Below are positions 1-64,000 of a DNA stretch of 64,000 bases, piece after piece. The translations under genes and the position numbers were made by a program. The notes below the pieces were generated by a model. That model did not search any database. It was not told the origin of the DNA and worked only from the letters and a program-made list of their open reading frames with translations. The stretch comes from a virus. Where the stretch lies: IMG/VR virus record IMGVR_UViG_2849712525_000001; one strand, given 5' to 3'. Positions within the stretch are counted from its first letter, which is position 1. Each line of letters begins with the position of its first letter.

Positions 1-17
1 TTATATTTCATACTTTT

Positions 18-812
18 TCACAATTTACTACTTGACTTTAATATAGTTGTCTTTCTTTTAATAGTTGGAGCATGAATTTCCTTAACTACTTCATCCCCAA
101 TATCAAGAGATAAATCATATACATTATTGTGCATTGCAACTAAAGGAAGAATATTATATTGGATATAAGGGGCATATTCTTCATCAATGAGTTCATCATT
201 GTCAATCTCCTTGAAATTAAATCCATCAAATGTTTTAGCAGTAAAATATAGCGAATCACATAAAGGCAAAAATTTCTCTGCTTCTGATGATTCGACTAAA
301 GTTCCTGCGGTTATAGAATCATATTTTTCCTTAGGAAGATTTTTAAATTCACACAAATATGAGAAAACTTCTCTTGCTTCATCACTTGCTTTATTCCCCT
401 TTTTCACAAACTCTAATAAATCATATCCCAAAATCAATCTATAAAAGAGATGTGAATAGATATTTGTAGCATAAATCATTTTATCTGCTGGAATGACTAC
501 GAATGTTTCAATAGGATTTTTCGTACCCCCAGTGAATTTACATAAAAGAAATTCCTTTTTATCCTTTTTTCCCCACGCCATAATTGTGTTTTCATCAACA
601 ATTTGCGAATCAATTACTGCTTTAGCAATTTTACTTGATAGCCTTGATACGATTTTTCCACTCGATGGTGAAGGTGTTGTATTTTTAATTGAATAAAAAT
701 GCTCATCCTCCTTGTTTGCTGTAAATTGAGTGTTTGGAATTAAACTTCCTGCATCCGTTGAAGAAAATGCCATCCTAGATGCTTGATAAATCGTTTTTTT
801 AATTGCTGCCAT
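18..812 (-). CDS. hypothetical protein
   Basis: 264-aa ORF at window start; no recognisable motif. Confidence 0.45.
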   Translation of the reverse strand: MAAIKKTIYQASRMAFSSTDAGSLIPNTQFTANKEDEHFYSIKNTTPSPSSGKIVSRLSSKIAKAVIDSQIVDENTIMAWGKKDKKEFLLCKFTGGTKNPIETFVVIPADKMIYATNIYSHLFYRLILGYDLLEFVKKGNKASDEAREVFSYLCEFKNLPKEKYDSITAGTLVESSEAEKFLPLCDSLYFTAKTFDGFNFKEIDNDELIDEEYAPYIQYNILPLVAMHNNVYDLSLDIGDEVVKEIHAPTIKRKTTILKSSSKL

Positions 813-988
813 AAATTTTCTCCTTTCTTTTCTGCTCTTTTTATCTGATATCTTTTTTCTCTCATACGTATTGTCTCCATGACTTTTGTCAAAAGAAAAA
901 AGACTTTCTCTCTGTAGACACAGATAAAAAGTCGTTTAATAATACATATATATTTTATCATAAATCATTTGATTTGTGATAAGTCTTT

Positions 989-1321
989 TTATTCTATAGA
1001 GGATTTTGAATGCTTTTGAAACATCTTTTCAAACTCCTCTCTCTTCCGATGAAGATTTTCCTCGTCTAGCTGTTTCCATAACTCTTTTTCCTTTGAAATG
1101 CGTTCATATGCATCATTTAAAAAAAGTGCATCTGGAGACATTCCAAAATAGCGTGAGATAAGATAAGCATCATTATATGAGAGTTCATTTAACCCTCTTT
1201 CTAACGCACTCACATATTGAGGTGTTTTTCCTATAACTTTTGCAACATCAGCCTGTGTAATATTTAACCTTTTTCGCGTTTTTCTATAATGATTTAATCT
1301 TCTGCATTCCTGTAAATTCAT
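989..1321 (-). CDS. XRE/Cro-CI family HTH transcriptional regulator
   Basis: HTH signature ITQADVAKVIGKTPQYVSALERG; start moved to second Met (MNLQ) because it has a GGAGGGG RBS 5 nt upstream. Confidence 0.7.
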   Translation of the reverse strand: MNLQECRRLNHYRKTRKRLNITQADVAKVIGKTPQYVSALERGLNELSYNDAYLISRYFGMSPDALFLNDAYERISKEKELWKQLDEENLHRKREEFEKMFQKHSKSSIE

Positions 1322-1635
1322 AACTTCCCCTCCACTATCTAACAAAATTCTATATTTGTCATTTTATGATATAATAAATATGTACCTTTAGTACGAATTG
1401 TTTTTTTGTGATTCATATTGACTTTCCCTCCCTTTTATTGAGGATAGAAATAACATATCAGCTTATTTTATCCTACTAGAGTTTATATCCAATCACAAGA
1501 CCTATACAAATGAGTTATCTCCCTAACAAGTTTGTATATCATGTCATTAATTTGACTTTGAAAGTAATTGATTTTAAGAGACAGCATATAATATGTCTCG
1601 TCCGAAGCCCCTCATCTAGGGGCCCTTTTTTATAT

Positions 1636-2331
1636 CTATATATTGACATTCGTATCTACATTCTCATTAAAATCAATCATATTTCCACTCACTGCATTAT
1701 AAAATTCCTCATTTTCATCAAAAGGTATAAACCATTGCTGTTTCTTATCATCATAATAAAACTCAACAATAAATGTTTTCTGATAATTTCTTTTTATTGT
1801 ATGGACTGCGGATTTAATCTTTTCAATATTACGAGTTAAAAATTCCTCATGATTATAATTTATATCTATCTGTGTATCATCGTTCACAAGCTGCTCGATA
1901 ATCTTATCTAATATCTCTAAATTATTATATGTCGTTACAGTTATCTTTGCTTTGGAATAAGGAATATGACTTGACCAGTTATCAACTGTCATTGTCTGTA
2001 TTTGATAAGAAACATTCCCGTATATATGTTCTTCTATTATATTGTGAATATCCTGATTATTTTCAAATCCTGTCTCAATAATAAACCTTTCTGGAGCGGT
2101 TTGAGAAATCTCTGCAATTTCTTCAACGTTTTTATTATTCCATGCTATAAATAGCGATTCTACTTTAGCCTGAATTTGAGTCCGCTGCCTATAATTATCT
2201 TTTAGCACTCCTATAACCAATAGCAAAGCGAAGCACATGAAAACAGACATTAGCATTTTTGCTATTTTTTTATAATTAAATAATCCCCATAAAATGAATG
2301 ATTTTATCTTTAGTTTTAATCCTCTTATCAT
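1636..2331 (-). CDS. membrane-anchored hypothetical protein
   Basis: 231-aa ORF, single N-terminal hydrophobic helix. Confidence 0.5.
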   Translation of the reverse strand: MIRGLKLKIKSFILWGLFNYKKIAKMLMSVFMCFALLLVIGVLKDNYRQRTQIQAKVESLFIAWNNKNVEEIAEISQTAPERFIIETGFENNQDIHNIIEEHIYGNVSYQIQTMTVDNWSSHIPYSKAKITVTTYNNLEILDKIIEQLVNDDTQIDINYNHEEFLTRNIEKIKSAVHTIKRNYQKTFIVEFYYDDKKQQWFIPFDENEEFYNAVSGNMIDFNENVDTNVNI

Positions 2332-2533
2332 TTGTCACCTCTCTCATTTCCTTTTTATTATATCACTATAATCACATTTCTATATTATACAAACTATAAT
2401 TATAATTTTTTAGCATTTATACAAATTGTGATATAATATAAGTGTCTTTTTAATACGAATTTAATTATTATAATTACTTTCAAAACGTAAGTCCTAGTTA
2501 TCCATAAATCTAGGCAGAAGGGAGAAAAATTTT

Positions 2534-3058
2534 ATGGAACAATTTATTTTATTATCAGTTTATTCAGAGTATGAAAAAACATCAGAAATGATAGCTAATA
2601 CTCAAAGATTTATACCTTTTATTGCGCTTGCATTTATATTCTTTATAATTGTACTAGTTATTGTTGGAATTTGTACTGCCTTTTTTAGCTATAAGGAGCT
2701 AACTGTTAAAAGAAAAACAGAGCAAGCAAAAATTAGTGCAGAATTATTGAAAGCGAAATCAACTTTATTAGCTGCTCAAGCACAGTTTGCTCATGCTCAG
2801 CAAAAAGATGTTGATAGTGTAACTGCAACTGCTTTAAGAACTGCTTTTGCTAAGATTAAAAGTCCTGAGGATGTTTTATCTGTTGTTGATTCAGCTGAAC
2901 ATCAGGCTCATTCTCAACTTTTAAAATCACCTCTTTTTGATGATGATTTCACTATTGAGTCTGAAGCAGACCTTAATCATTTTCTTGACCGCATGGCAGA
3001 AGATTTAACTTCTGGTTTACAATCTCAAGATGTAACTGATACTATTCCCGTAGAGTAG
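2534..3058 (+). CDS. membrane protein, hypothetical
   Basis: 174 aa, TM helix (FIPFIALAFIFFIIVLVIVGI), Ala/Gln-rich coiled segment. Confidence 0.5.
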   Translation: MEQFILLSVYSEYEKTSEMIANTQRFIPFIALAFIFFIIVLVIVGICTAFFSYKELTVKRKTEQAKISAELLKAKSTLLAAQAQFAHAQQKDVDSVTATALRTAFAKIKSPEDVLSVVDSAEHQAHSQLLKSPLFDDDFTIESEADLNHFLDRMAEDLTSGLQSQDVTDTIPVE

Positions 3059-3112
3059 GAATTCAAAATTCTGTAGCATTTGCTACAGTTTTTTTGTGCA
3101 TTATTTTATAAA

Positions 3113-3604
3113 TTATATCTTCCTATATTCTACCTTCAAATCTTTATCAAGCTTATAGGAGATTATGGAAGGAGTGTCTTTTTTATATGCATGGACATTC
3201 ATAATATACCCTTCATCTATCTGATGAAATTCTATTGCAATTGGAATAATAGATGTTGTCTTTAACATATCGGATACTCTCCTATGTTCTATTTTAACAC
3301 TTTCACAAATCCATAAAATGTTTGAAATATTTGTAAGTTGAGAATAGATAAGAACTTGTCCAAGGTGCTTAGAGTCACTGTTTTCATACTGATTCTCTAC
3401 AATCAGCCCTCCTTCTCCCTCTTTCTCTTTGTATATCATATCTATTCTATACTCACCTATTGTGGCTTCTGTTTTAAAAAGAGAAATAGGATTATCAAAG
3501 ATGTTGAGGGTTTTAGCTATATCTGGAATAAGATTATTTTTAGCCAGCCATGGTGTAAAATCTGTAGTCTCATTTGGGAAGATATCTCGTAAATCAATTT
3601 TCAC
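3113..3604 (-). CDS. putative PD-(D/E)xK nuclease-fold protein
   Basis: 163 aa; segment IDMIYKEKEGEGGLIVENQYENSDSKHLGQ resembles D..E.Q/K restriction-endonuclease-like core; weak. Confidence 0.35.
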   Translation of the reverse strand: MKIDLRDIFPNETTDFTPWLAKNNLIPDIAKTLNIFDNPISLFKTEATIGEYRIDMIYKEKEGEGGLIVENQYENSDSKHLGQVLIYSQLTNISNILWICESVKIEHRRVSDMLKTTSIIPIAIEFHQIDEGYIMNVHAYKKDTPSIISYKLDKDLKVEYRKI

Positions 3605-3636
3605 TCCTTTCTCACTCCTGGACGTTTGCCCAAATT

Positions 3637-4302
3637 TTACTTCATCGAAAAATCTAATATCTTTATCTGATTATCTCTTTCTTTTGTCTTTATATATAAA
3701 TCAAAATGATAAAACATTTCATATAATGAATCTTCCTCATAACAAAATAGGAATTTCTTCTCCTGCAAATCAAGTATGGAATATACCCCTGTACTATTCC
3801 CTAAGAAACATTTTAATTCTATTTTTCCCATAGTTCCAAATAAAGGATTATAGTTAGCCAAATAACTTAGATAGGGAGTGAAAACAGCAAATTCACAAAA
3901 GCCATACTCATCTATCAGAATATCTAAACAAAAAGATTCACCTTGATTCTTGTTTCTTAAAAGAGAAAAGTTATCACTATAATATAAAGAAGCCTTTGCC
4001 TTTTCTTTCTCCATTGGTAAAACATTCATTTTCTTTAGGCTTTTCAAAATCTTTTTAAAATCATCACCCACTACAAATAGATGCCGAATACTTCCATAAT
4101 TCAATTGATGGTTTCTTATAAGAATTTCTTCTTCAATACTTTTCAGGTATGTTTCTAGTTTCAAATCAAATAACCTCCATAAAAAAAGTGTCAGGCTTAG
4201 CACGACACTTAAAAGTATAATATCTATATAGAATCTGCTTTGGCTCCTTTCTTTTCTTGATTTGTTTTTTGAATGCTCTTGATAACATCTATTTTTACAC
4301 AA
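3637..4302 (-). CDS. hypothetical protein downstream of nucleotidyltransferase (start uncertain)
   Basis: ATG ORF overlaps upstream gene by 79 nt and would carry an N-terminal TM helix; alternative TTG start near 4164 has a GGAGG RBS and gives a 176-aa soluble protein. Confidence 0.4.
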   Translation of the reverse strand: MCKNRCYQEHSKNKSRKERSQSRFYIDIILLSVVLSLTLFLWRLFDLKLETYLKSIEEEILIRNHQLNYGSIRHLFVVGDDFKKILKSLKKMNVLPMEKEKAKASLYYSDNFSLLRNKNQGESFCLDILIDEYGFCEFAVFTPYLSYLANYNPLFGTMGKIELKCFLGNSTGVYSILDLQEKKFLFCYEEDSLYEMFYHFDLYIKTKERDNQIKILDFSMK

Positions 4303-5126
4303 TCTGAAACATAATCCTCAAAAAGAGAATTAAGTTTATCCAACGTTATATCATTAACTGTGAGAGAATTATTCTCCAGTAACTTGTTTATTTCACATTC
4401 GGCTTTTTTCACATATGTATCAGCCAAATAAATTGCTTCTGAATACTCTATTGGTGCTGTTTTATATTTCTTAATCTTATTTTTCTCTTTTATTGATAGA
4501 AAATCAAGATTCATAAGTGATTCAAAGTTTACTTTTCCATCTAATCTAGCAACTTCTGAGACCATTTCAGATAAACGTGCAAGATGATGCAACTGCTTTG
4601 GGTTATATTTATAAATATCAAAAATTTCTTGTCCAGAATCTGTTCTCTTTTCAAGCCCCTTTCTTTTTTCATAAATAAATCCCTGCATTGACTTAACAAA
4701 TCTTTTTACATCCCGATTTGAGATATCGTCTCTCATTTCCTTCAAAGATTTTAAAAATAATAAAGTTCTAACACGTTGGTATTCCTTATTTACATAGAAA
4801 TATGGGGTATATAATAACTCCAGATATGTTGGATTCATCTTATAAAGAAGATTTCCTAATAATCTAATATCTTTCACTTCAATATGACTCTTATCATTCA
4901 TGACAAGTTCTTTAGAAATCATATTTGGTCTTTCAAGTAAGTCTTTAAGCGTTGGGATAATAAAGCACTTAACATCAAAATCACTGCTATAGTCGTCAGT
5001 ATATTCGTCAAAACCATAATTCTGGGAACCTTGTAAACACATAAATGCAACATGATAATCAGTATTTTCTTTAAGCCAGTTCATTTTCTTTTTCATTTCA
5101 TTTAATACCATTTGTTTTTTTGCCAT
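4224..5126 (-). CDS. Pol-beta superfamily nucleotidyltransferase domain protein
   Basis: GS-x15-DFDV motif (LQGSQNYGFDEYTDDYSSDFDVKCFII) typical of minimal nucleotidyltransferases; 300 aa. Confidence 0.6.
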   Translation of the reverse strand: MAKKQMVLNEMKKKMNWLKENTDYHVAFMCLQGSQNYGFDEYTDDYSSDFDVKCFIIPTLKDLLERPNMISKELVMNDKSHIEVKDIRLLGNLLYKMNPTYLELLYTPYFYVNKEYQRVRTLLFLKSLKEMRDDISNRDVKRFVKSMQGFIYEKRKGLEKRTDSGQEIFDIYKYNPKQLHHLARLSEMVSEVARLDGKVNFESLMNLDFLSIKEKNKIKKYKTAPIEYSEAIYLADTYVKKAECEINKLLENNSLTVNDITLDKLNSLFEDYVSDCVKIDVIKSIQKTNQEKKGAKADSI

Positions 5127-5170
5127 ATTTCTATCAATCCCCCTATCTCAAGTATTTCTTTACAACCACA

Positions 5171-5199
5171 ATTATAACATATAATTAGATTTTAGTCAA
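5171..5199 (-). promoter_or_regulatory. sigma-A type promoter TTGACT-N17-TGTTATAAT (copy 1 of 3)
   Basis: Read on minus strand: TTGACT, 17-nt spacer, extended -10 TGTTATAAT; 45 nt upstream of the 4224..5126 start. Confidence 0.5.
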
Positions 5200-5232
5200 T
5201 AATATGAATTTTATTTACTTAGATAAATTATT

Positions 5233-6483
5233 TCATCTTAAAAAACCTGGTGGATGAATATCCATTCCTAACTGTGTTGAAAAATCAGAAAGCTCCTCAT
5301 CTAGTAGACTATGACCATATTTTATGCTTTTTTCTCCCCACCTCTCTTTAATTTCCTGAATAACCTCCTCTAAATGCAACTGTTCATAACGGTCCTCTTC
5401 ATTAGCAGTATTAAATAGACTCATTTGATACGCATAAGTTTCCTTCTCAACAAGGCTGCTGACAGATATTGAAAGACTTCTTAAAGGAATAGCCATATTC
5501 CAATTATCCCTAAGAAGAATCATTACCATATCCAAGATTTCCTGTGCTATGTTTGTAGGAGTATCTACTCGCTTTTGCCTGCTTAATCCCTGTAAATCCT
5601 TATACCTCATACCAATGGATATAACAGACCCTAGCTTATTTGATTGTCGCAATCGTTTAGCAACACTTTCTGCAAGCATTGACAGGACTATCTTTGCTTC
5701 CTCAATAGTATGTATATCATGTTTTGCTGTTATGCCATTCCCTACACTCTTTATCACTTGCTGACTTGAATTGACTGAGAGAGTGTCATAGCCATTTGCA
5801 AACAGCCATACCATTTCACCATTCTTCCCCAGAAAACTCTTGATATATTCTTTAGATGATAATGCTAAATCTCCTAATGTATAGATATTTCTTTCATTCA
5901 ATTGTGATGATGTTGCTTTTCCTATATAAAGAATATCTGCAACGGGTAATGGAAAAACCATATCTTTAAAATTATCTCGTGTTATCACTGCAAGCCCTTG
6001 TTTCTTATCTAAGTCACTTCCTAATTTTGCAAAAACCTTATTAAAGCTTAACCCCATCGATACTGTCAACCCAAGTTCTTTAAACACTCTTCTTTGAATC
6101 TCCTCGGCTAATTCCATAGCAGTCTTATGAAAAAGTTTTTCGGTTCCTGTAATATCAATCCAGGCTTCATCCAAGCCAAAACTTTCAACCTTATCACTAT
6201 ATTCTCGATAAATTCTTTTGACTTCCTCTGTATAGAATAAATAGTCATCATAATGCGGAGGAACAATTAACAGTTCTGGGCATTTCTGAAAAGCGTCTCT
6301 CAGTGATTCACCAGTTTTAATATGATACTTTTTAGCCAAATCATTTTTTGCAAGAATAATTCCATGCCTGTCCTCTTCATGACCTCCAATAGCCATTGGA
6401 ACATTTCTTAATTCTGGATACATCATTTCTTCAATCTGAGCATAGCAATGATTAATATCACTATGGATTATCCATCTTTCCAT
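5233..6483 (-). CDS. Y-family DNA polymerase (DinB/UmuC-like, translesion)
   Basis: N-terminus MERWIIHSDINHCYAQIEEMMYPELRNVPMAIGG matches DinB signature; 416 aa. Confidence 0.85.
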   Translation of the reverse strand: MERWIIHSDINHCYAQIEEMMYPELRNVPMAIGGHEEDRHGIILAKNDLAKKYHIKTGESLRDAFQKCPELLIVPPHYDDYLFYTEEVKRIYREYSDKVESFGLDEAWIDITGTEKLFHKTAMELAEEIQRRVFKELGLTVSMGLSFNKVFAKLGSDLDKKQGLAVITRDNFKDMVFPLPVADILYIGKATSSQLNERNIYTLGDLALSSKEYIKSFLGKNGEMVWLFANGYDTLSVNSSQQVIKSVGNGITAKHDIHTIEEAKIVLSMLAESVAKRLRQSNKLGSVISIGMRYKDLQGLSRQKRVDTPTNIAQEILDMVMILLRDNWNMAIPLRSLSISVSSLVEKETYAYQMSLFNTANEEDRYEQLHLEEVIQEIKERWGEKSIKYGHSLLDEELSDFSTQLGMDIHPPGFLR

Positions 6484-6596
6484 ATGTCACCCTCCTTACA
6501 ATTCCATTATATATTCTTTACAGATAATGTGATTTATTATCTGTAATAATAAAACCCTTTTTTCGGTGTTAAAACAAAAAAGAGCAGCAATGCTAC

Positions 6597-7143
6597 TCAT
6601 TCGTATCTATGTTTTTTCTTAGTACAATCTTTCCAGCTTCTGCTATATTGTCTTGATATGTCATCCCATGATGTTGGCAGGTTTTTTATTCTACCGTTTT
6701 TTAAAGATAATTTTGTATTTGGATAATTCTCCTTATATTCTCTTCTCTCCTCTTTTGAAACTATGTTCTTTAAACTATGTGTAGTGTAAGGGGTTCTATA
6801 GTGTTTATAATGGTTATGTCCAATATGAGGACAACTTTTGTATTTGCGTTTGTAAAATTCAAGTCTTTCATTGCGGTAATTATCATAGAGTTTTTGAAGA
6901 TTAATATAAGTTTTTGTATTATATTCAGCAAAAAGGAAAACTGTTCCCTTTGTACACATGAAATAATCATCTTGAATTATAAAAAAAATTATTTTTCCAA
7001 ACATCTTCCCAATTTTGAAAATTTAATGTATCTGAAAATTCCCATTTACTGTCTATGATTAATTTTCCATCTTCTGAAAATTTGTAAGTGGCAGAATAAA
7101 TATCGTAAGTTTTAGCTTTATAATTTGAATGTATAGCTTTCAT
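6597..7143 (-). pseudogene. frameshifted hypothetical gene (break in A8/T8 homopolymer)
   Basis: 58-aa ORF with perfect AGGAGG RBS at 7143 runs into the 135-aa ORF in another frame; overlap contains an 8-nt homopolymer at 6982-6989; total length not a multiple of 3. Confidence 0.4.
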
Positions 7144-7547
7144 ATCTTCCTCCTAAAAAAGACTATCTTTCCTTGAAAAATAGCCACTTCGTTATATATT
7201 ACTATAAATAGTATATCATGATTAAAAACATATTTAATTTTATCAACAGGTTTATTCTTATTTTTATAATTCAAGTTATACTTGAATCTATTTTATATTT
7301 ATGACAAAATAAAACTACGCAGACAAGTGATTACTCTGCGTAGAGGTGAAATTGCCTTTGGCTTGCAGGATAAAACCTGCCTTAAAAAAATGCTTGCCAA
7401 GTATCCTATTCATCGTTTTTGTAGATGTCATAGAATGCCTGGCAACAAAAAACATGTCACTCATAAACACAATTATCTTTACCCTGATTGTAGATGTGAC
7501 TATTAACGTTGTCTCAGAATTTTGGAGACATGAGCCAAAATAGGCAT

Positions 7548-7570
7548 GGGAGCGAAAGCTCCCTTTTATT
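7548..7570 (+). terminator. rho-independent terminator hairpin
   Basis: GGGAGCGAAAGCTCCC followed by TTTTATT. Confidence 0.4.
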
Positions 7571-7680
7571 ATATCACATTTAGAAATTTGTAATGTTTTT
7601 TTTAACCTCTAAGAAATGCATATTGTATTTTTAGTGCTCATGGAAAATTATATATATCTTCTTTTTACATTATCAGCAAA

Positions 7681-8247
7681 TTATTTATTCTGAATGAATT
7701 GATTATCCAGGTACTTTCTTACATTTGTTGCAGACTGCTCTTGAATCTCAATAATTTGGGCACCATTTATATAGGCTATTTCTTTTAGTTCCCTACTGAT
7801 TCCCGTATAATCTGATGCTCCTACTACCAATAATGTATCTCCTTTACCTAGTTGTGAAACCATTTGTATCGCCTTGTTGTAGTTTGGTGCAATATCCCCA
7901 TAAAGAATAGGTTTATCTACAAGTAATGATGCATTATCTAATTCTTCTTCATCTGGAAGTGTTCCATGTAATTCTAGGGCATCACTTCCAGCATCCTTAT
8001 GTAAGCCATCAATATTCATTGTTATAATAGGAATTTTATACTCAGCCAGAGCTATATGAGCATCATTGGGCTTTGCTTCATTCACATTCGCCTTTAATTG
8101 TTGGATAACTTCATTATATTCATCAGGAAAACTATTGGCATATTCTCTTGTCAGTTTATTTCTCAAGCCTTTCTGATTTTCAAAGGTTGGTATACCAGAT
8201 TCTTGAGAAATACCTGCGCCAGTAAATGCTATTATCACCTTTATCAC
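7681..8247 (-). CDS. SIR2-family protein lacking the zinc-binding module (minimal sirtuin)
   Basis: GAGISQESGIPTF, TMNIDGLHKDAGS, ELHG, VVGAS motifs in canonical order; no Cys pairs between ELHG and the C-terminal strand; 188 aa. Confidence 0.7.
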   Translation of the reverse strand: MIKVIIAFTGAGISQESGIPTFENQKGLRNKLTREYANSFPDEYNEVIQQLKANVNEAKPNDAHIALAEYKIPIITMNIDGLHKDAGSDALELHGTLPDEEELDNASLLVDKPILYGDIAPNYNKAIQMVSQLGKGDTLLVVGASDYTGISRELKEIAYINGAQIIEIQEQSATNVRKYLDNQFIQNK

Positions 8248-8335
8248 CTCAGTATATTTATGACTTTCTATACCATTAATTATATCATATTCATCTTTTC
8301 TTTATGCTATAATTTATGTGAAAGGATGTTTGACT

Positions 8336-9037
8336 ATGGAAAGCGATGAACTAGATATTTTAATGGAAGAATGGCAGGAATATGAAAGAAACCGCCTTGG
8401 GAATGAGTTCAAATATTTTATTAATGATGGATTTATTGATAAGAAGGCTTGGATGAATCAAACAGGAGTCAAGATTTGCTATTTTCTAAAAGAAGCCTAT
8501 CATGATGAAAATAATGATACTCCGGAACATGTTCTTAATTGGATTAGAGATTGTATTCAAAAGGATGGTCCGACACATATGTGGAAAAAAGTATCTACAT
8601 GGACTCAAGCCATTAAATTAGCTGAACTTTTAGAGATACCCGTGTATAATTACAAAGAAATTTACACAAATTGTAAAAAGAGAACTCGTGAAATCGCCTT
8701 TGTGAATATTAAGAAAAGCAATGGTTTATCTCATTCGGATTCAGAGGAACTGATGAAATTGGTAGAAGATAAGCAAACTGCTGAATATCTCAAAAAGGAA
8801 TTAGAAATTATTAATCCTGATGTTATTGTCTGTGGAAACACATTCAAATATCTTCAAAAAATCCTTGGTAATGAACTAACTGGGGAAAAGCCTAATGAAA
8901 AATACTTTGCATTTTGGAAAGATAGAATCATTATTAATTATTATCACCCAGCATCACGAACTTCACAAATTGTTAATTTCTATGCCTTAAGTGCAATTTA
9001 TAAGGCAGCCATAAACGAAAGCAATCACAGCTTATAA
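8336..9037 (+). CDS. hypothetical protein
   Basis: ORF with AAAGGA RBS before MESDELDIL; C-terminal YYHPASRTSQ weakly reminiscent of UDG-superfamily motif B. Confidence 0.45.
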   Translation: MESDELDILMEEWQEYERNRLGNEFKYFINDGFIDKKAWMNQTGVKICYFLKEAYHDENNDTPEHVLNWIRDCIQKDGPTHMWKKVSTWTQAIKLAELLEIPVYNYKEIYTNCKKRTREIAFVNIKKSNGLSHSDSEELMKLVEDKQTAEYLKKELEIINPDVIVCGNTFKYLQKILGNELTGEKPNEKYFAFWKDRIIINYYHPASRTSQIVNFYALSAIYKAAINESNHSL

Positions 9038-9159
9038 ATATTGCTTAATGCAAATTATAAAAAGAAATATAGGGAGTCAGTATGAAACGAGCCTCAAAAT
9101 TTGGATAACCAAATAATTGAGTTCACTTCTAAATAGGCTCCCTTTTTATTATTCTATAA

Positions 9160-11136
9160 TTATGCTTCCATAAAGAAGTTATTATCCAGTAATGATACCT
9201 CTTTAACCTCTTTAGCCTTTTCTAAAGTTAGAATGACTTCTGCCTCTTCTTTATTATTGACCAAAATGCACCCTTGTCCTGTAAGCAGAGCTTCTAAATA
9301 AGTCTGAAGAGTAAATTGAGATACTTTTTTCTTCCCAGTTCCTTCATCTTGTGACCCATTAAAGATAAGAATCCTTCTCTTAACATCTATATAGCCATAA
9401 TTCATAGCACGTCCAACTCCCTTTAAATGATGAGAAAAGAAACAATTCTTTTTATTATACAGTTTAACATCTTCTCCCAACTGGTTAACAGCTAGCATAC
9501 CAACAAAACACTCATCAATATCTTTGAAATTATCATATCCACTAAAGATATTAATAGAAGCATTTACAAAATCAAGTGACTGATTTTCTAAATCAACATC
9601 AATATACTCTGCAGCATTGCTATGCGTAATGTCTCCTGACATAACAATTCCTTCTTTTTTATAGTGACTGTTCCACCCAATATGAATATCTTCCCCTTCA
9701 AGATTTCGTGCAAATGCATGTAAATCTATATCAACTCGTCTTTTATCATTCCAGTAGACAAAGAATCTCAATCTCTTCACAGCATCTGGAATCTTCAATG
9801 CTAATCCGCTTCGAATATAGCCTCCCTCCTGAGATTTTGAGTTCGTTTCTATCAGGGAGTTTTCAAGACTGATATTATTCATTTCAAGATATACCGAACG
9901 TCCAGTCAAAGCTGTTTTCAATGTTGTGGCTTTAGCTTCAAAGACTGCAAGGCAGATATTATAAACATCACGTGCTTCCTCCTCTTTTTCACCTTCAAAC
10001 TCCTGACCAAAATGAGTGAGAATGCTTACCAATGTCTGCATACTTAAGCTTTCAACATGCTGAATCAATTCCATCTGAATCTTTTCAGGAGAATATCCTA
10101 ATCTCACTAACCATGAAACCATTCTCAGTAGAGTTCCTGGATGCTGTCCAATAAAAGATACAGCATTTTCATCTTTTATAGAAAGCAAGTCATGAACTTT
10201 AGAATACCAGGAATGAAGCTCCTTTTGTCTTAAAGACTTAACAGCCTGATTATGTTTTCGACTTCTTGAATACTCCTGATAATCAAGAGCCTGTAGTGCA
10301 AATAAAGTCTCTTCTCTTTTCTTATTCGAAATCATAATATTGACTTTGAAATCTGAAATAGGGAAACTTTCTAAAACCCTTACAAACATCTTTTTATTTG
10401 ACTTTGTAAAATGATAATGGTTTCTTTTGTATACATATGATATGACTCTTAGAACATCCCCTGTATGCTGACAAATAGATGACATTGCCTTTATAAACTG
10501 TTCTTTTTTCATTGTCTCGAAAAATACCCAAGATAATTCCAATAAATTCTCCTTAAACTGAATAGAAGTATCTTTTAGGATATGTTCTGGGATATGAATA
10601 CATGCCATTGAAATCATTTCTTTTTCAGGGATTGTCATTCTCTCTCTCTTAGAAAGAATACGGATAAAAGGAGTTTGATATTGGTTTGTTTGGGGAATTA
10701 ATTCTAATACCTTAGCCTCCAATAATTTATCATCTTCTCTTGTTTTGATGCTTTCTTTAACATTAGGAAGCCAACCTTTAGCAACTTCTACAGGAAACAA
10801 TGATTCAACTCCATAAGTGGAGAAATAATGAACAAGCTGATGCATACGATATGTTGCTTCATCTATTTCCATAACCTGAGTTGGAAAATCAGGATACATA
10901 GGCTTTGCTGGTATTTCGTCCATTAGGGAAAGTAAAGAGTGATAAAAGGTATCTAGAGATAACGACTGAGCTAATAAAATAATATCTTTAGCATTTAATG
11001 TATAACCTAAAGAGAGCAGATTTTCATTTAATGTCACTGCTTTTGTCAAACGTTCATGAGTTAAAGAAAACTCCTCTGTGTTGTCATATAAAGCAATTCT
11101 TAATTCAGATAATAATAATTTTTCATATTTTTGCAT
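9160..11136 (-). CDS. large protein with C-terminal TerD-like domain
   Basis: C-terminal IHIGWNSHYKKEGIVMSGDITHSNAAEYIDVDL parallels TerD VFFGNLRS..HSGDNLTGEGDGDDEVIHVDL with a shortened acidic loop; 658 aa; GGAGGTG RBS. Confidence 0.55.
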   Translation of the reverse strand: MQKYEKLLLSELRIALYDNTEEFSLTHERLTKAVTLNENLLSLGYTLNAKDIILLAQSLSLDTFYHSLLSLMDEIPAKPMYPDFPTQVMEIDEATYRMHQLVHYFSTYGVESLFPVEVAKGWLPNVKESIKTREDDKLLEAKVLELIPQTNQYQTPFIRILSKRERMTIPEKEMISMACIHIPEHILKDTSIQFKENLLELSWVFFETMKKEQFIKAMSSICQHTGDVLRVISYVYKRNHYHFTKSNKKMFVRVLESFPISDFKVNIMISNKKREETLFALQALDYQEYSRSRKHNQAVKSLRQKELHSWYSKVHDLLSIKDENAVSFIGQHPGTLLRMVSWLVRLGYSPEKIQMELIQHVESLSMQTLVSILTHFGQEFEGEKEEEARDVYNICLAVFEAKATTLKTALTGRSVYLEMNNISLENSLIETNSKSQEGGYIRSGLALKIPDAVKRLRFFVYWNDKRRVDIDLHAFARNLEGEDIHIGWNSHYKKEGIVMSGDITHSNAAEYIDVDLENQSLDFVNASINIFSGYDNFKDIDECFVGMLAVNQLGEDVKLYNKKNCFFSHHLKGVGRAMNYGYIDVKRRILIFNGSQDEGTGKKKVSQFTLQTYLEALLTGQGCILVNNKEEAEVILTLEKAKEVKEVSLLDNNFFMEA

Positions 11137-11154
11137 ATCTGCACCTCCATTAAT

Positions 11155-11182
11155 TTAAAAAAAGAGGAGTCAAAGACTCCAT
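11155..11182 (-). terminator. intrinsic terminator/attenuator in 5' leader of 9160..11136
   Basis: Minus-strand hairpin GGAGTCTTTGACTCC then U-run, just upstream of the RBS and 250 nt downstream of the promoter; competing pairing ttgtagca/tgctacaa upstream. Confidence 0.4.
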
Positions 11183-11430
11183 GTGAGCAATCTTGTAGCA
11201 GTTCTTCTTTTCCCTTCATATTTACAAGATTTTGAATCAAAAGGATGCTACAACATAATAGAAAAGAAGTTCGCCCACAGCTGAACAATCCGATAGCAAT
11301 AAAGTTCTTTTTCTGCAAAATGTCTTCTTTACAAAATAAAAGGAAGCTATCATATATAAATTTATTGAAATAACAATAAATTTGAAAAAAGAACCACGTC
11401 CAGCGATTAATCTCTTTTCATTGCATAACT

Positions 11431-11459
11431 ATTATAACATATAATTTGTTTTTAGTCAA
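11431..11459 (-). promoter_or_regulatory. sigma-A type promoter TTGACT-N17-TGTTATAAT (copy 2 of 3)
   Basis: Same -35/-10 elements and spacing as 5171-5199 and 22431-22459. Confidence 0.5.
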
Positions 11460-11526
11460 TTATATTTAAGATTATATGTCTTATTCTTAATTTCTTAAAT
11501 GGTTATAAGTAGGTGTATTTCATTAC

Positions 11527-12786
11527 TTATTTTTTAACCCTTTCATTTTCTTTCACATCTATTTTACATTTTTCAGTCTTAATTGGTACTTTGTTATAAT
11601 CAGTTAGGTAAGCAAATTCACCTTTCTCTACAAAATATGTTTTGATTTCGCTCTCTTCGTCATCACTCTTTATCATTTTTGTGTCAATTATTTTCATAAT
11701 GATTTTTTCATTGTTTTTATTTTCTAATAACAAATATTTGTTTTCTTGATTTTCTTCAATAATATGATGTATTTCTTCATCAAGAAGGATATCTATTCCT
11801 TTATTATAGAAATTATCTAGCAAAGATGACATACTGTAGATAAAATAACATGTCATTGCGAAAATAATAAGTATAGAAGATACAAGATAAAGAAATGTTT
11901 TTATTTGCATTTTATTATCTACATCTTCCTTTTTTTCTTCTTCATCTTGATTATCTTGATTAACTTCTTTTTTTTGAGTGACTTTTTTACCTTTATTTAA
12001 GTAACCTAGCCTATCTAATCCATCAACAAAGTAAGGTATATAAATAATATATGAAATTATAAAACTAATACTTAACCATCCTTGAGCTTCAATTTGTTTT
12101 AAACTATATATAAACCACACAGTCATACCAATAATAATGGCTATTGTACAACAACTTCTTATTACAATATTTTTTTGTGCTATAAAAACAATATAACCAA
12201 AATAACATAATATCATAATAAGAAATATAACAATTGGTTTTATTATGAATTGAATTATTTCAATAGTTCCTGTATTCCCATAAAATATCAAAGTACAAAT
12301 AATAAAAAGTAATGTTATCTCCATGAACACACAGGGGAAAAATATAACCTTATATACTAATTTATTCTTAAATTTATACATAATAATTGCTTCTATAAAA
12401 ATTATAAAACAAACCGACAGGCCAACAATCAAATTACTCCAGTACGAAGAAACTTCAACATTTAAAGGAATATTATTTAGTCCCAAATATTCACAGTATC
12501 CCTCTGTCATAATTTGATTAAAATACCCCATTAACCATGGAAAGATACCAACAGTAATTGCAAATATAGCCCCAAAACTCGTTGCATTCTTTAAAAAGAA
12601 AAACAAAAAAGGATATTTCTTCTGTAACTTATCCTCAGCGGGGGTGTTTGTCTCACCCTTTTCTGGATTTTCAGCCAATTTTACTTTTTTGTCTTCTTCC
12701 ATTTCTTGAGAAGTGGGTTCACCTTTTTGTTTCAGATTTATCTGTTCATTTTTTAATTGTTTCTTTGGATTCTTTCTTTTGCTCAT
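11527..12786 (-). CDS. polytopic membrane protein, paralog of 50967..52004
   Basis: 419 aa, many TM helices; shares YPFLFFFLKNATSFG start and C-terminal KYLLLEN..IIMKIID..GEFAYL block with the 345-aa protein at 50967. Confidence 0.55.
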   Translation of the reverse strand: MSKRKNPKKQLKNEQINLKQKGEPTSQEMEEDKKVKLAENPEKGETNTPAEDKLQKKYPFLFFFLKNATSFGAIFAITVGIFPWLMGYFNQIMTEGYCEYLGLNNIPLNVEVSSYWSNLIVGLSVCFIIFIEAIIMYKFKNKLVYKVIFFPCVFMEITLLFIICTLIFYGNTGTIEIIQFIIKPIVIFLIMILCYFGYIVFIAQKNIVIRSCCTIAIIIGMTVWFIYSLKQIEAQGWLSISFIISYIIYIPYFVDGLDRLGYLNKGKKVTQKKEVNQDNQDEEEKKEDVDNKMQIKTFLYLVSSILIIFAMTCYFIYSMSSLLDNFYNKGIDILLDEEIHHIIEENQENKYLLLENKNNEKIIMKIIDTKMIKSDDEESEIKTYFVEKGEFAYLTDYNKVPIKTEKCKIDVKENERVKK

Positions 12787-12915
12787 TGTATCATTCCTTT
12801 CTTTAACTTCTCACAAATCTCTGTCATCATTATACAAAATTCAACAATTGAAAATCAAACAAACAAAGCAAAATAACAAGAAACTCAACCTTTTAGCAGC
12901 AAAAAAAGAGGATTC

Positions 12916-13197
12916 TCATAAAATCCTCCTAAAAAACACAAAACTTCCTACAATTACGCTGATATAGTATATATAATATGGCATACTCAATATATATATC
13001 ACTTCTTTATTCACACCACAATCTATCCACCTACTTTTATAATCTTTCCATATATAGGCTATAAAACATCCATGAACAATCCCCATTGGGCCTATAAAAA
13101 TAAGAAATATATTGTATCTCATCAAAAATAAAATAAGTAATAATAAGCCAAATACAAACCAAAATTGCAGCCATTTCCTAACATATTTATTTTTCAT
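12916..13197 (-). CDS. small hydrophobic protein, hypothetical
   Basis: 93-aa ORF, two predicted TM helices; weak. Confidence 0.3.
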   Translation of the reverse strand: MKNKYVRKWLQFWFVFGLLLLILFLMRYNIFLIFIGPMGIVHGCFIAYIWKDYKSRWIDCGVNKEVIYILSMPYYIYYISVIVGSFVFFRRIL

Positions 13198-13285
13198 TGA
13201 TATTTTCTATAGAAATATTAGCATCTCCTACCAAATATTTTATGACGAACACTCACTTTTTGCGTGTTGCTTTATAAAATAATGA

Positions 13286-13360
13286 TGGTGATTGTAGCAC
13301 AATGGTAGTGCGGTGGATTGTGGCTCCAACTATACGGGTTCGACTCCCGTCTTTCACACC
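13286..13360 (+). tRNA. tRNA-His-like (anticodon GTG), aberrant acceptor stem
   Basis: Plus-strand T-arm ACGGG-TTCGACT-CCCGT, anticodon loop TTGTGGC, extra 5' G as in tRNA-His, encoded CCA; acceptor stem has two U-U mismatches and A discriminator. Confidence 0.4.
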
Positions 13361-13729
13361 AAAGAAGAAATTTATTATAATGAAAAGACATCTGGGCATT
13401 TTGTGCCCATAAGTGATTTCACAATACAAGAGAACAATAACTTTATCAGATATAATCAAAGAAGGTAAATTTTAAATCAGTCATAACAAAAGAACTTATG
13501 TATCTGCGAAGTTGTGCCAGTAACATGAGACCGACGTAAAAGGCAATAGGGGACAATGACTCATATCAATTGAGAAACAGAAGAAAAACTTGGAAAAGCC
13601 TATGTTAGACACTTGAAGAGTTAGGGTTCATAGGAAAGTTCGCAATATATTTATATTTCAATACTTAGATTTAAGTGAATTAGAAATAAAAAAGACTCTA
13701 TAAATGATATTCATTTATAGAGTAAGATT

Positions 13730-14017
13730 CTATTTATTTTTTTTTTGCTTATGAAGAATAATACTATTTAAAACTACCCACACGAGAATAGAAATTAAAT
13801 GAAAAGGATATAAAAATCCATTTTTATTTAATTCTTCTGTGATATGAGGAAGATATCCATTGAAATATACAAACAAATATATTGAAATAAAAGAAACTAT
13901 TAATCCTCCCTCAATAAATATAATGTATTTTTTTAAATCATTTTTTTTAATAAGTTTTAGAATATTAATAAAGATTAATAATAAAGTAATGGTTTCAATT
14001 AAAAAGTAAAATATCAT
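13730..14017 (-). CDS. small membrane protein
   Basis: 95 aa, 3 TM helices, start overlaps upstream stop (ATGA), translationally coupled. Confidence 0.4.
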   Translation of the reverse strand: MIFYFLIETITLLLIFINILKLIKKNDLKKYIIFIEGGLIVSFISIYLFVYFNGYLPHITEELNKNGFLYPFHLISILVWVVLNSIILHKQKKNK

Positions 14018-14817
14018 TTTTTCACATAAGTTCCTTTTCCATACATTATTCCAGGGTCTTTAGCAATTGGATAAGTTGGCCATAAATCAGATGCAGAATG
14101 ACCATACCATTTTCCTTGATAAGAAGTATTATATGCTGCATGAATAAGTCCTACACCAGCTTCATGGGCTCTTATATATGGTCTTTGTTTCGTAAAAGTA
14201 CTGTATTCTTCTAATATAAGATATGCACCAATAAAAGTTGTTCCGCAACCAAGCCAAGTTGCAAAAGCTGTTGCTATACTCTTTTGTATTCCTTTGTTTA
14301 TAAGATGATTAACAGCTTTAGTTAAGCTCCATCCAGCAATTTCTGTAATACTACCTTTAAACACTGAAACATATGAACTTGAATTAAACCCTGCCACCAT
14401 ATTTTTTACTTCATTGTAAGTCATATATTCAACACTTTTCATCCATACATTACCATTACTATTAACATTTGGTGCTCCACTCGTATATTTCCAATAGGCA
14501 CCATTTGGTGCAGTTCCGTGAGATGTACCACTTAAAATGCCATCAAATAAACCAAATGTTGATACTGTTGGAACTTGTAAAGACACTATAGCTTCTTTAC
14601 CCTTTTCTTCTAAATACTGTGTAAACATCGGCGAGGTTTCTTCATTTAAAATATAAGGGTTTTCAGCACTTCCGTCACCAGCAATAATAGATTCAGATAT
14701 TTCTTTTTCATAAATATCATCTAAATCTGCTGCGAATACTGGGGTTACATTTATAGCAGCAAAAGTTAATGCTAAAATTGATACCCCAACAAAAAAATTC
14801 TTAAAACTGAGCTTCAT
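14014..14817 (-). CDS. secreted hypothetical protein
   Basis: Signal peptide MKLSFKNFFVGVSILALTFAAINVTPVFAAD; 267 aa. Confidence 0.55.
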   Translation of the reverse strand: MKLSFKNFFVGVSILALTFAAINVTPVFAADLDDIYEKEISESIIAGDGSAENPYILNEETSPMFTQYLEEKGKEAIVSLQVPTVSTFGLFDGILSGTSHGTAPNGAYWKYTSGAPNVNSNGNVWMKSVEYMTYNEVKNMVAGFNSSSYVSVFKGSITEIAGWSLTKAVNHLINKGIQKSIATAFATWLGCGTTFIGAYLILEEYSTFTKQRPYIRAHEAGVGLIHAAYNTSYQGKWYGHSASDLWPTYPIAKDPGIMYGKGTYVKK

Positions 14818-15011
14818 AATACATTCCTCCCTTTTGAAACTCTTGAAATAAGAGTTGATTTATAATATAAATGTAGCATGATTTAAAGAAATTGTAAATA
14901 TGTAACAGGTTTTTATATGATTTTATACTTTGCAAAAGAAAGTAATAAGTTAAGTATTATAAATTTAAATAAATAAAAGGTACTAAAGTATCTTAATGAG
15001 GTGATTTTTAA

Positions 15012-15614
15012 ATGATATCAAAAGCTGTTGAAGATGAATTTAATCATCTTGTCACTTCTCAAAAAAACTTTTTCAACGACCATTCAGAAAATGTGTCAAT
15101 GTATATAAAAAGATTTGTTGAGAGATTGGACAAGGATATCCCTTCGTTAAACTTAACTGATTTATTTAAGTTTCATGTTGAATTGGCGGCTCTTGTTCAT
15201 GATATAAGGAAACTTGCTATTCCTTTGGAAATTCTTTCAAAAAAGAAAACATTAACAAATAGGGAATATCAGATTATTCAAAATCATACTCAATATGGAA
15301 CATATTATCTCTGTAATCTTTTTAAATACTGTAAAACAGATGAAGATTTTGATTTTGCAAGCGTTTGCCAAAATATTGTCTTATATCATCATGAAAGAAA
15401 TAATGGGAGTGGATATTTGCAGAATTTAAAGGGAGATACTATCCCTTTAGAAGCAAAAATAGTTGCAATTGTAGATAGTTATGATGCTTTAACATCTCAA
15501 AGATGCTACAAGCAAACACTAACGACGCAAGAGGCTATTCAGAGATTATTGGAAGAATCTTCTCAATATGATGAAAGATTGCTGAAAGTATTTATAAGGA
15601 GTTTAAAAGAGTAA
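15012..15614 (+). CDS. HD-GYP-type HD domain phosphohydrolase
   Basis: LVHDIRK (HD) and YHHERNNGSGYL (HHE..GSGYP-like) motifs; GAGGTG RBS. Confidence 0.7.
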   Translation: MISKAVEDEFNHLVTSQKNFFNDHSENVSMYIKRFVERLDKDIPSLNLTDLFKFHVELAALVHDIRKLAIPLEILSKKKTLTNREYQIIQNHTQYGTYYLCNLFKYCKTDEDFDFASVCQNIVLYHHERNNGSGYLQNLKGDTIPLEAKIVAIVDSYDALTSQRCYKQTLTTQEAIQRLLEESSQYDERLLKVFIRSLKE

Positions 15615-15641
15615 AAAGAATAAAAGAACGGAGGTGAGATA

Positions 15642-15851
15642 ATGAAATATAAACTAGAAATACAGAGTAATGGATTCAATATTGAAGAAAGCAGAATCAT
15701 TAAGGAAGTTAAGGATTCCTTAAAACATAAAAAAATAATTCTTAACAAGATTAATGATTTGGAAATCTATTATGTAACTGATAAAAAGATTATTTATTAT
15801 AATGGGCTATATAATGATGAAATCGTTAAAGGTGAAATCTATATTATATAA
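15642..15851 (+). CDS. hypothetical small protein
   Basis: 69-aa ORF with GGAGGTGAG RBS. Confidence 0.4.
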   Translation: MKYKLEIQSNGFNIEESRIIKEVKDSLKHKKIILNKINDLEIYYVTDKKIIYYNGLYNDEIVKGEIYII

Positions 15852-16015
15852 ATCATGATAGAATACAACAGTTCTATTTTTCTTTATCCTAATAATCTAT
15901 GGTAAAATAGAATTATGGAAATCGTGAGAGGACCTGTATAATATTGGCTGTTCACTTGGAGAGGTGAATGGCTTTCTTTTCACGATTTTTATAAGTATTC
16001 AGTGAGGTGAAGACA

Positions 16016-16267
16016 ATGTCATATACTGAAAAAAGACATAATAGAGCAGTTTCTAGAAAGAATGAATTCAGGATTATTGAAAGAAAGAAAAAGATTTTGG
16101 ATAGTTATGGTGAGGGAGTTTTAGAGGAATTCACAAATGGGCAAACACATAGACTTGCTAAAAGTAAAATCCATTGCAGCTGTCCAATGTGTCAGGCAAA
16201 GACAAGAGCAATTGGATGGAAACATTCTGATAAAGTAAAGATTGAAAGATGCAATTATGTAGAATAA
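16016..16267 (+). CDS. hypothetical small Cys-containing protein
   Basis: ORF with GAGGTGAAG RBS; CSCPMCQ motif; start set at ATG (MSYTEK). Confidence 0.45.
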   Translation: MSYTEKRHNRAVSRKNEFRIIERKKKILDSYGEGVLEEFTNGQTHRLAKSKIHCSCPMCQAKTRAIGWKHSDKVKIERCNYVE

Positions 16268-16449
16268 AGTTCCATAGTTTATAAATATTATATTATGATA
16301 AGGAAAAGACGTATCAAATGAGGTATGTCTTTTTCTTTATATAATGACAGCAGAGGGAAAACAGATAAATATTTGTTGTTTTCATAAATATATATAAAAA
16401 ATTATTGTAAAAATAACAAATAAATGATATAATAGACTCATAAAGAAAG

Positions 16450-16513
16450 GACAGGTGCAAATAAATGACAAAGCATATAAAAAAAGAATGCACCTGTCTG
16501 CATTCTTTTTTTG
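16450..16513 (+). promoter_or_regulatory. leader attenuator (mutually exclusive hairpins) upstream of flotillin gene
   Basis: 10-bp stem GACAGGTGCA/TGCACCTGTC overlaps the 5' arm of terminator AGAATGCA-CCTGTC-TGCATTCT + U7. Confidence 0.4.
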
Positions 16514-16586
16514 AGGTGAAGACATGAAATAAGAAAGTTTAACAAATAAGAATGAAACAATTGAATAAAAAGAAAGGAGGTAGATT

Positions 16587-18044
16587 ATGTTAGATTTTTT
16601 AATGAATACTGGAGTGATTACAAGTGTTTTAGTAGGAGCTCTTATTTTAGTGATTGTATTGACAGGATATGTCAAGGCATCACCAGACACTGCGTATATT
16701 ATTTCAGGACTGAGAAAACAACCAAAGGTTTTAATTGGGAAAGCAGGAATTAAAATTCCATTTCTAGAGAAGAAAGATGAATTGAATTTACAGTTAATTC
16801 CCATTGATGTCAAAACGTCTAGTGCTGTACCAACTGCTGACTATATCAACATTAATGTAGATGCAGCAGTCAATGTCAAGATTAGTGATAACAGTGAACG
16901 TTTAGGATTAGCTGCACAGAACTTCTTGAATAAGAGAGTTGATTATATTGCCAATGTTGCAAGAGAAGTTTTGGAAGGGAATATGCGTGAAATCGTAGGA
17001 CGTATGAATCTTGAGGAAATGGTTTCCGATAGACAGAAGTTTGCTGAATTGGTAAAGGAGAATGCTGAACCTGATTTGGCAAAGATGGGTTTGGATATTG
17101 TTTCGTTTAATGTTCAGAATTTTGTTGATGGTAATGGTGTTATTGAAAATCTTGGGGTTGACAATATTGTAAAGATTCAAAAAAATGCAGCAATTTCTCG
17201 TGCTGTGAGTGAAAGAGATATTGCTCAGGCTCAGTCAAAAGCATTCCAAGAAGCAAATGATGCAAAAATTGCTGCTGAAACAATCATTGCAGAAAAGAAT
17301 AATGAATTAGCTATCAAAAAAGCTGAATTAAAGAAGACTGCAGATGCAAAACAAGCTGAAGCAGATGCAGCATATACAATTCAGCAGGAACAGTCTCGTA
17401 AAGCAATTGAAATTGCAACAGCTGACGCAAATATTATGAGACAGGAAAAAGAAATTGAATTGAGACGTAAAGACGTTGAAGTTACAGAACAGGAACTTGA
17501 TGCAAAAATCAAGAAGCAAGCTGAAGCAGAAAAATTTGCTGCACAGCAAAGAGCAGAGGCTGATTTATATGCACGTCAGCAAAATGCAGAAGCGTGGAAA
17601 TTTGAGCAGGAAAAAGAAGCTCAAGCCAAGAAAGCACAAGCTGAAGCCTTAAAATATCAAATGGAGCAGGAAGCCTCAGGTATCCGTGCAAAAGGGGAAG
17701 CAGAAGCCAAGGCTATTGAAGCCAAAGGTATTGCTGAAGCTGAAGCATTAGATAAAAAAGCTGAAGCGATGAAAAAATATGGCGAAGCAGCAATTGCAGA
17801 AATGTACTTCAATGCATGGCCAAAAGCAGTTGAAGCGGCAGCCAAACCACTTGAAAAGATTGGCAACATTACAATGTATGGTGAAGGGAATAGCGCAAAA
17901 CTGATTGAGGATGTCATGAAGACAACTCATCAAGTAAATACAGGAATGGAACAAGGGTTGGGCTTAAATCTTAATCAGATTCTTGGGTCATTAGTTGGAG
18001 TGAAAGCATTGGAAAAAATGAGTAATGATAAGAGAGAGGATTAA
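16587..18044 (+). CDS. flotillin-like SPFH/band-7 domain protein
   Basis: N-terminal TM helix, SPFH region, long Ala/Glu/Lys-rich coiled coil (flotillin architecture); AAAGGAGG RBS; 485 aa. Confidence 0.85.
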   Translation: MLDFLMNTGVITSVLVGALILVIVLTGYVKASPDTAYIISGLRKQPKVLIGKAGIKIPFLEKKDELNLQLIPIDVKTSSAVPTADYININVDAAVNVKISDNSERLGLAAQNFLNKRVDYIANVAREVLEGNMREIVGRMNLEEMVSDRQKFAELVKENAEPDLAKMGLDIVSFNVQNFVDGNGVIENLGVDNIVKIQKNAAISRAVSERDIAQAQSKAFQEANDAKIAAETIIAEKNNELAIKKAELKKTADAKQAEADAAYTIQQEQSRKAIEIATADANIMRQEKEIELRRKDVEVTEQELDAKIKKQAEAEKFAAQQRAEADLYARQQNAEAWKFEQEKEAQAKKAQAEALKYQMEQEASGIRAKGEAEAKAIEAKGIAEAEALDKKAEAMKKYGEAAIAEMYFNAWPKAVEAAAKPLEKIGNITMYGEGNSAKLIEDVMKTTHQVNTGMEQGLGLNLNQILGSLVGVKALEKMSNDKRED

Positions 18045-18078
18045 TACCTCTCTTTTTAATAAAATATGAGGTTCAAAA

Positions 18079-18399
18079 ATGTGGAAAGAGAAAAAAGAAA
18101 GTTATGTATTGGAGTATTGCTACCAAAATGGTTTCGTTTCAATACCCTTCAAATTCTCCAAAAGTCTTACCTTAAAGATTGTAACTTATACAGATTTAGA
18201 AGTCACTGGTCTTAGGACAGCAAAACTCCTTTGCAATTTGAAGGGTGCAGGCAAGGTTGCATTATGGAAGATAAAACAAGATATTAAGGCAAAAGAAAAT
18301 TATCTCATAACAGATGAAAAATATCTTCAAGATGCTTGTTACAATCTTTATTTATCTTCTCATATTCTTTACATAGTGAAAATGGATACAAAAAAATAA
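18079..18399 (+). CDS. hypothetical protein
   Basis: 106-aa ORF with RBS. Confidence 0.4.
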   Translation: MWKEKKESYVLEYCYQNGFVSIPFKFSKSLTLKIVTYTDLEVTGLRTAKLLCNLKGAGKVALWKIKQDIKAKENYLITDEKYLQDACYNLYLSSHILYIVKMDTKK

Positions 18400-18424
18400 A
18401 TAAGAGGAAATAGGATATGAATGA

Positions 18425-18500
18425 TGGTACCCAATATAGGAATCGAACCTATAATTGATGGTTCGTAGCCATCTGTTTTATCCATTAGACTAATTGGGTA
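18425..18500 (-). tRNA. tRNA-Arg (anticodon ACG)
   Basis: Minus-strand cloverleaf, T-loop TTCGATT, anticodon loop CTACGAA, CCA encoded. Confidence 0.8.
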
Positions 18501-18507
18501 TGTTTTT

Positions 18508-18581
18508 TGGAGGCCTCGACCAGACTTGAACTGGTATAAATAGGGTTGCAGCCTATTGCATAGCCATTCTGCCACGAGGTC
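18508..18581 (-). tRNA. tRNA-Cys (anticodon GCA)
   Basis: Anticodon arm ATAGG-CTGCAAC-CCTAT, T-arm ACCAG-TTCAAGT-CTGGT, CCA encoded; A2-C71 mismatch. Confidence 0.7.
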
Positions 18582-18625
18582 GCAAATATTTTCTTTTTGT
18601 TTTACAATATTTTAACTTTATATTT

Positions 18626-19705
18626 TCATTTAATGACCCATTGAAGTTTTGAATCATCAGTAAAATATAATTCTCCTCCATAATCAGAGCACCAACTTTT
18701 GTCCAAATTGACTTTTTCTTCATTGTTTTTCAATTCTATTTCATAATCTTGTTTCATCTGAGAAACTAAATTATCTTCTCGTGAAATTGAAATATTACTC
18801 TTCAAAGTTTTGTTTATAATAACATTTCCACTAATAAGACTATCTTTAAATTCATCTATAGTGGCTTTTTTAATGATTTTTTTATATATTTTTTTATTTG
18901 CACTTTCATAACAACAAATCTGTAATACTTTGCGTATTTGAAAATTAGGCTCATATCTTCCTGCTAAATAAATAATTATTGGGTTTACATAGTTACTAAA
19001 TGTAAAAAGTCTTTTTTCTTTATCATCTAATTTTAGAGGAAATAAAATGATATAATCATATTTTTTATTTTCATCTAATTCACATAAAGAAGAACAAGTG
19101 TCCTCAACTCCATTATAGTTATAGATAATTTCATAATTCAAAAAATAATTATTTATAAGTTTTTTAATATCCTCATACTCTTTTATTTCTTTCAAAGGCT
19201 TTGCTTTCATTTTCTTTTGATTAAGAACATCAATAATAATATTTATGTATTCTTCTGTGACATTTTTATTATTAATAAATATAGGCTCAGATGTAAAATC
19301 GGTTGTACGATATAACTGAATTGTTTTTTCTCTATATATTTCATTTAAAACGTTAGCTACTTTATCAATATGATTGACATAAATATCCTTTTTCAAGAAA
19401 ATATTTTCAATATAAAACTTTAAAACATCTTGCCAATTATTATTAACAAATAAATTTTCCATATCTTCTGGTGATGTAACATAAAAAAGTGTTTTTAACT
19501 TATCCATCAAAATCTCTGATTTTATAAATGAGTCTTTTGTAAACATACTACTTAATTTATTATAATTGTCTATAGTTTCCTCTACATTTTCTCGAAGATG
19601 TTTTCCATGAAAAGCTTCTTCAAGGTTATTATAATATTTTTCCTTATACAAAAAACCATCTGAATATGTCGGTGACAGATTTAACTCTTTAATATTTGTT
19701 ATCAT
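18626..19705 (-). CDS. hypothetical protein, paralog of 53729..54880
   Basis: N-terminus NLSPTYSDGFLYKEKYYNNLEEAFHGKHL matches NLYPKDTNGFYYKRKYYSNIKDALEGKHL of the 53729 gene. Confidence 0.55.
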   Translation of the reverse strand: MITNIKELNLSPTYSDGFLYKEKYYNNLEEAFHGKHLRENVEETIDNYNKLSSMFTKDSFIKSEILMDKLKTLFYVTSPEDMENLFVNNNWQDVLKFYIENIFLKKDIYVNHIDKVANVLNEIYREKTIQLYRTTDFTSEPIFINNKNVTEEYINIIIDVLNQKKMKAKPLKEIKEYEDIKKLINNYFLNYEIIYNYNGVEDTCSSLCELDENKKYDYIILFPLKLDDKEKRLFTFSNYVNPIIIYLAGRYEPNFQIRKVLQICCYESANKKIYKKIIKKATIDEFKDSLISGNVIINKTLKSNISISREDNLVSQMKQDYEIELKNNEEKVNLDKSWCSDYGGELYFTDDSKLQWVIK

Positions 19706-19980
19706 ATAACACCTCTCTCGTCCATCTAAAGGCTTTATAGTAGCCTTTTAAAAACTAGTTAAAATAAATCAATACTCCTTAAAAACCCCTGCTGGCATCT
19801 GCCATATATATTCTGGAGTGCTTTTCAGTATTCTGACTTACCATGCCAATATCAGAAGTTTGATGAACTGAAAAGAATTTTTTGAATAAGGTTTTACATG
19901 GATATTTATATACCTTATACCTGTAGAGGAAAATTTTAGAATATGTTATCAGCAAAAACAATTTATATCCTAAATAATAT

Positions 19981-20020
19981 TTGGTGCTCATAGTAGGATT
20001 TGAACCTACATATGGGCATT
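19981..20020 (-). pseudogene. 3' tRNA fragment (T-arm + acceptor + CCA, 40 nt)
   Basis: Reads as GTAGG-TTCAAAT-CCTAC-TATGAGC-A-CCA on minus strand but abuts tRNA-Ile, leaving no room for a 5' half. Confidence 0.4.
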
Positions 20021-20096
20021 TTGGTAGGAATAATAGGAATCGAACCTATATTGCACGATTATCGGTCGTGAGTACTCACCAGTTGTACGATACTCC
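20021..20096 (-). tRNA. tRNA-Ile (anticodon GAT)
   Basis: Anticodon arm CACGA-CCGATAA-TCGTG, T-loop TTCGATT, acceptor with one G-U pair, CCA encoded. Confidence 0.8.
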
Positions 20097-20174
20097 TATA
20101 TGGTATCCGTTGGTGGTAATGCTCCACCGTCTTCAACTTGTAAGGATGATGTTTTCCTTTTAAACTAAACGGAT

Positions 20175-20251
20175 ATGGTCTCGATAAAAGGATTTGAACC
20201 TTTACAAACTCGGTCCCAGGCCGAGTGCACTACCAAATTATGCTATATCGA
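20175..20251 (-). tRNA. tRNA-Pro (anticodon TGG)
   Basis: Anticodon arm CTCGG-CCTGGGA-CCGAG, T-loop TTCAAAT, CCA. Confidence 0.8.
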
Positions 20252-20377
20252 GAGGAAAGAGAATATCTCTTCCGTATTTATGCTGGACCAGACATAATAT
20301 GTTTATCTATCACTACAATAGACTGGACTCCGAGATACTTCCCAATATCTTATCTTTACCTTATTTCATGAAGGAAA

Positions 20378-20452
20378 TTGGCACCTCTTGAAGGAATTGA
20401 ACCCTCATCGTGGAGGTAGAAACTCCATGCTCTATCCATTAAGCTAAAGAGG
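20378..20452 (-). tRNA. tRNA-Arg (anticodon TCT)
   Basis: Anticodon arm TGGAG-TTTCTAC-CTCCA, D-arm GCTTAATGGATAGAGC, CCA. Confidence 0.8.
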
Positions 20453-20655
20453 TAATAATGATAACTATTTATCGCAATAGCCTTAGCATCTGACTCCTTA
20501 TACAGAATATACTTTCATTTTCTATTCTTTCATGCACTTTCAAATATACTAAGAAAATATATATTTTCGTCAAAGCCAACCTCCTAGCTCGTGACTATCT
20601 GCATCCATTGCTTATGCAGTTTCCACATGGTTTTATTTAATAAATTATATAATCA

Positions 20656-20732
20656 TTGGTGGACGATATAGGATTCGAACCTATGACCAGTCGGTTATGA
20701 GCCGACAGCTCTGACCATCTGAGCTAAACGTC
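20656..20732 (-). tRNA. tRNA-Met or Ile2 (anticodon CAT), elongator type
   Basis: Anticodon arm GTCGG-CTCATAA-CCGAC, D-arm TAGCTCAGATGGTCAGAGC; one U-U mismatch in acceptor stem. Confidence 0.7.
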
Positions 20733-20743
20733 CATATTTTTAA

Positions 20744-20822
20744 AATGGTGGAAACTTTGGAATTCGAATCCAACTGATTTCCTGTGTGCAAAACAGGTGA
20801 CCACACCTAGCAGTCCCAGTTC
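20744..20822 (-). tRNA. tRNA-Ala (anticodon TGC)
   Basis: Anticodon arm CCTGT-TTTGCAC-ACAGG; G3-U70 Ala identity pair; T-loop TTCGAAT; 7-nt variable loop. Confidence 0.65.
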
Positions 20823-20835
20823 CCAATAATACATT

Positions 20836-20923
20836 ATGGCGCTGACTATAGGACTCGAACCTATGCTAGATTTACATCTAGTACGGTTTAGCAAACCGCT
20901 GCTTTACCACTCAGCCAAGTCAG
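20836..20923 (-). tRNA. tRNA-Ser (anticodon GCT), type II
   Basis: Anticodon loop TTGCTAA, long variable arm ACTAGATGTAAATCTAGC, 88 nt, CCA. Confidence 0.8.
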
Positions 20924-20931
20924 CAAAAATA

Positions 20932-21018
20932 TTGGTACTCCTAATGGGAATCGAACCCATACGAGCTTTTGCCCACAGAAGTTTAAGTTCTGTATGTCTA
21001 CCGATTTCATCATAGGAG
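20932..21018 (-). tRNA. tRNA-Leu (anticodon TAA), type II
   Basis: Anticodon arm CAGAA-CTTAAAC-TTCTG, long variable arm, CCA. Confidence 0.8.
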
Positions 21019-21021
21019 TAT

Positions 21022-21106
21022 TTGGTCTTCTCGAAGAGATTTGAACTCTTACGCTATAAAGCACTAGTTTCTAAAACTAGCATGTCTACCTATTCCATCA
21101 CGAGAA
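21022..21106 (-). tRNA. tRNA-Leu (anticodon TAG), type II
   Basis: Anticodon arm CTAGT-TTTAGAA-ACTAG, long variable arm, CCA. Confidence 0.8.
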
Positions 21107-21111
21107 GATGA

Positions 21112-21188
21112 TTGGTGGTTTCAGATGGACTTGAACCAACGCTACGAGAAGTTTCAGTTATCTGCTCTACCAGATTGAGCTATGAAAC
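21112..21188 (-). tRNA. tRNA-Phe (anticodon GAA)
   Basis: D-arm TAGCTCAATCTGGTAGAGC, anticodon loop CTGAAAC; one mismatch each in anticodon and T stems. Confidence 0.7.
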
Positions 21189-21202
21189 CAGATGATAAAA
21201 TA

Positions 21203-21277
21203 TTGGCACCTCTGTAAGGAGTCGAACCTTAAGTTTTGGTTTTGGAGACCAATGTGTTCCCTTTTACACTACAGAGA
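21203..21277 (-). tRNA. tRNA-Trp (anticodon CCA)
   Basis: Anticodon arm TTGGT-CTCCAAA-ACCAA, T-loop TTCGACT, CCA. Confidence 0.8.
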
Positions 21278-21279
21278 TA

Positions 21280-21356
21280 TTGGCATCAGGGAGAGGGCTC
21301 GAACCTCTAAATGTGGGAGTCAAGGTCCCATGTGCTTACCAGTTTCACCACCCTGA
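21280..21356 (-). tRNA. tRNA-Gln (anticodon TTG)
   Basis: Anticodon arm TGGGA-CCTTGAC-TCCCA, T-loop TTCGAGC, CCA. Confidence 0.75.
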
Positions 21357-21371
21357 TATCTAAATAGATTT

Positions 21372-21440
21372 AGTATACTTAGAAGTGGTTGAACCCTCAT
21401 ACCCTCTATTAGAAGTCGAGTGCATTACCAACTTTGCTAC
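21372..21440 (-). pseudogene. degenerate tRNA-like element
   Basis: Good 5' half (acceptor + D-arm TAGCAAAGTTGGTAATGCA) but anticodon and T stems do not pair and no CCA; contains direct repeat TTAGAAGT. Confidence 0.3.
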
Positions 21441-21470
21441 AAGTACAATATGTAATTATGAAATTTTTTA

Positions 21471-21557
21471 ATGGTGGGCCCCCCTGGATTCGAACCAGCA
21501 GCGTTTCTAATGTCACAGATTTACAGTCTGCTTCCTTCACCAATTTGGATAGAGACC
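21471..21557 (-). tRNA. tRNA-Tyr (anticodon GTA), type II
   Basis: Anticodon loop CTGTAAA, long variable arm, acceptor with two G-U pairs, CCA. Confidence 0.8.
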
Positions 21558-21564
21558 CATATGT

Positions 21565-21651
21565 TTGGCGCTCAGTGAGGGACTCGAACCCCCAAGTCCT
21601 TTCAGACCAACTGTTTTCAAGACAGCACGACTACCAATTATCACAACTGAG
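21565..21651 (-). tRNA. tRNA-Ser (anticodon TGA), type II
   Basis: Anticodon loop CTTGAAA, long variable arm TGGTCTGAAAGGACTTG, CCA; TATAAT 8 nt upstream of 5' end. Confidence 0.8.
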
Positions 21652-21835
21652 CGTTTTTAAATTATAAATATTGATTGACCTCACAACACTCCTATGAAAT
21701 CACCCAATGGTCTATTGACAAGAAAGATATCATCTCAGAGTTTTTAATTATCTACTGTAAACTTTTTTTTACAATAATAAATAATCACAAGCTATACTTT
21801 TATGGTAGATACTGGAGAAAGTAACTAATGATTAA

Positions 21836-21909
21836 TGGTATCCGAGGTGGGAGTCGAACCCACGATATCTGATAGAGCGCTAAAGCGTAAACTGCTTGCC
21901 AACTCGGAC
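21836..21909 (-). tRNA. aberrant tRNA-like gene (canonical T-arm/acceptor/CCA, no standard D/anticodon arms)
   Basis: 3' half GTGGG-TTCGACT-CCCAC + CTCGGAT-A-CCA pairs with 5' GTCCGAG, but the interior only forms AAGC-AGTTTAC-GCTT (possible TTT anticodon) directly after the acceptor. Confidence 0.35.
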
Positions 21910-21914
21910 ATATT

Positions 21915-21991
21915 TGGCGGACCCTACAGGACTTGAACCTGTGACCCTTACGTTAACAGCGCATCGCTCTAACCAACTGAGCTAAAGGTCC
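21915..21991 (-). tRNA. tRNA-Asn (anticodon GTT)
   Basis: D-arm TAGCTCAGTTGGTTAGAGC, anticodon loop CTGTTAA, T-arm ACAGG-TTCAAGT-CCTGT, CCA. Confidence 0.75.
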
Positions 21992-22012
21992 ATAAAATAA
22001 TAAAATGATACT

Positions 22013-22087
22013 TGGAGTGGGTAAAGGGAATCGAACCCTCATCCTCTGCTTGGAAGGCAGATATACGAACCATTATACTATACCCAC
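22013..22087 (-). tRNA. tRNA-Gly (anticodon TCC)
   Basis: Anticodon arm TCTGC-CTTCCAA-GCAGA, T-loop TTCGATT, CCA. Confidence 0.8.
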
Positions 22088-22091
22088 AATA

Positions 22092-22167
22092 TGGTGCCAT
22101 CTGAGAGATTCGAACTCCCAACCAACTGATTACAGGTCAGCTGCACTTCCAGTTGTGCTAAGGTGGC
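22092..22167 (-). tRNA. tRNA-Thr (anticodon TGT)
   Basis: Anticodon loop CCTGTAA, T-arm TGGGA-GTTCGAAT-CTCTC region, CCA; C5-A68 mismatch. Confidence 0.75.
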
Positions 22168-22171
22168 AAAT

Positions 22172-22246
22172 TGGCGGAACATAGGAGAATTGAACTCCTA
22201 TCTCTTGATAGACAGTCAAGTATATTTTCCATTATACGAATGCTCC
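22172..22246 (-). tRNA. tRNA-Asp (anticodon GTC)
   Basis: Anticodon arm CTTGA-CTGTCTA-TCAAG, T-arm AGGAG-TTCAATT-CTCCT, CCA. Confidence 0.8.
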
Positions 22247-22247
22247 A

Positions 22248-22324
22248 TGGTTGCAGAGGCAGGATTTGAACCTGCGACCTCAGGATAATGAGTCCTGCGA
22301 GCTACCAAACTGCTCTACTCTACG
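22248..22324 (-). tRNA. initiator tRNA-fMet (anticodon CAT)
   Basis: C1-A72 mismatch; D-arm TAGAGCAGTTTGGTAGCTC and T-arm GCAGG-TTCAAAT-CCTGC match B. subtilis tRNA-fMet; anticodon stem AT-rich and loop CTCATTA (U37). Confidence 0.75.
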
Positions 22325-22430
22325 ATATTTCACAAAAGAAAAAGTTCCTCATACGAGAAACAATAAAAAAGAAAATTTAAAATATCTCGTTTATTGTTTG
22401 TTTTTCACTTCCTTTCGTGATTTCATAGTT

Positions 22431-22459
22431 ATTATAACATATAATATAAAATTAGTCAA
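22431..22459 (-). promoter_or_regulatory. sigma-A type promoter TTGACT-N17-TGTTATAAT (copy 3 of 3), likely tRNA-array promoter
   Basis: Same elements and spacing as 5171-5199 and 11431-11459; about 100 nt upstream of tRNA-fMet. Confidence 0.55.
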
Positions 22460-22463
22460 TATA

Positions 22464-22490
22464 TAAATAAAAAGTGCATATAAATGCACT
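22464..22490 (-). terminator. rho-independent terminator of 22522..22776
   Basis: Minus-strand hairpin AGTGCAT-TTAT-ATGCACT followed by U-run. Confidence 0.5.
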
Positions 22491-22521
22491 CTTCATTTCT
22501 ATAAACAACATTTAATACAAA

Positions 22522-22776
22522 TTAATACTCATAATCAATTAAAAAATCCTTGACTGTGTATTCATTTGATTTTAATCTTTCATCTTCAGCTTTTTCCATT
22601 GCTTTTTGAATTGCTTCCTCAAATGGAATTTCATCATCTGCAATTGCTAGCAGGATTTGGTTGATTTTATTATTGTCCTCTAAAATATGTTCAGCACATG
22701 ATTGTAATATATAATCATCACTATATCCAAAACTTTCTAATCTTTCTTTGACTTTATTTCTCATACTTACTTTCAT
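22522..22776 (-). CDS. small acidic hypothetical protein
   Basis: 84-aa ORF followed by terminator. Confidence 0.45.
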   Translation of the reverse strand: MKVSMRNKVKERLESFGYSDDYILQSCAEHILEDNNKINQILLAIADDEIPFEEAIQKAMEKAEDERLKSNEYTVKDFLIDYEY

Positions 22777-22830
22777 TTCTTTTTCCTTCTTTCTTTTTAA
22801 ATATTTTCTGCATAAGTTTTATATAATTTT

Positions 22831-23181
22831 TTAAATATAATTCCATCCATGAACTTCATTGTTCATAGCATAAACAAGCAACTCAAAAGGAGGAAGCTGT
22901 TCTATAGCTTCATAATAACGAGAAATTTGTTTTGCCCTTGCTAATAGGACAGTACAAACTTTTGAGCTTCTCGCATTTAAAATTAAAATAATTGCTTTTG
23001 ATAATAAAACATGAATCTCGGGACCATTGGGATGCCCTTTATCAACCCAAAAAATATCCACAATATTCTGTTTGTGAATGTTCTCTATTAACATTCTGTT
23101 TTGTCTTTGTTTCATATGCTTAGATTCTATAAGATTATCTAAGGATATATGAAAGTTTTGATTTTCCTTTATAATCATCAT
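22831..23181 (-). CDS. hypothetical protein
   Basis: 116-aa ORF with RBS. Confidence 0.45.
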   Translation of the reverse strand: MMIIKENQNFHISLDNLIESKHMKQRQNRMLIENIHKQNIVDIFWVDKGHPNGPEIHVLLSKAIILILNARSSKVCTVLLARAKQISRYYEAIEQLPPFELLVYAMNNEVHGWNYI

Positions 23182-23239
23182 AATTCTGTCCCTCCTTTTT
23201 GAATTGATGAAAATAACTGCAATCTTTCTTGCTAAAAAA

Positions 23240-23443
23240 TCAATTGTATTTTAGATGTAGATACATCAGAGCAAATACTAGCTCTGCAACTAAAAAAAGA
23301 CATCCATCTAATGCTGTCTTATCAACTACTCCTAAAAATACTAAAATCATAATTTTTAAATAATTTAAATTTAATAGTGCGAGAACTGGGATAATCATGG
23401 TTAATATGACATGATTCCACTTAACTCTTTGTAGAAGCTTCAT
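23240..23443 (-). CDS. small membrane protein
   Basis: 67 aa, two TM helices. Confidence 0.4.
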   Translation of the reverse strand: MKLLQRVKWNHVILTMIIPVLALLNLNYLKIMILVFLGVVDKTALDGCLFLVAELVFALMYLHLKYN

Positions 23444-23651
23444 AATTTCTCCTTTCCAACTTCTAATAATTTACGAATTTTCCCTCCAAAACTCATATCA
23501 GAATAAATTTATGGAACTCGTATAGATTACACTTATATTATAGCATAATCCTAAATATTATTAATTTTATATATGATAAGTCTAAATTTTATTAAATAAA
23601 AAAACTATGACCTATGAAAATATTTCTAAGGTTATAGTTCGTTTAGTTCCT

Positions 23652-25364
23652 TTATTCATCCCACCAGTTATAATTTTTAATGTCATCTTCAATCTGATGA
23701 GAGCTTGAGGATGATTGTTTTTTTATTTGCCTGATTGCTTCACTTTCTTGAATTCCCGGAGAAAACCATGCTGGTTTATCTGAGTTGTTCTTCAAATCAT
23801 TAAACAAAAATGTTAGAAAGCAGTTTATTTGATTATCTGGAGTCTTGAAAGAATATCCAGAGGTTTTTATTCTATCAAGAATATTAAGCATAATTGAATC
23901 AAAGGATGCCTGATGAATAATAAGTTTTTCAAGATTCATTATTAACAAATCCCCTTCTATCATTTTCGCTTCTTTACTCATATAGAATTTCTTAAAGAGC
24001 TTCAGTTTATTGAAGCAGGCATTGAGAAAGTCTTTATCAGTGTTTTCTATAAAGATTGAATTATAAATAGAAGAATTGATTTCATTAATTAAATTAATTA
24101 ATAAAGAATCGTTTTTATTATTTTCAGTATAAGTATTTAAAGTTTTATTAATGTTGATATCTTTTTCGCTATTTTGTTTCTTTCTTTTTGAAGAAATTGT
24201 TTCTTTCATATCTGATGAAATGATGGCTCTTGATGGAGTCTTGATATCTGTCAAATTCTCTGAATTATGGCTCTTTTCAATTTTTTCTTCATCATCACAA
24301 GTCAAATTCACGAAATTGTGGCTCTCATCTAATATGTCATAATCATCAAATTGTGGCTCACTGGATTCTTTCATGTCTATATCTTCAAGGTATTGCTTTA
24401 CAAATTGATATATTTTATCTGGGAAGTTTCTTGTTCCATTTTCCCATTTGGAATATGTCTGTTTATAAAGGCTTAATGAATATTTTTTATTTATAGCCTC
24501 TACTATCTGTTTTTGGGTTAAGTTATGCTTTAAGCGAAGCTGTTTAACATATGTATAATTTCTTTTATTTTTATTGATAATTAAATCTTCTTTGAGTTGG
24601 TCCATGCGACTCTTTAGATATAGTTTTTTGTTTTTGCTGTCTAAGCTTTCAAATTCTTCAACATTATCTTCAAAGTTGAAAAGTTTTAATAGATAGAAAC
24701 GGGTATCCTGTGAAAATGCTCTATATTCAAATAATAAACCACAGGCTTTTAAAAGATATCTTCCTCTTTTTAATGCTGACTGTCCAAGCCCTAATTTCTT
24801 TTCCTGAGTTTCAAGAGATTCTTGGAAGTATATTCTTTCTTTGTCATCCACAAAATAATTCATTTGAGATAAACACATTGTATCAAAGTATATAGAATAT
24901 TGAAGTTTTGTAGCTAGAGGTAGATTGTTATAGATATCATCAAATAATTCATTTGGAAACCTAAAGAAATTGTAACTATCTAAATCTGTTTCATAATAAA
25001 ACTCATCTGTTTCATCTTTTTTATTATAGTTATATAGATATATCTTATTATTTCCAACGCTTCGCTTATAGTTGATGAGTCCAACCCTCTTTAAATCTGC
25101 TCTTGCTCGGCAACATGTTGATTCACTAATTTTTAATTTATTCATTATATCAGAATCTGAGTAGATAATATAAGGACCACTGTTATCTTTATAAGTGGTA
25201 ATGATATATCTGTTTAAATAGAGAGAATACATAAACTTTGCTGGAACAGAAAGTTTTTTGAATCTATTATCTGAAAATAAGACTTTTGGTATAGATAAGA
25301 AAGCATCTATTTTTGTTGTATCATTAATATTATAGTATTTAGATTCTTTATCCATAGAAAACAC
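23652..25364 (-). CDS. plasmid/phage replication initiator, RepA_N family with central HTH
   Basis: N-terminal FLSIPKVLFSDNRFKKLSVPAKFMYSLYLNR ... GLINYKRSVGNNKIYLYN matches RepA_N; central HTH RLKHNLTQKQIVEAINKKYSLSLYKQTYSKWENG; 570 aa. Confidence 0.6.
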   Translation of the reverse strand: MFSMDKESKYYNINDTTKIDAFLSIPKVLFSDNRFKKLSVPAKFMYSLYLNRYIITTYKDNSGPYIIYSDSDIMNKLKISESTCCRARADLKRVGLINYKRSVGNNKIYLYNYNKKDETDEFYYETDLDSYNFFRFPNELFDDIYNNLPLATKLQYSIYFDTMCLSQMNYFVDDKERIYFQESLETQEKKLGLGQSALKRGRYLLKACGLLFEYRAFSQDTRFYLLKLFNFEDNVEEFESLDSKNKKLYLKSRMDQLKEDLIINKNKRNYTYVKQLRLKHNLTQKQIVEAINKKYSLSLYKQTYSKWENGTRNFPDKIYQFVKQYLEDIDMKESSEPQFDDYDILDESHNFVNLTCDDEEKIEKSHNSENLTDIKTPSRAIISSDMKETISSKRKKQNSEKDININKTLNTYTENNKNDSLLINLINEINSSIYNSIFIENTDKDFLNACFNKLKLFKKFYMSKEAKMIEGDLLIMNLEKLIIHQASFDSIMLNILDRIKTSGYSFKTPDNQINCFLTFLFNDLKNNSDKPAWFSPGIQESEAIRQIKKQSSSSSHQIEDDIKNYNWWDE

Positions 25365-25566
25365 CTCCTCCCTTTTTTATTATATCTTAATATATGAATA
25401 TAAGATTTGTATAATCTTATTTTAAAACCTATTTATTGGAGTTGTTTTACTTAATTTTCTTGACTTTTCTTATAAAAATGTTAAGATAAAAGTGCAAAAA
25501 ATCTCTTATGCCAAAAAGAGTATTATAAAAACAACTGTCCGCAATGCCAATTTGGACTAAACTGAT

Positions 25567-25593
25567 GACCGTCTGCCAGGACGGTTTTTCTTT
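25567..25593 (+). terminator. plus-strand terminator in rep leader (possible countertranscript RNA end)
   Basis: GACCGTC-TGCCAG-GACGGT + TTTTTCTTTT, antisense to the rep 5' leader; candidate TTGACT-N16-TAAGAT promoter at 25460-25487. Confidence 0.4.
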
Positions 25594-25870
25594 TATAGAA
25601 GTGCCACCTTCTAAAGAAAAAACAGCTTACTTGAACACACAACCTATGTCGTCGAAAATAATACTGAAATAGGTGATACACATCACCAAAAAGTGGTTAT
25701 GTGCTCAAATAAACTGTTTTATAAAAAAATATATTCAAATGTTAAAAAACTCAAGATAAAAAATGTTATTATTTTCGACACTAAGATTATAACAAAAATG
25801 GGAAAATAAAGCAAATGAAAAAAAGACATACATGAAAAGATGAAAATCTTTATGATGTATGTCTTTTTGC

Positions 25871-26272
25871 TTAAATGTGTGTGAGCTTAAAGCGCGGATG
25901 AGTTGTTAAGTTTGCAGCTTCAATAATAATAATCTCTTTTTTTGAATATTCTGTTTCATGGGTTATTGTCTTGATATATTTTAATCTAATTCGTTCTCCC
26001 TTTCTTGTAATGTAGTGCGAGAATCCATCAAATTGATTATGAGTTTTGTAGTATTTCTTTAAAAGTTCAAAAAGCTTTATTTTAACGTCATAGTCAAAAG
26101 AATTCTGACAATCTGCACATACAAAATTAATCTGTCGAGGCTTGCTCTCATCCATTTTAAATCCTTTGCCATTCAAATCCTTAATATTGGAGATATTCTG
26201 TCCAACATGACATGCACATATCAATGCAATTGAGCCCCAATCATTTAAGGGGAAGCTATCTAACTGAGACAT
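25871..26272 (-). CDS. hypothetical Cys-containing protein
   Basis: 133-aa ORF. Confidence 0.4.
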   Translation of the reverse strand: MSQLDSFPLNDWGSIALICACHVGQNISNIKDLNGKGFKMDESKPRQINFVCADCQNSFDYDVKIKLFELLKKYYKTHNQFDGFSHYITRKGERIRLKYIKTITHETEYSKKEIIIIEAANLTTHPRFKLTHI

Positions 26273-26573
26273 TGATATTAAAAACAGCTAATTCAGAGTC
26301 TGTATCTGCTATTTTTTCTAAAATAAACACAGGTGTAGAAATTTCTAGAATTTTGTTTTCAGTTTCTAAAAGCTTCCCTGCTCTGGCAATTGTTTTCATT
26401 GTGTTGGCAATGGCTCTGTTACCCATAGCCTTAATAGTTACTGTACTTCCTTCTTCAAGGAAATGCATTAAAGAACTTGAACATTTTGTAACATATGCAG
26501 GGATATCTTGAATCCCTTCTTCAGTTCTGATAACTCCTTTCGTGATTTTCATAACCTTATTTCCGTTTTTCAT
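26256..26573 (-). CDS. SpoVS-family protein
   Basis: VTIKAMGNRAIANTMKTIARAGKL resembles SpoVS IQAIGAGALNQAVKAVAIARGF; about 100 aa. Confidence 0.5.
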   Translation of the reverse strand: MKNGNKVMKITKGVIRTEEGIQDIPAYVTKCSSSLMHFLEEGSTVTIKAMGNRAIANTMKTIARAGKLLETENKILEISTPVFILEKIADTDSELAVFNINVSVR

Positions 26574-26669
26574 TTTCTACCTCCGTAGCTTTGCTACAGG
26601 AAATATTATATCATGTATTTATGAAATCAGTAAATTCGTTTGTGAATATAACAAATATACATATTTATC

Positions 26670-27422
26670 TTAAATATTAAATAAATGCCCAACTATGAGA
26701 GTTGCATTATCTTCTCCGCCTGCCTCATTAACTTTCTTTAAAACCATATCGACTCCTTCATTTATTGTTTGAGCTGTTGCTAGGATTGATATGACTTCAT
26801 CAGGTGTTATATATCTATAGATACCATCACTTGTCATTAATACAACATCATCCTCTTTTAGATTTCCTGTTAAAAGGATATCTGCAGAAACTTCTGGAAA
26901 TACTCCCAATGCAGATGTTAGACGACATCTTCCAGGATGTATATAGAAATCTTTTTCTTCAATTTTACCTGCCATCAACTCTTCATATGTTTCAGAATAG
27001 ACTCTATTCACTCTTTTAAACTGTCCATTTCGAATAAGCTGTATTTCCGTATTTCCAGTTGACGCTGTTAAGAAGTTAAATGATGTTTTACTGATTACTG
27101 ATATTGATAGTGAAGAATAAATATTTCTGTATTTTTCACTCATTGCGTTGATTGATAGGAATGCCTGTGAGACTACATAAAAACCGAAATCTAGAGAGTC
27201 TCTAATATCTATAATGGTTGTTTTATCATTAATGATTTTATGTAGATACTGGCTCATAATATGAATAGCGAGCTGACCTATATTAATATCTCCAGCCTGC
27301 CCACCATTACCATCAGCTACCATAAGTATATAATAATCCCCTATTTCCTCCATTAAAATTCCATCTTCCAGCTTATCAAGCTGACATTTTGCTGTATTCC
27401 CATAAAAATAAAGCTGCTTCAA
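26670..27422 (-). CDS. PP2C-family Ser/Thr protein phosphatase
   Basis: MVADGNGGQAG and SDGIY..DNATLIV motifs; 250 aa. Confidence 0.75.
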   Translation of the reverse strand: MKQLYFYGNTAKCQLDKLEDGILMEEIGDYYILMVADGNGGQAGDINIGQLAIHIMSQYLHKIINDKTTIIDIRDSLDFGFYVVSQAFLSINAMSEKYRNIYSSLSISVISKTSFNFLTASTGNTEIQLIRNGQFKRVNRVYSETYEELMAGKIEEKDFYIHPGRCRLTSALGVFPEVSADILLTGNLKEDDVVLMTSDGIYRYITPDEVISILATAQTINEGVDMVLKKVNEAGGEDNATLIVGHLFNI

Positions 27423-27552
27423 TTTTAATCACCTCTTTTTTCATCGTACTCTCCTATTATATATCAATATTTGTTAAAAGAACAAATATAAATGCATAGA
27501 GTTATGAATAAAACAAACCATGTTATAATAATGAGGTAATGGAGGTGATTAC

Positions 27553-28542
27553 ATGAAGTTTAAAAAGATTGTTATGAGTATCATGGGTATTGGACTCTCA
27601 TTAAATCTTGTAGGAGTCTCGCCTGCATATGCAACAGATAATCCTTTGAAAGATTCCCAAGAGAAGGAGCAGGAAAATTTGAAGAAAAAAGCTCAAAAAG
27701 AAGATATTTCTAATAAGGCTGACGAAAATCAACCCTTTAGCATAAAGGATGAGGCTTATTCAATCTATGCATCATCTAAAGAGTCTTTTAATAATTTACA
27801 GATGCAATATGGCCATTTAGATGGAGACTCTCAAGCTGGTCAAGGATTTAAATCATATCTTAAGATAATAAGTGAGGATAAGGAAAATCAGCAGTTACAA
27901 GCAAGATTAAATCAAATGGCACAAGGAGATTATAGTGTGAACGTTTCTGCTGATAAATATGATTCATTGAAGGACGCTGTTGAAGGAGTGACTGATGAAC
28001 AAAAGGAATCTAATATGAATACTCAGGAGAATGAGGAGTCTAAAAGTAAGGATTCCCAGATTATAAATTCAGATGATTACAATAGTGATATAGCTTTTGG
28101 TTCGGGTTATCAGTCATATGTTCAGCAATATACCAATAAATATGAACAGAATAAAAAAGATACTCAAGATAGCTCAGAGGAGGTAACTTCGCAACAAACC
28201 AAGGAATTTGGCAAAAGCAAGGAGAATAGTCAAAGTCAAAGTGAGAAAGATAAACAGGAAGTTGCTCAAAAAGAAAAAGAGAATAGGGAGGCTATTCAAA
28301 GAAATTACAATAAGCAATTTGATTCTCAAAAGAATGAGAATAGCCAAAGTCTTTCCAAAAACGAAAAGGCTAATGAGAAGTTTTTAGAGTCTGGAAAGAA
28401 TAAAAGTATTCTTAAAAGCTATAATCAATTGAAAAATGCGATTGTTGCTTCTCAAAAGGCTGTTTCTAATGCTGGAAAATCAGCAAGTGCATCAAAGAGT
28501 TATGAAAATAAAGTAAAAAACATAATTGCAAAATCTAATTAG
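27553..28542 (+). CDS. secreted low-complexity acidic protein
   Basis: Signal peptide ending VSPAYATD; Glu/Gln/Lys/Ser-rich; 329 aa. Confidence 0.5.
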   Translation: MKFKKIVMSIMGIGLSLNLVGVSPAYATDNPLKDSQEKEQENLKKKAQKEDISNKADENQPFSIKDEAYSIYASSKESFNNLQMQYGHLDGDSQAGQGFKSYLKIISEDKENQQLQARLNQMAQGDYSVNVSADKYDSLKDAVEGVTDEQKESNMNTQENEESKSKDSQIINSDDYNSDIAFGSGYQSYVQQYTNKYEQNKKDTQDSSEEVTSQQTKEFGKSKENSQSQSEKDKQEVAQKEKENREAIQRNYNKQFDSQKNENSQSLSKNEKANEKFLESGKNKSILKSYNQLKNAIVASQKAVSNAGKSASASKSYENKVKNIIAKSN

Positions 28543-28552
28543 GAGGAGAAAA

Positions 28553-29017
28553 ATGAGAAAATTAATAAGAATCATATTGGTTTTCTCTTTCTTTTTGAAT
28601 ATTTATGGTTGTCAGAATGTTGACAGGAAAGAAATGTTAGATTACAAAGAGATAGAGATTGCCAATCGTCATAATGATGAGGATTTAATTGATAAAGCAA
28701 AAGATATTTATACTTCGAATCTATCCAAGGCACAGGAAGATGAGGAAAGGCAAGTCGCTACAGTCAAATATTTGGATGATATTTATCAGATAGCTTCTAC
28801 ACGAGTAAATCTGGATTTAGATATACTAAATGTTTTTTCTGAAGATTATGAAACATATATTGCTACAATGCAGGCATATTCGGAAGTATATCTTAAGGAA
28901 CGTGGAGAATTAGTTAAAAATCAGTCTTTATCAAAAAAAGAAAATATTGATAAAACAAGTACAGGAAAAATGCTAAAACTTTTATATCAGGCAATTGATG
29001 AGCAAGAGACCCAGTAG
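28553..29017 (+). CDS. putative lipoprotein
   Basis: Start set at MRKLIRI after AGGAGG RBS; lipobox LNIYGC. Confidence 0.5.
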   Translation: MRKLIRIILVFSFFLNIYGCQNVDRKEMLDYKEIEIANRHNDEDLIDKAKDIYTSNLSKAQEDEERQVATVKYLDDIYQIASTRVNLDLDILNVFSEDYETYIATMQAYSEVYLKERGELVKNQSLSKKENIDKTSTGKMLKLLYQAIDEQETQ

Positions 29018-29022
29018 GGTCT
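28996..29022 (+). terminator. rho-independent terminator
   Basis: AGAGACCC-AGTA-GGGTCTCT then TTCGTTT. Confidence 0.5.
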
Positions 29023-29043
29023 CTTTCGTTTATATAATAGCAT

Positions 29044-30036
29044 TTAAAGTATCAATACAGTATCATTCATTTTGAAATATTCAGAACTGAGATATAACTC
29101 CTCAGCATTCATGAGAAGTTTTGTGAATTTGTAAGATTCAATAGGCTTTTTGACTGTTACTTTTTTTGATATCTCAAATATTTTTTCCCCTTGCAAATAG
29201 AATATACCATCAATCACCTCAATAATGACCTTGAATGGGGCATTTGTTTTTTTATTAATAGAACTATTCTTCTTTTTTAAATTCAATTCCTTCAGCTGTT
29301 TCAGTTCTTCCAAAGAAAGAGCATATTCTCTTGCTTTGGCATATTCACATAAGTATGCTTCATCTGTGTCTATTAAAGGAGCTACATAAATATCATTTTT
29401 CCCCTTAAATATTAAAGTTGAGGAATGATTGCGAGTTTGGATGGATAATTCTATATTTTCATATAATCCATCAGCAAAGCTACTTATTGCCTTGCAGATA
29501 CTCTTTGAGAGATGATATGCAAGATTTTTGTTGGTGCTTGTGACACCTTCAAGTCTTAGCTGATGAATGCAATCTGTTCCCCAAAAATAAAGTTCCTTAT
29601 TTTGAAGAATGAAAGTGGGATGTTGCAGGAATTTTAGATAGCTGAGACCTGTTGTCATTTCCTCTAGAATATTAAAATTTCTTAGCGTTCTGGAATGAAT
29701 ATTCCCTATAGCCTCACCAGTAATATCCAATATACTTAAATCCGCCTCTTTATAGGGTATTGTTATTTCTTCTACTAAGCTTCCATTCTTTTTCATATAA
29801 ATAACTATCCTATGGTTTTGAATGCCAAAGACATGCTTTGCGCCATGAATTCTCTTATATCCCTGATAAAAATCCTTTATTGTAAACATGATAGGTGCTT
29901 CAATCTTTTCTGGTAATATATGAATTTCTTTCGTTTTTGCTATGCTATCAGTTATACAGCATTTGTTATCAATAAAAATAATATCCCCTTCCCTATTCTC
30001 ATAATTCTCTATAAACTTAATATTTCTCTTAATCAT
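29044..30036 (-). CDS. hypothetical protein (replication module)
   Basis: 330-aa ORF in minus-strand operon with exonuclease/resolvase genes. Confidence 0.45.
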   Translation of the reverse strand: MIKRNIKFIENYENREGDIIFIDNKCCITDSIAKTKEIHILPEKIEAPIMFTIKDFYQGYKRIHGAKHVFGIQNHRIVIYMKKNGSLVEEITIPYKEADLSILDITGEAIGNIHSRTLRNFNILEEMTTGLSYLKFLQHPTFILQNKELYFWGTDCIHQLRLEGVTSTNKNLAYHLSKSICKAISSFADGLYENIELSIQTRNHSSTLIFKGKNDIYVAPLIDTDEAYLCEYAKAREYALSLEELKQLKELNLKKKNSSINKKTNAPFKVIIEVIDGIFYLQGEKIFEISKKVTVKKPIESYKFTKLLMNAEELYLSSEYFKMNDTVLIL

Positions 30037-30374
30037 CTGACTACCTCTTTGTTTCTATATGGTCCTTTTCTTTTTGGATGAATATCCATAGAGATTGTAA
30101 AGATTGATGTCTTATCCTTGTATCGGGAAATATATTCATAGGTTTTGGAAAGAATGTTGAGAGAATCGGTGTTTATATAAAGGCTGATATTATTGGGAAT
30201 ATAGATTTCATTGAATAGGTAATTTGTAAGTTCCTCATTTGTAAGAAATTCATCAAATCGGGGGTTTTGAAGATATAGCCAAGCAAGATATGACTGTAGG
30301 AATTCCTTATAGATATCCCCCATTTTCTCTAAAGCTTTTGATTTTTTTTTCTTAGCTTGTTCTTTTAGGCTCAT
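30033..30374 (-). CDS. hypothetical protein
   Basis: 113 aa; start overlaps upstream stop. Confidence 0.4.
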   Translation of the reverse strand: MSLKEQAKKKKSKALEKMGDIYKEFLQSYLAWLYLQNPRFDEFLTNEELTNYLFNEIYIPNNISLYINTDSLNILSKTYEYISRYKDKTSIFTISMDIHPKRKGPYRNKEVVR

Positions 30375-30955
30375 TTGCTTTCACTCCTGATAGATACATC
30401 AAGTTCTTTATTTTTTGAGATTCCTTTTCTACTATATATATCCTTGTCACGGAAAGCTTTTTTGGAAATAGATATGTAGTCTCTCAATTTATCATCTTCA
30501 GCTAGAGACGTTATGAAGTCCTTTGCATTTTCTATATTTGGCACAGTAATATATTTACATGTGACAGTTCCATATCCCTTAAAATGTATTGATTTCTCTG
30601 TTAGCCCTTCTTTTTTTGCATCAGTCATAATCAGTTCACCAATCTCAGACTTAATACTGTCAGACGCCCCTTTTATTCCTTTAAGTGTTTTTCTTGCTTC
30701 ATTGACATATGTTGAGGATTCCTTAATTAGCGTTTTGGCTAGATTGTGTATTTCTTTATCTGTAAAGCCTCTGTCTTTTAGTGTGCTGATTGTCTCATGA
30801 AGCTCTTCAGGAAAGTCTTCACTATTCTCATAGAATGACTGAATCATTTTGTTTGCACTATCAGAATACTCATCAAAGCGTGAGATATCTTGATTTATAT
30901 TTTGTAAGTCTTCTAGCCTATCTAGAATTTTTTCCTCTGTTTTATAATCTTTCAT
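30371..30955 (-). CDS. hypothetical protein
   Basis: 194 aa, translationally coupled. Confidence 0.45.
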   Translation of the reverse strand: MKDYKTEEKILDRLEDLQNINQDISRFDEYSDSANKMIQSFYENSEDFPEELHETISTLKDRGFTDKEIHNLAKTLIKESSTYVNEARKTLKGIKGASDSIKSEIGELIMTDAKKEGLTEKSIHFKGYGTVTCKYITVPNIENAKDFITSLAEDDKLRDYISISKKAFRDKDIYSRKGISKNKELDVSIRSESK

Positions 30956-31511
30956 TGTCTTCCTCCTTTACTGTAATTTTGTTTTTATCAATATCTTCAT
31001 GATAACTTGCAAAGAGTGCAAAGGCATCACTGATATCTTCGTTTGGAAAAATATATCCATATTTTAATCCTAGAATTTCTCGGACTGTTTCCTTTTTTGC
31101 GTGACCATCACCTGTTATGTTTTTTTTAATAACTGATGGTGATAAAAAGTACTGCGGAGTATCTATAAAATAGGACATTAAGAAACCATGGAGTTTCAAG
31201 AGTGTTTGTGATGATTTCAATCTCTTAGGATAAATAAAAATTCCTTCCATATACACACCTGTAATAAAATATTGGTTTTTAAGAGTATCTAGATAGTTTT
31301 TTATGCAGCCAAACTTGAGCTTTTCAAAATCCTCAGGTTTCATTTGGAGAGGTTTTTTGATTTTTGAGAGATTTATATCATCTAGTAATATTCTCTTACT
31401 TTTTTCTTCATAGATGACAACGCCAGTATTTGATGTTGAAGCATCTAAAAAGAGTTGAATAGATGGCTTCTTTTTTAAGAATTTCGTTTCACGTGAAACA
31501 TTTTTTGTCAT
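30942..31511 (-). CDS. RuvC-like Holliday-junction resolvase (phage type)
   Basis: LDASTSNTGVVIYEE N-terminal strand with catalytic Asp, then acidic residues (YMEGIF, DISDAF) as in RuvC/YqgF fold. Confidence 0.5.
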   Translation of the reverse strand: MTKNVSRETKFLKKKPSIQLFLDASTSNTGVVIYEEKSKRILLDDINLSKIKKPLQMKPEDFEKLKFGCIKNYLDTLKNQYFITGVYMEGIFIYPKRLKSSQTLLKLHGFLMSYFIDTPQYFLSPSVIKKNITGDGHAKKETVREILGLKYGYIFPNEDISDAFALFASYHEDIDKNKITVKEEDNERL

Positions 31512-31563
31512 ATTCCTAAACCTCTTCTTTAGCAGAAAAAGAGGCTTTATAGCCCCTTTTCAC

Positions 31564-32238
31564 TTAATCGATTAAACCTTCAGCTTTAAATGCTTCAACT
31601 GCTGCTTCTGTAATGGCTTTGGCTGCTTCGGTATTGAATGTTCCACAATGTGGAGCAGCTTTCCATTCCTTATTTGCATCTTGATAGCGTCTTGATGGGA
31701 ATCTTAAATGATACTTTCCATTTTCATGATGCAATTCGACATCATGCATTGCCATTTTTTCAGTTGTTACAAATGATGCATTTCCAACGAGTGCCTCAAA
31801 AGTAGGAACATCGCGCAATGTAGGGAAACGGATAATTGTTGGGTTTTCTTCTAATGCATTTGCCATTTCATCTTTCTCTGTTTCCACAAACTTTTCTTCC
31901 ACTGTATCTTCAAAAGCTTTAACTACAGCAGCTTGAACTCTATCACGAACTTCCTTAGAAATAGGATGAATATAGCTTTGAGTCTGAGTTTCTCCATTTT
32001 TATCCTGATACTTTTTATATGGGAAGAAGATTGAGAATTTGTCATCTTCTTTTTCTGTCAATGAGACATTGCCAAATAGAGGTAAGCCCTCTGTTGTTAC
32101 AGAGAAGAATCCGACTAATGTTGGATTATTTTCGAATGAAACTTTTCTAGGAAAAGTTACCTCCACTGATGGATTTTCTTTATCAGCTGTTGATTTTGAA
32201 GCTGTAGCTGCAGCTTTTTTTGCTTTAATGCTTGCCAT
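31564..32238 (-). CDS. tandem SpoVG-domain protein
   Basis: Two repeats matching the SpoVG GlFVamPSkrt.dGe.rDIahPi pattern (FFPYKKYQDKNGETQTQSYIHPISKEVRDRVQ and LRFPSRRYQDANKEWKAAPHCGTFNTEAAKAI). Confidence 0.5.
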   Translation of the reverse strand: MASIKAKKAAATASKSTADKENPSVEVTFPRKVSFENNPTLVGFFSVTTEGLPLFGNVSLTEKEDDKFSIFFPYKKYQDKNGETQTQSYIHPISKEVRDRVQAAVVKAFEDTVEEKFVETEKDEMANALEENPTIIRFPTLRDVPTFEALVGNASFVTTEKMAMHDVELHHENGKYHLRFPSRRYQDANKEWKAAPHCGTFNTEAAKAITEAAVEAFKAEGLID

Positions 32239-32352
32239 GTTTATTTCCTCCTTATGTTTCGCATAGATTTACGTATATATTTTATCATAAATTTCATGAG
32301 TTGCGTTTTTCTGTTTGGATGTTATAAGTGTCAAAGGGGTTAGATAGCCCAT

Positions 32353-33090
32353 TTACCCTTTGTCATGAATTATCCAATGCATAATAGCTAATTCTTTTAG
32401 CACTTCCTTTCTGACAACAATGTTAATTGGCTGCTCATATAATCCACATGATAAGACTGGATAGATATTCATGCGATTCCTATTTTTGACTAACTCTCCT
32501 TTTTCATTGAACCTTGCAGCACTCTTTTGGTGTATTTCATATGCTCTTATCTTATCAACAAGTACCTCTAAATCTCCTAAATGTCTTTCAATCTCTTTTT
32601 TAAGAGTTTCTTTATTGATAAGCATTGCTTCTGTTTCAGCTACATTATCTTGTGTCATAAGAGCCTTACCTTGCCTGTAGGATGAAGCTCCAATAATCTC
32701 ATGATAGACGATAAGATAGTATTCTGTTTCTACATCTGGGTTAATTAGCCAACCTTTTTGCGAAGTGTTTATATTTCCTGAAATTTCAAAGCAGAATGTT
32801 GGAAGCTGTGAAGCAATAGACTTTATATCTACTTTGATATCCTGACCATAAAGTTGAGCAATGACGTCAATTCCTCGTAGCTGTCTATCCCTGTCCTTCA
32901 CAATTTCCTGAATATTCATATCCTTAAATATATTCGTGTTTTGAAGATATTGGATAGAAGTTTCTTCAAATGCTTTATCCCCTACCCAGTTTGTTCTTTT
33001 ATTTGATTGTGATGAATGGATAGACCGAGATGTCCTGTTTCCTAGATTTAGTTTGTATGCGTGGTTATTTTCTCTTTTATTAAAATCCAT
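32353..33090 (-). CDS. hypothetical protein
   Basis: 245-aa ORF in the same operon. Confidence 0.45.
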   Translation of the reverse strand: MDFNKRENNHAYKLNLGNRTSRSIHSSQSNKRTNWVGDKAFEETSIQYLQNTNIFKDMNIQEIVKDRDRQLRGIDVIAQLYGQDIKVDIKSIASQLPTFCFEISGNINTSQKGWLINPDVETEYYLIVYHEIIGASSYRQGKALMTQDNVAETEAMLINKETLKKEIERHLGDLEVLVDKIRAYEIHQKSAARFNEKGELVKNRNRMNIYPVLSCGLYEQPINIVVRKEVLKELAIMHWIIHDKG

Positions 33091-33111
33091 AAAGTTTCAT
33101 TCCTCCTTCCT

Positions 33112-33777
33112 TTATTTTTTATCAATATTTAAGATAGGCAAATCACCATTATAGTCTTTTTTTAGATGTTCAAAGATTTGATAAAGTGCTTCAACATCGT
33201 TAATAGCTCTATGTGCGACATATTCAATACCATATAATTTTCCTAAGTCAGACTGCTGATTTGATGCAACAAGTCCTTTTTCTTTTAGCTTCATGTTTAT
33301 TGCCATCTTTAGTGTGTCTAGACTCCTTTCAAATGGAAAGTTAAGTTTGAATCTCTTTGTAGCTACTTTTAACATTCTGTTATCAAAACTATTAATATTT
33401 TGTCCAACTGCTAGACTTGTTTCTTTGCTGTTGCACCATTCAACAAACTGTTTAACTACATCATATTCTGGTGGCTTATCACTTAACATCTTATTTGTAA
33501 TACCAGTAATCTCAACAATTCTTTGAGTGATAAAAATCCCTGGATTGCATAGTGCTGAAAATGAGTCAACAATAGTATTATCTTCAACATAAATAGCTCC
33601 AATTTCAATGATATGGTCCTTATTAGTTAAACCTGTTGTCTCTAGGTCATACATGATATAATTACCAAGCGTTTTATCTGTGACTTGCTGATAGATGCAA
33701 ATCGGAAATCGCAGGCATCTTAAATCATTTGATTCATCCAATAGGCAACCACATATTGGACACTTGTTCTGTTTCAT
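33112..33777 (-). CDS. DEDD 3'-5' exonuclease (DnaQ/epsilon-like) with N-terminal zinc ribbon
   Basis: Exo I motif MYDLETTGL, downstream Exo II/III acidic residues (NINSFD, YVAHRAINDVEAL); CPICGC at N-terminus; AAGGAGG RBS. Confidence 0.8.
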   Translation of the reverse strand: MKQNKCPICGCLLDESNDLRCLRFPICIYQQVTDKTLGNYIMYDLETTGLTNKDHIIEIGAIYVEDNTIVDSFSALCNPGIFITQRIVEITGITNKMLSDKPPEYDVVKQFVEWCNSKETSLAVGQNINSFDNRMLKVATKRFKLNFPFERSLDTLKMAINMKLKEKGLVASNQQSDLGKLYGIEYVAHRAINDVEALYQIFEHLKKDYNGDLPILNIDKK

Positions 33778-34028
33778 CTTTATCCTCCTTTAAATAATAA
33801 GATAATTGAAATTGTATAATAGACTGTTCTTTGATGTTCCTCCTCCTTGAATTGTTTAGACAGAGTCAATATGCTGACCTTGTCTTCAACAAAAAAAGAT
33901 ATACCTCTGCTGAGATATACCTCTTCTTCGTTCTAATATACATTCATATTGTATCATATTTTTTAGCATTGAGTATTTATATTAATCATGAAATTATTGT
34001 TTTAAGAGAAGTGACTCGTGAAATAAAA

Positions 34029-34042
34029 AGGGTTAGTTAACC
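34029..34042. repeat. palindromic motif GGGTTAGTTAACCC (family GGGTTAnTTAnCCC)
   Basis: Related copies at 32338, 34792, 34820, 36050, 38179, 50819. Confidence 0.5.
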
Positions 34043-34047
34043 CATTG

Positions 34048-34069
34048 TAAAGGTCAAGGGCTATTTAAC
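34048..34069. repeat. 22-bp inverted repeat, left copy (AAAGGTCAAGGGCTATTTAACC)
   Basis: Exact reverse complement at 34792-34813; followed by T7 so may also terminate. Confidence 0.55.
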
Positions 34070-34791
34070 CTTTTTTTATAAAAATGCTCTAATTAATTTG
34101 CAGGATTTTATGTTGACTTTTAAAAGGGTTCTTCTTAAGTAAATATAACACTAACTTTATATTTATAATTATTTTTAAGAGAATTTTGGTCGTTTATTTA
34201 TGGTTTTTCTTATTTCTTATTCAGAATGCATTTTATTGGATATTTTTTCAGAAAAACGCATATTTTTTCAATTTTTTGAATTAGCATTATACTATCACTA
34301 TTCAGCCTTTGTTAAGTATAAAGTGAGGTGGGAGGGATTTATCAGGTATCTTGAAAAACTCTTTGAATATACTACCTCCTTAACATTCTTTAAAAACTCC
34401 TCCTATACCCCTTTTATTTCATTTGAGCTTATATGCTATAGCAAGTTTTTATATGATTGCTTATATAATCTCTAAATTTCAATTCTAAGAGACTTTTATG
34501 TGCTTGGTGGATAGTCAGAGGGTGTTTGCGAATAGGAGGCGGAGAGAGGGATTTAAGAGCGTTTTTATATGCTTATGCTTAAAAATATATAAATGTTGAT
34601 AAAGTAATAATTGAGTAACATCTCTTAACATCCCTCAATCTCTTTTAAACTCCTTTTTTTAAATTATGTTGGACCGTGATTCGTTTCATCATCTATTGAG
34701 AATCACCTTATGAAAGGTAGCAGAAAAGCATGTAGAAAGAATTTTATATAGAGCAAGTTTTTATATTGGATATAAAAGGATTGTAGGGAGG

Positions 34792-34813
34792 GGTTAAATA
34801 GCCCTTGACCTTT
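34792..34813. repeat. 22-bp inverted repeat, right copy
   Basis: GGTTAAATAGCCCTTGACCTTT = reverse complement of 34048-34069; brackets a 720-bp segment with no credible ORF. Confidence 0.55.
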
Positions 34814-35168
34814 GATAAAGGTTAATTAGCCTTTGTATATAAAAGAAATGACTGGCATAGGTGATAATCCTATTTACATTCCAGTAAAAATCTAATGACA
34901 TAAAAAACAGGTAGTTGTGGAAGGAGTTAAAGAGATTTTTGTCATGCAGATATGTGTTAGTATATAAAAGTTTCCTTTTATAATTCCTTCTATCCTCTTT
35001 TAATTCTAAATTTTAATAGATACAAAGAATGGTAGGAGGTTTTAATGAGAGTCTGCCTGTTAAGGGGAGTAGTTGGGGTATAAAGAGAATTTTGAGAGTA
35101 GATAAAGCTTATCTAGAAAAGTATGACTTGAGTTTGAGTGGAATAAAAAAAGACTCTCGAGAGAATCT

Positions 35169-35531
35169 TTACAAACACTTTCTAAGCTGTTCAGAGAGAC
35201 TTCTAAGAATTTCCTGAGGGTATCTTACAAGCATGTTCAATGAGTCAGTATAGCAAAACTGTTTAGACTGAAATCTAAATATTATCCATGATAATCCTAC
35301 TAAAAATATAAATAGTATGAGCAGCACCAGAGAAAATGCCTGAGCATTCCATTGATAAGAAATGAGGATATAGAGGAGTGTTAGGAATGTTGAAAGAGCA
35401 ATACTCATCAAATAATAAGTTGAAGTTTTAAATCTTGTATAAATATCAATCTTTGTTTTCTTTCCAGTCCCTAATAAAAACTCTATACATTCCTGCTTGA
35501 TAAGAATAGTTTCTCTTAAGTTAAATTTCAT
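35169..35531 (-). CDS. small membrane protein
   Basis: Start set at MKFNLRET with AGAGGTG RBS; two TM helices. Confidence 0.45.
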   Translation of the reverse strand: MKFNLRETILIKQECIEFLLGTGKKTKIDIYTRFKTSTYYLMSIALSTFLTLLYILISYQWNAQAFSLVLLILFIFLVGLSWIIFRFQSKQFCYTDSLNMLVRYPQEILRSLSEQLRKCL

Positions 35532-36049
35532 ATATGACACCTCTTTTTTTTGTGAGTTACGAATAGCGAACATCTTTTATAGTTAGGATTATAACATAAA
35601 TACTTTTGGAAATCAATAAATATATGTTGCATCAGGTAAAGTATTGCTTTAGCATAAAACTAGGAATGTGGTTGAATCAGAAGCAAACAAAGTATTTTGG
35701 GTAAGTGAATGGAATGGGTTTTTAAGAGAAAGGAAATGAATGTTGAGAGGAGGATAGGGGAGTAGGGAGAAGGGAGAGAGGTAGTAGGGGATAGAAAATG
35801 CGAAATCAATAAAATCGCTTTAAAATCTTCAAAATTAAAAAATTCACCATAAAAAAGTATGATGAAATAAAAGTCCAAAAAAACGCTCAAAAACCTCTAG
35901 AAACTCCTTAAAAATAGTGGCAAATATAAAGTTAGTGTTATATTTGCTTAAGAAGAACTCCTTTAAAAGTCAAACCTTATTGACTCTCAATATATAATTA
36001 TCTAAATATATTAAAAAAAATCCAAAAACTTAAAGAATTATGCTTATGT

Positions 36050-36063
36050 GGGCTAACTAACCC
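36050..36063. repeat. palindromic motif GGGCTAACTAACCC upstream of parA
   Basis: Near-reverse-complement of 34029-34042; 120 nt upstream of parA. Confidence 0.45.
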
Positions 36064-36185
36064 ATGAAAATAATTTCTATTGCGGAAAAAGTCAATTCAA
36101 GTTATAATTGACTTTGATTAGAGTATCTTGGATATAAAAATATTATCAAAAAGCAAGGAATTTAATTGAGAAGGGAATGGTAGCA

Positions 36186-37130
36186 ATGGGCAAAAACACA
36201 AAAGTAATTACACTCTATAATCAAAAAGGAGGCGTTGGTAAAACAACAACAACAATTAATCTCGCTCAAGTTCTAGGGAGTACCTTTAATAAAAAAGTAT
36301 TAATTATTGATAATGATGCTCAAAACTCTCTTAGCTTTCTGGCAAATATACAAATAAGAAATAATGGAGCTGTAGAAGATGAAGATGGATTAAAGACATT
36401 AGGGTGGCTGGAACAGATGTTTCAGTTATACGGAGATGTTCCAACAGTTCGAGATATTCAGGAAACAATTATAACTCCAACATATCAAAAATCGGAGAGA
36501 ATTGAAGGAACCATTGAGTGGGATATAGTCGAGAAAAAATTTGCGTTCGATATGATTCCTGGAACTGGAAAAGACTTATCTTTGGCTGAATTGATTTTTA
36601 TCACGCCCAACGATGAACCTTTTATTCTTAAGCCAGAAAATAGAAAATTGGCGCCATATGTCTTGAAAGTTATCATTGAGCAAATAAAGAAATACTTTGA
36701 TTATGATTATATCTTAATTGACTGTCCTCCATCACTAGGTATCTTAAGTATGGGAGCTCTAGTTGCATCAGATTATTTAATTATACCAACAACAAGTGAT
36801 ATGCTATCAACGATAGGGATTCAAACAATTATAGACAATCTTAAGGAATTACACTTATATGTACCAGACTTTAATATATTAGGGGTTTTGTTTAATTGCT
36901 ATTCAGATACAAAATATGATAATGAGTTGATAGAAGATGTAAGAAATTTTGGAGACTCTCAAGGAATATCTGTATTTGAAGTGAAAATTCCTAAGAAAAA
37001 TCAAATGAGAATGGTAAGTTCTGAAGAGATTATAGCAGTTCTCAAAAACGAGAAGGCTTTTAAGAGTTATACTGAGTCAATTATTGACCTTGCTCAAGAA
37101 ATTATAAAGAAAAGTGAAGGGGGAGAATAG
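36186..37130 (+). CDS. parA: ParA/Soj-family partition ATPase
   Basis: Deviant Walker [17 protein letters not shown]; start set at second ATG (MGKNTKV) 9 nt after AAGGGA RBS. Confidence 0.85.
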
Positions 37131-37132
37131 TT

Positions 37133-38161
37133 ATGCCACCAAAAAAGAAATCGATGAGTGATACGGGAACACATAAGGCTTCTTCATCAAGTCTGTTCTC
37201 AGCTCTTGGAGATGGAATAGATGTTACTGGTTTTGACCCAGATTCAAAAACAGTGAGTGAAACATCCAGATTTAGAACCGAATATCTAGAACTATCAAAA
37301 ATTATAGACAATAAAAGTAACAATTTTAGAGCCTTGGATACATTCTATTTGGAATTGTCAATTGCAAAGGTAGGGCAACTTCAACCAATTATTCTAGTTC
37401 CAGAAGTTGTAGAAGGAAAATCAACTGGGCTCTATGAAATAAAAGTGGGGTCTCGACGTTTTGCTGCATTAAATAGGCTACTAGAAAAAGCTTTTAAAAA
37501 GAGTAATCAAAAGGACATTGAAAAGTACTCAAAAGCTTTTGCAATTATTCTGCCTTATGGTGCTACTCAAGATGAAATTGAAACAATTTATCGAGAAACG
37601 AATACTACAGCCAGACCATTAACTGTAGAAGAAGTTTTCGCTCATTTTGATGGTATCTTTAAAATAAGTGACACAGGTGAATTTGTTCATATTCCAAAAG
37701 GTGTCAACAAGTATGAATATGTATCCAAAGAGTTTAAGAGGATGGGATTTGATTTTTCAGCAACAAAAGTCAAAGAGTACTTAACAATTTATAGTGCATC
37801 TGATAAAAGAGTTACAGACTGGTTTGAAGATAAGCTTTTAACACGTCAGCAGGCTGTAGAAGTGTCAAGAATGCCTTCGGCTATGCAAATATCTGTAATG
37901 GATAAGTTTGAGCAGATGACAACTAAGGAAATAAGTGATTATATTAAGACTTACATGCTAGAAAAGAAAACAGAGAAGCTTACAAAGAAAATGAGAGGAA
38001 TCGATGCAATTAGCTTTGTAATAAAGAGCAATAAAAATCTGAAACATATTGCAGTAATGGAAAATATCAGATTTCAATCAGAAGATGAGAAACTTAGTTT
38101 CTTAAGTCAGATACAGGAGCTTCAGGACCATTTGAATAAAATTGAAAAATTATTAAAATAA
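37133..38161 (+). CDS. parB: ParB-like partition protein
   Basis: ParB N-terminal box IKVGSRRFAALNRL; coupled to parA; GGGGGAG RBS. Confidence 0.65.
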   Translation: MPPKKKSMSDTGTHKASSSSLFSALGDGIDVTGFDPDSKTVSETSRFRTEYLELSKIIDNKSNNFRALDTFYLELSIAKVGQLQPIILVPEVVEGKSTGLYEIKVGSRRFAALNRLLEKAFKKSNQKDIEKYSKAFAIILPYGATQDEIETIYRETNTTARPLTVEEVFAHFDGIFKISDTGEFVHIPKGVNKYEYVSKEFKRMGFDFSATKVKEYLTIYSASDKRVTDWFEDKLLTRQQAVEVSRMPSAMQISVMDKFEQMTTKEISDYIKTYMLEKKTEKLTKKMRGIDAISFVIKSNKNLKHIAVMENIRFQSEDEKLSFLSQIQELQDHLNKIEKLLK

Positions 38162-38173
38162 TAAATGAGTTAT

Positions 38174-38201
38174 AAAAAGGGTTAATTAGCCCTTTTTATT
38201 T
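38174..38201 (+). terminator. terminator hairpin containing GGGTTAATTAGCCC
   Basis: AAAAAGGGTTAATTAGCCCTTTTTATTT right after parB stop. Confidence 0.55.
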
Positions 38202-38353
38202 AATGAATATTTTATGTAATAAAATATGATATATGCGAAGCAGGACAACACATATCTTTAGATATGTGATACAATATATATGTAAATTTAAACGAGGCAT
38301 CAGGACTATATTCTCATAATATAGTCTTTTTTGTGCTCAAAAGGAGGAAATTT

Positions 38354-39010
38354 ATGAGTTTAAAAAGTAGATTGAAAGAAAATCAAACAGAAGGAGATGT
38401 AAAAGAAGATGTTAAGAAATCTTTGAGTGAGGAAGAAACAGAAAAAATGAGCGATACATATGAAACACCGGAACGAATTGCGTTCAGCAAAGGAGAAAAA
38501 GATTACCCAAAAAAAATAGACAAAGTTTATGCTCAAATGAAAACAGGAGATGTTTTTTTAGAAGTTCTTGAAGATGGTTTTAATCTAACTGATGAAGATA
38601 AGGGATATAACACAAAAATTCATATCAATTTCTCTCAGCTGGATAAAAGTATGAAACAAAAAGCATTTAAAAGTCATTATCTTGACTTAACTAATTTTCT
38701 ATATTTAAGAAACATTTTTCTCTCAGGTAAATATTCCGTATTAGAAGAATTGGAAAGAGCGACGTTAAATGCTACAAAAAAATATTGTGAAAGTATTTTT
38801 TCTGAGTATAAACAGCCTGATAAAAGTATTTCAAATACTTTTTATGTAACTCCAGGAATGAAACAAGGCAATTGGATGATTGGCATTGTAGAAGTGAATT
38901 CAAAGACTAAGGAAAACCAAAGAATTCAGGTGCCAGTTACAACTGCCCGATTGATTGCCATGCTTGAGCTTATTTATTTAGCTTACCAGAAACATCTTTT
39001 TAGAAACTAA
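38354..39010 (+). CDS. hypothetical protein
   Basis: Start set at MSLKSRL after AAGGAGG RBS. Confidence 0.45.
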   Translation: MSLKSRLKENQTEGDVKEDVKKSLSEEETEKMSDTYETPERIAFSKGEKDYPKKIDKVYAQMKTGDVFLEVLEDGFNLTDEDKGYNTKIHINFSQLDKSMKQKAFKSHYLDLTNFLYLRNIFLSGKYSVLEELERATLNATKKYCESIFSEYKQPDKSISNTFYVTPGMKQGNWMIGIVEVNSKTKENQRIQVPVTTARLIAMLELIYLAYQKHLFRN

Positions 39011-39038
39011 TATTTCAATTGAACAGGAGGAGCTTTAA

Positions 39039-41342
39039 ATGGACTTAAGATTAAAGGATAGATACAAGCAAAGGCTGGCGAAGAATTCTATGCCAGCTTC
39101 TTCTCATAAAAAGGAAAATGAACTGGAAACAATTAGAGGTGCTGTTCAATATCGAATTGTACCTAGAGGATTTTTAGAATCAGATAAGTTAATCTGGGTA
39201 GTCATGGATATTAAGGATGTTGCCACAAAAGAGCATATCAAAGTTGTTGGAGAAACCAATCACTACAATGTTGGAGACTATTTGGAATTTTATGGAACAT
39301 GGGTAGAAAGAAATGGAAAAAAAGAATTTCATTTTAAATATGCATTAAGAGTAGATGATGATTATGTTGGTGCAACAGCTATGCTAGCTTTTCTATTTGG
39401 AGCAAAGACAGCAAAAAGAATTATTGAGCATTATGATAACAAACCTCAAGAACCTATGAATATCTTTAAAAACAATGAAGAGAGATTTAGAGAAGATATG
39501 AAGTCAGTTAAGGGAATAGGTGATAAAAAAATTCAAAAGGCCTATGAGAAACATAAAAAATATATTGCAGTTGATGCTCTTTATTTTAAATTTGCAAGAT
39601 TCAATCTTTCATTGTCAAAGGCTCTTAAACTTATTAAAAAGTGGGGAAGTGCAGCAGCCGATATTATTGATGAGAATGTTTATCAGTTAATTCATATTGA
39701 TGGTTTCTCATTTGAAACAATTGATAGAATTGGATTAGGATATTATAAGTTTGATAAAAAGGATGGAAGGAGAATAGAAGCATATCTTATTCAAATTCTA
39801 AAAAATGCTGCATCAGGAAAAGGAGACTGTTTTTTGCCATTAGAAGGACAGGAAGGTCTTATTGCTCAGGCACAATTAGGCTTAAATATATCAGATAATC
39901 TTATTAGAGAAAAAGTCATTGACCTTATCTATAAACAAAAGCTGTACAAAAGATTATATGAAGGCAATATAGTTATATATCTTCCTCATATTTATAAAGC
40001 TGAAAAAACTGTTGTGCAAATAGTTTCATCTGCAATACATAAGAATAAAGTTATCAAAGAAGATAAAGTTGATATGATAATTGCTGATTATGAAAAGAGA
40101 AAAGGCTTTACTCTTGCAAACAAACAGAAGGAAAGTATTAAAACCTCATGTATTAATCAGTTTAGCATAATATCTGGTCCACCTGGTTCTGGCAAAACAA
40201 CAATTGTTGATGTCATATGTGAAGTTTTTAGAAGGCATAAAAAAACATGTAATATCAAATTGGCTGCCTTGGCTGGGAAAGCAGCAACACGAATGGCTGA
40301 AACAACAGGGATAGAAGCCAGTACAATTCATAGATTGCTAGGATATAATCCAGACACTGGATGGACATATAATGAAAAAAATCAGTTGCCAAATGTTGAC
40401 TTGCTAATTATTGATGAGTTTTCTATGGTTGACATTCTTCTGTTTGAGAAATTGATGAAAGCTGTCTCAAGAGATACCGTTGTGATTTGTGTAGGAGATA
40501 AAGACCAGTTACCATCAGTGGATTGTGGACAGGTTTTAGAAGACTTAATTGATGTTCCTTATATTCCTAAGACCATTCTAGAAGAAATCTATAGACAAAA
40601 AAAGGATAGCACCATTTTAAAAAGAGCTCTTGCATTTAATAAAGAACAAATTCCCTCTTTAACTGAAGCGAAGGATTTTAAATTTATTTCCTGTGAGGTA
40701 AATGATATTAAAAAGACTTCAGAGACTGTCTTGGATTTATATGTAAATAAAATTAAGCAATGGGGAATAAAGAACGTCTGTCTCATGGTTCCACAAAATG
40801 TCAAAGAACTAGGAGGAGATATAATGAATCTTCAACTTCAAGGAATTATTAATCCGCCTGATAAAAGCAAAGCTGAAATCAGTAGTGGGCATAAAAGAGT
40901 TTTTAGAGAGGGTGATAGAGTTATCCAGTTGAAGAATATTGAGAATGGGATTTCAAATGGAATGGTTGGAACTGTTATTGAATGTTTTCCTACGGATAGA
41001 CATATAGCATCAGAAGATAAGTTTACAGTATTATTTGATAATGGAAATGAAAAGACATATGCCAGAGAAGATTTTGATATGTTAAAGCTTGCATATGCAT
41101 TAACTATTCACAAAAGCCAAGGTTCAGAATATAAATGCATCATTATGCTGATGGATGAGCATCAGAGATTTATGATAAGAAAGAAATTAGTCTATACAGG
41201 AATGACTCGATGTAAAGATGAACTTTTTATCGTTGGACAGGAAAAGATGTTTGAGCATGCCTTGAAAAATAAAGATAAGCGAAGAAATACTATGTTAACT
41301 CACTTATTTATGGAATATAAAGAAGGAGCCACAATTTCATGA
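39039..41342 (+). CDS. RecD2-like SF1 DNA helicase
   Basis: Walker A SGPPGSGKTT, Walker B LLIIDEFSMVD, C-terminal ALTIHKSQGSEY motif; 767 aa. Confidence 0.85.
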   Translation: MDLRLKDRYKQRLAKNSMPASSHKKENELETIRGAVQYRIVPRGFLESDKLIWVVMDIKDVATKEHIKVVGETNHYNVGDYLEFYGTWVERNGKKEFHFKYALRVDDDYVGATAMLAFLFGAKTAKRIIEHYDNKPQEPMNIFKNNEERFREDMKSVKGIGDKKIQKAYEKHKKYIAVDALYFKFARFNLSLSKALKLIKKWGSAAADIIDENVYQLIHIDGFSFETIDRIGLGYYKFDKKDGRRIEAYLIQILKNAASGKGDCFLPLEGQEGLIAQAQLGLNISDNLIREKVIDLIYKQKLYKRLYEGNIVIYLPHIYKAEKTVVQIVSSAIHKNKVIKEDKVDMIIADYEKRKGFTLANKQKESIKTSCINQFSIISGPPGSGKTTIVDVICEVFRRHKKTCNIKLAALAGKAATRMAETTGIEASTIHRLLGYNPDTGWTYNEKNQLPNVDLLIIDEFSMVDILLFEKLMKAVSRDTVVICVGDKDQLPSVDCGQVLEDLIDVPYIPKTILEEIYRQKKDSTILKRALAFNKEQIPSLTEAKDFKFISCEVNDIKKTSETVLDLYVNKIKQWGIKNVCLMVPQNVKELGGDIMNLQLQGIINPPDKSKAEISSGHKRVFREGDRVIQLKNIENGISNGMVGTVIECFPTDRHIASEDKFTVLFDNGNEKTYAREDFDMLKLAYALTIHKSQGSEYKCIIMLMDEHQRFMIRKKLVYTGMTRCKDELFIVGQEKMFEHALKNKDKRRNTMLTHLFMEYKEGATIS

Positions 41343-41417
41343 TTATGACAGATACAAAGTTTCTAATAACGAGGAGGAGCCATAAATTCATGAATTTGAC
41401 ATGTTGGAGGAATAAAA

Positions 41418-41945
41418 ATGAAAAAAAGACTTATTTTGGATTTTGATGGAACTCTGGTTGAATTTAAACCAGTTGAGAGATTAGATGAACTATTGACTCC
41501 TGGATATTTTTCAAAACTATTTGTTTTTGAGAATGTTGTTTTAGCTATTCAGGAATTATACAAAAGGCATCCAGAAATAGATATACTCATAGGAAGTAAA
41601 GTGCTAGATGCACCACATATTCCAAAAGACAAAGATGTAATTATAGATAAGCACTTGCCATTTATAAATAGAGAAAATAGAATCTATATCCCTTATGATG
41701 CTAAAAAAACCGATTATATACAAATTACGTCTTGTGATTATGTTTTGGATGATTTAACAAAAAACCTTGTAGAGGTTGAAGAGAGTGGGGGACATGGTAT
41801 CAAACTCTTGAATGGAATAAACGCTAATAAAAGAACATGGAAAGGACCAGCTGTACATAAGGATTATCCTTATACGCTTATTGTTGAGCAGCTAGAAATT
41901 TACATGAATTTGAAGGAGAAAGAAAATGAAATGGAAAAAGTATAA
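41418..41945 (+). CDS. HAD-superfamily 5'(3')-deoxyribonucleotidase-like protein
   Basis: Motif I LDFDGTL at N-terminus; 175 aa. Confidence 0.5.
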   Translation: MKKRLILDFDGTLVEFKPVERLDELLTPGYFSKLFVFENVVLAIQELYKRHPEIDILIGSKVLDAPHIPKDKDVIIDKHLPFINRENRIYIPYDAKKTDYIQITSCDYVLDDLTKNLVEVEESGGHGIKLLNGINANKRTWKGPAVHKDYPYTLIVEQLEIYMNLKEKENEMEKV

Positions 41946-43764
41946 TAAGATAAGTGGATTGCATGTATGTCCTCAAATGGATATGTATCTTACATCTTGT
42001 GGATTTACCAAGGCATCCGCCTACTACTTAACTCACCCTTGTGAGATGCATGATAAATATCTTCTACACGATTTAAGAGAAGTTGTTCATGCTATTGGGG
42101 AGTTTATTAAAAATAATAAAAAGATAGTTATTATAGGAGATTATGATGCAGATGGAGTGACATCAACAAGCTGCTTATATTTAACTCTAGATTATTGTGG
42201 GGCTTGTGTGGAGTATCTCATTCCACATAGAGTCAAGAATGGATATGGATTAAGTCATGCTTTGGTGGATGATGCTATTGCAATTAATGCTGATGTTATC
42301 TTAACATGTGATAATGGCATTTCCGCCTTAGAAGCAATCCGATATGCTAAAAGCAAAGGAATCATTGTTATTGTGACAGACCACCATACACCAGGAGAAA
42401 CTTTGCCAATTGCAGATTATATTGTTCATCCTGCTTTAGGAGACTATCCATTTTCTAATATAAGTGGATGTCAGACAGCATATAAACTATGCTTAGGTAT
42501 CATTGAAGAGTGCTCCCCATTAAAGGATAAGAAATTAATAAAAAAAGCAATGAGGAGAAAGGAATTCCAATTGAAGGACTATCTGTTTCAGTTGTCAGCA
42601 ATTTCTATTGTAACTGATGTTATGCCACTTGCTTCCATTGATGAAGATACAGCAAAAGTCAATGAAAATAGAAAATGGTTAATGGATGGAATTGAAATGA
42701 TTAAAAAGAATCCAGATTGGAGAATTCAAATGATGTTAAAAGAACTTGGGGTCAATCAAAAAACATTTGAAGAAACATCAATTGGGTTTTATGTTGGACC
42801 GTGTTTAAATGCAGTTGGAAGGTTAACTGATGCAGGTAAAGCAGTTCAATTTTTAACAGCACAAACTAAAGAGGAAGCAAAAAAAAGATTTTCATTTATG
42901 TACTATATCAATGAAGAGAGAAAAAAGGTAAAGTTGGAGTGCCTAGAAAAAATTCATATGAGTGATAAACATAAGATTAATTTAATTGTCCAAAAGGAAC
43001 TGCATGAAGGGGTACTTGGGATTTTGGCATCTCATTATACAAATCAGAATGGATATCCAACTTTTGTATTGACTGACTGCACAATCGAAAGTGGTCAAAA
43101 AGCTTGGAAAGGTTCAGGAAGAGGAGTAGAAGAACTAAATTTGTATGATATTCTTTCTCAGGTTCAAGATGAAACAGGGACACTCTATACCTTTGGTGGA
43201 CATGCGGGGGCAGTAGGGGTTACTGTTCTGGATGAAAATATTGAACAATTTAAAAGCAAAATAACTGAAATTGTAGAGGACAGACTTGCTCATTCCTCTT
43301 ATGCAAAGAATTATATTCAATTGACAACAATTGAACAAAGAAAGGAAATTGCTGAAGCGGTCAAAGAATTAAAGCCTTTTGGAAATGGACTTCGTTTGCC
43401 AATCGTGGAATTAAGCTATAATGTTAAGGAAATTAATCTGTATTATAAGTCTAAACACGCTAAATTTCTTCATAAGGAACCTGATAAATCAGGAACAAAG
43501 ACTATTTGGAATAATTTTGAATTATGGAACTATGGAGGATTAGAAGAAGCTAAAATACTATGTAATAGAGATTTTGTTTTATCTTTTGACAATGTTCAAA
43601 AACTTATAAATAATGGAAAAACAGAATCTGAAGCTCAACAGCAAAAATATGAAAAATATATACGAAAAACGAAGGAATCAAGGGTGACATATAAAGTTGA
43701 AGTTGGTTATAGTGATTTTTGTGGAATGGGGCCAAGATTTAATGTTTTAGAGGTTACTTTTTAG
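41926..43764 (+). CDS. DHH/DHHA1 phosphoesterase, RecJ-like ssDNA exonuclease
   Basis: DHH motifs IIGDYDADGVTS, ..CDNGIS.., VIVTDHHTP; 612 aa. Confidence 0.8.
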   Translation: MKWKKYNKISGLHVCPQMDMYLTSCGFTKASAYYLTHPCEMHDKYLLHDLREVVHAIGEFIKNNKKIVIIGDYDADGVTSTSCLYLTLDYCGACVEYLIPHRVKNGYGLSHALVDDAIAINADVILTCDNGISALEAIRYAKSKGIIVIVTDHHTPGETLPIADYIVHPALGDYPFSNISGCQTAYKLCLGIIEECSPLKDKKLIKKAMRRKEFQLKDYLFQLSAISIVTDVMPLASIDEDTAKVNENRKWLMDGIEMIKKNPDWRIQMMLKELGVNQKTFEETSIGFYVGPCLNAVGRLTDAGKAVQFLTAQTKEEAKKRFSFMYYINEERKKVKLECLEKIHMSDKHKINLIVQKELHEGVLGILASHYTNQNGYPTFVLTDCTIESGQKAWKGSGRGVEELNLYDILSQVQDETGTLYTFGGHAGAVGVTVLDENIEQFKSKITEIVEDRLAHSSYAKNYIQLTTIEQRKEIAEAVKELKPFGNGLRLPIVELSYNVKEINLYYKSKHAKFLHKEPDKSGTKTIWNNFELWNYGGLEEAKILCNRDFVLSFDNVQKLINNGKTESEAQQQKYEKYIRKTKESRVTYKVEVGYSDFCGMGPRFNVLEVTF

Positions 43765-43949
43765 TAGCCTTTTTTATATATTAGTAAGGTAATGTACAAC
43801 TGAGTAGCATCTGTTTAATAATATATATAGGTTATATATTACACTTCTTAAGATATGTGATACAATAATAATGAAATATATAACGAGCAGAGGATATGTC
43901 ATGAAGGCGTATCCTCTTTTGGTTAATAAACAAAAAAGGAGGAAATTTT

Positions 43950-45197
43950 ATGTTAACAGCGTTTGATGAGAAAGCGCAAAAAGCAATTGTCATTGCAGAG
44001 AGTATTGCTTTTGATTTAGGACATAGTAGTGTAGGAAGTGAACATCTTCTCTTATCTCTTTTGAAGATAAAAGATTGTCCTTTTTCTAAGATATTAAAGA
44101 CGTATCATGTTGATGATGAAATGATATATGAGGATGTTGTAAGGTTGTTTGGTGAAAAAGATATTCAACCTTTTTATATGGAGTACAGTGAAGTCGTAAA
44201 GAAGATTTTAGAAGATGCTATGAGTATGAGTGAAGCGAAAAAAGAAAGTAAAGTTTCTTTGAATACTTTATCAATTGCTATGTTACTACAAAAAGAAAGT
44301 GTAGCAGTAGAATTACTCAACAATTATCATGTCCCCTTTGATGAAATTAAAAAGGAACTAGAGGAAAAAGAAAACATGGACGATATTAAACTTGGTCCTT
44401 GTGAATCCTTTGCAACGATTCTTCAGCCATCTCGCAAAAAACTTATACTTGAAAGAAATCAAGAGGTTAAGGATATTATAATTAGTCTTAGCTGCAAAGA
44501 AAAAAGTAATGTTGCTTTAATAGGTAAAGCAGGTGTTGGAAAAAGTGCAGTTGTAGAGGAGTTGGCGAGAATTTTGAAGTATTATCCACCAAAAAATCTT
44601 GATGGATACCAAATTGTTTCTTTTAACTTAACTGCTGCAATGTCTGGAACTAGGTACAGAGGAGAATTGGAAGAAAAAATAAATAAATTGCTTAATATAA
44701 CAAGAGATAAAAAGGCCATTATCTTTATCGATGAAGGGCATGATATTTTAAAAAGTGGAGCTACTGAAAGTCTATCCGTCTCTGATATGATTAAACCTGT
44801 TATGGCAAGGTCAAATTATAAGTTTATCGTAGCAACAACAGAAGCTGAGTATAATCAGTTTATTCAAAACGATGCAGCACTCAATAGACGTTTTAGACAG
44901 GTGACTATAAGAGAACCTGAAATAAATAAAGTGAAGAGGATGATAACTAAAAAAGTTGAGGATTATTCTAAATATCATCACGTATCTATAAAGGATTTAG
45001 ACATTGATAATATTATTGATTTGTGTATAGATATTCCAGATAAATACTTTCCAGACAAAGCCTTGGATGTTATAGATTATGTCATGGCTTATTGCAAATT
45101 TGAGAATAAAACCAGATTTGATATTCAAGTTGCTAAAAGATATATAAATTCTCTTAAGGGGTATCCTTCTGTAGAGAGTGAAGTGTTACTAGCATAA
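43950..45197 (+). CDS. ClpB/ClpC-like AAA+ protein (Clp N-domain repeats + single D1 ATPase module)
   Basis: Clp_N repeats (SVGSEHLLLSLL; VAVELLNNY), Walker A ALIGKAGVGKSAVVEELA, YRGELEEKINKLL, Walker B AIIFIDEGH, sensor ALNRRFRQV; no second AAA module. Confidence 0.7.
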   Translation: MLTAFDEKAQKAIVIAESIAFDLGHSSVGSEHLLLSLLKIKDCPFSKILKTYHVDDEMIYEDVVRLFGEKDIQPFYMEYSEVVKKILEDAMSMSEAKKESKVSLNTLSIAMLLQKESVAVELLNNYHVPFDEIKKELEEKENMDDIKLGPCESFATILQPSRKKLILERNQEVKDIIISLSCKEKSNVALIGKAGVGKSAVVEELARILKYYPPKNLDGYQIVSFNLTAAMSGTRYRGELEEKINKLLNITRDKKAIIFIDEGHDILKSGATESLSVSDMIKPVMARSNYKFIVATTEAEYNQFIQNDAALNRRFRQVTIREPEINKVKRMITKKVEDYSKYHHVSIKDLDIDNIIDLCIDIPDKYFPDKALDVIDYVMAYCKFENKTRFDIQVAKRYINSLKGYPSVESEVLLA

Positions 45198-45226
45198 ATA
45201 AAAGTGAAGCGTGAGGAGGATAGAAT

Positions 45227-45418
45227 ATGAAGTATGTATATTTGGAAGTCTCAAGCAAAAATGTGAAGTCTAAAGTTCATCTCACATTTAAAAATATTAT
45301 TGAAATGATTACTTTTCTTAATGAACCCAAAAACAATCTTGAGTTGGTCAAAGAAATAGTAGATAGCTGTGGAAATCTCAGAGGATTCTTAACAAAGGAG
45401 ATAGTGACAAAAGATTGA
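45227..45418 (+). CDS. hypothetical small protein
   Basis: 63-aa ORF with GAGGAGG RBS. Confidence 0.4.
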   Translation: MKYVYLEVSSKNVKSKVHLTFKNIIEMITFLNEPKNNLELVKEIVDSCGNLRGFLTKEIVTKD

Positions 45419-45460
45419 TTTTGAAATAAATTTAAGAAAACATGAAAAGGAGGAAAAATA

Positions 45461-45898
45461 TTGAAAGATACATATAAGTTTAAACTTAAGCTTGTTAAGG
45501 AACAGACATTTAGATGTATTCATATGAACAAATTGGATAGAATTAAAGAGTTTTTAATTAACGATATTCATTTATCAAAAGAAGCAGAAGAGGTTGTTCT
45601 TTTGATAGGGTTGGATACTCAATTAAATATGACTGGATTTTTTGAAGTGTCACGGGGAAGTATTGAGGAATCTCTGTGTGTTCCAAGAGATGTTTTTAAA
45701 AGGCTTTTATTAGCAAACGCTTCTGCATTTGTAATAGCTCATAATCATCCCAGTGAAAATCCAGAACCTTCACTTGAGGATATAAACAATGCTAGGGCAT
45801 TAAGGGAAGCTTCAGAGATTATGGGAATAAAAATGGTGGATTATCTTATAGCTGCTGGAGATAATATCATTTCCTTTAAAAAGGAAAATATTTTTTAA
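45461..45898 (+). CDS. RadC-like JAB/MPN domain protein
   Basis: JAMM motif AHNHPSENPEPSLED; TTG start after GGAGG RBS. Confidence 0.75.
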   Translation: MKDTYKFKLKLVKEQTFRCIHMNKLDRIKEFLINDIHLSKEAEEVVLLIGLDTQLNMTGFFEVSRGSIEESLCVPRDVFKRLLLANASAFVIAHNHPSENPEPSLEDINNARALREASEIMGIKMVDYLIAAGDNIISFKKENIF

Positions 45899-45947
45899 AT
45901 GAAGAATAATCAATACAGTCAGATTAAAGAAGAGCGAGGTATAAAAT

Positions 45948-46148
45948 ATGAAAACAAAAAATATAAAAGTATCAATTGAAATAGAGAAGCCTAGAAGGTG
46001 TGGAGAATGTCCATTTTTTTCATATCAGGAATATAGATGTCATAATGAGTGGGGATATGAATCATGCTGCAGTTTAGGCTTCATGAATGATGATATGAGA
46101 GAACGAGACTATTCAAACAAACTATATGAGAAATGTGGTTTAAAATAA
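45948..46148 (+). CDS. small Cys-rich hypothetical protein
   Basis: 66 aa with CGECPFF...C...CC motif. Confidence 0.35.
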   Translation: MKTKNIKVSIEIEKPRRCGECPFFSYQEYRCHNEWGYESCCSLGFMNDDMRERDYSNKLYEKCGLK

Positions 46149-46253
46149 AAACTTTGTTTTCAAATATATGATAAAATATAAGAGTAATATAAACGAAGTA
46201 GGACTATTTCCATGAGGAAGTAGTCTTTTTTTATTACAGAAGGAGGATAAAAA

Positions 46254-47594
46254 ATGTTTATACATCTCAATGTAAAAAGCTGTTTTTCTCTTATGAATGG
46301 ATTTAATAAGATAGACAATGTTCTTGAAAAAACAGCTAGAATGAAAAGTAATGCAGTTGCTATTACAGATATTAATACAATGCACACCTTCTATGACTTT
46401 GAGCAAGCGGCTTTAAAGAAGACTAAAAAAACAAAAAGTTTAAAGAGGGATAGTATTCATCCTATTTTTGGAATAACATTTATAGTGAAAGCAAGATATG
46501 TTGAAAATGAATTCTTTAATATTACACTGTTGGCTAAAAATGAGATAGGGTATCAACACTTAATCGCTTTATCAACAATAGCTAATACTAATCATGAGCA
46601 ATTTGCTTATCTCACTTTTGAGGATTTAAAACATCATGGGGAAGGATTATTCTGTCTATCTGGTGGAGAAGAAGGTGAGGTGTTTGACTTAGTTGTTAAT
46701 GATAGAATCGATGAGGCTGTTATGTTATTAAAGGATTTAAAGGCTTTTTTTGGAGAGAATCTATATCTAGAAGTTTCTAATCATTTTATGAAGGAAGAAG
46801 AAAAATTTATTGAGAGTGGCATTATTGAGAAAGCATTAAGTATTGGAATTGATTATGTTGCTACAAATAATGCTTATTATCTTAGAAAAGAAGATGCTCA
46901 GTATAGAAGTCTGGCTGTATCTATGAATAGTGAACTGAACAGTTTAAAAGCAAATGAGGTTGACTGGATTCATAATTATGCTTCTAGACATGTTGACTTC
47001 AATAGTGAATGGTATTTGAAGACAGAAGTTGAAATGACAAAGGCATTTTCTAAATATTTGCTAAAGTATCCGAATCTGCTAGAAAACACCTTAAAAATTG
47101 CTAATGCTTGTCAAGCAACTGTTCCTAAACTTCAAACATTCCCAGAATTTCCATTACCACAAGGCTATACAGAGGAAAGTTATTTTAGAGAGCTAATGCT
47201 TAAGGGGTTTGAAGAAAGATTCCCTGATGATTCAGCATTTGACCCTAGATTCACTCGTCAGGATTATATAGACCGTATGGAATATGAATTTGAAACTGTT
47301 AAGGAAATGGGGTTTCTAGGATATTTGCTGATTGTTCAGGATTATATAAACTTTGCCAAAGATGAAAAAGTTTTTAAACATCCTGAAAGGTATTTTCCAA
47401 GGAATTGCTATCCAGAGTATTCAAGGATTCCTGAGGGGATTCTAAAGAAGAATTATAAGATTGCTGTTGGTCCTGGAAGAGGGTCAGGTGCAGGTTCTTT
47501 ATTATGTTATTTATTAAAAATAACAAATCTTGAACCCTTATCATTGGATTTGCTGTTTGAAAGATTTCTAAATATCGAAAGAGTATCTATGCCT
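46254..47594 (+). CDS. dnaE: DNA polymerase III alpha subunit (DnaE), exon 1 (PHP domain and start of palm)
   Basis: [36 protein letters not shown] matches E. coli DnaE up to the junction; ORF then runs into intron and stops. Confidence 0.75.
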
Positions 47595-48262
47595 AAACTT
47601 GTTGGGCATTCAGTGTGAACTCTATAACTCAGAGGTGTCTCATTACATGAGGCTAACGGTATCAGTTGAATAAGATGGTCATTCAAACCCTACAGGGAGA
47701 TAATGATAATAGTTGAATTGCATGATATGCAATCCAATCAACGAAGTCGCTGACTAAGAAAGCCTAAGGTCCAGAAATGGATAGCTGGTAATATCCGTGC
47801 TAAATTTGCAATTTAATATATTATGAAGCTTCTCGATTTGCATTTAATAATTACAATGTTAGTTTTCATTCATTATCTAAGTGTCTAAGATGTGGTGAAT
47901 TTGAAATAATTCCAATGAACCCAAAAAACAGAAAAAATACAAGCGATGGAATACATCATAAGACCTACAAAACTGGACTAATAAATTTATACTACAAAGA
48001 TAATTTTGTTGGTCAGTATAAAAGTGTTGAAGAAATATATAGAGAATCAAGGAATTATTATGTGTAAACCATATCTTTTAAAAAATGGAGTTAAGTGGTA
48101 ATTATAGAATTGAAAGAATTGCAAAAAAGTGTAACGACTAGAACGTAATTGTTTGTAGGCTAGAAGATGAGTTACTAGCCGAAGTGTACTGACTGATAAG
48201 TTATTTATCAGAAGATATAGTCTATTCCCCTAATAAATATCGGGAAACCGAGGGTATTTTTG
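47595..48262 (+). ncRNA. putative group I self-splicing intron in dnaE
   Basis: 668-nt insertion between codons Pro/Asp of the SMP|DIDTDF motif; 5' exon ends in U, intron ends in G; ATGCCT(exon)/GGGCAT(47604-47609) P1 pairing with U-G; phase 0; flanking ORFs are collinear with DnaE. Confidence 0.6.
47915..48067 (+). CDS. short intron-internal ORF (possible homing-endonuclease remnant)
   Basis: 50-aa ORF MNPKNRKNTSDGIHHKTYKTGLINLYYKDNFVGQY inside intron; in-frame upstream CLRCGEFEI fragment. Confidence 0.25.
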   Translation: MNPKNRKNTSDGIHHKTYKTGLINLYYKDNFVGQYKSVEEIYRESRNYYV

Positions 48263-50464
48263 GATATAGATACAGATTTCCAAAATCAGTATAGACATGT
48301 TATTGTTGAATATGTTCAAGCTAAATATGGGTATGACCATGTTTCACAAATAGTTACTTACAATATGCTAGGCTTGAAAAGCATTATTAGAAACGTAGGG
48401 AAGGTTCTTGGCATTCCTTATCTGGTTACAGATGAATTATCCAAGAATGTTCCTAAGAAAATAAGAAAGTTTGTTTATTTGGAAGAAGAAGATAGAGAAG
48501 AGGAGCAAGAAATTGAACCAACACTGGAAGATTTAAAAACAATTCCTTTTTTTAAAGAAAGAATTGATTCCAGTGAAGATGTTGCTCAACTTTTCAAGAT
48601 TGGTAAACTTTTTGATGGTCTTCCATCTTCAACAGGAAAACACGCCTGTGGAGTTATTATTGGAGCCCATCCACTTCATCAGTATGTTGGCTTAATGGAA
48701 GTTGATGGAGTTCTGGTGACACAATTTGAAAAGAAAGCTTCAGAATCCATTGGGCTTCTCAAAATGGACTTCTTAGGTCTTATTACACTAGACATTGAAG
48801 TGGAGACATTGAGGCTTATAAAGAAAAACAAAGGAATTGAGATAGATTTAGATAAGATTCCATTGGATGATACAAAAACTTTTGAGTTATTACAGAGAGG
48901 TCAATCTGGAAAAGTATTTCAGTTGGAATCTCAGGGAATGCGTAATCTGTTAAAGAAAATGCAACCTACAGATATGAGTCATATTATTGCTATCGCCGCC
49001 CTTTTTCGTCCTGGACCCATGCAATTTATTGATAACTATATCGAAGGAATGAAAACCCCTTCTAAAGTAAAATACCCCCATCCTCTCTATGAAAATTCTG
49101 CAAAAGAAACCTTTGGTATCTTAGTTTATCAGGAACAGATTATGCAGGTTGTGCAGGATATGGCAGGGTTCAGTTTAGGAGAGGCAGATATATTGCGTCG
49201 TGGAATCGGAAAAAAAGATAAGCAATATATCGACCAGATGGAGGAGGAATTTTCCAAACGTTGCGTAGATAATGGTGTCCCTGAAAAGACTGCCAAAGAA
49301 GTCTATGCAATGATAAAGAAATTTGCTGAGTATGGATTTAACAAATCTCATTCAGCAGCATATGCACTCATCGCCTATGAAACTGCATACCTGAAAGCTT
49401 ATTATCCTGTAGAATTTATGGCTGCAAACTGTACTATCAATAGTGATAATAAGGATAAGCTTATATCATGTTTAGCAGAGATAAAAGCGATGGGTATAGA
49501 AATCCTTCCATCATCTATCAGATTCTCTCAAACAAAGTTCACTGTGGAAAAGAGCGAGGGCCAATCAGCTATTCGCTATGGATATATCGGAATTGATGGT
49601 ATAGGTGAAGACATTGCAAAAACTATTGAAACGCTTTCCAATTGTGAAACGTTTTATGATTTTATCAGCCAATGTCCAAATATTCGCAATAACCAGATTA
49701 CAAATCTTATCTATTCTGGGACATTTGATATATTTGGCTGCAGAAAAAAGATGAGAGAGATAGCTCCATCAATTCTTGAAACAGTGAAATACCATAATCA
49801 GATTAAGAGTATATATAAATCATCTATTTTGGATGGCTTAAGTGGTGAAGCGTTCTATGATGGTACAGAATATGGTTTTAAGGAAAAGCTCGATAATGAA
49901 AAAAGAGTTCTTCATTGCTGTATCAGTGGACACCCCTTAGAGCAGATTCGAGGAGTTCTAAAAGGCTATGATACTCTGATTTCAGATATACAAGATTTAA
50001 ATGATGGAGACGATATTCAAATTCTATGTCAGATAAATTCTATACAGCAGATTTTTACAAAGAAAAGTGGAGAGCCAATGGCTTTTCTAAAAATAGAAGA
50101 TGAATACGATTTCTGTGAAGCTATTGTCTTCCCTAAAGCTTATGCAGATATTGAGAATCTTTTAAAAGAAGATTCAGTATTGATTCTTAATGGGAAGATA
50201 CAAATTAAGGAGGACAATGGTGAAGAAAGTATATCTATTATTGTCAATACAGCAAGACATGCATTAAGTAGTGCATTAAGATTCTACGTAGATATAAATG
50301 ATTTAGAAAAAATAGAAGGAGAATTTGTGAATATAAATGGGATTGCTGAAGTGATTGGAGTTGATACAGTTCATAGACAATGCTATAAACAGGCATATTA
50401 TGTAGATTATGTGAAGGCTTTAAATATTTTTAATAAATACAAAATAAAATTTGTATCTGTTTAG
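48263..50464 (+). CDS. dnaE: DNA polymerase III alpha subunit (DnaE), exon 2
   Basis: Begins DIDTDF..HVSQIVTYNMLGLKSIIRNVGKVLG, continues GLLKMDFLGL etc.; spliced product about 1180 aa. Confidence 0.75.
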   Translation, partial: DIDTDFQNQYRHVIVEYVQAKYGYDHVSQIVTYNMLGLKSIIRNVGKVLGIPYLVTDELSKNVPKKIRKFVYLEEEDREEEQEIEPTLEDLKTIPFFKERIDSSEDVAQLFKIGKLFDGLPSSTGKHACGVIIGAHPLHQYVGLMEVDGVLVTQFEKKASESIGLLKMDFLGLITLDIEVETLRLIKKNKGIEIDLDKIPLDDTKTFELLQRGQSGKVFQLESQGMRNLLKKMQPTDMSHIIAIAALFRPGPMQFIDNYIEGMKTPSKVKYPHPLYENSAKETFGILVYQEQIMQVVQDMAGFSLGEADILRRGIGKKDKQYIDQMEEEFSKRCVDNGVPEKTAKEVYAMIKKFAEYGFNKSHSAAYALIAYETAYLKAYYPVEFMAANCTINSDNKDKLISCLAEIKAMGIEILPSSIRFSQTKFTVEKSEGQSAIRYGYIGIDGIGEDIAKTIETLSNCETFYDFISQCPNIRNNQITNLIYSGTFDIFGCRKKMREIAPSILETVKYHNQIKSIYKSSILDGLSGEAFYDGTEYGFKEKLDNEKRVLHCCISGHPLEQIRGVLKGYDTLISDIQDLNDGDDIQILCQINSIQQIFTKKSGEPMAFLKIEDEYDFCEAIVFPKAYADIENLLKEDSVLILNGKIQIKEDNGEESISIIVNTARHALSSALRFYVDINDLEKIEGEFVNINGIAEVIGVDTVHRQCYKQAYYVDYVKALNIFNKYKIKFVSV

Positions 50465-50825
50465 AAAGAGAATATACGAAACTCTTTTCAAAAGAGAGAA
50501 AAAGGTGCTTTGGCATCTTTTTTTTACATAATAAATAGATTACCAATCTTGTGAGTATTTACAACAAATTTGAGTAGAAAGTATTTCAAGAAACTTTGAA
50601 ATCAAGAGTGTGTTGGTGTAAAATAAAAAGGTAAATGGCAGAATATGTCATTTATAATATTTTCAAGAAGGGGAGAAGAAAGACAAAATATTATATTTAG
50701 TAACATTAAGTTTTTAAGACGAAATGAAAAAGAGGGTAAAAAAAAGCCACGTAAAAGTGGGAGTTTCAAGACGATGTTTGCAATAAGTAAATATATCGTT
50801 AGAGAAAAAATTGAATGCGGTTAAA

Positions 50826-50861
50826 TAGCCACGTAAGGGGATACGTGGCTAATATTTTTTT
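50826..50861 (+). terminator. strong rho-independent terminator
   Basis: TAGCCACGTA-AGGGGA-TACGTGGCTA then T8; preceded by GGTTAAATAGCC motif at 50819. Confidence 0.55.
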
Positions 50862-50966
50862 TATAGCAAATAAAAAAAGTAAAGAACATACTTTAAAAAA
50901 TATTTTGCAAGACTTCCAAAAAGCGATGTGAATAGATTATAATAGCTAAAGTAAGGAGGTCATATT

Positions 50967-52004
50967 ATGAGTAAAAACGACCACAAAAACAAAAAAGATT
51001 CAACGAAACGAAAAGGGAAAAACAATCTAATTGAAAATAAGATAAAATTCAAGTATCCTACTTTATACTTTCTATTAAAAAACGGAGCATCCTTTGGAGT
51101 GTTTGTTACAATTATGACAGCTGCTATTGGTATAATTATTGATTCCATACAGACTTTTATTATGCAGGGATATAGTGAGGGATTAGGATTGAGTCATGTC
51201 ACAATAAAGTTAACTTACTTCTCTTATTGGTTGTATGTTCTCTTTGCTTTATTTATTATTTTGCTATTATTTATTGAAATGTTTGCTTTTGCAAGAAACA
51301 AAGAGAAGATATTAGATAAATTCTTGTTTGCTTGTTGTATATTTACAGAAATCTGTTTTTTATTATCAATCTTATTCTATTTGTTTAGGATAAAGTCATT
51401 TGAATTTGTTTGTGCTTTTGGAGTGATATTTGCTATAACTATTTTAGAAATGCTACTCAATAAGTTTAAAGTCCTTTATTATTCCATTTTCGTTTTTGCA
51501 ACTATTGCCTTAGTAGGTATTGATTTTGATATTATTTTTTTGGGTGGAATTATATTAGCGGTCTTGTTTATACCAACTATGTGTGAGTCTTTTGAGAAAA
51601 CATTTTTTAAAATCTTTCCAAGAGATAAGAATACTCAAAAAATGAAAGCGATGGATATAAGAATAGAGCCAATTATAAATATGATGACTTCTGTATTTAT
51701 AATGTTCTTTCTCCTTTCAGCGGTTATCATTTATGCCACTACATCAATAAATAACTTCAAAAAAGAAGGTATGAGTATGCTTTTCAATGAAGATGAAAAC
51801 CAAATAGTTGAGATAGCAGGATTGAAATACTTATTATTAGAAAATACAGATAATCAGAAGCTGATTATGGAGATAACAGATGAAAAAACTGAAGATAATA
51901 TTAAGATTTATACAGTTAAGAGTGGAGAATTCATGTATTTAGAAGAATATGACAAGATAGTTGTGAAAATAGAAAACTGTAAAATAAATGTGAATAAAAA
52001 ATAA
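50967..52004 (+). CDS. polytopic membrane protein, paralog of 11527..12786
   Basis: 345 aa, many TM helices, conserved N-terminal (YPTLYFLLKNGASFG) and C-terminal (KYLLLENTDNQKLIMEITDEK..GEFMYLEEYDK) blocks; AGGAGG RBS. Confidence 0.55.
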   Translation: MSKNDHKNKKDSTKRKGKNNLIENKIKFKYPTLYFLLKNGASFGVFVTIMTAAIGIIIDSIQTFIMQGYSEGLGLSHVTIKLTYFSYWLYVLFALFIILLLFIEMFAFARNKEKILDKFLFACCIFTEICFLLSILFYLFRIKSFEFVCAFGVIFAITILEMLLNKFKVLYYSIFVFATIALVGIDFDIIFLGGIILAVLFIPTMCESFEKTFFKIFPRDKNTQKMKAMDIRIEPIINMMTSVFIMFFLLSAVIIYATTSINNFKKEGMSMLFNEDENQIVEIAGLKYLLLENTDNQKLIMEITDEKTEDNIKIYTVKSGEFMYLEEYDKIVVKIENCKINVNKK

Positions 52005-52285
52005 GAAATGTTTATAAAAAAAGAGGAGCTGGGACTCCTCGGGAAATAGATAGGAATATACACTAGCGAGTAGTATAGACAGTTATACTTTTAAAATAAG
52101 AGTATATTCCCAAGTGAAATATATCACAAATATTGTGAATGGTAAATAAGAAGAGTAAAATTATGTCAAAATATGTAATTATAATATGTTTTAATGCTTT
52201 TGATATAAGAGTTTAATTCCTAAAAAATATATGGTATTCTTTTTATATAGATAAAAAATAATTTTATGAAAGAGAGTGAAATAGT

Positions 52286-52876
52286 ATGATTATATATTTA
52301 TCAAAACAAAAAATTGAGAATTTATTTACTGAAATGAAGTTATCTCGTAAAATAGGTTTTTTAAGAGTAAGAAAAATAGAGTTGAAATCTAGCACTCTTA
52401 GTTTGCATGGTGAAATTAGACGTGCAAATGACAGTATTGAATTTATTGATAAATTTAATTATATTATAAAAATATTAAGAAAGAATAACCAGCTTCTTAA
52501 ATTTGAAAATGATATAAAAGAAATAAAATTGTTCTCATATTATTATATTTCTGGAAAAATGTCTGGACTTGAAAAAGATGTCTTTAATTCAGATGAGATA
52601 ATAGATTTTCACATTAAGTCTCAAAATCCTAATTATACAAGCATTGATATCAAATGTTCAGCAAACAATATTGAATTATTTAGTAGGACTGTGAGTGAAA
52701 AATATAGGATTTCTTCAGGTGCATTTTTTTTAATGAATGAGGAATTTTCTGTCGAATTAATAGTTTGGGTTACTTCAGTAGATATTGATAGCAAGAGAAT
52801 TATCGGGTCTCCACTTATTATAAGTTGTAATAATAATAGCAATCAAATCATATCAAAGAAGCTGGGGATAAAATGA
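52286..52876 (+). CDS. hypothetical protein
   Basis: 196-aa ORF with RBS. Confidence 0.45.
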   Translation: MIIYLSKQKIENLFTEMKLSRKIGFLRVRKIELKSSTLSLHGEIRRANDSIEFIDKFNYIIKILRKNNQLLKFENDIKEIKLFSYYYISGKMSGLEKDVFNSDEIIDFHIKSQNPNYTSIDIKCSANNIELFSRTVSEKYRISSGAFFLMNEEFSVELIVWVTSVDIDSKRIIGSPLIISCNNNSNQIISKKLGIK

Positions 52877-52902
52877 AATTATATTTTGATATAATATATG
52901 TA

Positions 52903-52926
52903 TAGCAGTGCTTCTGCTGGAGATGA
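52903..52926 (+). promoter_or_regulatory. conserved palindrome+RBS motif TAGCAG-N-CTGCTGGAGATGA (copy 1 of 5)
   Basis: AGCAG/CTGCT inverted repeat abutting GGAGATGA, 9 nt before ATG of 52935. Confidence 0.5.
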
Positions 52927-52934
52927 GAAAATGA

Positions 52935-53651
52935 ATGAGTGATAATATAAGTTGGCAAAAAAAAATGAAAGAAGGAGAACATATGACAAGAATATGTGCT
53001 GTGGCTAATCAAGAACAATTAGCTATTTCAGCAGATTCCATGTTTACAAATAAAGAATTAAATATTATCAGTTTTCATAATAGGAAATTGTTTTATAAAA
53101 ATGGGCTAATGATAGGAATGTTAGGAACTTGTGAAGTTTTAACATACAAAGGGACAATTTATTTAAAAGATTGCATCCGCGAATATCTAGATTTATATAC
53201 TGGGGAGAATATATTGGATATAATTTTAGGCATTGAGAATGATATGAGAGACCTTTTTTCAATATTTAAATTGGATAATCCCACAAAATTAATATTTCTC
53301 TGGGTGGATAATTTTGAATTTTATTGCTATGCTTTAGAAATTCGCTATAGTAGAAGGAATCTTGGATGTGATGAATCAGTTTCCGTCTACCCTTTTGGTA
53401 AAATTGATTTAAAAAACTATTCTAAATATAAATTTAATAATTATATGTTGGATACAGGAGAAGGTGTTGATGACATTATTGTTAATAAGTTTTATACTTC
53501 ATTACCTGAGACTATAACTTCAAACATTATCAAAGAGGCAATAGATGATACAAGACTCACAACAGTAGGGGGAAATGTGTATACTGTTATACTTAATAAA
53601 TATGGAAAAGGAAAAACTTTTATCAATGGAAAAGAAACATTCTTTAACTGA
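52935..53651 (+). CDS. Ntn-hydrolase (proteasome-beta/HslV)-like family protein, member A
   Basis: After a 17-aa leader, TRICAVANQEQLAISADS..T fits the GxT-[IV]x[AG].D[ST] proteasome-beta/HslV N-terminal pattern; paralogous to 54934, 59876, 60735. Confidence 0.4.
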   Translation: MSDNISWQKKMKEGEHMTRICAVANQEQLAISADSMFTNKELNIISFHNRKLFYKNGLMIGMLGTCEVLTYKGTIYLKDCIREYLDLYTGENILDIILGIENDMRDLFSIFKLDNPTKLIFLWVDNFEFYCYALEIRYSRRNLGCDESVSVYPFGKIDLKNYSKYKFNNYMLDTGEGVDDIIVNKFYTSLPETITSNIIKEAIDDTRLTTVGGNVYTVILNKYGKGKTFINGKETFFN

Positions 53652-53728
53652 TTATCTGAGTTTGGACTTGGAAGAACTTCTCAACATCTTATGATATAAT
53701 AAGATATATTAATTATGAGGTGGAGATA

Positions 53729-54880
53729 ATGAAAGTAGATATTAGCAGTATTAATCTGTATCCAAAGGATACAAATGGATTTTATTATAAAAGAAAGTAT
53801 TATAGTAATATAAAAGATGCCTTAGAGGGGAAACATCTAAAGCAGGAAGTTTTAGACCAGATTGAAAATTATAAGATTATTCAGAGTGAGTTAAAGGGTG
53901 TAAATACAAGAAGAGTACATAGTTCAGATGTTGGATATGGAGCATCTTGGAGTGAATCTTCGGGGATGTCACATGGTGTATCATGTTCAAGTAGTTCAGG
54001 AACTTCAACTGGTATCAGTTCTAGCATTGGATATAGCATTGGAGATAAAGATGATTTGTTGCATTCTGATATGGAAAAAGAGTTATTTAACAGTTTAAAA
54101 ATTATGAATAATTTAAATGAATTAGATGACTTATTTGAAGATAACATAAATGAGTTGGAGGATATAGTTCAGATATATCTTGACTCAATAATTATACCAA
54201 TTCCATTTTTGAGAGCTAATGAATTCTTTTCCTCTCAAGACATAATTATTCATGATGTCAATATTACACAAGAATATTGTAATATTATCAATAGAATTCA
54301 AAAGAATATCTTATCAAAGAATACGTTTAAACTTGAAGAAATATCAAAATTGGAAAGTGCATATACATTCTTGAAAAACAATTATTCAAACGCTATGTAT
54401 TTTTATAAAGAAGAAGGAAAAGAAGAGAAACGAACAAAAGATTTAACTAAATTAGATTTTAGTAAAAAATATAGTTATATACTTTATGTACTATCAGATA
54501 TATCCATTTATGACTGCAAAGCTAAGGATAAATTTAGTAAATTATTAAAAGATTTGACTGATATTCAAATATTGTGTTTTGACAATACATTTTCATTTGA
54601 AGAAAAGAAGTTTAAGAGTCAAAATAAATTAAAGAAAGAATATATAGTTGAGGATAAATCAATTTTTGGGTATATAAAAGATAAATGCTATGAAAAACCA
54701 GTCATATTATTGGAAGGATTAGATAATAAACTTGTTAATAAAGAAATATTACTAAAAGATTATCAATCGGAGGTGCTAATAAATAGAGAATTTGTGAATT
54801 TTGATAAATCTTTCTGTAATGATAAGACTGCATATCTAGAATTTACAACTGGAAACTATATTTATTGGTGTATCATATAA
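53729..54880 (+). CDS. hypothetical protein with Gly/Ser-rich low-complexity segment, paralog of 18626..19705
   Basis: Start MKVDISS after GAGGTGGAG RBS; conserved N-terminal block shared with 18626 gene; internal SWSESSGMSHGVSCSSSSGTSTGISSSIGYSIG. Confidence 0.5.
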   Translation: MKVDISSINLYPKDTNGFYYKRKYYSNIKDALEGKHLKQEVLDQIENYKIIQSELKGVNTRRVHSSDVGYGASWSESSGMSHGVSCSSSSGTSTGISSSIGYSIGDKDDLLHSDMEKELFNSLKIMNNLNELDDLFEDNINELEDIVQIYLDSIIIPIPFLRANEFFSSQDIIIHDVNITQEYCNIINRIQKNILSKNTFKLEEISKLESAYTFLKNNYSNAMYFYKEEGKEEKRTKDLTKLDFSKKYSYILYVLSDISIYDCKAKDKFSKLLKDLTDIQILCFDNTFSFEEKKFKSQNKLKKEYIVEDKSIFGYIKDKCYEKPVILLEGLDNKLVNKEILLKDYQSEVLINREFVNFDKSFCNDKTAYLEFTTGNYIYWCII

Positions 54881-54906
54881 TTATGGGATTCACTTGCTAA
54901 ACAAGA

Positions 54907-54929
54907 TAGCAGTCAGTTGCTGGAGATGA
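54907..54929 (+). promoter_or_regulatory. conserved palindrome+RBS motif (copy 2 of 5)
   Basis: TAGCAGTCAGTTGCTGGAGATGA, 4 nt before ATG of 54934. Confidence 0.5.
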
Positions 54930-54933
54930 AATA

Positions 54934-55575
54934 ATGATAACAGTTCAATCAAACAATATAAGAAGGGATATGAATAGTATGAGCTTTGTAGGAATGACAA
55001 TATGTGATGATGGTATTGTAGCATTTGGAGATAGCAAAGGAACTATAAGAGATGCATTAGGAAATAGCAAAGAAGATACAAAAAGAGGAAACATTCAAAA
55101 AGTCTTTAAAAACAATCATTATGTTTTAGTAACATGTAATGCCAACACATTCTTTGATGAAAGCAATTTTAATATAAATATAGAGAATTTTATGTTAGAT
55201 AATATTAATAACTACAACAATTATTTTGATTTTTTTGAAAAACTATTATGTAGAATATCTTCAAATCAATTGAATTTTAATAATTTATATAAATTTATAA
55301 TTGGGAGTAAAGATGAATTTGGCTATTATGTACAGCATGTTGATATTATAAATAATCAAATAATTATTTGTAAGAAGTTTAGAGATTTGCAAACTTATAC
55401 TATGGGAAACGATTACTATACCCATTTGACATATACTTTTAATTTTAGACTTAATCAAATATTGCTAATTCAAAATGAGATAAAAGATAAAATAGAAAAT
55501 ATAATCAAAGATGTAGATAAGTTTTCTTCCTACAATCCTGTAGGGCTCCCTGTAAATGTAGAGATATTTCAGTAG
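54934..55575 (+). CDS. Ntn-hydrolase (proteasome-beta/HslV)-like family protein, member B
   Basis: MSFVGM|TICDDGIVAFGDSKGTIRDALGNSKEDTKRGNIQKVFKNNHYVLVT parallels HslV [32 protein letters not shown]; same C-terminus (VGLPVNVEIFQ) as 60735. Confidence 0.45.
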   Translation: MITVQSNNIRRDMNSMSFVGMTICDDGIVAFGDSKGTIRDALGNSKEDTKRGNIQKVFKNNHYVLVTCNANTFFDESNFNINIENFMLDNINNYNNYFDFFEKLLCRISSNQLNFNNLYKFIIGSKDEFGYYVQHVDIINNQIIICKKFRDLQTYTMGNDYYTHLTYTFNFRLNQILLIQNEIKDKIENIIKDVDKFSSYNPVGLPVNVEIFQ

Positions 55576-55768
55576 AAAGATAAAATTTATTTAGGTGATA
55601 GAAGAAGCTTTAAATACTGGTTAATATTATCAGTATTCAAGGCTTCTTTTTATCTTGTATAAAGATAAAGCAAGAAGATAGTCTGTTTTTTAATAAAAAT
55701 ATCTATTTATTCTATATTGGTGTGAAAAATGTTGTATTATAGAAATATATATGGGAGGAGTTTTCATA

Positions 55769-58700
55769 ATGATTACTATAAATTGGAGTAAATTTCAACT
55801 TAAAAATAAAAATACTACAGAAGCGTTTGAGAGTTTGTGTTATTTTTTGTTTTGTCGTAAGTTTCAAATAACTGAAGGCATCCATACAGATTTTAATCAA
55901 GTTGGTTTAGAAACTGAACCTATTCAGGATTGTGATGGAAAATGGTGGGGATTTCAAAGTAAATTCTTTGAGAAGAATATGAATTACTTAAATATTAGTC
56001 AATCAATATCAAAAGCTGTGAAAGCATATAAAAACCTCGATTATATCATTGTGTATGTAAATCTATTTGTCAAAACAACATGTAATGCTGCCAAAAAAAT
56101 AGAGGATATTTGTAGGAAAGAAAATATAGAACTTATATGGTATTTACCTCAAAACTTTGAAGTTGAACTCAATCAGCCTAATAATTTAGACTTGGCAGAA
56201 TTCTTTTTTGGTGATACCAATCTTTTAGAAGCGATTGCAGATAGCAAAAGTGTTAGAATGAATACTCTTTTACATTCAAAAGAATATCTTGAGTTGCAAT
56301 TAAAAAATAATAAGGATGTTTTAACAATAACTCATTTTTGTAATGAAATTTTAGAAAAAAATTCCAAACTGTTTCTATTAACAGGAAATGCGGGAACTGG
56401 AAAAAGTGTTTGTATGAGAAAAATCTCTAACATTTTTTCAGGATTAGAAGAAGAATCAGCTGATAATCAACTTCGAAAAATTGAATCTGTGAATGCGTTA
56501 TGTGTATTTATAAATCTTAATAACACATCTTTCGATAATCTGGAAAAGATAATAAATAACTATAAAAAAATGTATTATGCAAATACTTCAATAAATAAAT
56601 TTATATACTTACTTGATGGTTTTGATGAAGTGCCAAACCAAATTGTCACACAAACTCTATTATTTATAGAAGGACTTTTGGATAAAGACCAAACAAAAAA
56701 GATAATTATTTCATCTCGAATATCAAGTCATAATAAATTTATCCTTAAAGCAACATTTCAAAACATTGAAGAATATACAATTGTTGATTTATCTAAGGAT
56801 TTAATAAATAAGTATTTTCAAAGTAAAAATGACATAGATAGAAGTAGACAATTTGAAATTTTTTATGAAAACAATGAAAACTTATATGATAATCTACCAG
56901 ATATTCTAACCTTATCTCTGTTTTGGGAATATATCCTTCAAATAAAGCATACTCATTTTCTTTCTGATTTATTAAATCTAAGTATTCATACAACACTTAA
57001 TGATATCCATTACAAAAAGTATTTGGATGGACTTAATCTGCCTAATCCGAAAGAAAATGCAATTTTAAAAATAAATAAGGAATTATCCTATTCGCTATTT
57101 ATAGATAATGAATTCAGTTTCACACGAGAAAGACTAATAAGTATTATTTCTAAATATTATCCAAAGTGTGATTATCAATCACAAAATAATATTATTTCAT
57201 ATTTATCTGACTGCTTTTTTGATTATAATTTAACTGATAATAGCTTTATTTTTTCTTATCAGCATAGACGTTTTTTAGAATACTTTGCAATTTTAAAATT
57301 TGAAACAATGATGAAAGAAGATTTATGTTTTTTAAGAAAGAAAGATATAATCGTTAATTATGATATGTTTGAAAATTTACTTATTCCTCATCTCCAAAAT
57401 CAATCAGAAAAGAATAATGATTTACCCTTAGCATTTGAAATCAGTTTATTTAATGTTTATTTAGATAATGATGACAATTGGGGAGTTGATAAGTATCCTT
57501 ACTATTGGTCTAATTACATAGTTTATGCAATTGCAGGACTTTCTCATGATTTATTTGAGATTGTTCTTAATGATACTTCATTGCCTATTCATAAGTTCTT
57601 TAATTATATGGGGGATAAAACTATTTCTTTATTACAAACTGGAAATACCAATTACCAGGATTTAGATTATTTTTATAGAAATTTTATAAGCTTAATTTCT
57701 TTAATGTATCAATATGGAAAAAGAGAGTATTTATCTATATATTTAGATAAATTTCTTACAATCGACAACTTAAGCCAAGGCAATAAATACTATTATAATG
57801 CATCTGTAAGAGATAATTTTCTTGTCTGGAGGAATCTAGTATATATTAAAATGATTATTTTGAATTGCGATGTTGATAAAATATTAGATAACTTAATAGA
57901 GAATAGCAAAGATATAAATATTGATAATTTACTTAAGAACAATAATGATATATCTATAAATCAAATAACTGCTATTTATTATAATCTCATTATGTATTAT
58001 CCACAGAAATGTGCAAAAACCATTTCTGAAATGAATTACAATCAATTAAGTATATTTATTGTTTCTATGGCTACAGTGGAATGTCTGGAAAGAATTTTAA
58101 ATAATAATGTCATTCTAAAAACTCTTCAAACAGTTTTAGCTGATGAAATTACTGGAAACAAATTGAGCAGTCTGGCTTGTATAGCCTTAAAAGGTATTAT
58201 AAATGTGCAATTGACAGTAAATGAAAGAGAGTCTTTGACAATTTTCCTGGAAGGGCAAAAATTTGACTACTTTTCATTAAATGAAGATAATATTGACTTT
58301 ATCAGTTTCTTATTTATACCACTTAATGTCAAAGCAAAGGGACATGCATCAATAATAGATTATATAATGTTGTACAGAGACTATTATAGACTCATAACTT
58401 GCGACTGCTCTTTACAGTATTTTGCGTCTCAACTTGTTGAATACCTAAATAATGCAAAAAAGATGAAATATCTGGGTCAGAAACTCATAGGTAAAGCAAT
58501 AGCATTTGCAAGTTTGGATATAGTAGAACTAAAAAATGTAATAGATTATGTTAATTATAATACGGACAACGAAAACTTATTAAAAGTTTATTTTACATTA
58601 AAATCATATAATTCTCAACAATACGATAAGCTTATTAATTCATCTATGATAGAACAGTTGAATAGAGAAGATATTTATTATGATATTGATTATATATCAA

Positions 58701-59839
58701 CAAGTGAATCACTTTTCCAATTATCCTTCATAACATCTTCTAAAGAAAGTATACAGGGATATAATTTATTAATGCAAGGAATAAGAAGTGTGGTTATGAG
58801 AATGGATGAGAGCAAGGACAGTTTAGCAGATAGTGTGCTCATTCCTGGATTGAAGTGTATTATTAAAAACAATTGGCTAACTTCTGAAAAATTAAAAGCT
58901 TATTTGGATAAAATTTTGGAGATAACGGTCCAAATGAAAAAATATAATATCCAAAATTCCACTCATAGTATGCTAATAAATATACTTATTCAATATGATT
59001 TTGATATGGCTATATATTGTTATAGGCAATCATCATCAATTATTGATGATAATCGAGTCCATTATGAAATGGCTTTGGGGATTGTAAGCAGAGGACAAAA
59101 AATTGAATTGGCTGAAGAATGTCTTAAAAATGCAAGATATTTAATTAATGATTATTTTCAAAAATTTAATTTGGATTATTTCTATCATAAAATTAATGTA
59201 TATTTAAAAATTGCATCATGTGATTTTTATGATAAAAACACACAAAGAGAATATTTTGATAAGGCTGAAAAAGTTATTAAATCTATGGTTGATAGTGGCT
59301 GGAATAAAGAATTAAATGAAGCTGAATATAATCTGTATATAAAATTGTGTAATGAATTTAATAAACAAGTAGATGTTAAAAAGAGAGTTAGTAATTATCC
59401 TACTGAAATTCATAAAACTAATAAAATTAATTCCTTAGAAATACTTAAGGCAATCAATAAAGAAGAAGCTCTAAATTCATTTATTCAGGAGATTCGAAGA
59501 GCACATAAGCTAGATTCTATTGAAATAAATGAAGTCCTTATTCAAAAGTCTTTGGATATTACAGGAAATGTTAACAAAATTGTTAATATGTTTAAGGATT
59601 ATCATTATCCAAGTACCAATAGATATTCAAATAATAGTTTGAATTTTTGGATGACTGTTGCTGCAGCCTTAAAAAATCCATTATCTAAATCAGAAATGAT
59701 GAAGTATCTTATAGAAAATGGAGGAGGACATGATGGTTTTGGTGAGATGATAAAGGTTTTCGCCTATTTAGGAGATAAAGAGATGAGTATTAAGCTTTTT
59801 GAAAGTTTATTAAAATGTATTGAATTCTTATTGTGTTAA
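55769..59839 (+). CDS. STAND (NACHT-like) NTPase with N-terminal putative effector domain and long helical C-terminal region (Avs/NLR-like)
   Basis: Walker A LLTGNAGTGKSVCM and Walker B LLDGFDEV in NACHT arrangement; about 170-aa N-terminal domain; about 900-aa helical C-terminus; start at ATG after GGGAGGAG RBS; 1356 aa. Confidence 0.65.
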   Translation: MITINWSKFQLKNKNTTEAFESLCYFLFCRKFQITEGIHTDFNQVGLETEPIQDCDGKWWGFQSKFFEKNMNYLNISQSISKAVKAYKNLDYIIVYVNLFVKTTCNAAKKIEDICRKENIELIWYLPQNFEVELNQPNNLDLAEFFFGDTNLLEAIADSKSVRMNTLLHSKEYLELQLKNNKDVLTITHFCNEILEKNSKLFLLTGNAGTGKSVCMRKISNIFSGLEEESADNQLRKIESVNALCVFINLNNTSFDNLEKIINNYKKMYYANTSINKFIYLLDGFDEVPNQIVTQTLLFIEGLLDKDQTKKIIISSRISSHNKFILKATFQNIEEYTIVDLSKDLINKYFQSKNDIDRSRQFEIFYENNENLYDNLPDILTLSLFWEYILQIKHTHFLSDLLNLSIHTTLNDIHYKKYLDGLNLPNPKENAILKINKELSYSLFIDNEFSFTRERLISIISKYYPKCDYQSQNNIISYLSDCFFDYNLTDNSFIFSYQHRRFLEYFAILKFETMMKEDLCFLRKKDIIVNYDMFENLLIPHLQNQSEKNNDLPLAFEISLFNVYLDNDDNWGVDKYPYYWSNYIVYAIAGLSHDLFEIVLNDTSLPIHKFFNYMGDKTISLLQTGNTNYQDLDYFYRNFISLISLMYQYGKREYLSIYLDKFLTIDNLSQGNKYYYNASVRDNFLVWRNLVYIKMIILNCDVDKILDNLIENSKDINIDNLLKNNNDISINQITAIYYNLIMYYPQKCAKTISEMNYNQLSIFIVSMATVECLERILNNNVILKTLQTVLADEITGNKLSSLACIALKGIINVQLTVNERESLTIFLEGQKFDYFSLNEDNIDFISFLFIPLNVKAKGHASIIDYIMLYRDYYRLITCDCSLQYFASQLVEYLNNAKKMKYLGQKLIGKAIAFASLDIVELKNVIDYVNYNTDNENLLKVYFTLKSYNSQQYDKLINSSMIEQLNREDIYYDIDYISTSESLFQLSFITSSKESIQGYNLLMQGIRSVVMRMDESKDSLADSVLIPGLKCIIKNNWLTSEKLKAYLDKILEITVQMKKYNIQNSTHSMLINILIQYDFDMAIYCYRQSSSIIDDNRVHYEMALGIVSRGQKIELAEECLKNARYLINDYFQKFNLDYFYHKINVYLKIASCDFYDKNTQREYFDKAEKVIKSMVDSGWNKELNEAEYNLYIKLCNEFNKQVDVKKRVSNYPTEIHKTNKINSLEILKAINKEEALNSFIQEIRRAHKLDSIEINEVLIQKSLDITGNVNKIVNMFKDYHYPSTNRYSNNSLNFWMTVAAALKNPLSKSEMMKYLIENGGGHDGFGEMIKVFAYLGDKEMSIKLFESLLKCIEFLLC

Positions 59840-59847
59840 AATAAGTA

Positions 59848-59870
59848 TAGCAGTCAACTGCTGGAGATGA
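59848..59870 (+). promoter_or_regulatory. conserved palindrome+RBS motif (copy 3 of 5)
   Basis: TAGCAGTCAACTGCTGGAGATGA, 5 nt before ATG of 59876. Confidence 0.5.
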
Positions 59871-59875
59871 GGTAA

Positions 59876-60694
59876 ATGGCTAGAAAAGAATCACATTCGC
59901 GTTCAATTATGCCTGTTGATTATTCTAAGAAATTAGATGTGAGTATAGAAAGGAATTTTTATGATATGACAAGTATTATAGGTATGCAGACTAAGAAGAG
60001 TATATGTATCGGTGCAGACTCATGGAATACAAATCCAAGAGACAATCATTTTATCCAGAAACTGTTCGTTAACAAAGATAAAAGCGTAATTATAGCAAGT
60101 GCTGGAGATAATTCTAAATCATATGATGATTTTAATATTATTTATGTTAAAGATATAATTACAGAGTTGCTAAATGCTTATACTTCCTTTGATGTATTGT
60201 ACAATAATCTTATTTTAAAATCAGCAGAGTTTTTAGAGGATATGGATATTGAAGACAGAGCAAAGTTTATTCAATATTATATTGCTTGGATAGATGAAGG
60301 AAAAATAAAAACAAAGAGAGTGGAAATCAAAAAAGTGAAAGAGGCACAGCTCATAAAAAATGAAAATTTAGTTTTAAATGAGATAGGGACAAGCAAAGAA
60401 TATTATATGTATATTATTGACTTCACAAAAGAGGGCAATCCTGCTTTTAATTGCATAGGAACATATGCTGAATTATTTAATACTAATAAAAGGCATATAA
60501 AAAAAATTCCAAAGGAAACAGATAATATACAAAAAATTGTATTCAACAAGATTAGGCAACAGATTCAAAAAAATGATAGAGAAAAAAAGAATAACAAAGC
60601 AGATAAAACTATAGGAAATCCTATTTATGAGGTTTATATGGATATTCAAGGAAATGTCTGTACCTATATGAATGGCGTTGAAGAGAATTTTTAA
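59876..60694 (+). CDS. Ntn-hydrolase (proteasome-beta/HslV)-like family protein, member C
   Basis: Leader ..MTSIIGMQ then TKKSICIGADSWNT...KSVIIASAGDNSKSY (GxDS and AGxxD proteasome-like motifs). Confidence 0.4.
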   Translation: MARKESHSRSIMPVDYSKKLDVSIERNFYDMTSIIGMQTKKSICIGADSWNTNPRDNHFIQKLFVNKDKSVIIASAGDNSKSYDDFNIIYVKDIITELLNAYTSFDVLYNNLILKSAEFLEDMDIEDRAKFIQYYIAWIDEGKIKTKRVEIKKVKEAQLIKNENLVLNEIGTSKEYYMYIIDFTKEGNPAFNCIGTYAELFNTNKRHIKKIPKETDNIQKIVFNKIRQQIQKNDREKKNNKADKTIGNPIYEVYMDIQGNVCTYMNGVEENF

Positions 60695-60707
60695 TATAAT
60701 AAATATA

Positions 60708-60730
60708 TAGCAGTACTCTGCTGGAGATGA
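60708..60730 (+). promoter_or_regulatory. conserved palindrome+RBS motif (copy 4 of 5)
   Basis: TAGCAGTACTCTGCTGGAGATGA, 4 nt before ATG of 60735. Confidence 0.5.
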
Positions 60731-60734
60731 AATA

Positions 60735-61388
60735 ATGGAATGTAAAACAAATAGCATAAGAAAGGTTGGAGAAAATATGAGCTTTGTTGGCTTGCATAAT
60801 ACAAGAGAGGGAATCATTGGTTTTGCGGATAGTAAAGCAACATTAAGGTTTGCAAATGGTGTGATAGGTGAGGACGTCCAAAGAGGAAAGATAACTAAAA
60901 TATTTAAAAATGATAAATTTATTTTTGTTACACATGGTCATAATGAAATCTTTTCTGAAAAGAATAGAGTGAATATAGAAGATTATATTGCTGAACATTT
61001 AAAAAACGGAATTGACTATGAAATTTTTTTTAAATCTCTTGATGAGGCTATCCAAAATGATAAAGGCGATTATCATGATGGAAAATATGCTTTTATAATA
61101 GGAAGCAAAAACAAGAACAATAAATATTTTTTGCTTCGATGTTTCATAGAATATGATAAAAGAATTGTTTTTTCAAAAAAGGAATATGGAAAACAGGTTT
61201 TTTATGGAGGTAGTGAGTTTTATTGTCATTTATATAATAATCAAACATTTTATAATCATATCGAAATATCTAAATATGCTGATATGATTAAAAATTATAT
61301 TGAAACAATTATTGATGCAAAAGATGTATTTTCTGAAATTGAGTACAATGATGTAGGGAAACCTGTGAATGTAGAAATATTTCAGTAG
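60735..61388 (+). CDS. Ntn-hydrolase (proteasome-beta/HslV)-like family protein, member D
   Basis: MSFVGLHN|TREGIIGFADSKATLRFANGVIGEDVQRGKITKIFKNDKFIFVTHG; C-terminus VGKPVNVEIFQ as in member B. Confidence 0.45.
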   Translation: MECKTNSIRKVGENMSFVGLHNTREGIIGFADSKATLRFANGVIGEDVQRGKITKIFKNDKFIFVTHGHNEIFSEKNRVNIEDYIAEHLKNGIDYEIFFKSLDEAIQNDKGDYHDGKYAFIIGSKNKNNKYFLLRCFIEYDKRIVFSKKEYGKQVFYGGSEFYCHLYNNQTFYNHIEISKYADMIKNYIETIIDAKDVFSEIEYNDVGKPVNVEIFQ

Positions 61389-61603
61389 GGTAAATATATT
61401 ACTCTATGGATAATTAAAATATTTATATAAATGACCGACAAATTGGACCTGAATTATGTTTTTTTTAGTAAAAGTAGAAGAGAAAATGATGATTTAGTCA
61501 AACCTTGGTAATACTTATATATAATATCAGTATATTTTTGTATTAATTCATTTTCACAAACATAAAATAATGGTATACTGTATAAACATAAGAGGTGAAT
61601 TTT

Positions 61604-63013
61604 ATGAAAAAAATATTGCACATAAGAAATTTTGGAAAAATAAAACAAGCAGATATTGATTTACAAGAATTTGTATTATTTGTAGGTGATAATAACAGTG
61701 GAAAAACATATATAATGCAACTCATCTATGGGATTTTTAATTATATTGCAAAAACAAATTTTAAAAAACCTTCAAATATAGCTATTCCATCAAATTTTGA
61801 GGACTTTACAATTAATAATAACAGTTTTAATTATTATATTGATTGGCTAAATCAGAATATTAAAAAAGATATTACAGATATTATTCTGGATACATTTAAT
61901 AAGAATATTCCAGTTGGTGAGATTTGGTTTGAAATAGATTTGGAAAAGTATGATATTGATTGCAAGATATTTAGAAATTATAATTTAAAACAATTCTTTT
62001 ATAATGATGAAAAAAATGAAAATTTCACAATAGATATTGATTCTATAGTTAATGAAACTGAATCTACAATTGTGGCTGAAGTATCTCTTAAGGATGAAGA
62101 ATTAGTAACGATAAGGTCTATCAAAAGTCTGACTTTTTTGGATTCTAGTGATATACATAATGGTAAATATCAAGAGAAACTTATTTCTTCATTGCTTCAA
62201 ATGTTATATACTATAATATTTAAATTTACAAAATCACCATTATATTTACCATCATCTAGAGCAGGATTACATTTATTGTATAAAGAATATTTTTTAAGTA
62301 AGGGAGATATTGATTTTAATAAGAACCAAGTTATAGTTGACGATTCCAAAGATATAAGTCATGATTCAACGTTAACAAAGCCATTATATAACTATTTACG
62401 ATTTTTACAAAAATGGTCATTTGATAATAGAACAGCAAAAGAGAATCAGAAATTAATAGATTTTTTAGAGAATCGTTTAATTGATGGAGTATATCAAAAA
62501 ACAGAAAATATTGAATATATTCCTAATGGCTCAGAAGAATCGATTCCATTATATTTGTCATCATCAATGATATCTGAGTTAATCCCTTATTATTATTTTA
62601 TATGTAGTAAGGAATATAGTATAACAGATTATTTAATGATAGATGAGGCTGAATCAAGCTTGCATCCAAAAAAGCAATTTGAATTAGTTAGATTATTAGT
62701 TAGATTAAATAATCATAAGAAAACTATTATTATGAGTACACATAGTGATAGCCTTGCTGCTAAAATTAACAATATTGTCTTAATTTCGAATAAGTTTAAA
62801 AATAAGTCTGAAGACTTGCTAAGAAAATATAATTTAAATAAAGACGATTTGTTTAATAATCCAAATATCAAGGTTTATTCATTCTCAAATAAGGGAACTT
62901 ATAGTCAAGTTGATGAAGTTCCTTATGATAGGAAAATTGGTTTTACATTTGAAGGATTTGAAGATGCTTTAGATAGTTTAGTAGAAGAAGCAGAAGAAAT
63001 ATATAGGAATTGA
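61604..63013 (+). CDS. ABC/SMC-type (AAA_15/21-like) ATPase
   Basis: Walker A GDNNSGKTY, Walker B YLMIDEAESSLHP, H-loop IMSTHSD; start at ATG after AGAGGTGA RBS. Confidence 0.7.
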   Translation: MKKILHIRNFGKIKQADIDLQEFVLFVGDNNSGKTYIMQLIYGIFNYIAKTNFKKPSNIAIPSNFEDFTINNNSFNYYIDWLNQNIKKDITDIILDTFNKNIPVGEIWFEIDLEKYDIDCKIFRNYNLKQFFYNDEKNENFTIDIDSIVNETESTIVAEVSLKDEELVTIRSIKSLTFLDSSDIHNGKYQEKLISSLLQMLYTIIFKFTKSPLYLPSSRAGLHLLYKEYFLSKGDIDFNKNQVIVDDSKDISHDSTLTKPLYNYLRFLQKWSFDNRTAKENQKLIDFLENRLIDGVYQKTENIEYIPNGSEESIPLYLSSSMISELIPYYYFICSKEYSITDYLMIDEAESSLHPKKQFELVRLLVRLNNHKKTIIMSTHSDSLAAKINNIVLISNKFKNKSEDLLRKYNLNKDDLFNNPNIKVYSFSNKGTYSQVDEVPYDRKIGFTFEGFEDALDSLVEEAEEIYRN

Positions 63014-63022
63014 GAGAATACT

Positions 63023-63757
63023 ATGGAATTACAATATGTAAAATATGATGAAGGAACAAAAATCCAAAAAAGAAAACTATACAAAATAGATACTACAAAC
63101 GATAGTATATCTATAGATACAGTAGAAAAGCATTCAGATGACAAATATTGTGAATGTCTTCAATCAAAAATCAATATCTATTATGACCAAAATATTGAAA
63201 CATTCTTTGGACATGAATATAAACCAGAAGGTATTAAAAGCTCTAATTCAAAAAACACTGATATTGTAATAGGATTTTGTAGTAAATTAGAGAAGAAAAT
63301 AAAATACCATTCAATTGATTTGAAGCGCAATCTTATTACTTTTTCTGCCTTAGATACGCCTGAATATAATTTAAAAATTACTTATCAAACTATTTCACAT
63401 CTTATTGAACAGTGGACTGATAATTTAATATATGCAAATATGTGGAAGTGTATTTATAGAGCAAAATATCTAGACTTTCGCCCAATAGTAGCTACAAGAT
63501 ATTATAAGGAGGAGAATTTAGAATCTCTATTACTTTTAAATGAAAAAACTGATAGAAATATTGAATTACCAGGTATAGTGGATAAAAAAAGAAAGCTTAA
63601 GGAAAATGAAATAAAACAAAAATTGAAGGTGTTAAGAGATTTTATAGAAAAAAGAGCTGAATTAGATGGTCAATACTTTTCACTGGAAATAATCGTATTG
63701 GATAAACAAGAAGAGAATAAAAGATATTTTAAATGTTATGATTTCAAATATTACTAA
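63023..63757 (+). CDS. hypothetical partner protein of ABC-type ATPase
   Basis: 244-aa ORF 9 nt downstream of ATPase gene. Confidence 0.45.
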   Translation: MELQYVKYDEGTKIQKRKLYKIDTTNDSISIDTVEKHSDDKYCECLQSKINIYYDQNIETFFGHEYKPEGIKSSNSKNTDIVIGFCSKLEKKIKYHSIDLKRNLITFSALDTPEYNLKITYQTISHLIEQWTDNLIYANMWKCIYRAKYLDFRPIVATRYYKEENLESLLLLNEKTDRNIELPGIVDKKRKLKENEIKQKLKVLRDFIEKRAELDGQYFSLEIIVLDKQEENKRYFKCYDFKYY

Positions 63758-63905
63758 AAAATTAAATATTAATATTTAATTGTTAAGGACTATTTTATAG
63801 AGATGTAGTCCTTTTTAACTTAGATATTAATTTATAATCTATATAAAATACAGTTAAATGTAGTATATATCTACAAAAATTAAGTTTTCATATATAATGA
63901 TAAAA

Positions 63906-63928
63906 TAGCAGTCAACTGCTGGAGATGA
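63906..63928 (+). promoter_or_regulatory. conserved palindrome+RBS motif (copy 5 of 5)
   Basis: TAGCAGTCAACTGCTGGAGATGA, identical core to copy 3. Confidence 0.5.
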
Positions 63929-64000
63929 TTTTTATCAGAAGTAATAGTTATAGAAACAATAAGCCCATTTCAATGAGTTATAATAGTATAAGAAGGGATA
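63925..64000 (+). CDS. partial 5' end of a fifth family member (runs off window)
   Basis: Open frame from ATG in motif to window end; internal MSYNSIRRD at 63973 matches B (SNNIRRD) and D (TNSIRKV). Confidence 0.3.
   Translation, partial: MIFIRSNSYRNNKPISMSYNSIRRD

Follow-up and report, generated by a model that had tools for sequence, protein, structure and literature searches.

Group I introns that carry HNH or GIY-YIG endonucleases are classical inhabitants of phage polymerase genes. Among the systems closest to the element treated here is the proven intron of T4 td, a group IA2 intron with the endonuclease I-TevI, which also lies at a conserved site of a phage gene for nucleotide/DNA metabolism. 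In T4 td a P2 hairpin stands between P1 and P3, the 5' strand of P3 abuts J3/4, and the downstream elements follow in the order P6/P6a with the ORF in the loop, J6/7, P7, P7.1, P7.2, P3', P8, J8/7, P7' and P9. The IA2 class is defined by P7.1 and P7.2 in domain 7 and by an extended domain 9 with P9.0, P9.1 and P9.2 (PMC4227781). Group I introns are known to vary in that P2 may be missing and an ORF may overlap the core (PMC3984707). A second set of related introns occurs in the Herelleviridae (SPO1 I-HmuI type; Staphylococcus phage Romulus, L068), where the host gene encodes a family A polymerase and not DnaE. The dnaE gene itself is a known host of inteins and split inteins, such as that of Synechocystis DnaE, which sit at conserved positions of the gene and owe their spread to homing endonucleases. 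The literature that we searched gave nothing of relevance on group I introns in phage dnaE or on elements of the P3.1/P3.2 type.

In the window analysed here, i.e., the whole 64,000-nt stretch of IMG/VR virus record IMGVR_UViG_2849712525_000001, dnaE is interrupted by an insert of 668 nt, and we consider it very likely that this insert is a phage-type group I intron, IA2-like (T4 td-like), lying in a phage- or plasmid-borne dnaE. The reading frame is interrupted after position 47594 and continues, in phase, from 48263. The first DnaE-like ORF (46254-47618) reads eight codons into the insert before its stop. The Pfam search with this ORF found PHP and the DNA_pol3_alpha profile up to profile position 102, ending at residue 447 and base 47594, and the translation from 48263 continued with DNA_pol3_alpha 103-260, DNA_pol3_finger, HHH_6 and tRNA_anti-codon. 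The length of exon 1 is a multiple of three, and the joined product of 1180 aa reads ...ERVSMP|DIDTDF... across the junction. After joining, one polypeptide carries PHP, the palm with its PDxD catalytic motif, fingers, HhH and OB, which is the domain set by which DnaE is recognised. A 260-aa segment around the joined junction aligned without gaps to residues 356-469 of E. coli Pol III alpha (2HNH), FERFLNPERVSMPDFDVDF, which puts the break between the equivalents of P400 and D401. D401 and D403 are two of the catalytic aspartates of E. coli DnaE. The first-pass annotation had described this break within ERVSMP|D, the in-phase resumption after 668 nt, the exon-final U and the insert-final G. 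The step from 102 to 103 in the profile, the ungapped E. coli alignment and the bases U47594 and G48262 bear out each of these points. When the boundary was shifted by -1, the protein was unchanged and the U...G rule was lost, and other shifts disrupted the conserved motif. The comparison with intron-less homologs, proposed there as a check, placed the insertion between the same two residues, and tblastn against phage genomes found many dnaE genes that run uninterrupted across this point.

The insert belongs to a family. A 24-nt core signature, GCTAACRGTATCAGTKGAATAAGA, is shared by 56 viral contigs of IMG/VR and by 7 genome contigs; many of the carriers, gut viral contigs among them, have it in dnaE at the same site, others at a second site of dnaE or in different genes. 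Several members lack any ORF and are only ~330-350 nt long. The blastn search of phage genomes with the 3' core (48196-48296) gave 260 records, mostly from Herelleviridae and other phages of Gram-positive bacteria, the matches being driven by the J8/7 and P7 3' stretch (48212..48222). The 5' part (47602-47706) matched dnaE of a Staphylococcus phage SPbeta-like, of Mammaliicoccus phages and of Bacillus phage G. In these phages dnaE is annotated as two genes 0.46-1.2 kb apart, namely gp329 and gp331 in phage G and dnaE_2 and dnaE_1 in the SPbeta-like phage, and a 'homing endonuclease' is recorded between the halves in phage G (GIY-YIG endonuclease gp330) and in Mammaliicoccus phi116. The break in phage G, the SPbeta-like phage and phi116 falls at the same codon (...LP|DIDxD...), and the three share both the site and the intron family with the window, the ORF, where present, lying in the P6a loop. 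The phage G and phi116 elements, which encode GIY-YIG/NUMOD3 endonucleases, are recorded as separate genes and not as introns.

The closest relative is DWZO01000084 (L067), a 57.7-kb MAG contig of Candidatus Massilimicrobiota merdigallinarum. Its dnaE shows ~70% DNA identity to that of the window along the whole gene, the insertion site, the P3 sequence and P9 are the same, and the P6a loop holds a homologous endonuclease gene. The two copies differ in their peripheral parts: L067 has a repeat-rich expansion of ~150 nt in hpB, whereas the P5 domain of the window copy includes an additional hairpin.

The secondary structure was derived from an alignment of 17 diverse family members, from which the P6a-loop ORFs had been trimmed. 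RNAalifold, run unaided, returned P1, a long-range P3, P4, P6, P6a, P7.1, P7.2, P8 and several peripheral hairpins, with compensatory changes in 56 of 79 pairs. Addition of the P7 pseudoknot, P5 and P9 gave a full model of 92 pairs in 18 helices. Over the 17 sequences, 93.9% of the cells of this model were paired, as compared to 33-43% when the partners were slid by 1-3 columns, and both-sided (compensatory) changes occurred in 62 of the 92 pairs, values attained by none of 500 shuffles. Folded as a single sequence by MFE, the loop-trimmed intron gave its local hairpins and none of the long-range helices. Our first assignment put P3 at the td-like position adjoining J3/4, where 89% of the cells were paired against 86.5% in shuffles and no covariation was seen; this placement was dropped because RNAalifold gave a P1-adjacent helix with heavy covariation, of which the td-like alternative had none. 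A 3-bp remnant beside J3/4 could coexist with the P1-adjacent helix, and P3 would then be interrupted in its 5' strand.

The coordinates of all elements are collected in Table 1. In P1, all six pairs form in the window copy, the U-G pair at the splice site is invariant in 16/16 sequences, and three pairs change in step with the exon from one host site to another. The exon/guide combinations among the relatives include UACCU/GGGUA and UCCCU/GGGGA and, in other host genes, UGGGU/GCUCA, UGGAU/GUCCA and UGGCU/GGUCA. The pairing of the guide GGGCAT with ATGCCT, noted in the first-pass annotation from the window alone, thus covaries in the relatives. P3 forms 8/8 pairs in the window copy and has compensatory changes in six of the eight across the family. 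Between P3 and J3/4, hpB has six covarying pairs, and the arms of hpA co-vary by eye (CUCU/AGAG, CCUU/AAGG, CGU/ACG). In the P4-P5 region, one pair of P4 covaries (G-C/A-U), P5a, P5b, P5c and P5d covary, and P5 shows one-sided compatible changes only. Compensatory changes were found in 2/3 pairs of P6, 8/8 of P6a, 4/4 of P7.1 and 5/6 of P7.2; P7.1 is absent in a few relatives (L041, L004 and L010). P7 can pair as GACUA/UAGUC (48136-48140/48218-48222) and, being invariant in 17/17 members, has no covariation support of its own; G48136-C48222 is its presumed guanosine-binding pair. P9 and P9b covary, and domain 9 of the window copy consists of P9 and one internal GAAA-capped hairpin only, as compared to two internal hairpins in the relatives. 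All dnaE-site relatives end in G directly before GAY. The strands of P7 5', P3 3', P8 and P7 3' follow one another in the order that the P3/P7 pseudoknot topology requires, and P3, P4, P6 and P8 all carry compensatory changes. The group I intron proposed in the first-pass annotation can accordingly be folded: P1, P3, P4, P5, P6, P7, P8 and P9 as well as P7.1/P7.2 are all present, most of them with compensatory changes, and P7 with its presumed guanosine-binding pair, on which the proposed folding check turned, can be drawn.

Table 1. Positions of the dnaE exons, the insert, its RNA elements and the endonuclease relic in the window
Feature	Position	Strand	Description and basis
dnaE exon 1	46254..47594	+	PHP and first part of the Pol III alpha palm; last codon CCU (Pro, equivalent of E. 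coli P400); Pfam, 2HNH alignment
Group I intron (very probable assignment)	47595..48262	+	668 nt, IA2-like (td-like) core, 32% G+C; family homology, covariation, helix coordinates
P1	47589..47609	+	Exon AUGCCU (47589-47594) with internal guide GGGCAU (47604-47609, intron positions 10-15); U47594-G47604 at the splice site
P3 5' strand	47610..47617	+	UCAGUGUG, partner 48185-48192 (UGUACUGA); directly after P1, no P2
hpA and hpB, between P3 5' strand and J3/4	47620..47653	+	hpA 47620-47623/47631-47634; hpB 47637-47642/47648-47653
J3/4, P4, extended P5 domain	47654..47798	+	J3/4 is UAA; P4 47656-47662/47791-47798 with a bulged U
P5 domain parts	within 47654..47798	+	P5 47663-47668/47747-47752; P5a/b 47679-47706; window-specific extra hairpin 47712-47742; P5c/d 47762-47789, GAAA loop
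P6 and P6a 5' strands	47799..47812	+	P6 (GCU), partner 48128-48130; P6a (UUUGCAAU), partner 48118-48125; endonuclease relic in the P6a loop
HNH homing-endonuclease pseudogene (NUMOD4/HNH_3/NUMOD1-type)	47826..48141	+	C-terminal ~110 codons remain; BLASTP and DNA alignment to L067
J6/7 and P7 5' strand, R element	48131..48140	+	GUAAC GACUA; invariant in 17/17 family members
P7.1 and P7.2, between P7 and P3 3' strand	48141..48180	+	P7.1 48141-48144/48151-48154; P7.2 48158-48163/48175-48180
P3 3' strand, followed at once by the P8 hairpin	48185..48211	+	P3 3' strand 48185-48192; P8 48193-48197/48207-48211
J8/7 and P7 3' strand, S element	48212..48222	+	AAGAUA UAGUC; invariant in the family
P9 and 3' tail	48227..48262	+	CCC 48227-48229/GGG 48252-48254 around the hairpin UCGG-GAAA-CCGA 48240-48251; terminal G48262 (omega-G)
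dnaE exon 2	48263..50464	+	Begins with the catalytic-site motif DIDTDF (D401/D403 equivalents), then finger, HhH, OB; Pfam, 2HNH alignment

As compared to T4 td, the window intron has the same order of elements from P6/P6a, with the ORF in the loop, through to P9, and both P7.1 and P7.2, by which IA2 is defined, are present and covary (48141-48154 and 48158-48180). The stretch UAACGACUA of the J6/7-P7 region is identical in the two introns, and CCGUGCUAAAUU of the Q/P6 region is common to both. The S element reads GAGAUAUAGUCU in td and AAGAUAUAGUCU in the window, identical in 11 of 12 bases, and GAUAUAGUCU is identical or nearly so. On the other hand, the 5' region departs from the canonical td-like layout, in that P3 follows straight after P1 and two hairpins stand before J3/4. 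The P5 domain is much larger and the P9 extension shorter than in td, and the endonuclease is GIY-YIG in td whereas the relic in the window is of the HNH type. The Herelleviridae polymerase introns are ~93% identical to the window over 56 nt of P8-3'/J8/7/P7'/P9, and the Romulus intron shows, by eye, the same ...AAAC-hairpin-GGUGU-hairpin-GCUAAC-P4 layout as the window family; the 5' domain of the Herelleviridae introns has no detectable blastn similarity. The endonuclease I-HmuI is of the same NUMOD4/HNH_3 type as the family of the window relic. It is conceivable, though in our judgement rather doubtful, that the family, which is large and sits in replication genes of Bacillota phages, is a structurally distinct and so far undescribed IA variant, marked by the lack of P2, the AAC-hpA-GGUGU-hpB-GCUAA module and an enlarged three-way P5 domain. 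If that were true, this architecture could explain why Rfam misses the family, and many split phage genes would be mis-annotated as two.

The Rfam scan of the window at the gathering threshold gave no match. In a permissive scan, RF00028 (Intron_gpI) reached 12.4 bits (E = 2.8) at 48090-48244, the gathering score being 50, in an alignment that includes the classical R (AACGACUA) and S (AAGAUAUAGUC) elements. The controls scored 18.4 bits (the ORF-less relative L005) and 40.3 bits (T4 td), both below 50, and nothing was called in eight relatives at the gathering threshold. Since T4 td is itself below the threshold, the missing Intron_gpI call, which the first-pass annotation had proposed as a check, is uninformative and does not count against an intron. 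We read the insert as a group I intron because of its family homology and the covariation, and not because of Rfam. At its curated threshold RF00028 misses the whole family, whose members would be found with the 24-mer signature or with a dedicated covariance model. Two other matches of GATATAGTC in the window (16839 and 36522) lie in ordinary coding sequence without intron context and were set aside.

The P6a loop holds the remains of a homing-endonuclease gene. In L067, this loop contains an intact ORF of 242 aa with NUMOD4, HNH_3 and NUMOD1 (Pfam), which reads through P6a' and P6' and ends at a UAG overlapping the end of P7. The stop-free frame 47804-48064 of the window matched residues 137-208 of this ORF in BLASTP (E = 7e-26; 72 aa at 57% identity). 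What the window retains corresponds to residues 137-242; the regions of NUMOD4 and HNH_3 (residues 8-102) have been lost, and the reading frame is disrupted. In the DNA alignment, ~440 nt at the 5' end of the L067 ORF are missing from the window, an 8-nt deletion lies near 48044, and there is a further 1-nt indel. The alignment runs to the ancestral stop, UAG at 48139-48141, which overlaps the P7/P7.1 boundary (GACUAG). The relic is thus what remains of an HNH homing-endonuclease gene, truncated at its 5' end and frameshifted, and counts as a pseudogene of that family and not as a member of it. Pfam and PHROG scans of the relic gave no match. A weak match to the C-terminus of the HNH ORFs of L004 and L010 (E = 0.004) is superseded by that to L067. 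As a GIY-YIG gene the relic was rejected, since it did not resemble the GIY-YIG enzymes that phage G and phi116 encode. The first-pass annotation had suggested a decayed homing-endonuclease gene on the basis of a 50-aa ORF with a CxxC fragment in frame. The L067 match upholds the decayed gene, which is larger than that ORF. Both the ORF (47915-48067) and the CxxC (CLRC, 47882-47893) exist and are fragments of the HNH pseudogene, but the CxxC is not inside the ORF; it precedes the ATG in the frame that both share and that is free of stops from 47804 on.

All helices of the family model can form in the window copy, P5 having one U-C mismatch and P4 one bulged U, and all invariant core positions of the family are retained. 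From this we judge that the intron is quite probably still competent for splicing. The reading that fares best among the alternatives is that the ribozyme is inactive and dnaE is either a pseudogene or expressed as fragments only, the replicon using another polymerase. The clear decay of the endonuclease gene would agree with this, as would the changes specific to the window, i.e., the hairpin 47712-47742, the bulged U, the mismatch in P5 and wobble pairs in P7.1. We nevertheless think it improbable, since both exons remain intact and open and between them encode the full set of DnaE domains as well as the catalytic motif, since every core helix can form with the family-invariant core positions kept, and since extra peripheral hairpins are also found in the relatives L013 and L067.

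Still less probable is that the two halves are translated separately into a two-piece polymerase, with the second half starting from TTG 48260 and the RNA structure being irrelevant. An ORF can indeed be called from this TTG, the UUG at the intron end being preceded by GAGGG; the intron ends in ATG or GTG in several relatives; and relatives stand in GenBank as two CDSs (dnaE_2/dnaE_1 and gp329/gp331). The break, however, falls between P400 and the catalytic D401, inside the active site of the palm, and in phage G and L005 the junction offers no start codon (AAAAG|GAT and AATAG|GAT). Separate translation also gives no role to the strong purifying covariation of the RNA structure, the guide-exon pairing included. 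The first-pass annotation had named separately translated halves as a refuting case, and the data do not require them. That the insert is an intein, a group II intron or an assembly artefact hardly merits consideration: DnaE genes are known intein hosts, but DnaE inteins are in-phase ORFs removed at the protein level whereas this insert has stops in all six frames and would be removed at the RNA level; 668 nt is too short for a group II intron, for which the Rfam scans gave no match; and an artefact, the alternative raised in the first-pass annotation, is excluded because dozens of independent assemblies carry this insert at the identical site.

On the reading as a group I intron, the splicing chemistry can be taken from established group I introns (PMC3984707). 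In the pre-mRNA, the guide GGGCAU would pair with the last six exon bases to form P1, and free guanosine bound at the P7 pair G48136-C48222 would attack after U47594. The terminal G48262 (omega-G) would next occupy the same P7 site, and ligation of the exons would yield an uninterrupted DnaE of 1180 aa (...ERVSMP-DIDTDF...). A weak P10 may help in this step; judging from the bases, 47600-47603 of the P1 loop can form it with GAUA 48263-48266 of exon 2, in 4 bp of which two are wobbles. The intron would have arrived by endonuclease-mediated homing into a highly conserved dnaE site, and the window copy would later have lost the N-terminal catalytic half of the HNH enzyme and its reading frame. 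Homing endonucleases usually target highly conserved sequence, and a site just before the codons of catalytic aspartates fits this preference. With no working endonuclease the intron is not expected to move except with the help in trans of a related enzyme, and the window copy is very probably no longer mobile on its own.

The replicon itself is large, phage- or plasmid-like, and belongs to a low-G+C Bacillota host. The window has 22 tRNA genes and PHROG matches for RecD-like, RecJ-like, DnaD-like and Y-family polymerase genes. The first-pass annotation had taken the intron as support for a phage-related origin of the replicon; the tRNAs and phage-like replication genes agree with such an origin, but there were no structural genes among those scanned, and a phage origin is no more than plausible. 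Megablast of 24 kb of the window against the phage and plasmid collections matched the intron 3' core only, so the replicon is not in these collections. The intron adds weak support for the phage-like nature of the replicon.

The window intron is a known sort of mobile element, ordinary in phage replication genes. For the annotation of this replicon it means that dnaE is one gene, not two, and that the 50-aa ORF is not a gene. The split dnaE annotations in GenBank, such as those of phage G and the SPbeta-like phage, could be corrected in the same way. The locus would serve as a textbook case of the homing cycle, in which a catalytic-site codon was invaded, the endonuclease decayed and the ribozyme was kept, and the intact and the decayed endonuclease are both visible in close relatives, the former in L067 and the latter in the window.

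The 5' domain of the dnaE intron and its relatives was compared in an alignment of 17 diverse family members, from which the open reading frames in the P6a loop had been trimmed. P1 leads directly into the P3 5' strand, which is supported by covariation, and two hairpins, hpA and hpB, lie between this strand and J3/4; the strings GUGAAC, GGUGU and GCUAAC that border these hairpins are invariant. In the T4 td intron P2 precedes P3 and P3 adjoins J3/4, whereas the dnaE intron family lacks P2 and carries the two intervening hairpins. The polymerase intron of Staphylococcus phage Romulus (L068, 505-575) has an identical P3-hpA-hpB layout, as judged by eye. In the closest relative, on a Candidatus Massilimicrobiota merdigallinarum MAG contig (L067, 5010-5140, minus strand), an AT-rich, internally repeated stretch of about 150 nt enlarges hpB. 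The expansion holds two copies of ...CAGCAAAATTATATGRAAGAACYATCTATATARATAAATTTT... and looks like a small repeat insertion within the intron.

The P5 domain also varies among copies. Between P5c and P5d, the internal loop reads CCUAAGG...AGCUGG in eight of the aligned sequences versus CCUACGG...AGCAGG in the other nine, with perfect correlation between the two strands, and the change replaces non-canonical A-G and U-U with Watson-Crick C-G and U-A pairs. The window copy carries its own extra hairpin in the variable linker of this domain, and L013, another intron locus, has an unrelated hairpin at the equivalent position.

Coordinates of the intron elements and genes discussed here
Feature	Window position	Alignment columns	Detail
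P3 5' strand, hpA and hpB	47610-47655; P3 partner 48185-48192	35-91 and 357-366	
Extra hairpin, window copy only	47712-47742		GUUGA-AUUGCAU-GAU-AUGCAAU-CCAA-UCAAC
P5c/P5d internal loop	47765-47768 and 47783-47786	204-207 and 228-231	
P8/P7'/P9 core	48211-48257		
Plasmid matches to the core (H64-H66)			NZ_CP126518 Bacillus toyonensis; NC_015417 Clostridium botulinum BKT015925; NZ_CP068081 Staphylococcus carnosus
Intron 3' end	48249-48262	442-454	
tRNA genes	13288-13361 and 18425-22324		
Replication and recombination genes	5233-6483, 23652-25364, 36177-37130, 39039-43764		

The intron family was also found at a second site in dnaE-like genes (L018, L023, L024, L027, L043, L014, L007 and L066), with the match to the 24-nt core signature lying about 75 nt downstream of the 5' splice site. 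This site is preceded by ...SSYMFG or ...SYQFG and followed by a ...Y..GYLCAYLR.YHP.EF... segment; it corresponds to the GFNKSHSAAYA...YYPVEF finger motif, at which the window's own dnaE is uninterrupted.

The neighbours of dnaE in the window are replication and recombination genes, with PHROG matches to a DNA polymerase (phrog_1268), a DnaD-like loader, a RecD/Dda-like helicase and a RecJ-like exonuclease. Inspection by eye also showed a ParA-like Walker motif near position 36200. Among the ten large open reading frames scanned, none was found to be a virion structural gene. The window encodes 22 tRNA genes, of which 21 lie within a 4-kb stretch on the minus strand. The full set represents most amino acids, and arrays of this kind are typical for large phages or megaplasmids. 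Three plasmids contain unannotated sequence that is 95-100% identical to the P8/P7'/P9 core, which suggests that plasmids or phage-plasmids hold further unannotated introns of the same kind.

The final three bases of the intron often form an in-frame start codon: TTG in the window, where GAGGG lies upstream, ATG in the SPbeta-like phages and L041, and GTG in L004 and L010. Such a codon probably explains the annotation of exon 2 as a gene of its own. The experimentally proven T4 td intron (L060), with 40.3 bits, is missed by Intron_gpI (RF00028) of Rfam 15 at the gathering score of 50 bits, at which none of the tested family members (L005, L001, L003 and others) was called either. Genes with such introns will stay split in annotation wherever pipelines rely on RF00028.

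Follow-up and report, generated by a model that had tools for sequence, protein, structure and literature searches.

The 3′ end of the window (the whole 64,000-nucleotide stretch of DNA that was analysed) carries a run of genes, A to J, with five copies of a hairpin and ribosome-binding-site (RBS) leader motif (Table 1). All genes claimed in the first-pass annotation were found where it had placed them, and its five paralogs, B, D, F, G and the partial J, do form one superfamily with two subtypes, the D/G-type and the B/F/J-type. Gene A is kept in the window-like elements L013, L015 and L016, and gene C has a paralog elsewhere in the window (18626-19705, minus strand).

The replicon looks like a plasmid of about 200 kb from Coprobacillus cateniformis. 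It has genes for RepA_N, ParA, a RecD2-like helicase, DHH, and RadC, as well as 22 tRNAs and a GC-skew switch, and an insertion divides its DnaE. Contigs with these proteins cluster at 186-206 kb, and related loci bear RepA_N, ArdC, Toprim, PcfJ, and topoisomerase. The region is a defence-type accessory island, as had been suspected. A phage structural or prophage module was considered and rejected, as the paralogs have no PHROG match and no relative in IMG/VR or INPHARED.

Table 1. Genes, leader motif copies and indel segments at the 3′ end of the window
Feature	Coordinates	Strand	Description
Gene A	52286..52876	+	196 aa, no family assignment; directly 5′ of first motif copy
Leader motif copy 1	52903..52926	+	5′ of B; left breakpoint of both indels
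11 kb segment (B to I)	52926..63877	.	In window, missing from L013; ends in motif copies
Paralog B	52935..53651	+	B/F-type proteasome-like Ntn hydrolase (predicted), 238 aa
7.75 kb segment (B, C, D, Avs4-like E, F)	52937..60689	.	In window, missing from L016; ends in motif copies
Gene C	53720..54880	+	386 aa, Ser/Gly-rich stretch, no family assignment; cargo between B and D
Leader motif copy 2	54907..54929	+	5′ of D; 3′ arm TTGCT, one G-U wobble stem pair
Paralog D	54934..55575	+	D/G-type, 213 aa
Avs4-like STAND NTPase (E, cargo 1)	55751..59839	+	Residues about 7-226 match Avs4 N-terminal region; remainder divergent
Leader motif copy 3	59848..59870	+	5′ of F
Paralog F	59876..60694	+	B/F-type, 272 aa
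Leader motif copy 4	60708..60730	+	5′ of G; right breakpoint of 7.75 kb indel versus L016
Paralog G	60735..61388	+	D/G-type, 217 aa
PD-T4-4-like pair (cargo 2)	61595..63757	+	H + I
H	61595-63013	+	AAA_15/ABC-type ATPase, 472 aa
I	63023-63757	+	Partner, 244 aa, no family match
Leader motif copy 5	63906..63928	+	5′ of J; right breakpoint of 11 kb indel versus L013
Paralog J	63925..64000	+	Partial, gene cut by window end; B/F-type per orthologue

Predicted fold and N-terminus of the paralogs

D is clearly paralogous to G (38% identity, E 6e-31), and B is weakly related to F, with 30% identity over 80 aa. Since the two pairs are joined only at the profile level (hhalign probability 92.4%, E 5e-7, 199 columns), they are treated as two subtypes of one superfamily. 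Some single proteins match the HMMs of both subtypes. The B/F-type assignment of J is based on its full-length orthologue, L016 5298-6047.

The earlier guess of a proteasome/HslV-like Ntn hydrolase was right as judged by the predicted fold and by the retained equivalents of the nucleophile, Asp17, and Lys33. The structure model of D has a pLDDT of 91.3 and a pTM of 0.86, and every one of the top 50 Foldseek matches is a 20S proteasome subunit (E about 1e-5). The alpha-beta-beta-alpha Ntn fold of proteasome subunits is present in models of both subtypes, the F model having been built from an input alignment of mostly D-type sequences. The paralogs have no Pfam match at E <= 1, Proteasome (PF00227) included, and a search of PDB sequences with the family profile (hmmsearch) gives nothing at E <= 10. 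It is the predicted fold, together with the motif spacing, that suggests homology to T1 peptidases.

Residues M16, S17, F18, V19, G20, D33, S34, K35, and K56 are invariant or near-invariant in 42 sequences. In both subtypes Met-Ser/Thr is nearly invariant and Asp at +17 is invariant, with Lys at +31 to +40. The leader peptide does not end in G-M/L as first described, but in Met; the Thr nucleophile proposed to follow it is present in B and F, whereas D and G have Ser. B has an internal Shine-Dalgarno (SD) sequence and, at 52983, an ATG from which the protein would begin MTRICAV, with Thr1, Asp17, and Lys34. The internal ATG at 54979 in D gives MSFVGM (Ser1, Asp17, Lys40), that at 59966 in F gives MTSIIGM (Thr1, Asp17, Lys31), and that at 60777 in G gives MSFVGL. 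Nearly all members have an SD-like AAGGA/GGAGG about 9-13 nt 5′ of the internal ATG, which is retained whatever amino acids the frame encodes (RKD, MED, ERK). About nine library representatives start precisely at MSFVG, and many members are extended in frame at the N-terminus by 14 to about 200 aa.

Two routes to a free N-terminal nucleophile are predicted. Translation would start at the conserved internal SD and ATG and be followed by removal of Met, or a longer in-frame pro-form would start at the upstream ATG and process itself. From the models and the conserved residues, we infer that each paralog is an active Ser1/Thr1 hydrolase, probably a peptidase.

Distribution and relatives of the family

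The family is rare and limited to gut Firmicutes, where it occurs, nearly always as mixed arrays of 2-7 copies, on mobile elements of gut Erysipelotrichaceae and Lachnospiraceae. No STAND gene is found in any of 29 other family loci, and neither a conserved partner nor a STAND gene appears among 148 non-redundant neighbours and the locus maps. The neighbours include many surface and membrane proteins and not defence genes alone, so the link of the family to conflict is weak.

Both subtypes occur together in about 21 of the 29 loci, usually adjacent, in arrays of 2-7 copies. This co-occurrence would fit a heteromeric complex equally well, in which the D/G-type and B/F-type are subunits of one hetero-oligomeric proteasome-like ring serving the element, for example in quality control or the processing of element proteins, by analogy with alpha/beta subunits or the seven beta paralogs of eukaryotes. 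The closest structural matches are ring-formers, and co-regulation is expected from the common leader. However, copy number and subtype composition vary widely, near-identical elements differ by gain or loss of single modules, and fragmented or pseudogenised copies are common. Both subtypes have all the catalytic residues, none of the 148 neighbours is a conserved AAA+ unfoldase partner, and obligate partners exchanging so freely would hardly be expected to diverge as far as the paralogs have (under 30% identity). A hetero-oligomeric ring is thus unlikely.

The paralogs share the fold of proteasome beta and HslV (MEROPS T1), but without a sequence-profile match. In contrast to the Thr1 of those proteins, the D/G-type has Ser1, together with a 7-9 residue insertion before the Lys, and the family has its own C-terminal YNPVGLP motif. 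Unlike genes for proteasome beta and HslV, the paralog genes are multi-copy and lie on mobile elements, and unlike HslV they have no conserved HslU-type or other AAA+ partner. The Anbu gene shares a conserved operon with genes for an ATP-grasp protein and a transglutaminase, and such neighbours are not seen around the paralogs. None of Anbu, BPH, and connectase is known to occur as a plasmid paralog array. Connectase lacks helices H1/H2 (PMC8665760), which are present in the D and F models.

The family could be part of the FC1–FC5 clusters of Firmicute proteasome homologues (Fuchs, Alva and Lupas 2021, PMC8665760), with which it was compared by description only. These clusters are divergent, proteasome-like, restricted to Firmicutes, and found only by remote homology, and have a Thr1/Ser1-Asp17-Lys33 triad (PMC8665760). 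The same description fits the paralogs. The representatives of FC1-FC5 are WP_075525441.1, WP_000217171.1, WP_098409529.1, WP_076223917.1, and WP_106036939.1, and neither an informative genomic context nor an AAA+ partner is reported for the clusters (PMC8665760). The array organisation, common leader motif, mobile setting, and motif-bounded indels are not part of that description. Propeptides are said there to be confined to proteasome beta and HslV (PMC8665760), in contrast to the N-terminal extensions of many members here.

The leader motif and the indel junctions

As claimed earlier, the same palindrome and RBS motif precedes every family member in the window, all five copies lying directly upstream of a paralog. 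It has the form TAGCAGT-N3-4-YTGCTGGAGATGA, also written TAGCAGT-N3-4-(C/T)TGCTGGAGATGA, and no further copy is found in the 64-kb window, where dinucleotide shuffles predict 0. Copy 1 is made up of a 5-6 bp hairpin, AGCAG/CTGCT, and the extended SD GGAGATGA; in general form the hairpin abuts an extended SD of GGAG(A/G)TGAT. The motif is present at 40 of 67 non-redundant paralogs and at 4 of 225 other ORFs (Fisher p = 1e-26), and about 40% of paralogs lack a recognisable hairpin. The hairpin is the sole consistent RNA structure predicted in the leaders. It has six stem versions, and all five pairs show both-sided changes, within a hairpin set that was chosen by ability to pair. A -10 box lies directly 5′ of the leader in some loci. 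The leader probably sets translation or mRNA stability across the whole paralog family.

Two near-identical elements differ from the window by indels that start and end at the motif. Backbone identity to the window is 99.2-99.3% for L016 and 99.5% for L013. L016 is without the Avs4-like segment and L013 without both defence systems, and both keep paralogs. The crossovers map inside the motif, to perfectly identical stretches of just 8-13 nt, a short length for recombination of the RecA type. Since these elements lack exactly B–F or B–I, with junctions inside the motif, the paralogs are regarded as free-standing. As a direct repeat, the leader would be the junction at which paralog-plus-cargo blocks are gained or lost.

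The stems are identical within one element and the loops are variable, so the motif could instead be a recombination site or a DNA operator. As a DNA site, the 23-nt palindrome would mainly serve a site-specific or hairpin-recognising recombinase (compare integron attC and IS200/REP); the island would be a cassette array with a paralog as the first gene of each cassette, and the RNA/RBS role would be secondary. Both indel junctions, with their short identity, are in line with this, and in a second lineage homology breaks exactly at a motif copy. Stems differ between elements, and IS200-type Y1 transposases are among the neighbours at other loci. Nevertheless, there is no recombinase among about 40 window ORFs scanned, and the motif lies at a fixed distance 5′ of the start codon with a near-perfect anti-16S SD, as for an expression signal. 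About 35-50 nt of flanking promoter-like sequence is also shared, which points to ordinary repeat homology, and the junctions were compared in three haplotypes only. A primary role as a recombinase site is decidedly unlikely.

An operator would bind an element-encoded repressor that keeps all the paralogs silent until a cue comes, for instance arrival in a new host or infection by a phage. In several loci a 5-N3/4-5 inverted repeat does lie between a -10-like box and the SD, and its half-site is conserved within an element while the loops vary, with half-sites changing symmetrically between elements. In the L018, L019, and L020 lineages, however, the motif is intercistronic without a -10 box, and the D copy (AGCAG/TTGCT) pairs only through a G-U wobble, which keeps the RNA structure and not the DNA symmetry. 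No candidate repressor was identified, and we judge an operator quite improbable.

The defence genes and the nature of the array

Residues 7-226 of E match positions 1-229 of the PADLOC Avs4 model (3.7e-34) and positions 1-225 of NCBIfam NF041815 (1.4e-37). The matched region comprises the N-terminal Mrr-like nuclease effector and the P-loop, the start of the NTPase, and covers about the first 225 of 1579 NF041815 positions, or about 15% of the model. E is not a full-length Avs4 equivalog including the C-terminal sensor, scoring 128.6 bits against an NCBIfam cut-off of 1500. Its STAND core is matched weakly by NPHP3_N (25.2 bits, cut-off 24.8) and by NACHT (17.2 bits, below cut-off); only the P-loop region of the NTPase core is matched strongly. 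NCBI labels it NACHT domain-containing, and it has no PDB sequence match. Avs4 is a single-gene system, and E is likewise of single-gene-system size, its first-ATG ORF being 1362 aa; the length of 1356 aa given earlier is that of the NCBI annotation. In contrast to Avs4, the central and C-terminal parts of E are divergent.

The ABC-type ATPase and its 244-aa partner are present as described. H is a full-length match to PD-T4-4_A (PADLOC PDLC04033, 7e-45, covering 3-455/460) and also matches Pfam AAA_15 (3.6e-22). I begins 9 nt after H and has no match among PADLOC models, those for a PD-T4-4 B component included, nor among Pfam, PHROG, or NCBIfam models. PD-T4-4, a defence system of two genes that comes from the E. 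coli pangenome, was originally discovered in the defence locus of an ICE. The H-I pair resembles it in having a small gene 3′ of the ATPase and in lying in a defence locus on a mobile element, and differs in its Firmicute host and in the partner I. The pair is present in L016 and absent from L013, and E is missing from both.

STAND systems are often paired with peptidases, and the genes here are adjacent on the same strand, F beginning 37 nt past the STAND stop codon. Even so, the proposal that E and the paralogs form one new defence or abortive-infection system, in which the STAND protein senses and the hydrolases are effectors or the reverse, is highly implausible: the lack of co-occurrence in the 29 other loci already contradicts it, E has its own Avs4-type nuclease region, L016 and L013 (backbone at least 99% identical) retain paralogs without it, and a sequenced strain has intact paralogs alongside a STAND gene broken in two (276 + 1053 aa). 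We read the Avs4-like gene and the PD-T4-4-like pair as swappable cargo, each resembling a known phage-defence system that acts on its own, and not as partners of the hydrolases.

We consider it fairly likely that the paralogs are rare, fast-diverging Ntn hydrolases of proteasome-beta/HslV fold in multi-copy arrays, that their shared leader is both an expression signal and an indel junction, and that the defence genes are cargo. From their diversification, their copy number, and their mobile-element setting among defence genes, we infer that the hydrolases act in genetic conflict, as defence or counter-defence.

A bolder and rather doubtful reading is that the array is a new cassette system. 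The diversifying Ser1/Thr1 hydrolases would then serve a gut-Firmicute megaplasmid as effectors of immunity or counter-immunity, and the hairpin-RBS leader would be specialised for recombination and regulation, as the site through which elements exchange paralog-plus-defence modules. The modules named in this reading are Avs4-like, PD-T4-4-like, Pycsar, and others. As in integron cassette arrays and repeat-bounded defence hotspots, modules are bounded by a short repeated palindrome, and cargo differs on otherwise identical backbones. Unlike in integron arrays, the repeat sits at the 5′ ends of the members of one conserved gene family and also serves them as RBS leader; it has a stem of just 5-6 bp, and no integrase is among the scanned window ORFs. 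If the cassette reading is true, a protease family would be the core around which a defence island is organised on a principle like that of integrons.

Proteasome-like hydrolases of two subtypes

The five paralogs of the island (genes B, D, F, G and the partial J) have no match in Pfam, PHROGs, NCBIfam, or PADLOC, and the family profile has none among PDB sequences. An AlphaFold model of D (42 homologues) is confident, with a pLDDT of 91.3 and a pTM of 0.86, and its Foldseek matches are 20S proteasome subunits throughout. The D/G family contains invariant or nearly invariant residues at M16, S17, F18, V19, G20, D33, S34, K35, and K56. With Ser17 numbered as residue 1, the Asp becomes Asp17, the exact position it has in proteasome beta and HslV, and the K-[IV]-F strand contributes Lys40. 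B and F have a Thr nucleophile, Asp17, and Lys34 or Lys31. The predicted fold, the Foldseek matches, and the spacing of nucleophile, Asp17, and Lys bear out the proteasome/HslV-like Ntn fold proposed in the first-pass annotation, and the paralogs are predicted to be free-standing proteasome-like hydrolases.

All sizeable ORFs from 52.3 kb to the window end are on the plus strand. At 38% identity and E 6e-31, D and G are clear paralogs; the similarity between B and F is weak (30% identity across 80 residues), and BLAST does not connect the two pairs. When the D/G profile (42 sequences) is aligned with the B/F profile (6 sequences), the probability is 92.4% and the E-value 5e-7 over 199 columns, and some homologues in other loci match both HMMs. 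J is assigned to the B/F type because its full-length orthologue in L016, a metagenome contig near-identical to the window, is of this type. The earlier count of five paralogs is thus upheld by BLAST within the pairs, the profile link between them, and the J orthologue, and the five constitute one superfamily with two subtypes.

Coordinates of the island genes and the main replicon features in the window
Feature	Coordinates	Strand	Description
A	52286-52876	+	196 aa
B	52935-53651	+	238 aa, paralog
C	53720-54880	+	386 aa
D	54934-55575	+	213 aa, paralog
E	55751-59839	+	1362 aa, STAND NTPase
F	59876-60694	+	272 aa, paralog
G	60735-61388	+	217 aa, paralog
H	61595-63013	+	472 aa, ABC-type ATPase
I	63023-63757	+	244 aa, partner of H
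J	start 63925	+	paralog, truncated at window end
RepA_N	23652-25364	-	
ParA	36177-37130		followed by a 342-aa gene
tRNA genes	13288-13361 and 18425-22324		22 genes
DnaE (DNA polymerase III alpha)	46254-50464	+	two ORFs

The paralogs contain two in-frame starts. A Met always precedes the nucleophile residue, and a purine-rich block resembling a Shine-Dalgarno (SD) sequence (AGAAAGGAT, ATGGAGGAT, GAAAGGAAG, or AAAGGAG) is present about 9-13 nt 5' of this internal ATG. The block is retained despite differing encoded residues (RKD, MED, ERK) and codon phases, which suggests selection on the nucleotides and points to a real internal initiation site. MSFVG is the exact start of about nine among the best 150 library representatives. 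If translation began at the internal ATG and the Met were then removed, Ser1 or Thr1 would be directly exposed, as in HslV. The upstream in-frame extension comprises 14-30 codons in the window and up to about 200 elsewhere. Since its reading frame remains open in AT-rich DNA and it is served by a strong SD of its own, a longer pro-form is probably made too. The long extensions (about 100-200 aa) of P0008, P0025, P0036, and other family members are of low complexity, with Ser, Gly, Asn, Tyr, and Cys abundant.

Some other genes of the region have features of their own. A Ser/Gly-rich stretch in C (residues about 70-110) resembles the N-terminal extensions of some family members. C has a distant paralog at 18626-19705 on the minus strand (E 9e-18), as does a 345-aa membrane protein (50967-52004) at 11527-12786, also on the minus strand (E 2e-33); neither pair has a Pfam match. 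The only match of A is to DUF7019, below threshold (E 0.039). A sits directly upstream of the first copy of the leader motif in all window-like elements, and this fixed position, first in the array, may be of significance.

The leader motif and its role as a breakpoint

There are exactly five copies of the motif TAGCAGT-N3-4-(C/T)TGCTGGAGATGA in the 64 kb, against 0 predicted by shuffles. The copies start at 52903, 54907, 59848, 60708, and 63906, each 5-9 nt before an annotated paralog start, which confirms the first-pass report of a shared palindrome and ribosome-binding site before every paralog. The motif folds into a hairpin of 5-6 bp, the sole consistent structure across the leaders, and the octamer 3' of the hairpin is best read as an extended SD sequence. 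Other loci contain GGAGTGAT, GAGGTGATA, and GGGATGAT at the same position, and these variants approximate GGAGGTGAT, which is complementary to the 3' end of Firmicute 16S rRNA. A mini-ORF in GGAGATGA was rejected, as its ATG adjoins the SD without a spacer and the octamer better fits the extended anti-16S SD GGAGGTGA with one mismatch. A riboswitch-like leader was also rejected, because whole-leader RNA folds are no stabler than shuffles (z = 0 to 0.8).

Across loci, the hairpin and SD are found before 40 of 67 non-redundant paralogs, compared to 4 of 225 other ORFs (p = 1e-26). The stem comes in six or more versions (AGCAG, GGTAG, AGTGG, GGCGA, GGTCA, and GATAG), with both-sided changes at all five stem pairs; this set was picked for pairing ability, and the percentage paired carries no weight. 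Stems are identical inside one element and loops differ, and in one window copy pairing is kept through G-U. Some arrays have a TGnTATAAT box 7-8 nt upstream of the motif, so that the hairpin would lie at the 5' end of the mRNA in those arrays; in others the motif is intercistronic. Rfam at the gathering threshold detects tRNAs only, and a sigma-70 promoter scan (134 sites vs 112 expected) is uninformative in AT-rich DNA.

The related loci L003 (6000-10700) and L004 contain an intergenic stretch of about 80 nt that is nearly identical before six successive paralogs of one array. It consists of a terminator-like hairpin, a TGnTATAAT box, and the leader hairpin. The proteins of these six paralogs have diverged past BLAST recognition, which would imply leaders that are strongly constrained or homogenised, as against very fast protein divergence.

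The motif also marks the boundaries of gene blocks. In two metagenome contigs, L016 and L013, the backbone (DnaE, the membrane protein, and A) is 99.2-99.5% identical to the window. L016 lacks window positions 52937-60689 (B, C, D, E, and F), L013 lacks 52926-63877 (B through I), and in both the flanks overlap by about 50 nt that match the motif copies. At the L016 junction, the left flank is A|B-type up to and including the loop, G-type sequence begins directly after GGAGATGA, and the junction alignment places the crossover inside CTGCTGGAGATGA. The L013 junction follows the A|B-type flank as far as TAGCAGT and continues with the J-type loop, with the crossover inside ATAGCAGT. With [m] as the motif, the haplotypes are A-[m]-J in L013, A-[m]-G-H-I-[m]-J in L016, and A-[m]-B-C-D-E-F-[m]-G-H-I-[m]-J in the window. 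L016 and L013 differ by a motif-bounded block of G' and the PD-T4-4-like genes. In a second lineage, with the stem GATAG/CTATC, homology between the loci L019 and L018 ends exactly at a motif copy.

The favoured reading is that the motif is an RNA element which sets translation or mRNA stability for the family and which, being a direct repeat, also serves in recombination. Live alternatives are a DNA operator and a dedicated recombination site; the window ORFs scanned contain no recombinase.

Defence cargo on a plasmid-like replicon

E aligns to the opening 225-229 positions of the Avs4 models (PADLOC 3.7e-34, NCBIfam NF041815 1.4e-37), a region that comprises the N-terminal nuclease effector and the P-loop. 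Its score is 128.6 bits against an equivalog cut-off of 1500, and the NACHT and NPHP3_N matches of its STAND core are both weak; E is therefore called Avs4-like rather than Avs4. H has a full-length PD-T4-4_A match (7e-45, positions 3-455 of 460), and the adjacent I has no family match. PD-T4-4 was first discovered in the defence locus of an integrative conjugative element. By these matches, E and H appear to be defence systems of known types. In the haplotype series, the PD-T4-4-like pair and the Avs4-like gene act as cargo blocks that can be separated. F is divided into 150 + 125 aa in one MAG, and E is annotated as 276 + 1053 aa in strain HMPREF9488, which suggests ongoing pseudogenisation of cargo and paralogs alike. 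Further accessory genes at 7681-8247 (-), 15012-15614 (+), 5233-6483 (-), and 4224-5126 (-) encode SIR2-family, HD-domain, Y-family (ImpB/UmuC-type) polymerase, and RlaP-type nucleotidyltransferase proteins, and the SIR2 and HD proteins could be more defence-related cargo.

A hypothetical protein of Coprobacillus cateniformis has the same sequence as D (100% identity). The window has genes for RepA_N, ParA, a RecD2-like helicase, a DHH phosphoesterase, RadC, and a Y-family polymerase, and independent assemblies carry these proteins on contigs of 186-206 kb. The element is read as a putative plasmid-like replicon of about 200 kb. A literature search for a C. cateniformis megaplasmid gave nothing useful, and megablast of the backbone against PLSDB gave one 47-nt match only. 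Near 34-36 kb (region about 34000-38200), at ParA and the 342-aa gene, the GC skew changes sign and genes are divergently oriented, with the strand changing from minus to plus at the switch. Together with RepA_N, this region is probably the replication and partition region.

The tRNA array adjoins the RepA_N gene and is unusually large for a plasmid; 20 of its 22 genes are on the minus strand within 2.3 kb (20022-22324). DnaE is interrupted exactly within the catalytic motif ERVSMP|DIDTDF by about 640 nt with no sizeable ORF. The last 47 nt of this insert, at 48211-48257 directly 5' of exon 2, share 95-100% identity with plasmid sequences from Bacillus toyonensis, Clostridium botulinum, and Staphylococcus carnosus. 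The insert has no Rfam match at E <= 0.1, introns included, and appears to be an intron-like insertion that is undescribed or highly divergent.

Distribution and significance of the family

The D/G family is small, with 45 clusters in a set of 5.8 billion proteins and 297 representatives in one of 1.84 billion, and searches for B/F-type homologues give four proteins only. The paralog family was not found in PLSDB plasmids or INPHARED phages by tblastn, nor in an IMG/VR scan. A phage structural module was rejected, as there is no PHROG match and none in INPHARED or IMG/VR. Among GTDB species representatives only two loci have the family, one in a Massilimicrobiota and one in an Anaerostipes. 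It is carried by 19 metagenome contigs, and both of those with a recorded source are from the human gut. The family is carried by mobile elements, with contexts that include RepA_N, ArdC, Toprim, DnaE, PcfJ, topoisomerase, and SpaA-type adhesins.

The 29 related loci have clusters of 2-7 copies, with fragments common, and both subtypes are present in about 21 of them. The recurrent members among 148 non-redundant neighbours are Listeria-Bacteroides-repeat surface proteins (6) and ImmA/IrrE-type M78 peptidases (4), and RmuC, NADAR, NERD, Fic, IS200 transposase, PDC-S01, and MADS-2 recur twice each. One locus has genes for a reverse transcriptase, an SNF2 helicase, a Fic protein, and a Pycsar-like pair dispersed among its paralogs. 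The 148 neighbours include neither a conserved partner nor an AAA+ unfoldase, and the first eight related loci have no conserved partners of A, C, E, H, or I. By clustering, the window shares the H-I pair, A, and the 345-aa membrane protein only with the near-identical elements L013, L015, and L016. The first-pass annotation suggested that the STAND NTPase and the Ntn paralogs could form one module. This is not supported, since the window alone has a STAND gene and the 29 related loci have none, and since E and H-I are separable from the paralogs between near-identical elements.

Fuchs, Alva, and Lupas described 22 new groups of proteasome homologues, five of them restricted to Firmicutes (FC1-FC5), found neither informative genomic context nor a co-occurring AAA+ partner for their groups, and considered propeptides confined to proteasome beta and HslV (PMC8665760). 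The present family may be one of FC1-FC5 or a further cluster. The catalogued divergent homologues of Firmicutes come with neither genomic context nor a hint of function; the window family has a mobile-element, multi-copy context. A literature search on proteasome-like defence systems returned only the catalogue of Fuchs et al. As far as seen, the mobile-element setting, the mixed-subtype arrays, the dual-start architecture, and the conserved leader with its breakpoint role in defence-cargo indels are undescribed. Diversification and neighbourhood hint, weakly, at a conflict-related role of the hydrolases.

The locus gives a family of Firmicute proteasome homologues a genomic context, which is mobile and arrayed, with co-occurring subtypes and a common leader at breakpoints, and this renders the family approachable by experiment. 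It also illustrates concretely how a plasmid region can become a modular defence island through a short repeated expression signal. If the enzymes are immune or anti-immune effectors, proteasome-fold hydrolases would join the prokaryotic conflict repertoire.

Follow-up and report, generated by a model that had tools for sequence, protein, structure and literature searches.

Introduction

The aprE leader of Bacillus subtilis is an mRNA stabiliser composed of a 5′ stem-loop and a ribosome-binding site (Hambraeus et al. 2002, cited in PMC3997798), and both the stem-loop and ribosome binding are needed (PMC3997798). A related case is STAB-SD from Bacillus thuringiensis cryIIIA (Agaisse & Lereclus 1996, cited in PMC3997798), where a Shine-Dalgarno (SD)-like sequence near the 5′ end could pair with the 3′ tail of the 16S rRNA and stop 5′-to-3′ decay without serving a start codon. 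Here, a repeated leader common to a whole unannotated gene family of a gut bacterium is described from a stretch of 64,000 nucleotides (IMGVR_UViG_2849712525_000001), which is referred to at its full length as the window. The leader marks the points at which gene blocks have been exchanged.

A repeated hairpin and Shine-Dalgarno element in the window

The first-pass annotation had reported five copies of a palindrome fused to the ribosome-binding site of a gene family, and all five are present (Table 1). Four match TAGCAG-N4-5-CTGCTGGAGATGA exactly, against 0 expected from 100 shuffles, while the copy at 54907, TAGCAGTCAGTTGCTGGAGATGA, departs from the pattern once: its 3′ arm opens with T in place of C, which makes a G-U pair in the RNA. 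Sequence comparison confirmed that copies 3 and 5 are the same over 23 nt, and the AGCAG/CTGCT stem abutting the SD was seen as described, with a sixth U-G pair possible with the first G of GGAG. The motif was also said to occur nowhere else in the window, in agreement with a covariance model (CM) under which the five copies reach 28.7-37.5 bits and the best match elsewhere 17.3. Among the five copies, about 25 columns around the motif are invariant and the surrounding flanks are not conserved. At least one further copy, the sixth, lies just past the window, at position 17806 of L081, a strain that is identical over the common part.

In copy 1, the hairpin TAGCAG-TGCTT-CTGCTG (52903-52919; MFE -6.7 kcal/mol) has one G in common with the extended SD GGAGATGA at 52919-52926. 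In copy 2, the hairpin AGCAG-TCAG-TTGCT (-3.8 kcal/mol) has the G-U as its loop-closing pair, and GGAGATGA follows at 54922-54929. Copies 3 and 4 lie 8 nt past the stop codon of a 1362-aa Avs-like gene and 13 nt past that of p272, respectively.

GGAGATGA is an extended anti-16S SD, with GGAGAUGA close to the 16S-tail complement GGAGGUGA; five of its six occurrences in the window belong to the motif. A start codon within 4-9 nt, claimed for every copy, is found for copies 1-4 (ATG 8, 4, 5 and 4 nt past the motif) but not for copy 5, which has no ATG, GTG or TTG there. The only in-frame ATGs of the copy 5 gene are inside GGAGATGA (63925) and at 63973, and gene callers begin its ortholog at a Met-Thr further downstream. 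In most copies of the wider set, 4-10 nt separate the SD from an in-frame start codon, the exceptions being copy 5 and L084, where the codon is ATT. The hairpin and SD are kept where the adjacent start codon has been lost, which fits a role independent of that codon.

Table 1 Coordinates of the leaders, family genes and upstream promoter-like elements in the window
Feature	Position	Strand	Basis and remarks
-10-like element, extended, TGATATAAT	52887..52895	+	sequence; ends 7 nt before hairpin 1
Leader copy 1	52903..52926	+	exact pattern match; CM 33 bits; 5′ of p238
p238, Thr type	52935..53651	+	internal Met-Thr at 52983, preceded by GAAGGAG
Leader copy 2	54907..54929	+	CM 28.7 bits; 5′ of p213
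p213, Ser type	54934..55575	+	internal Met-Ser at 54979
TAAAAT (5/6 match to -10 consensus)	59837..59842	+	sequence; ends 5 nt before hairpin 3
Leader copy 3	59848..59870	+	exact pattern, CM, fold; 5′ of p272
p272, Thr type	59876..60694	+	internal Met-Thr at 59966
TATAAT	60695..60700	+	sequence; ends 7 nt before hairpin 4, right after p272 stop codon
Leader copy 4	60708..60730	+	exact pattern; CM 37.5 bits; 5′ of p217
p217, Ser type	60735..61388	+	internal Met-Ser at 60777
TATAAT	63893..63898	+	sequence; ends 7 nt before hairpin 5; TCTACA upstream at 17 nt spacing
Leader copy 5	63906..63928	+	exact pattern; CM 29.9 bits; 5′ of fifth family gene, cut by window end
Fifth family gene, 5′ part, Thr type	63925..64000	+	in other strains, gene call of 221 aa beginning at Met-Thr

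The downstream genes encode a proteasome-like family

The five paralogs are very divergent (13-26% protein identity), and the family genes have a second SD and an invariant Met directly before the predicted Ser/Thr nucleophile. A sequence-level search of Pfam, NCBIfam, PADLOC and the PDB found no match for the family; p213 is 100% identical to a hypothetical protein of Coprobacillus cateniformis. The AF2 model of p213 (pLDDT 92.3) gave more than 150 PDB matches in Foldseek at E≤0.001, with probability 1.0 and TM up to 0.55-0.57, and among the matches listed all are 20S subunits. The predicted fold of the family is proteasome-beta-like, an alpha-beta-beta-alpha Ntn architecture. Across 40 sequences M-S/T is near-invariant, and D33 (+17 from the Ser) and K56 are invariant, the latter two being candidate equivalents of Asp17 and Lys33 as read from the alignment. 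Members form arrays of divergent paralogs in defence-gene neighbourhoods, and most carry Ser, not Thr.

The hairpin covaries and is specific to the family

Read on the sense strand, the hairpin beside the SD is conserved and covaries. The same architecture, with other stems, stands 5′ of homologs on other gut-metagenome contigs, where the arms read TAGTGG/CCACTA, TGGTAG/CTACTA, TGGTAG/CTACCA, TGATAG/CTATCA, TTGTAG/CTACAG, TAGTAG/CTACTG, AGTGA/TCACT or GGTAT/ATGCC. Across leaders, a stem of 5-6 bp and a loop of 3-8 nt make up a hairpin of 16-20 nt, and GGAGATGA, GGAGTGAT or GAGGTGAT follows the stem in all hairpin leaders. Covariation had been proposed as a check, and compensatory changes were found at 5/6 pairs. 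With 31 MAFFT-aligned leaders, 92.5% of cells pair and 32 cells have both-sided changes, and in the CM alignment of 43 distinct leaders the paired share is 98.4% of cells, with double changes in 43, these pair counts coming from leaders that were chosen or model-fitted and are phylogenetically related. In the MAFFT alignment the covariation score was 0.57, as compared to 0.32 in shuffles (reached by 0/500), and slid registers paired only 18-72% of cells.

All compensatory changes are transitions, and G-U pairs occur at two stem positions in the sense strand only. Together with a loop length that runs from 3 to 8 nt, these features speak for a structured RNA rather than a DNA operator. The hairpins of the copies in the window are of low stability (-3.8 to -6.8 kcal/mol), and single-sequence folding energies are ordinary (z +0.9 to -1.3). 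The SD and AUG are unpaired in the centroid folds of 5/5 copies. Conservation is ∼90% for the U that opens the loop and for the A just 5′ of the stem, and leaders of the TAGCAG class share one unchanging stem around loops that drift. An Rfam 15 E-value scan of 50000-64000 returned no RNA family and one chance miRNA match (E=0.5).

The hairpin leader is specific to the family. In an unselected test on unique leaders, hairpins that have 6 bp or more, include two or more G-C pairs and abut the SD were found in 25/55 superfamily leaders as compared to 4/182 other leaders (Fisher p=1e-14), and the 23 nt preceding the SD had a median MFE of -4.0 kcal/mol against 0.0 kcal/mol (p=4e-11). The earlier argument that such precise reuse implies a function is strengthened by this enrichment and by the compensatory changes at homologs elsewhere. 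The hairpin is missing in the Anaerostipes-type members of L052, L053 and L073 and in some of L047 and L050. A few unrelated genes have the same -10/hairpin/SD design with unrelated stems (for instance, the minus-strand gene starting at 37427 in the window and a 536-aa gene in L054), which indicates a generic cis mechanism. Stems are shared in 131/185 within-source pairs, and the closest relative from another source has the same stem in only 9/53 cases; some arrays (L046, L047 and L065) mix stem types.

About half of the leaders are preceded by a -10-like hexamer

A -10-like hexamer lies 4-10 nt upstream in 28/51 unique leaders, as compared to 11% of random positions, and is accompanied by TGn in 18. 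With this spacing, transcripts from about half of the leaders would begin with the hairpin. For copy 1, the extended element predicts a transcription start at or beside the base of the hairpin, and for copy 3 the hexamer overlaps the stop codon of the 1362-aa gene. These promoter calls are consensus matches; a generic promoter scan is uninformative in such AT-rich DNA (121 found, 101 expected). In the other half of the leaders, among them copy 2, L062-64, L065:2407, L072 and several copies in L088, the hairpin lies 0-13 nt past an upstream stop codon and no good -10 box precedes it. Sequence upstream of the hairpin is rich in A and U.

Strain differences end at leader copies

Three polymorphisms between strains of at least 99% identity end in a copy or 1 nt from one. 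L061 lacks 52.9-60.7 kb of the window with a junction inside the motif, its upstream flank and loop resembling copy 1 and its downstream side copy 4. L074 lacks 55576-60706, and the deletion ends 1 nt before copy 4, the right-hand breakpoint of both deletions. In the third case, a PD-T4-4-like pair is swapped for FRG, Peptidase_C14 and SLFN_AlbA_2, with homology resuming 1 nt before copy 5, the right-hand boundary of the swapped defence-gene block. Left-hand breakpoints are at stop codons, not at a second motif, and orthologous genes carry the stem of the recipient genome. The motif is therefore also a recombination junction that marks gain, loss and swap of gene blocks between strains. To this extent the suggestion of a recombination hotspot is supported; the simplest view is that such events follow from the motif being repeated and under selection, rather than being its primary function.

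Discussion

Taken as a whole, the element is probably, though far from certainly, a cis-acting sense-strand RNA leader of the aprE or STAB-SD kind, in which a 5′ hairpin and a strong SD would protect the mRNA and support translation start. Its parts would be, in order, a short hairpin, an extended SD and, in most copies, the start codon of a precursor protein. Where a -10 box is present, in about half of the leaders, the mRNA would begin at the hairpin or no more than a few nt from it; in the stop-adjacent ones, cleavage or 5′-to-3′ trimming would make the hairpin the 5′ end. There, the hairpin and a ribosome on the adjacent SD could shield the transcript from 5′-end-dependent decay (RppH, RNase J1, RNase Y) and keep the SD single-stranded, giving each paralog the same robust expression start. 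The leader, ∼25-45 nt long, doubles as a site of recombination between cassettes because it is the only sequence common to very divergent paralogs, and recombination there explains the strain-level insertions, deletions and swaps; the uniformity of stems within a genome may have the same origin. We infer where transcription starts, that the leader stabilises the mRNA and enhances translation, and that recombination homogenises the stems. A purely structural role alone leaves unexplained why stems are alike in very old paralogs and differ between orthologs, and why the first loop U and the pre-stem A are conserved.

These features could point to a genome-specific trans-acting RNA-binding factor, either a family protein or a small RNA, that has the hairpin as its target and co-regulates the paralogs post-transcriptionally, for instance by holding back potentially harmful proteases until they are required. 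Stems that are uniform within a source and seldom shared with the closest outside relative fit co-evolution with such a factor, as do the conserved U and A and the TAGCAG-class stem that stays invariant while loops drift. We nevertheless consider a factor of this type unlikely: the loops vary in length and sequence, there is little for a factor to recognise in a plain A-form stem of 5-6 bp, the arrays of different sources have no conserved partner gene beside them, arrays with mixed stem types exist, and recombination at the leader, which is directly seen, can explain stem uniformity. Processing by an RNase, another of the earlier suggestions, or a decay barrier that acts only within polycistronic transcripts and separates cistrons of differing stability, would suit the stop-adjacent leaders without a good -10 box and the AU-rich sequence 5′ of the hairpin. 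It appears rather improbable, as the remaining leaders each come with a suitably spaced -10 box and the stem is too short for RNase III; it also overlaps with the 5′-leader reading rather than being exclusive of it.

A dedicated, integron-like cassette recombination site, used by a recombinase or a single-strand hairpin-dependent process, draws on the strain breakpoints at copies 4 and 5 and on orthologs that bear the recipient's stem. This, too, is doubtful, since the element is far shorter than attC, its orientation and spacing are locked to the -10 box, SD and start codon, its G-U pairs would be mismatches in DNA, the left-hand breakpoints are at stop codons, and short-homology recombination between repeats needs no dedicated system. 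Nor is a recombinase consistently adjacent. Inheritance with the paralogs of a duplicated strong-RBS context of no special function is very unlikely: the SD part, although extended, is a ribosome-binding site of the ordinary type, but 23 nt are identical despite the protein divergence and unalignable flanks, pairing is kept by compensatory changes across sources, and the motif is absent at other genes in the window. Least probable, to the point of being barely tenable, is an operator in the DNA to which a dimeric repressor would bind over the transcription start. The same inverted repeat coming right after a -10 box, five times in a single genome, would suit one, and a regulator binding site had been among the earlier proposals, which is poorly supported. 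In place of the fixed spacing and conserved half-sites of an operator, half-site spacing runs from 3 to 8 nt (4-5 in the window alone) around free loops, G-T falls at two paired positions, half-sites are swapped by compensatory transitions that keep pairing, and promoterless copies directly follow stop codons.

Among known systems, the encoded proteins resemble 20S beta subunits and HslV in predicted fold, in the putative catalytic residues (the Ser/Thr right after Met, the Asp at +17 and the invariant Lys) and in a propeptide-like variable N-terminal extension; unlike these, the family lacks a sequence-level match, mostly has Ser for Thr and forms arrays of divergent paralogs. Like attC and other cassette-boundary repeats, the leader is a palindromic repeat at the boundaries of variable blocks that is uniform within an array and differs between genomes. 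At 16-20 nt it is much smaller than attC (57-141 nt), and its place is in front of genes, joined to the promoter and SD; it has no R''/L''/L'/R' boxes and does not stand 3′ of a promoterless cassette. Pfam labels of the genes called at 40 or more loci include no IntI-type integrase beside the arrays, the only Phage_integrase being at the edge of the island in one strain, L076. RNA thermometers and translational-repressor hairpins (ROSE, fourU) likewise place a small hairpin at the ribosome-binding site, but sequester the SD, which here is outside the stem except that its first G can pair, and is open in the folds together with the AUG.

The likeness to STAB-SD lies in copy 5 and L084, which keep the hairpin and SD without an adjacent canonical start codon. 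The leader falls outside the STAB-SD class proper, with its SD unused for initiation, in that most family SDs serve an adjacent in-frame start; a hairpin, moreover, is not obligatory in STAB-SD. With the aprE leader it shares a short stem-loop at the predicted mRNA 5′ end with a strong SD close behind, as in aprE/ermC-type leaders (0-1 nt after the stem in all hairpin leaders), and a Firmicute (Bacillota) host with 5′-end-dependent decay by RNase J1 and RNase Y. It differs from aprE in having no sequence relationship to it, in a hairpin that directly abuts the SD, and in a stabilising role that is putative here, and it is common to a whole gene family and covaries across genomes.

A hairpin and Shine-Dalgarno leader precedes each family gene of the window

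The pattern TAGCAG-N4-5-CTGCTGGAGATGA matches the window exactly at 52903, 59848, 60708 and 63906 (leader copies 1, 3, 4 and 5), as compared to no match in 100 dinucleotide-preserving shuffles. Copy 2, at 54907, reads TAGCAGTCAGTTGCTGGAGATGA; here the 3′ arm begins with T instead of C, a single substitution that retains a G-U pair in RNA. The first-pass annotation had listed five copies of the pattern, with copies 3 and 5 identical over 23 nt; this holds apart from the one substituted base. When 120 nt around each copy were aligned, about 25 columns were invariant, all within the motif, and the flanks were unalignable. A covariance model scored the five copies at 28.7-37.5 bits and its next best match, on either strand of the 64 kb, at 17.3 bits, in agreement with the annotation's view that the motif occurs nowhere else in the window. 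Of six occurrences of GGAGATGA in the window, five lie within the motif, and the ribosome-binding sites of other window genes read GGAGGTGA or GAGGTGAT. Each copy had also been described as lying 4-9 nt before a start codon, an observation that is real except at copy 5, which has no ATG, GTG or TTG at this distance. The in-frame ATGs at copy 5 are one within GGAGATGA (63925) and one at 63973, and gene callers place the start of its ortholog at a Met-Thr farther downstream.

The ATG within GGAGATGA opens a mini-ORF of 2-3 codons in copies 1-4 (MRK, MK, MR and MK, each followed by a stop). Because a mini-ORF from the AUG in GGAGAUGA is inconsistent in other genomes and sources, and because no spacing separates that AUG from the Shine-Dalgarno (SD) sequence, it was rejected as a by-product that is probably incidental.

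Beyond the window, a search of 185,579 species genomes, the source genome not among them, returned 45 single, taxonomically scattered matches to the exact motif (∼26 estimated by chance), none of which adjoins a family homolog. The exact sequence is therefore not widespread. Viral contigs yielded no protein relatives of the family and only five singleton motif matches, and these searches gave no sign of a phage origin.

Window coordinates of the family genes, their internal features and nearby loci
Feature	Coordinates	Strand	Description
p238 (after copy 1)	52935-53651	+	unannotated family
p213 (after copy 2)	54934-55575	+	unannotated family
p272 (after copy 3)	59876-60694	+	unannotated family
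p217 (after copy 4)	60735-61388	+	unannotated family
Fifth family gene (after copy 5)	63925-64000	+	unannotated family; runs off window end
Second SD-like sequence and internal Met, p238	52966-52985	+	from sequence
Second SD-like sequence and internal Met, p213	54962-54981	+	from sequence
Second SD-like sequence and internal Met, p272	59949-59968	+	from sequence
Second SD-like sequence and internal Met, p217	60763-60779	+	from sequence
Mini-ORF, copy 1	52923-52937		stop abuts or overlaps main start codon
Mini-ORF, copy 2	54926-54936		stop abuts or overlaps main start codon
Mini-ORF, copy 3	59867-59878		stop abuts or overlaps main start codon
Mini-ORF, copy 4	60727-60737		stop abuts or overlaps main start codon
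1362-aa protein	55751-59839		Avs4-like N-terminal region (PADLOC E=4e-34, residues 7-226), NACHT/NPHP3-type NTPase
PD-T4-4_A-like AAA_15 ATPase (472 aa, E=7e-45) and 244-aa partner	61595-63757		between p217 and leader copy 5
Leader of unrelated 105-aa gene	37427-37470	-	same layout: GATATAAT, 6 nt, hairpin CTGTAGC-AAA-GCTACGG overlapping GGAGG, then ATG

The stem covaries among homologs

Contigs encoding family homologs were fetched for comparison, and the leaders upstream of these homologs were found to share the same architecture with different arms, written 5′ arm/3′ arm: TAGTGG/CCACTA, TGGTAG/CTACTA, TGGTAG/CTACCA, TGATAG(T)/(A)CTATCA, TTGTAG/CTACAG, TAGTAG/CTACTG, TGGCGA/TTGCCA, AGTGA/TCACT and GGTAT/ATGCC. 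After each stem, at a distance of 0-1 nt, come GGAG, GGGA or AGGA plus (A/G)TGAT and then the start codon. GGAGAUGA agrees at seven of eight positions with GGAGGUGA, which in Bacillus and related Firmicutes is complementary to the 16S 3′ tail, and its "GATGA" is therefore simply an extended SD.

Stem covariation among relatives, named in the first-pass annotation as a check, was borne out. Two leader sets were used, both chosen or fitted for the hairpin. In a sequence-only alignment of 31 distinct leaders, 92.5% of cells pair and five of the six pairs change on both sides (32 cells), with a covariation score of 0.57 as compared to 0.32 in shuffles, a value reached by none of 500 shuffles; with slid registers the paired share drops to 18-72% of cells. 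In the model-collected set of 43 distinct leaders, 98.4% of cells pair and double-sided changes occupy 43 cells. Because of how these sets were assembled, an unselected test was also run on all unique SD-preceded starts of the window and fetched loci, scoring hairpins that abut the SD and have 6 bp or more, at least two of them G-C pairs. Such a hairpin is present in 25 of 55 superfamily leaders versus 4 of 182 others (Fisher p=1e-14), and the 23 nt 5′ of the SD have a median fold energy of -4.0 versus 0.0 kcal/mol (p=4e-11). These stricter tests supersede an initial enrichment test with a background of 43%, for which any stem of 5 bp or more in the vicinity of the SD had counted.

The arms differ by transitions alone and conform to U-R-G-Y-R-G, two stem positions show G-U pairs on the sense strand only, and loop length ranges from 3 to 8 nt across leaders. 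These features are the signature of an RNA stem evolving via wobble intermediates and speak against a DNA operator, for which the spacing has to be fixed. In folds, the SD and start codon are unpaired. The hairpin itself is modest (-3.8 to -6.8 kcal/mol) with unremarkable single-sequence z-scores; single-sequence thermodynamics thus offers no support, and the case for the hairpin is entirely comparative. We hold with high confidence that a selected sense-strand hairpin exists. No Rfam family matched in a scan of window 50000-64000. An RNase III site was ruled out by stem length, and an SD-sequestering switch by the location of the SD outside the stem.

Predicted promoters would place the hairpin at the 5′ end of some transcripts

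In 28 of 51 unique leaders versus 11% of random positions, the hairpin is preceded at a distance of 4-10 nt by the end of a -10-like hexamer (A2 and T6 present, at least 5/6 matches), and 18 of these 28 hexamers carry a TGn extension. TATAAT lies 7 nt upstream of copies 1, 4 and 5, and TAAAAT lies 5 nt upstream of copy 3, so that transcription is predicted to start at or next to the first stem base. Where such a box is lacking, an upstream family gene terminates with its stop codon 0-13 nt before the leader, and the hairpin would be intercistronic. A generic promoter and terminator scan was uninformative in this AT-rich DNA (121 found versus 101 expected). The reverse complement of three copies was flagged as weakly terminator-like and rejected, the stems being 5 bp and no minus-strand genes being present. 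The -10/hairpin/SD layout, with unrelated stems, was also observed at a few unrelated genes, such as a 536-aa gene in the fetched locus L054. As the 105-aa gene of the window shares it too, the design is not confined to this family in the organism.

Downstream genes are predicted to encode proteasome-like proteins

The five family genes share only 13-26% protein identity, and the family has no match in Pfam, PADLOC or NCBIfam and none among PDB sequences; for the 213-aa member, Coprobacillus cateniformis has a hypothetical protein of 100% identity. The fold search alone proved informative. An AlphaFold model of a family member (pLDDT 92.3) matches 20S proteasome beta subunits with a Foldseek probability of 1.0 and a TM of about 0.55. 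In a 40-sequence alignment, Met-Ser-Phe-Val-Gly is near-invariant, an Asp 16 residues beyond the Ser (+17) and a Lys are invariant, and a propeptide-like N-terminal extension spans 0-130 residues. The structural match and the Met-Ser, Asp and Lys positions point to a divergent proteasome/HslV-like N-terminal-nucleophile fold, with Ser as the predicted nucleophile in most members and Thr in p238 and p272. Directly before this Ser/Thr stands the invariant internal Met, whose codon is preceded at 9-12 nt by a second SD-like sequence (AGAAAGG or GAAGGAG). Translation could start at this Met too, and the genes may thereby yield two protein forms, a precursor with the extension and a form exposing Ser/Thr after Met removal. 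For the homolog P0014, the start is called at the internal Met only.

An apparent frameshift divides p272 into ORFs of 125 aa and 150 aa in two strains, with the leader intact (L075:9141-9960 and L083:9141-9960, corresponding to window 59876-60694). Other gut-metagenome contigs (L048, L088) carry arrays of 4-9 divergent paralogs, often amid Pycsar, retron RT, SIR2 and Fic defense genes.

In the window as well, the neighbors of the family genes are defense genes. Leader copy 3, followed by p272, begins 8 nt after the 1362-aa gene, and both genes are missing in strain L074. This strain also lacks window 52283-52835, nearly all of a 196-aa gene (52286-52876) upstream of copy 1 (compare L074:7214-7223). 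The slot between p217 and copy 5 contains still other genes in L080. A segment that carries a phage-type integrase and HTH genes takes the place of the island's left part in L076. Immediately upstream of the island, beside a RadC-like gene, a DNA polymerase III alpha-like gene is seemingly broken into two ORFs, one of 454 aa with a PHP domain and one of 734 aa (window 46254-50464; Pfam labels, equivalent L074 genes). Past the window's right end, the same island carries a different leader of ∼110 nt, 92-95% conserved, at L081:14049-14157 and 18735-18843, ahead of two membrane-anchored paralogs of 235-246 aa. This leader comprises, in order, TATAAT, the hairpin GAGGATAT-N4-(T)TATCCTC, TTTATATAT and GGAGG; if its CCTC arm paired with the SD instead, the leader could be a switch.

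Three strain differences end at the leaders

Within a source, the same stem is shared by 131 of 185 paralog pairs, at protein similarities down to 27 bits, yet in just 9 of 53 cases is the stem also found at the closest protein relative from a different source. For example, the homologs at L088:93 and L063:1738 align at 347 bits and have stems TGGTAG/CTACCA and TGATAG/CTATCA, respectively. Among strains at least 99% identical, three structural differences end in the motif or 1 nt from it. In L061, window 48928-52937 is joined to 60689-64000 with the junction within the motif, its upstream flank and loop resembling copy 1 and its downstream side copy 4. In L074, 55576-60706 is missing, a stretch that begins at the p213 stop codon and ends 1 nt before copy 4. 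In six strains, FRG, Peptidase_C14 (caspase-like) and SLFN_AlbA_2 genes (L078:10788-14618) stand in place of the PD-T4-4-like pair; the exchanged block begins 2 nt past the p217 stop codon and extends to 1 nt before copy 5, and the flank before copy 5 is that of copy 3. The earlier suggestion of a recombination hotspot is thus factually supported. Since the leader is the only sequence common to the divergent cassettes, the simplest reading is short-homology recombination between them at this site, which may also homogenize the stems; a dedicated site-specific system or genome-specific binding factor is a less likely alternative. A short selected leader can in this way become a crossover point that reshuffles defense-island content between nearly identical strains.

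Discussion

The first-pass annotation had offered a regulator binding site, an RNase processing signal or a recombination hotspot, an interpretation that was partly right. Its transcriptional regulator, acting at a DNA operator, is contradicted by the covariation and spacing data and is scarcely credible; a motif without function conflicts with the same data and is very improbable. Recognition of the hairpin by a sequence-specific RNA-binding regulator would explain the uniformity of stems within a genome and a conserved loop U, but loops are free to vary, some arrays mix stem types and a conserved partner gene was not found, leaving this an unlikely explanation. A processing-only signal overlaps with our main explanation and, taken by itself, is unlikely.

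The strain breakpoints would fit a dedicated cassette recombination site, an improbable reading given that the element's size and its fusion to expression signals do not fit and no recombinase is consistently adjacent. We also regard as unlikely, on present evidence, that the leader is a cassette address tag, by which a genome-specific factor or recombination process that recognizes it homogenizes array leaders and mediates insertion, loss and exchange of genes together with the Avs-like, PD-T4-4-like and FRG/caspase/SLFN defense systems lodged between the proteasome-like genes. Orthologous cassettes in other genomes would then carry other stems. If true, this would be a previously undescribed way to organize a hypervariable defense island, and within-genome stem uniformity, if due to a dedicated factor, would represent a new regulatory or recombination system.

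We lean toward a leader that acts as a 5′ protective hairpin presenting a strong SD. At primary 5′ ends the hairpin would protect the transcript while the strong SD is presented, and in operonic copies it would form a barrier to 5′-to-3′ trimming. Where the start codon next to it has been lost (copy 5, and ATT in L084), the leader persists, which, together with the layout at unrelated genes, fits a generic cis mechanism. This compact covarying motif, absent from Rfam, marks uncharacterized proteasome-like Ser/Thr hydrolase genes, arranged as divergent-paralog arrays among anti-phage systems of gut Bacillota, and provides a practical handle for locating them. It further offers a clean natural case in which to examine how mRNA fate depends on a 5′ hairpin and strong SD in RNase J/RNase Y bacteria.

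The element belongs to a known kind, the 5′ hairpin plus SD leader, and its gene family is an undescribed, proteasome-like one. Examples of 5′ mRNA-stabilizing elements in PMC3997798 include ermC, atpE and the cryIIIA STAB-SD, and for the aprE leader both a stem-loop at the 5′ end and the binding of ribosomes are described there as needed. The anatomy of the motif, a predicted 5′ stem-loop plus a ribosome-binding site, follows the same design as the aprE-type leader, and it is from this likeness that we infer the protective hairpin and presented SD.
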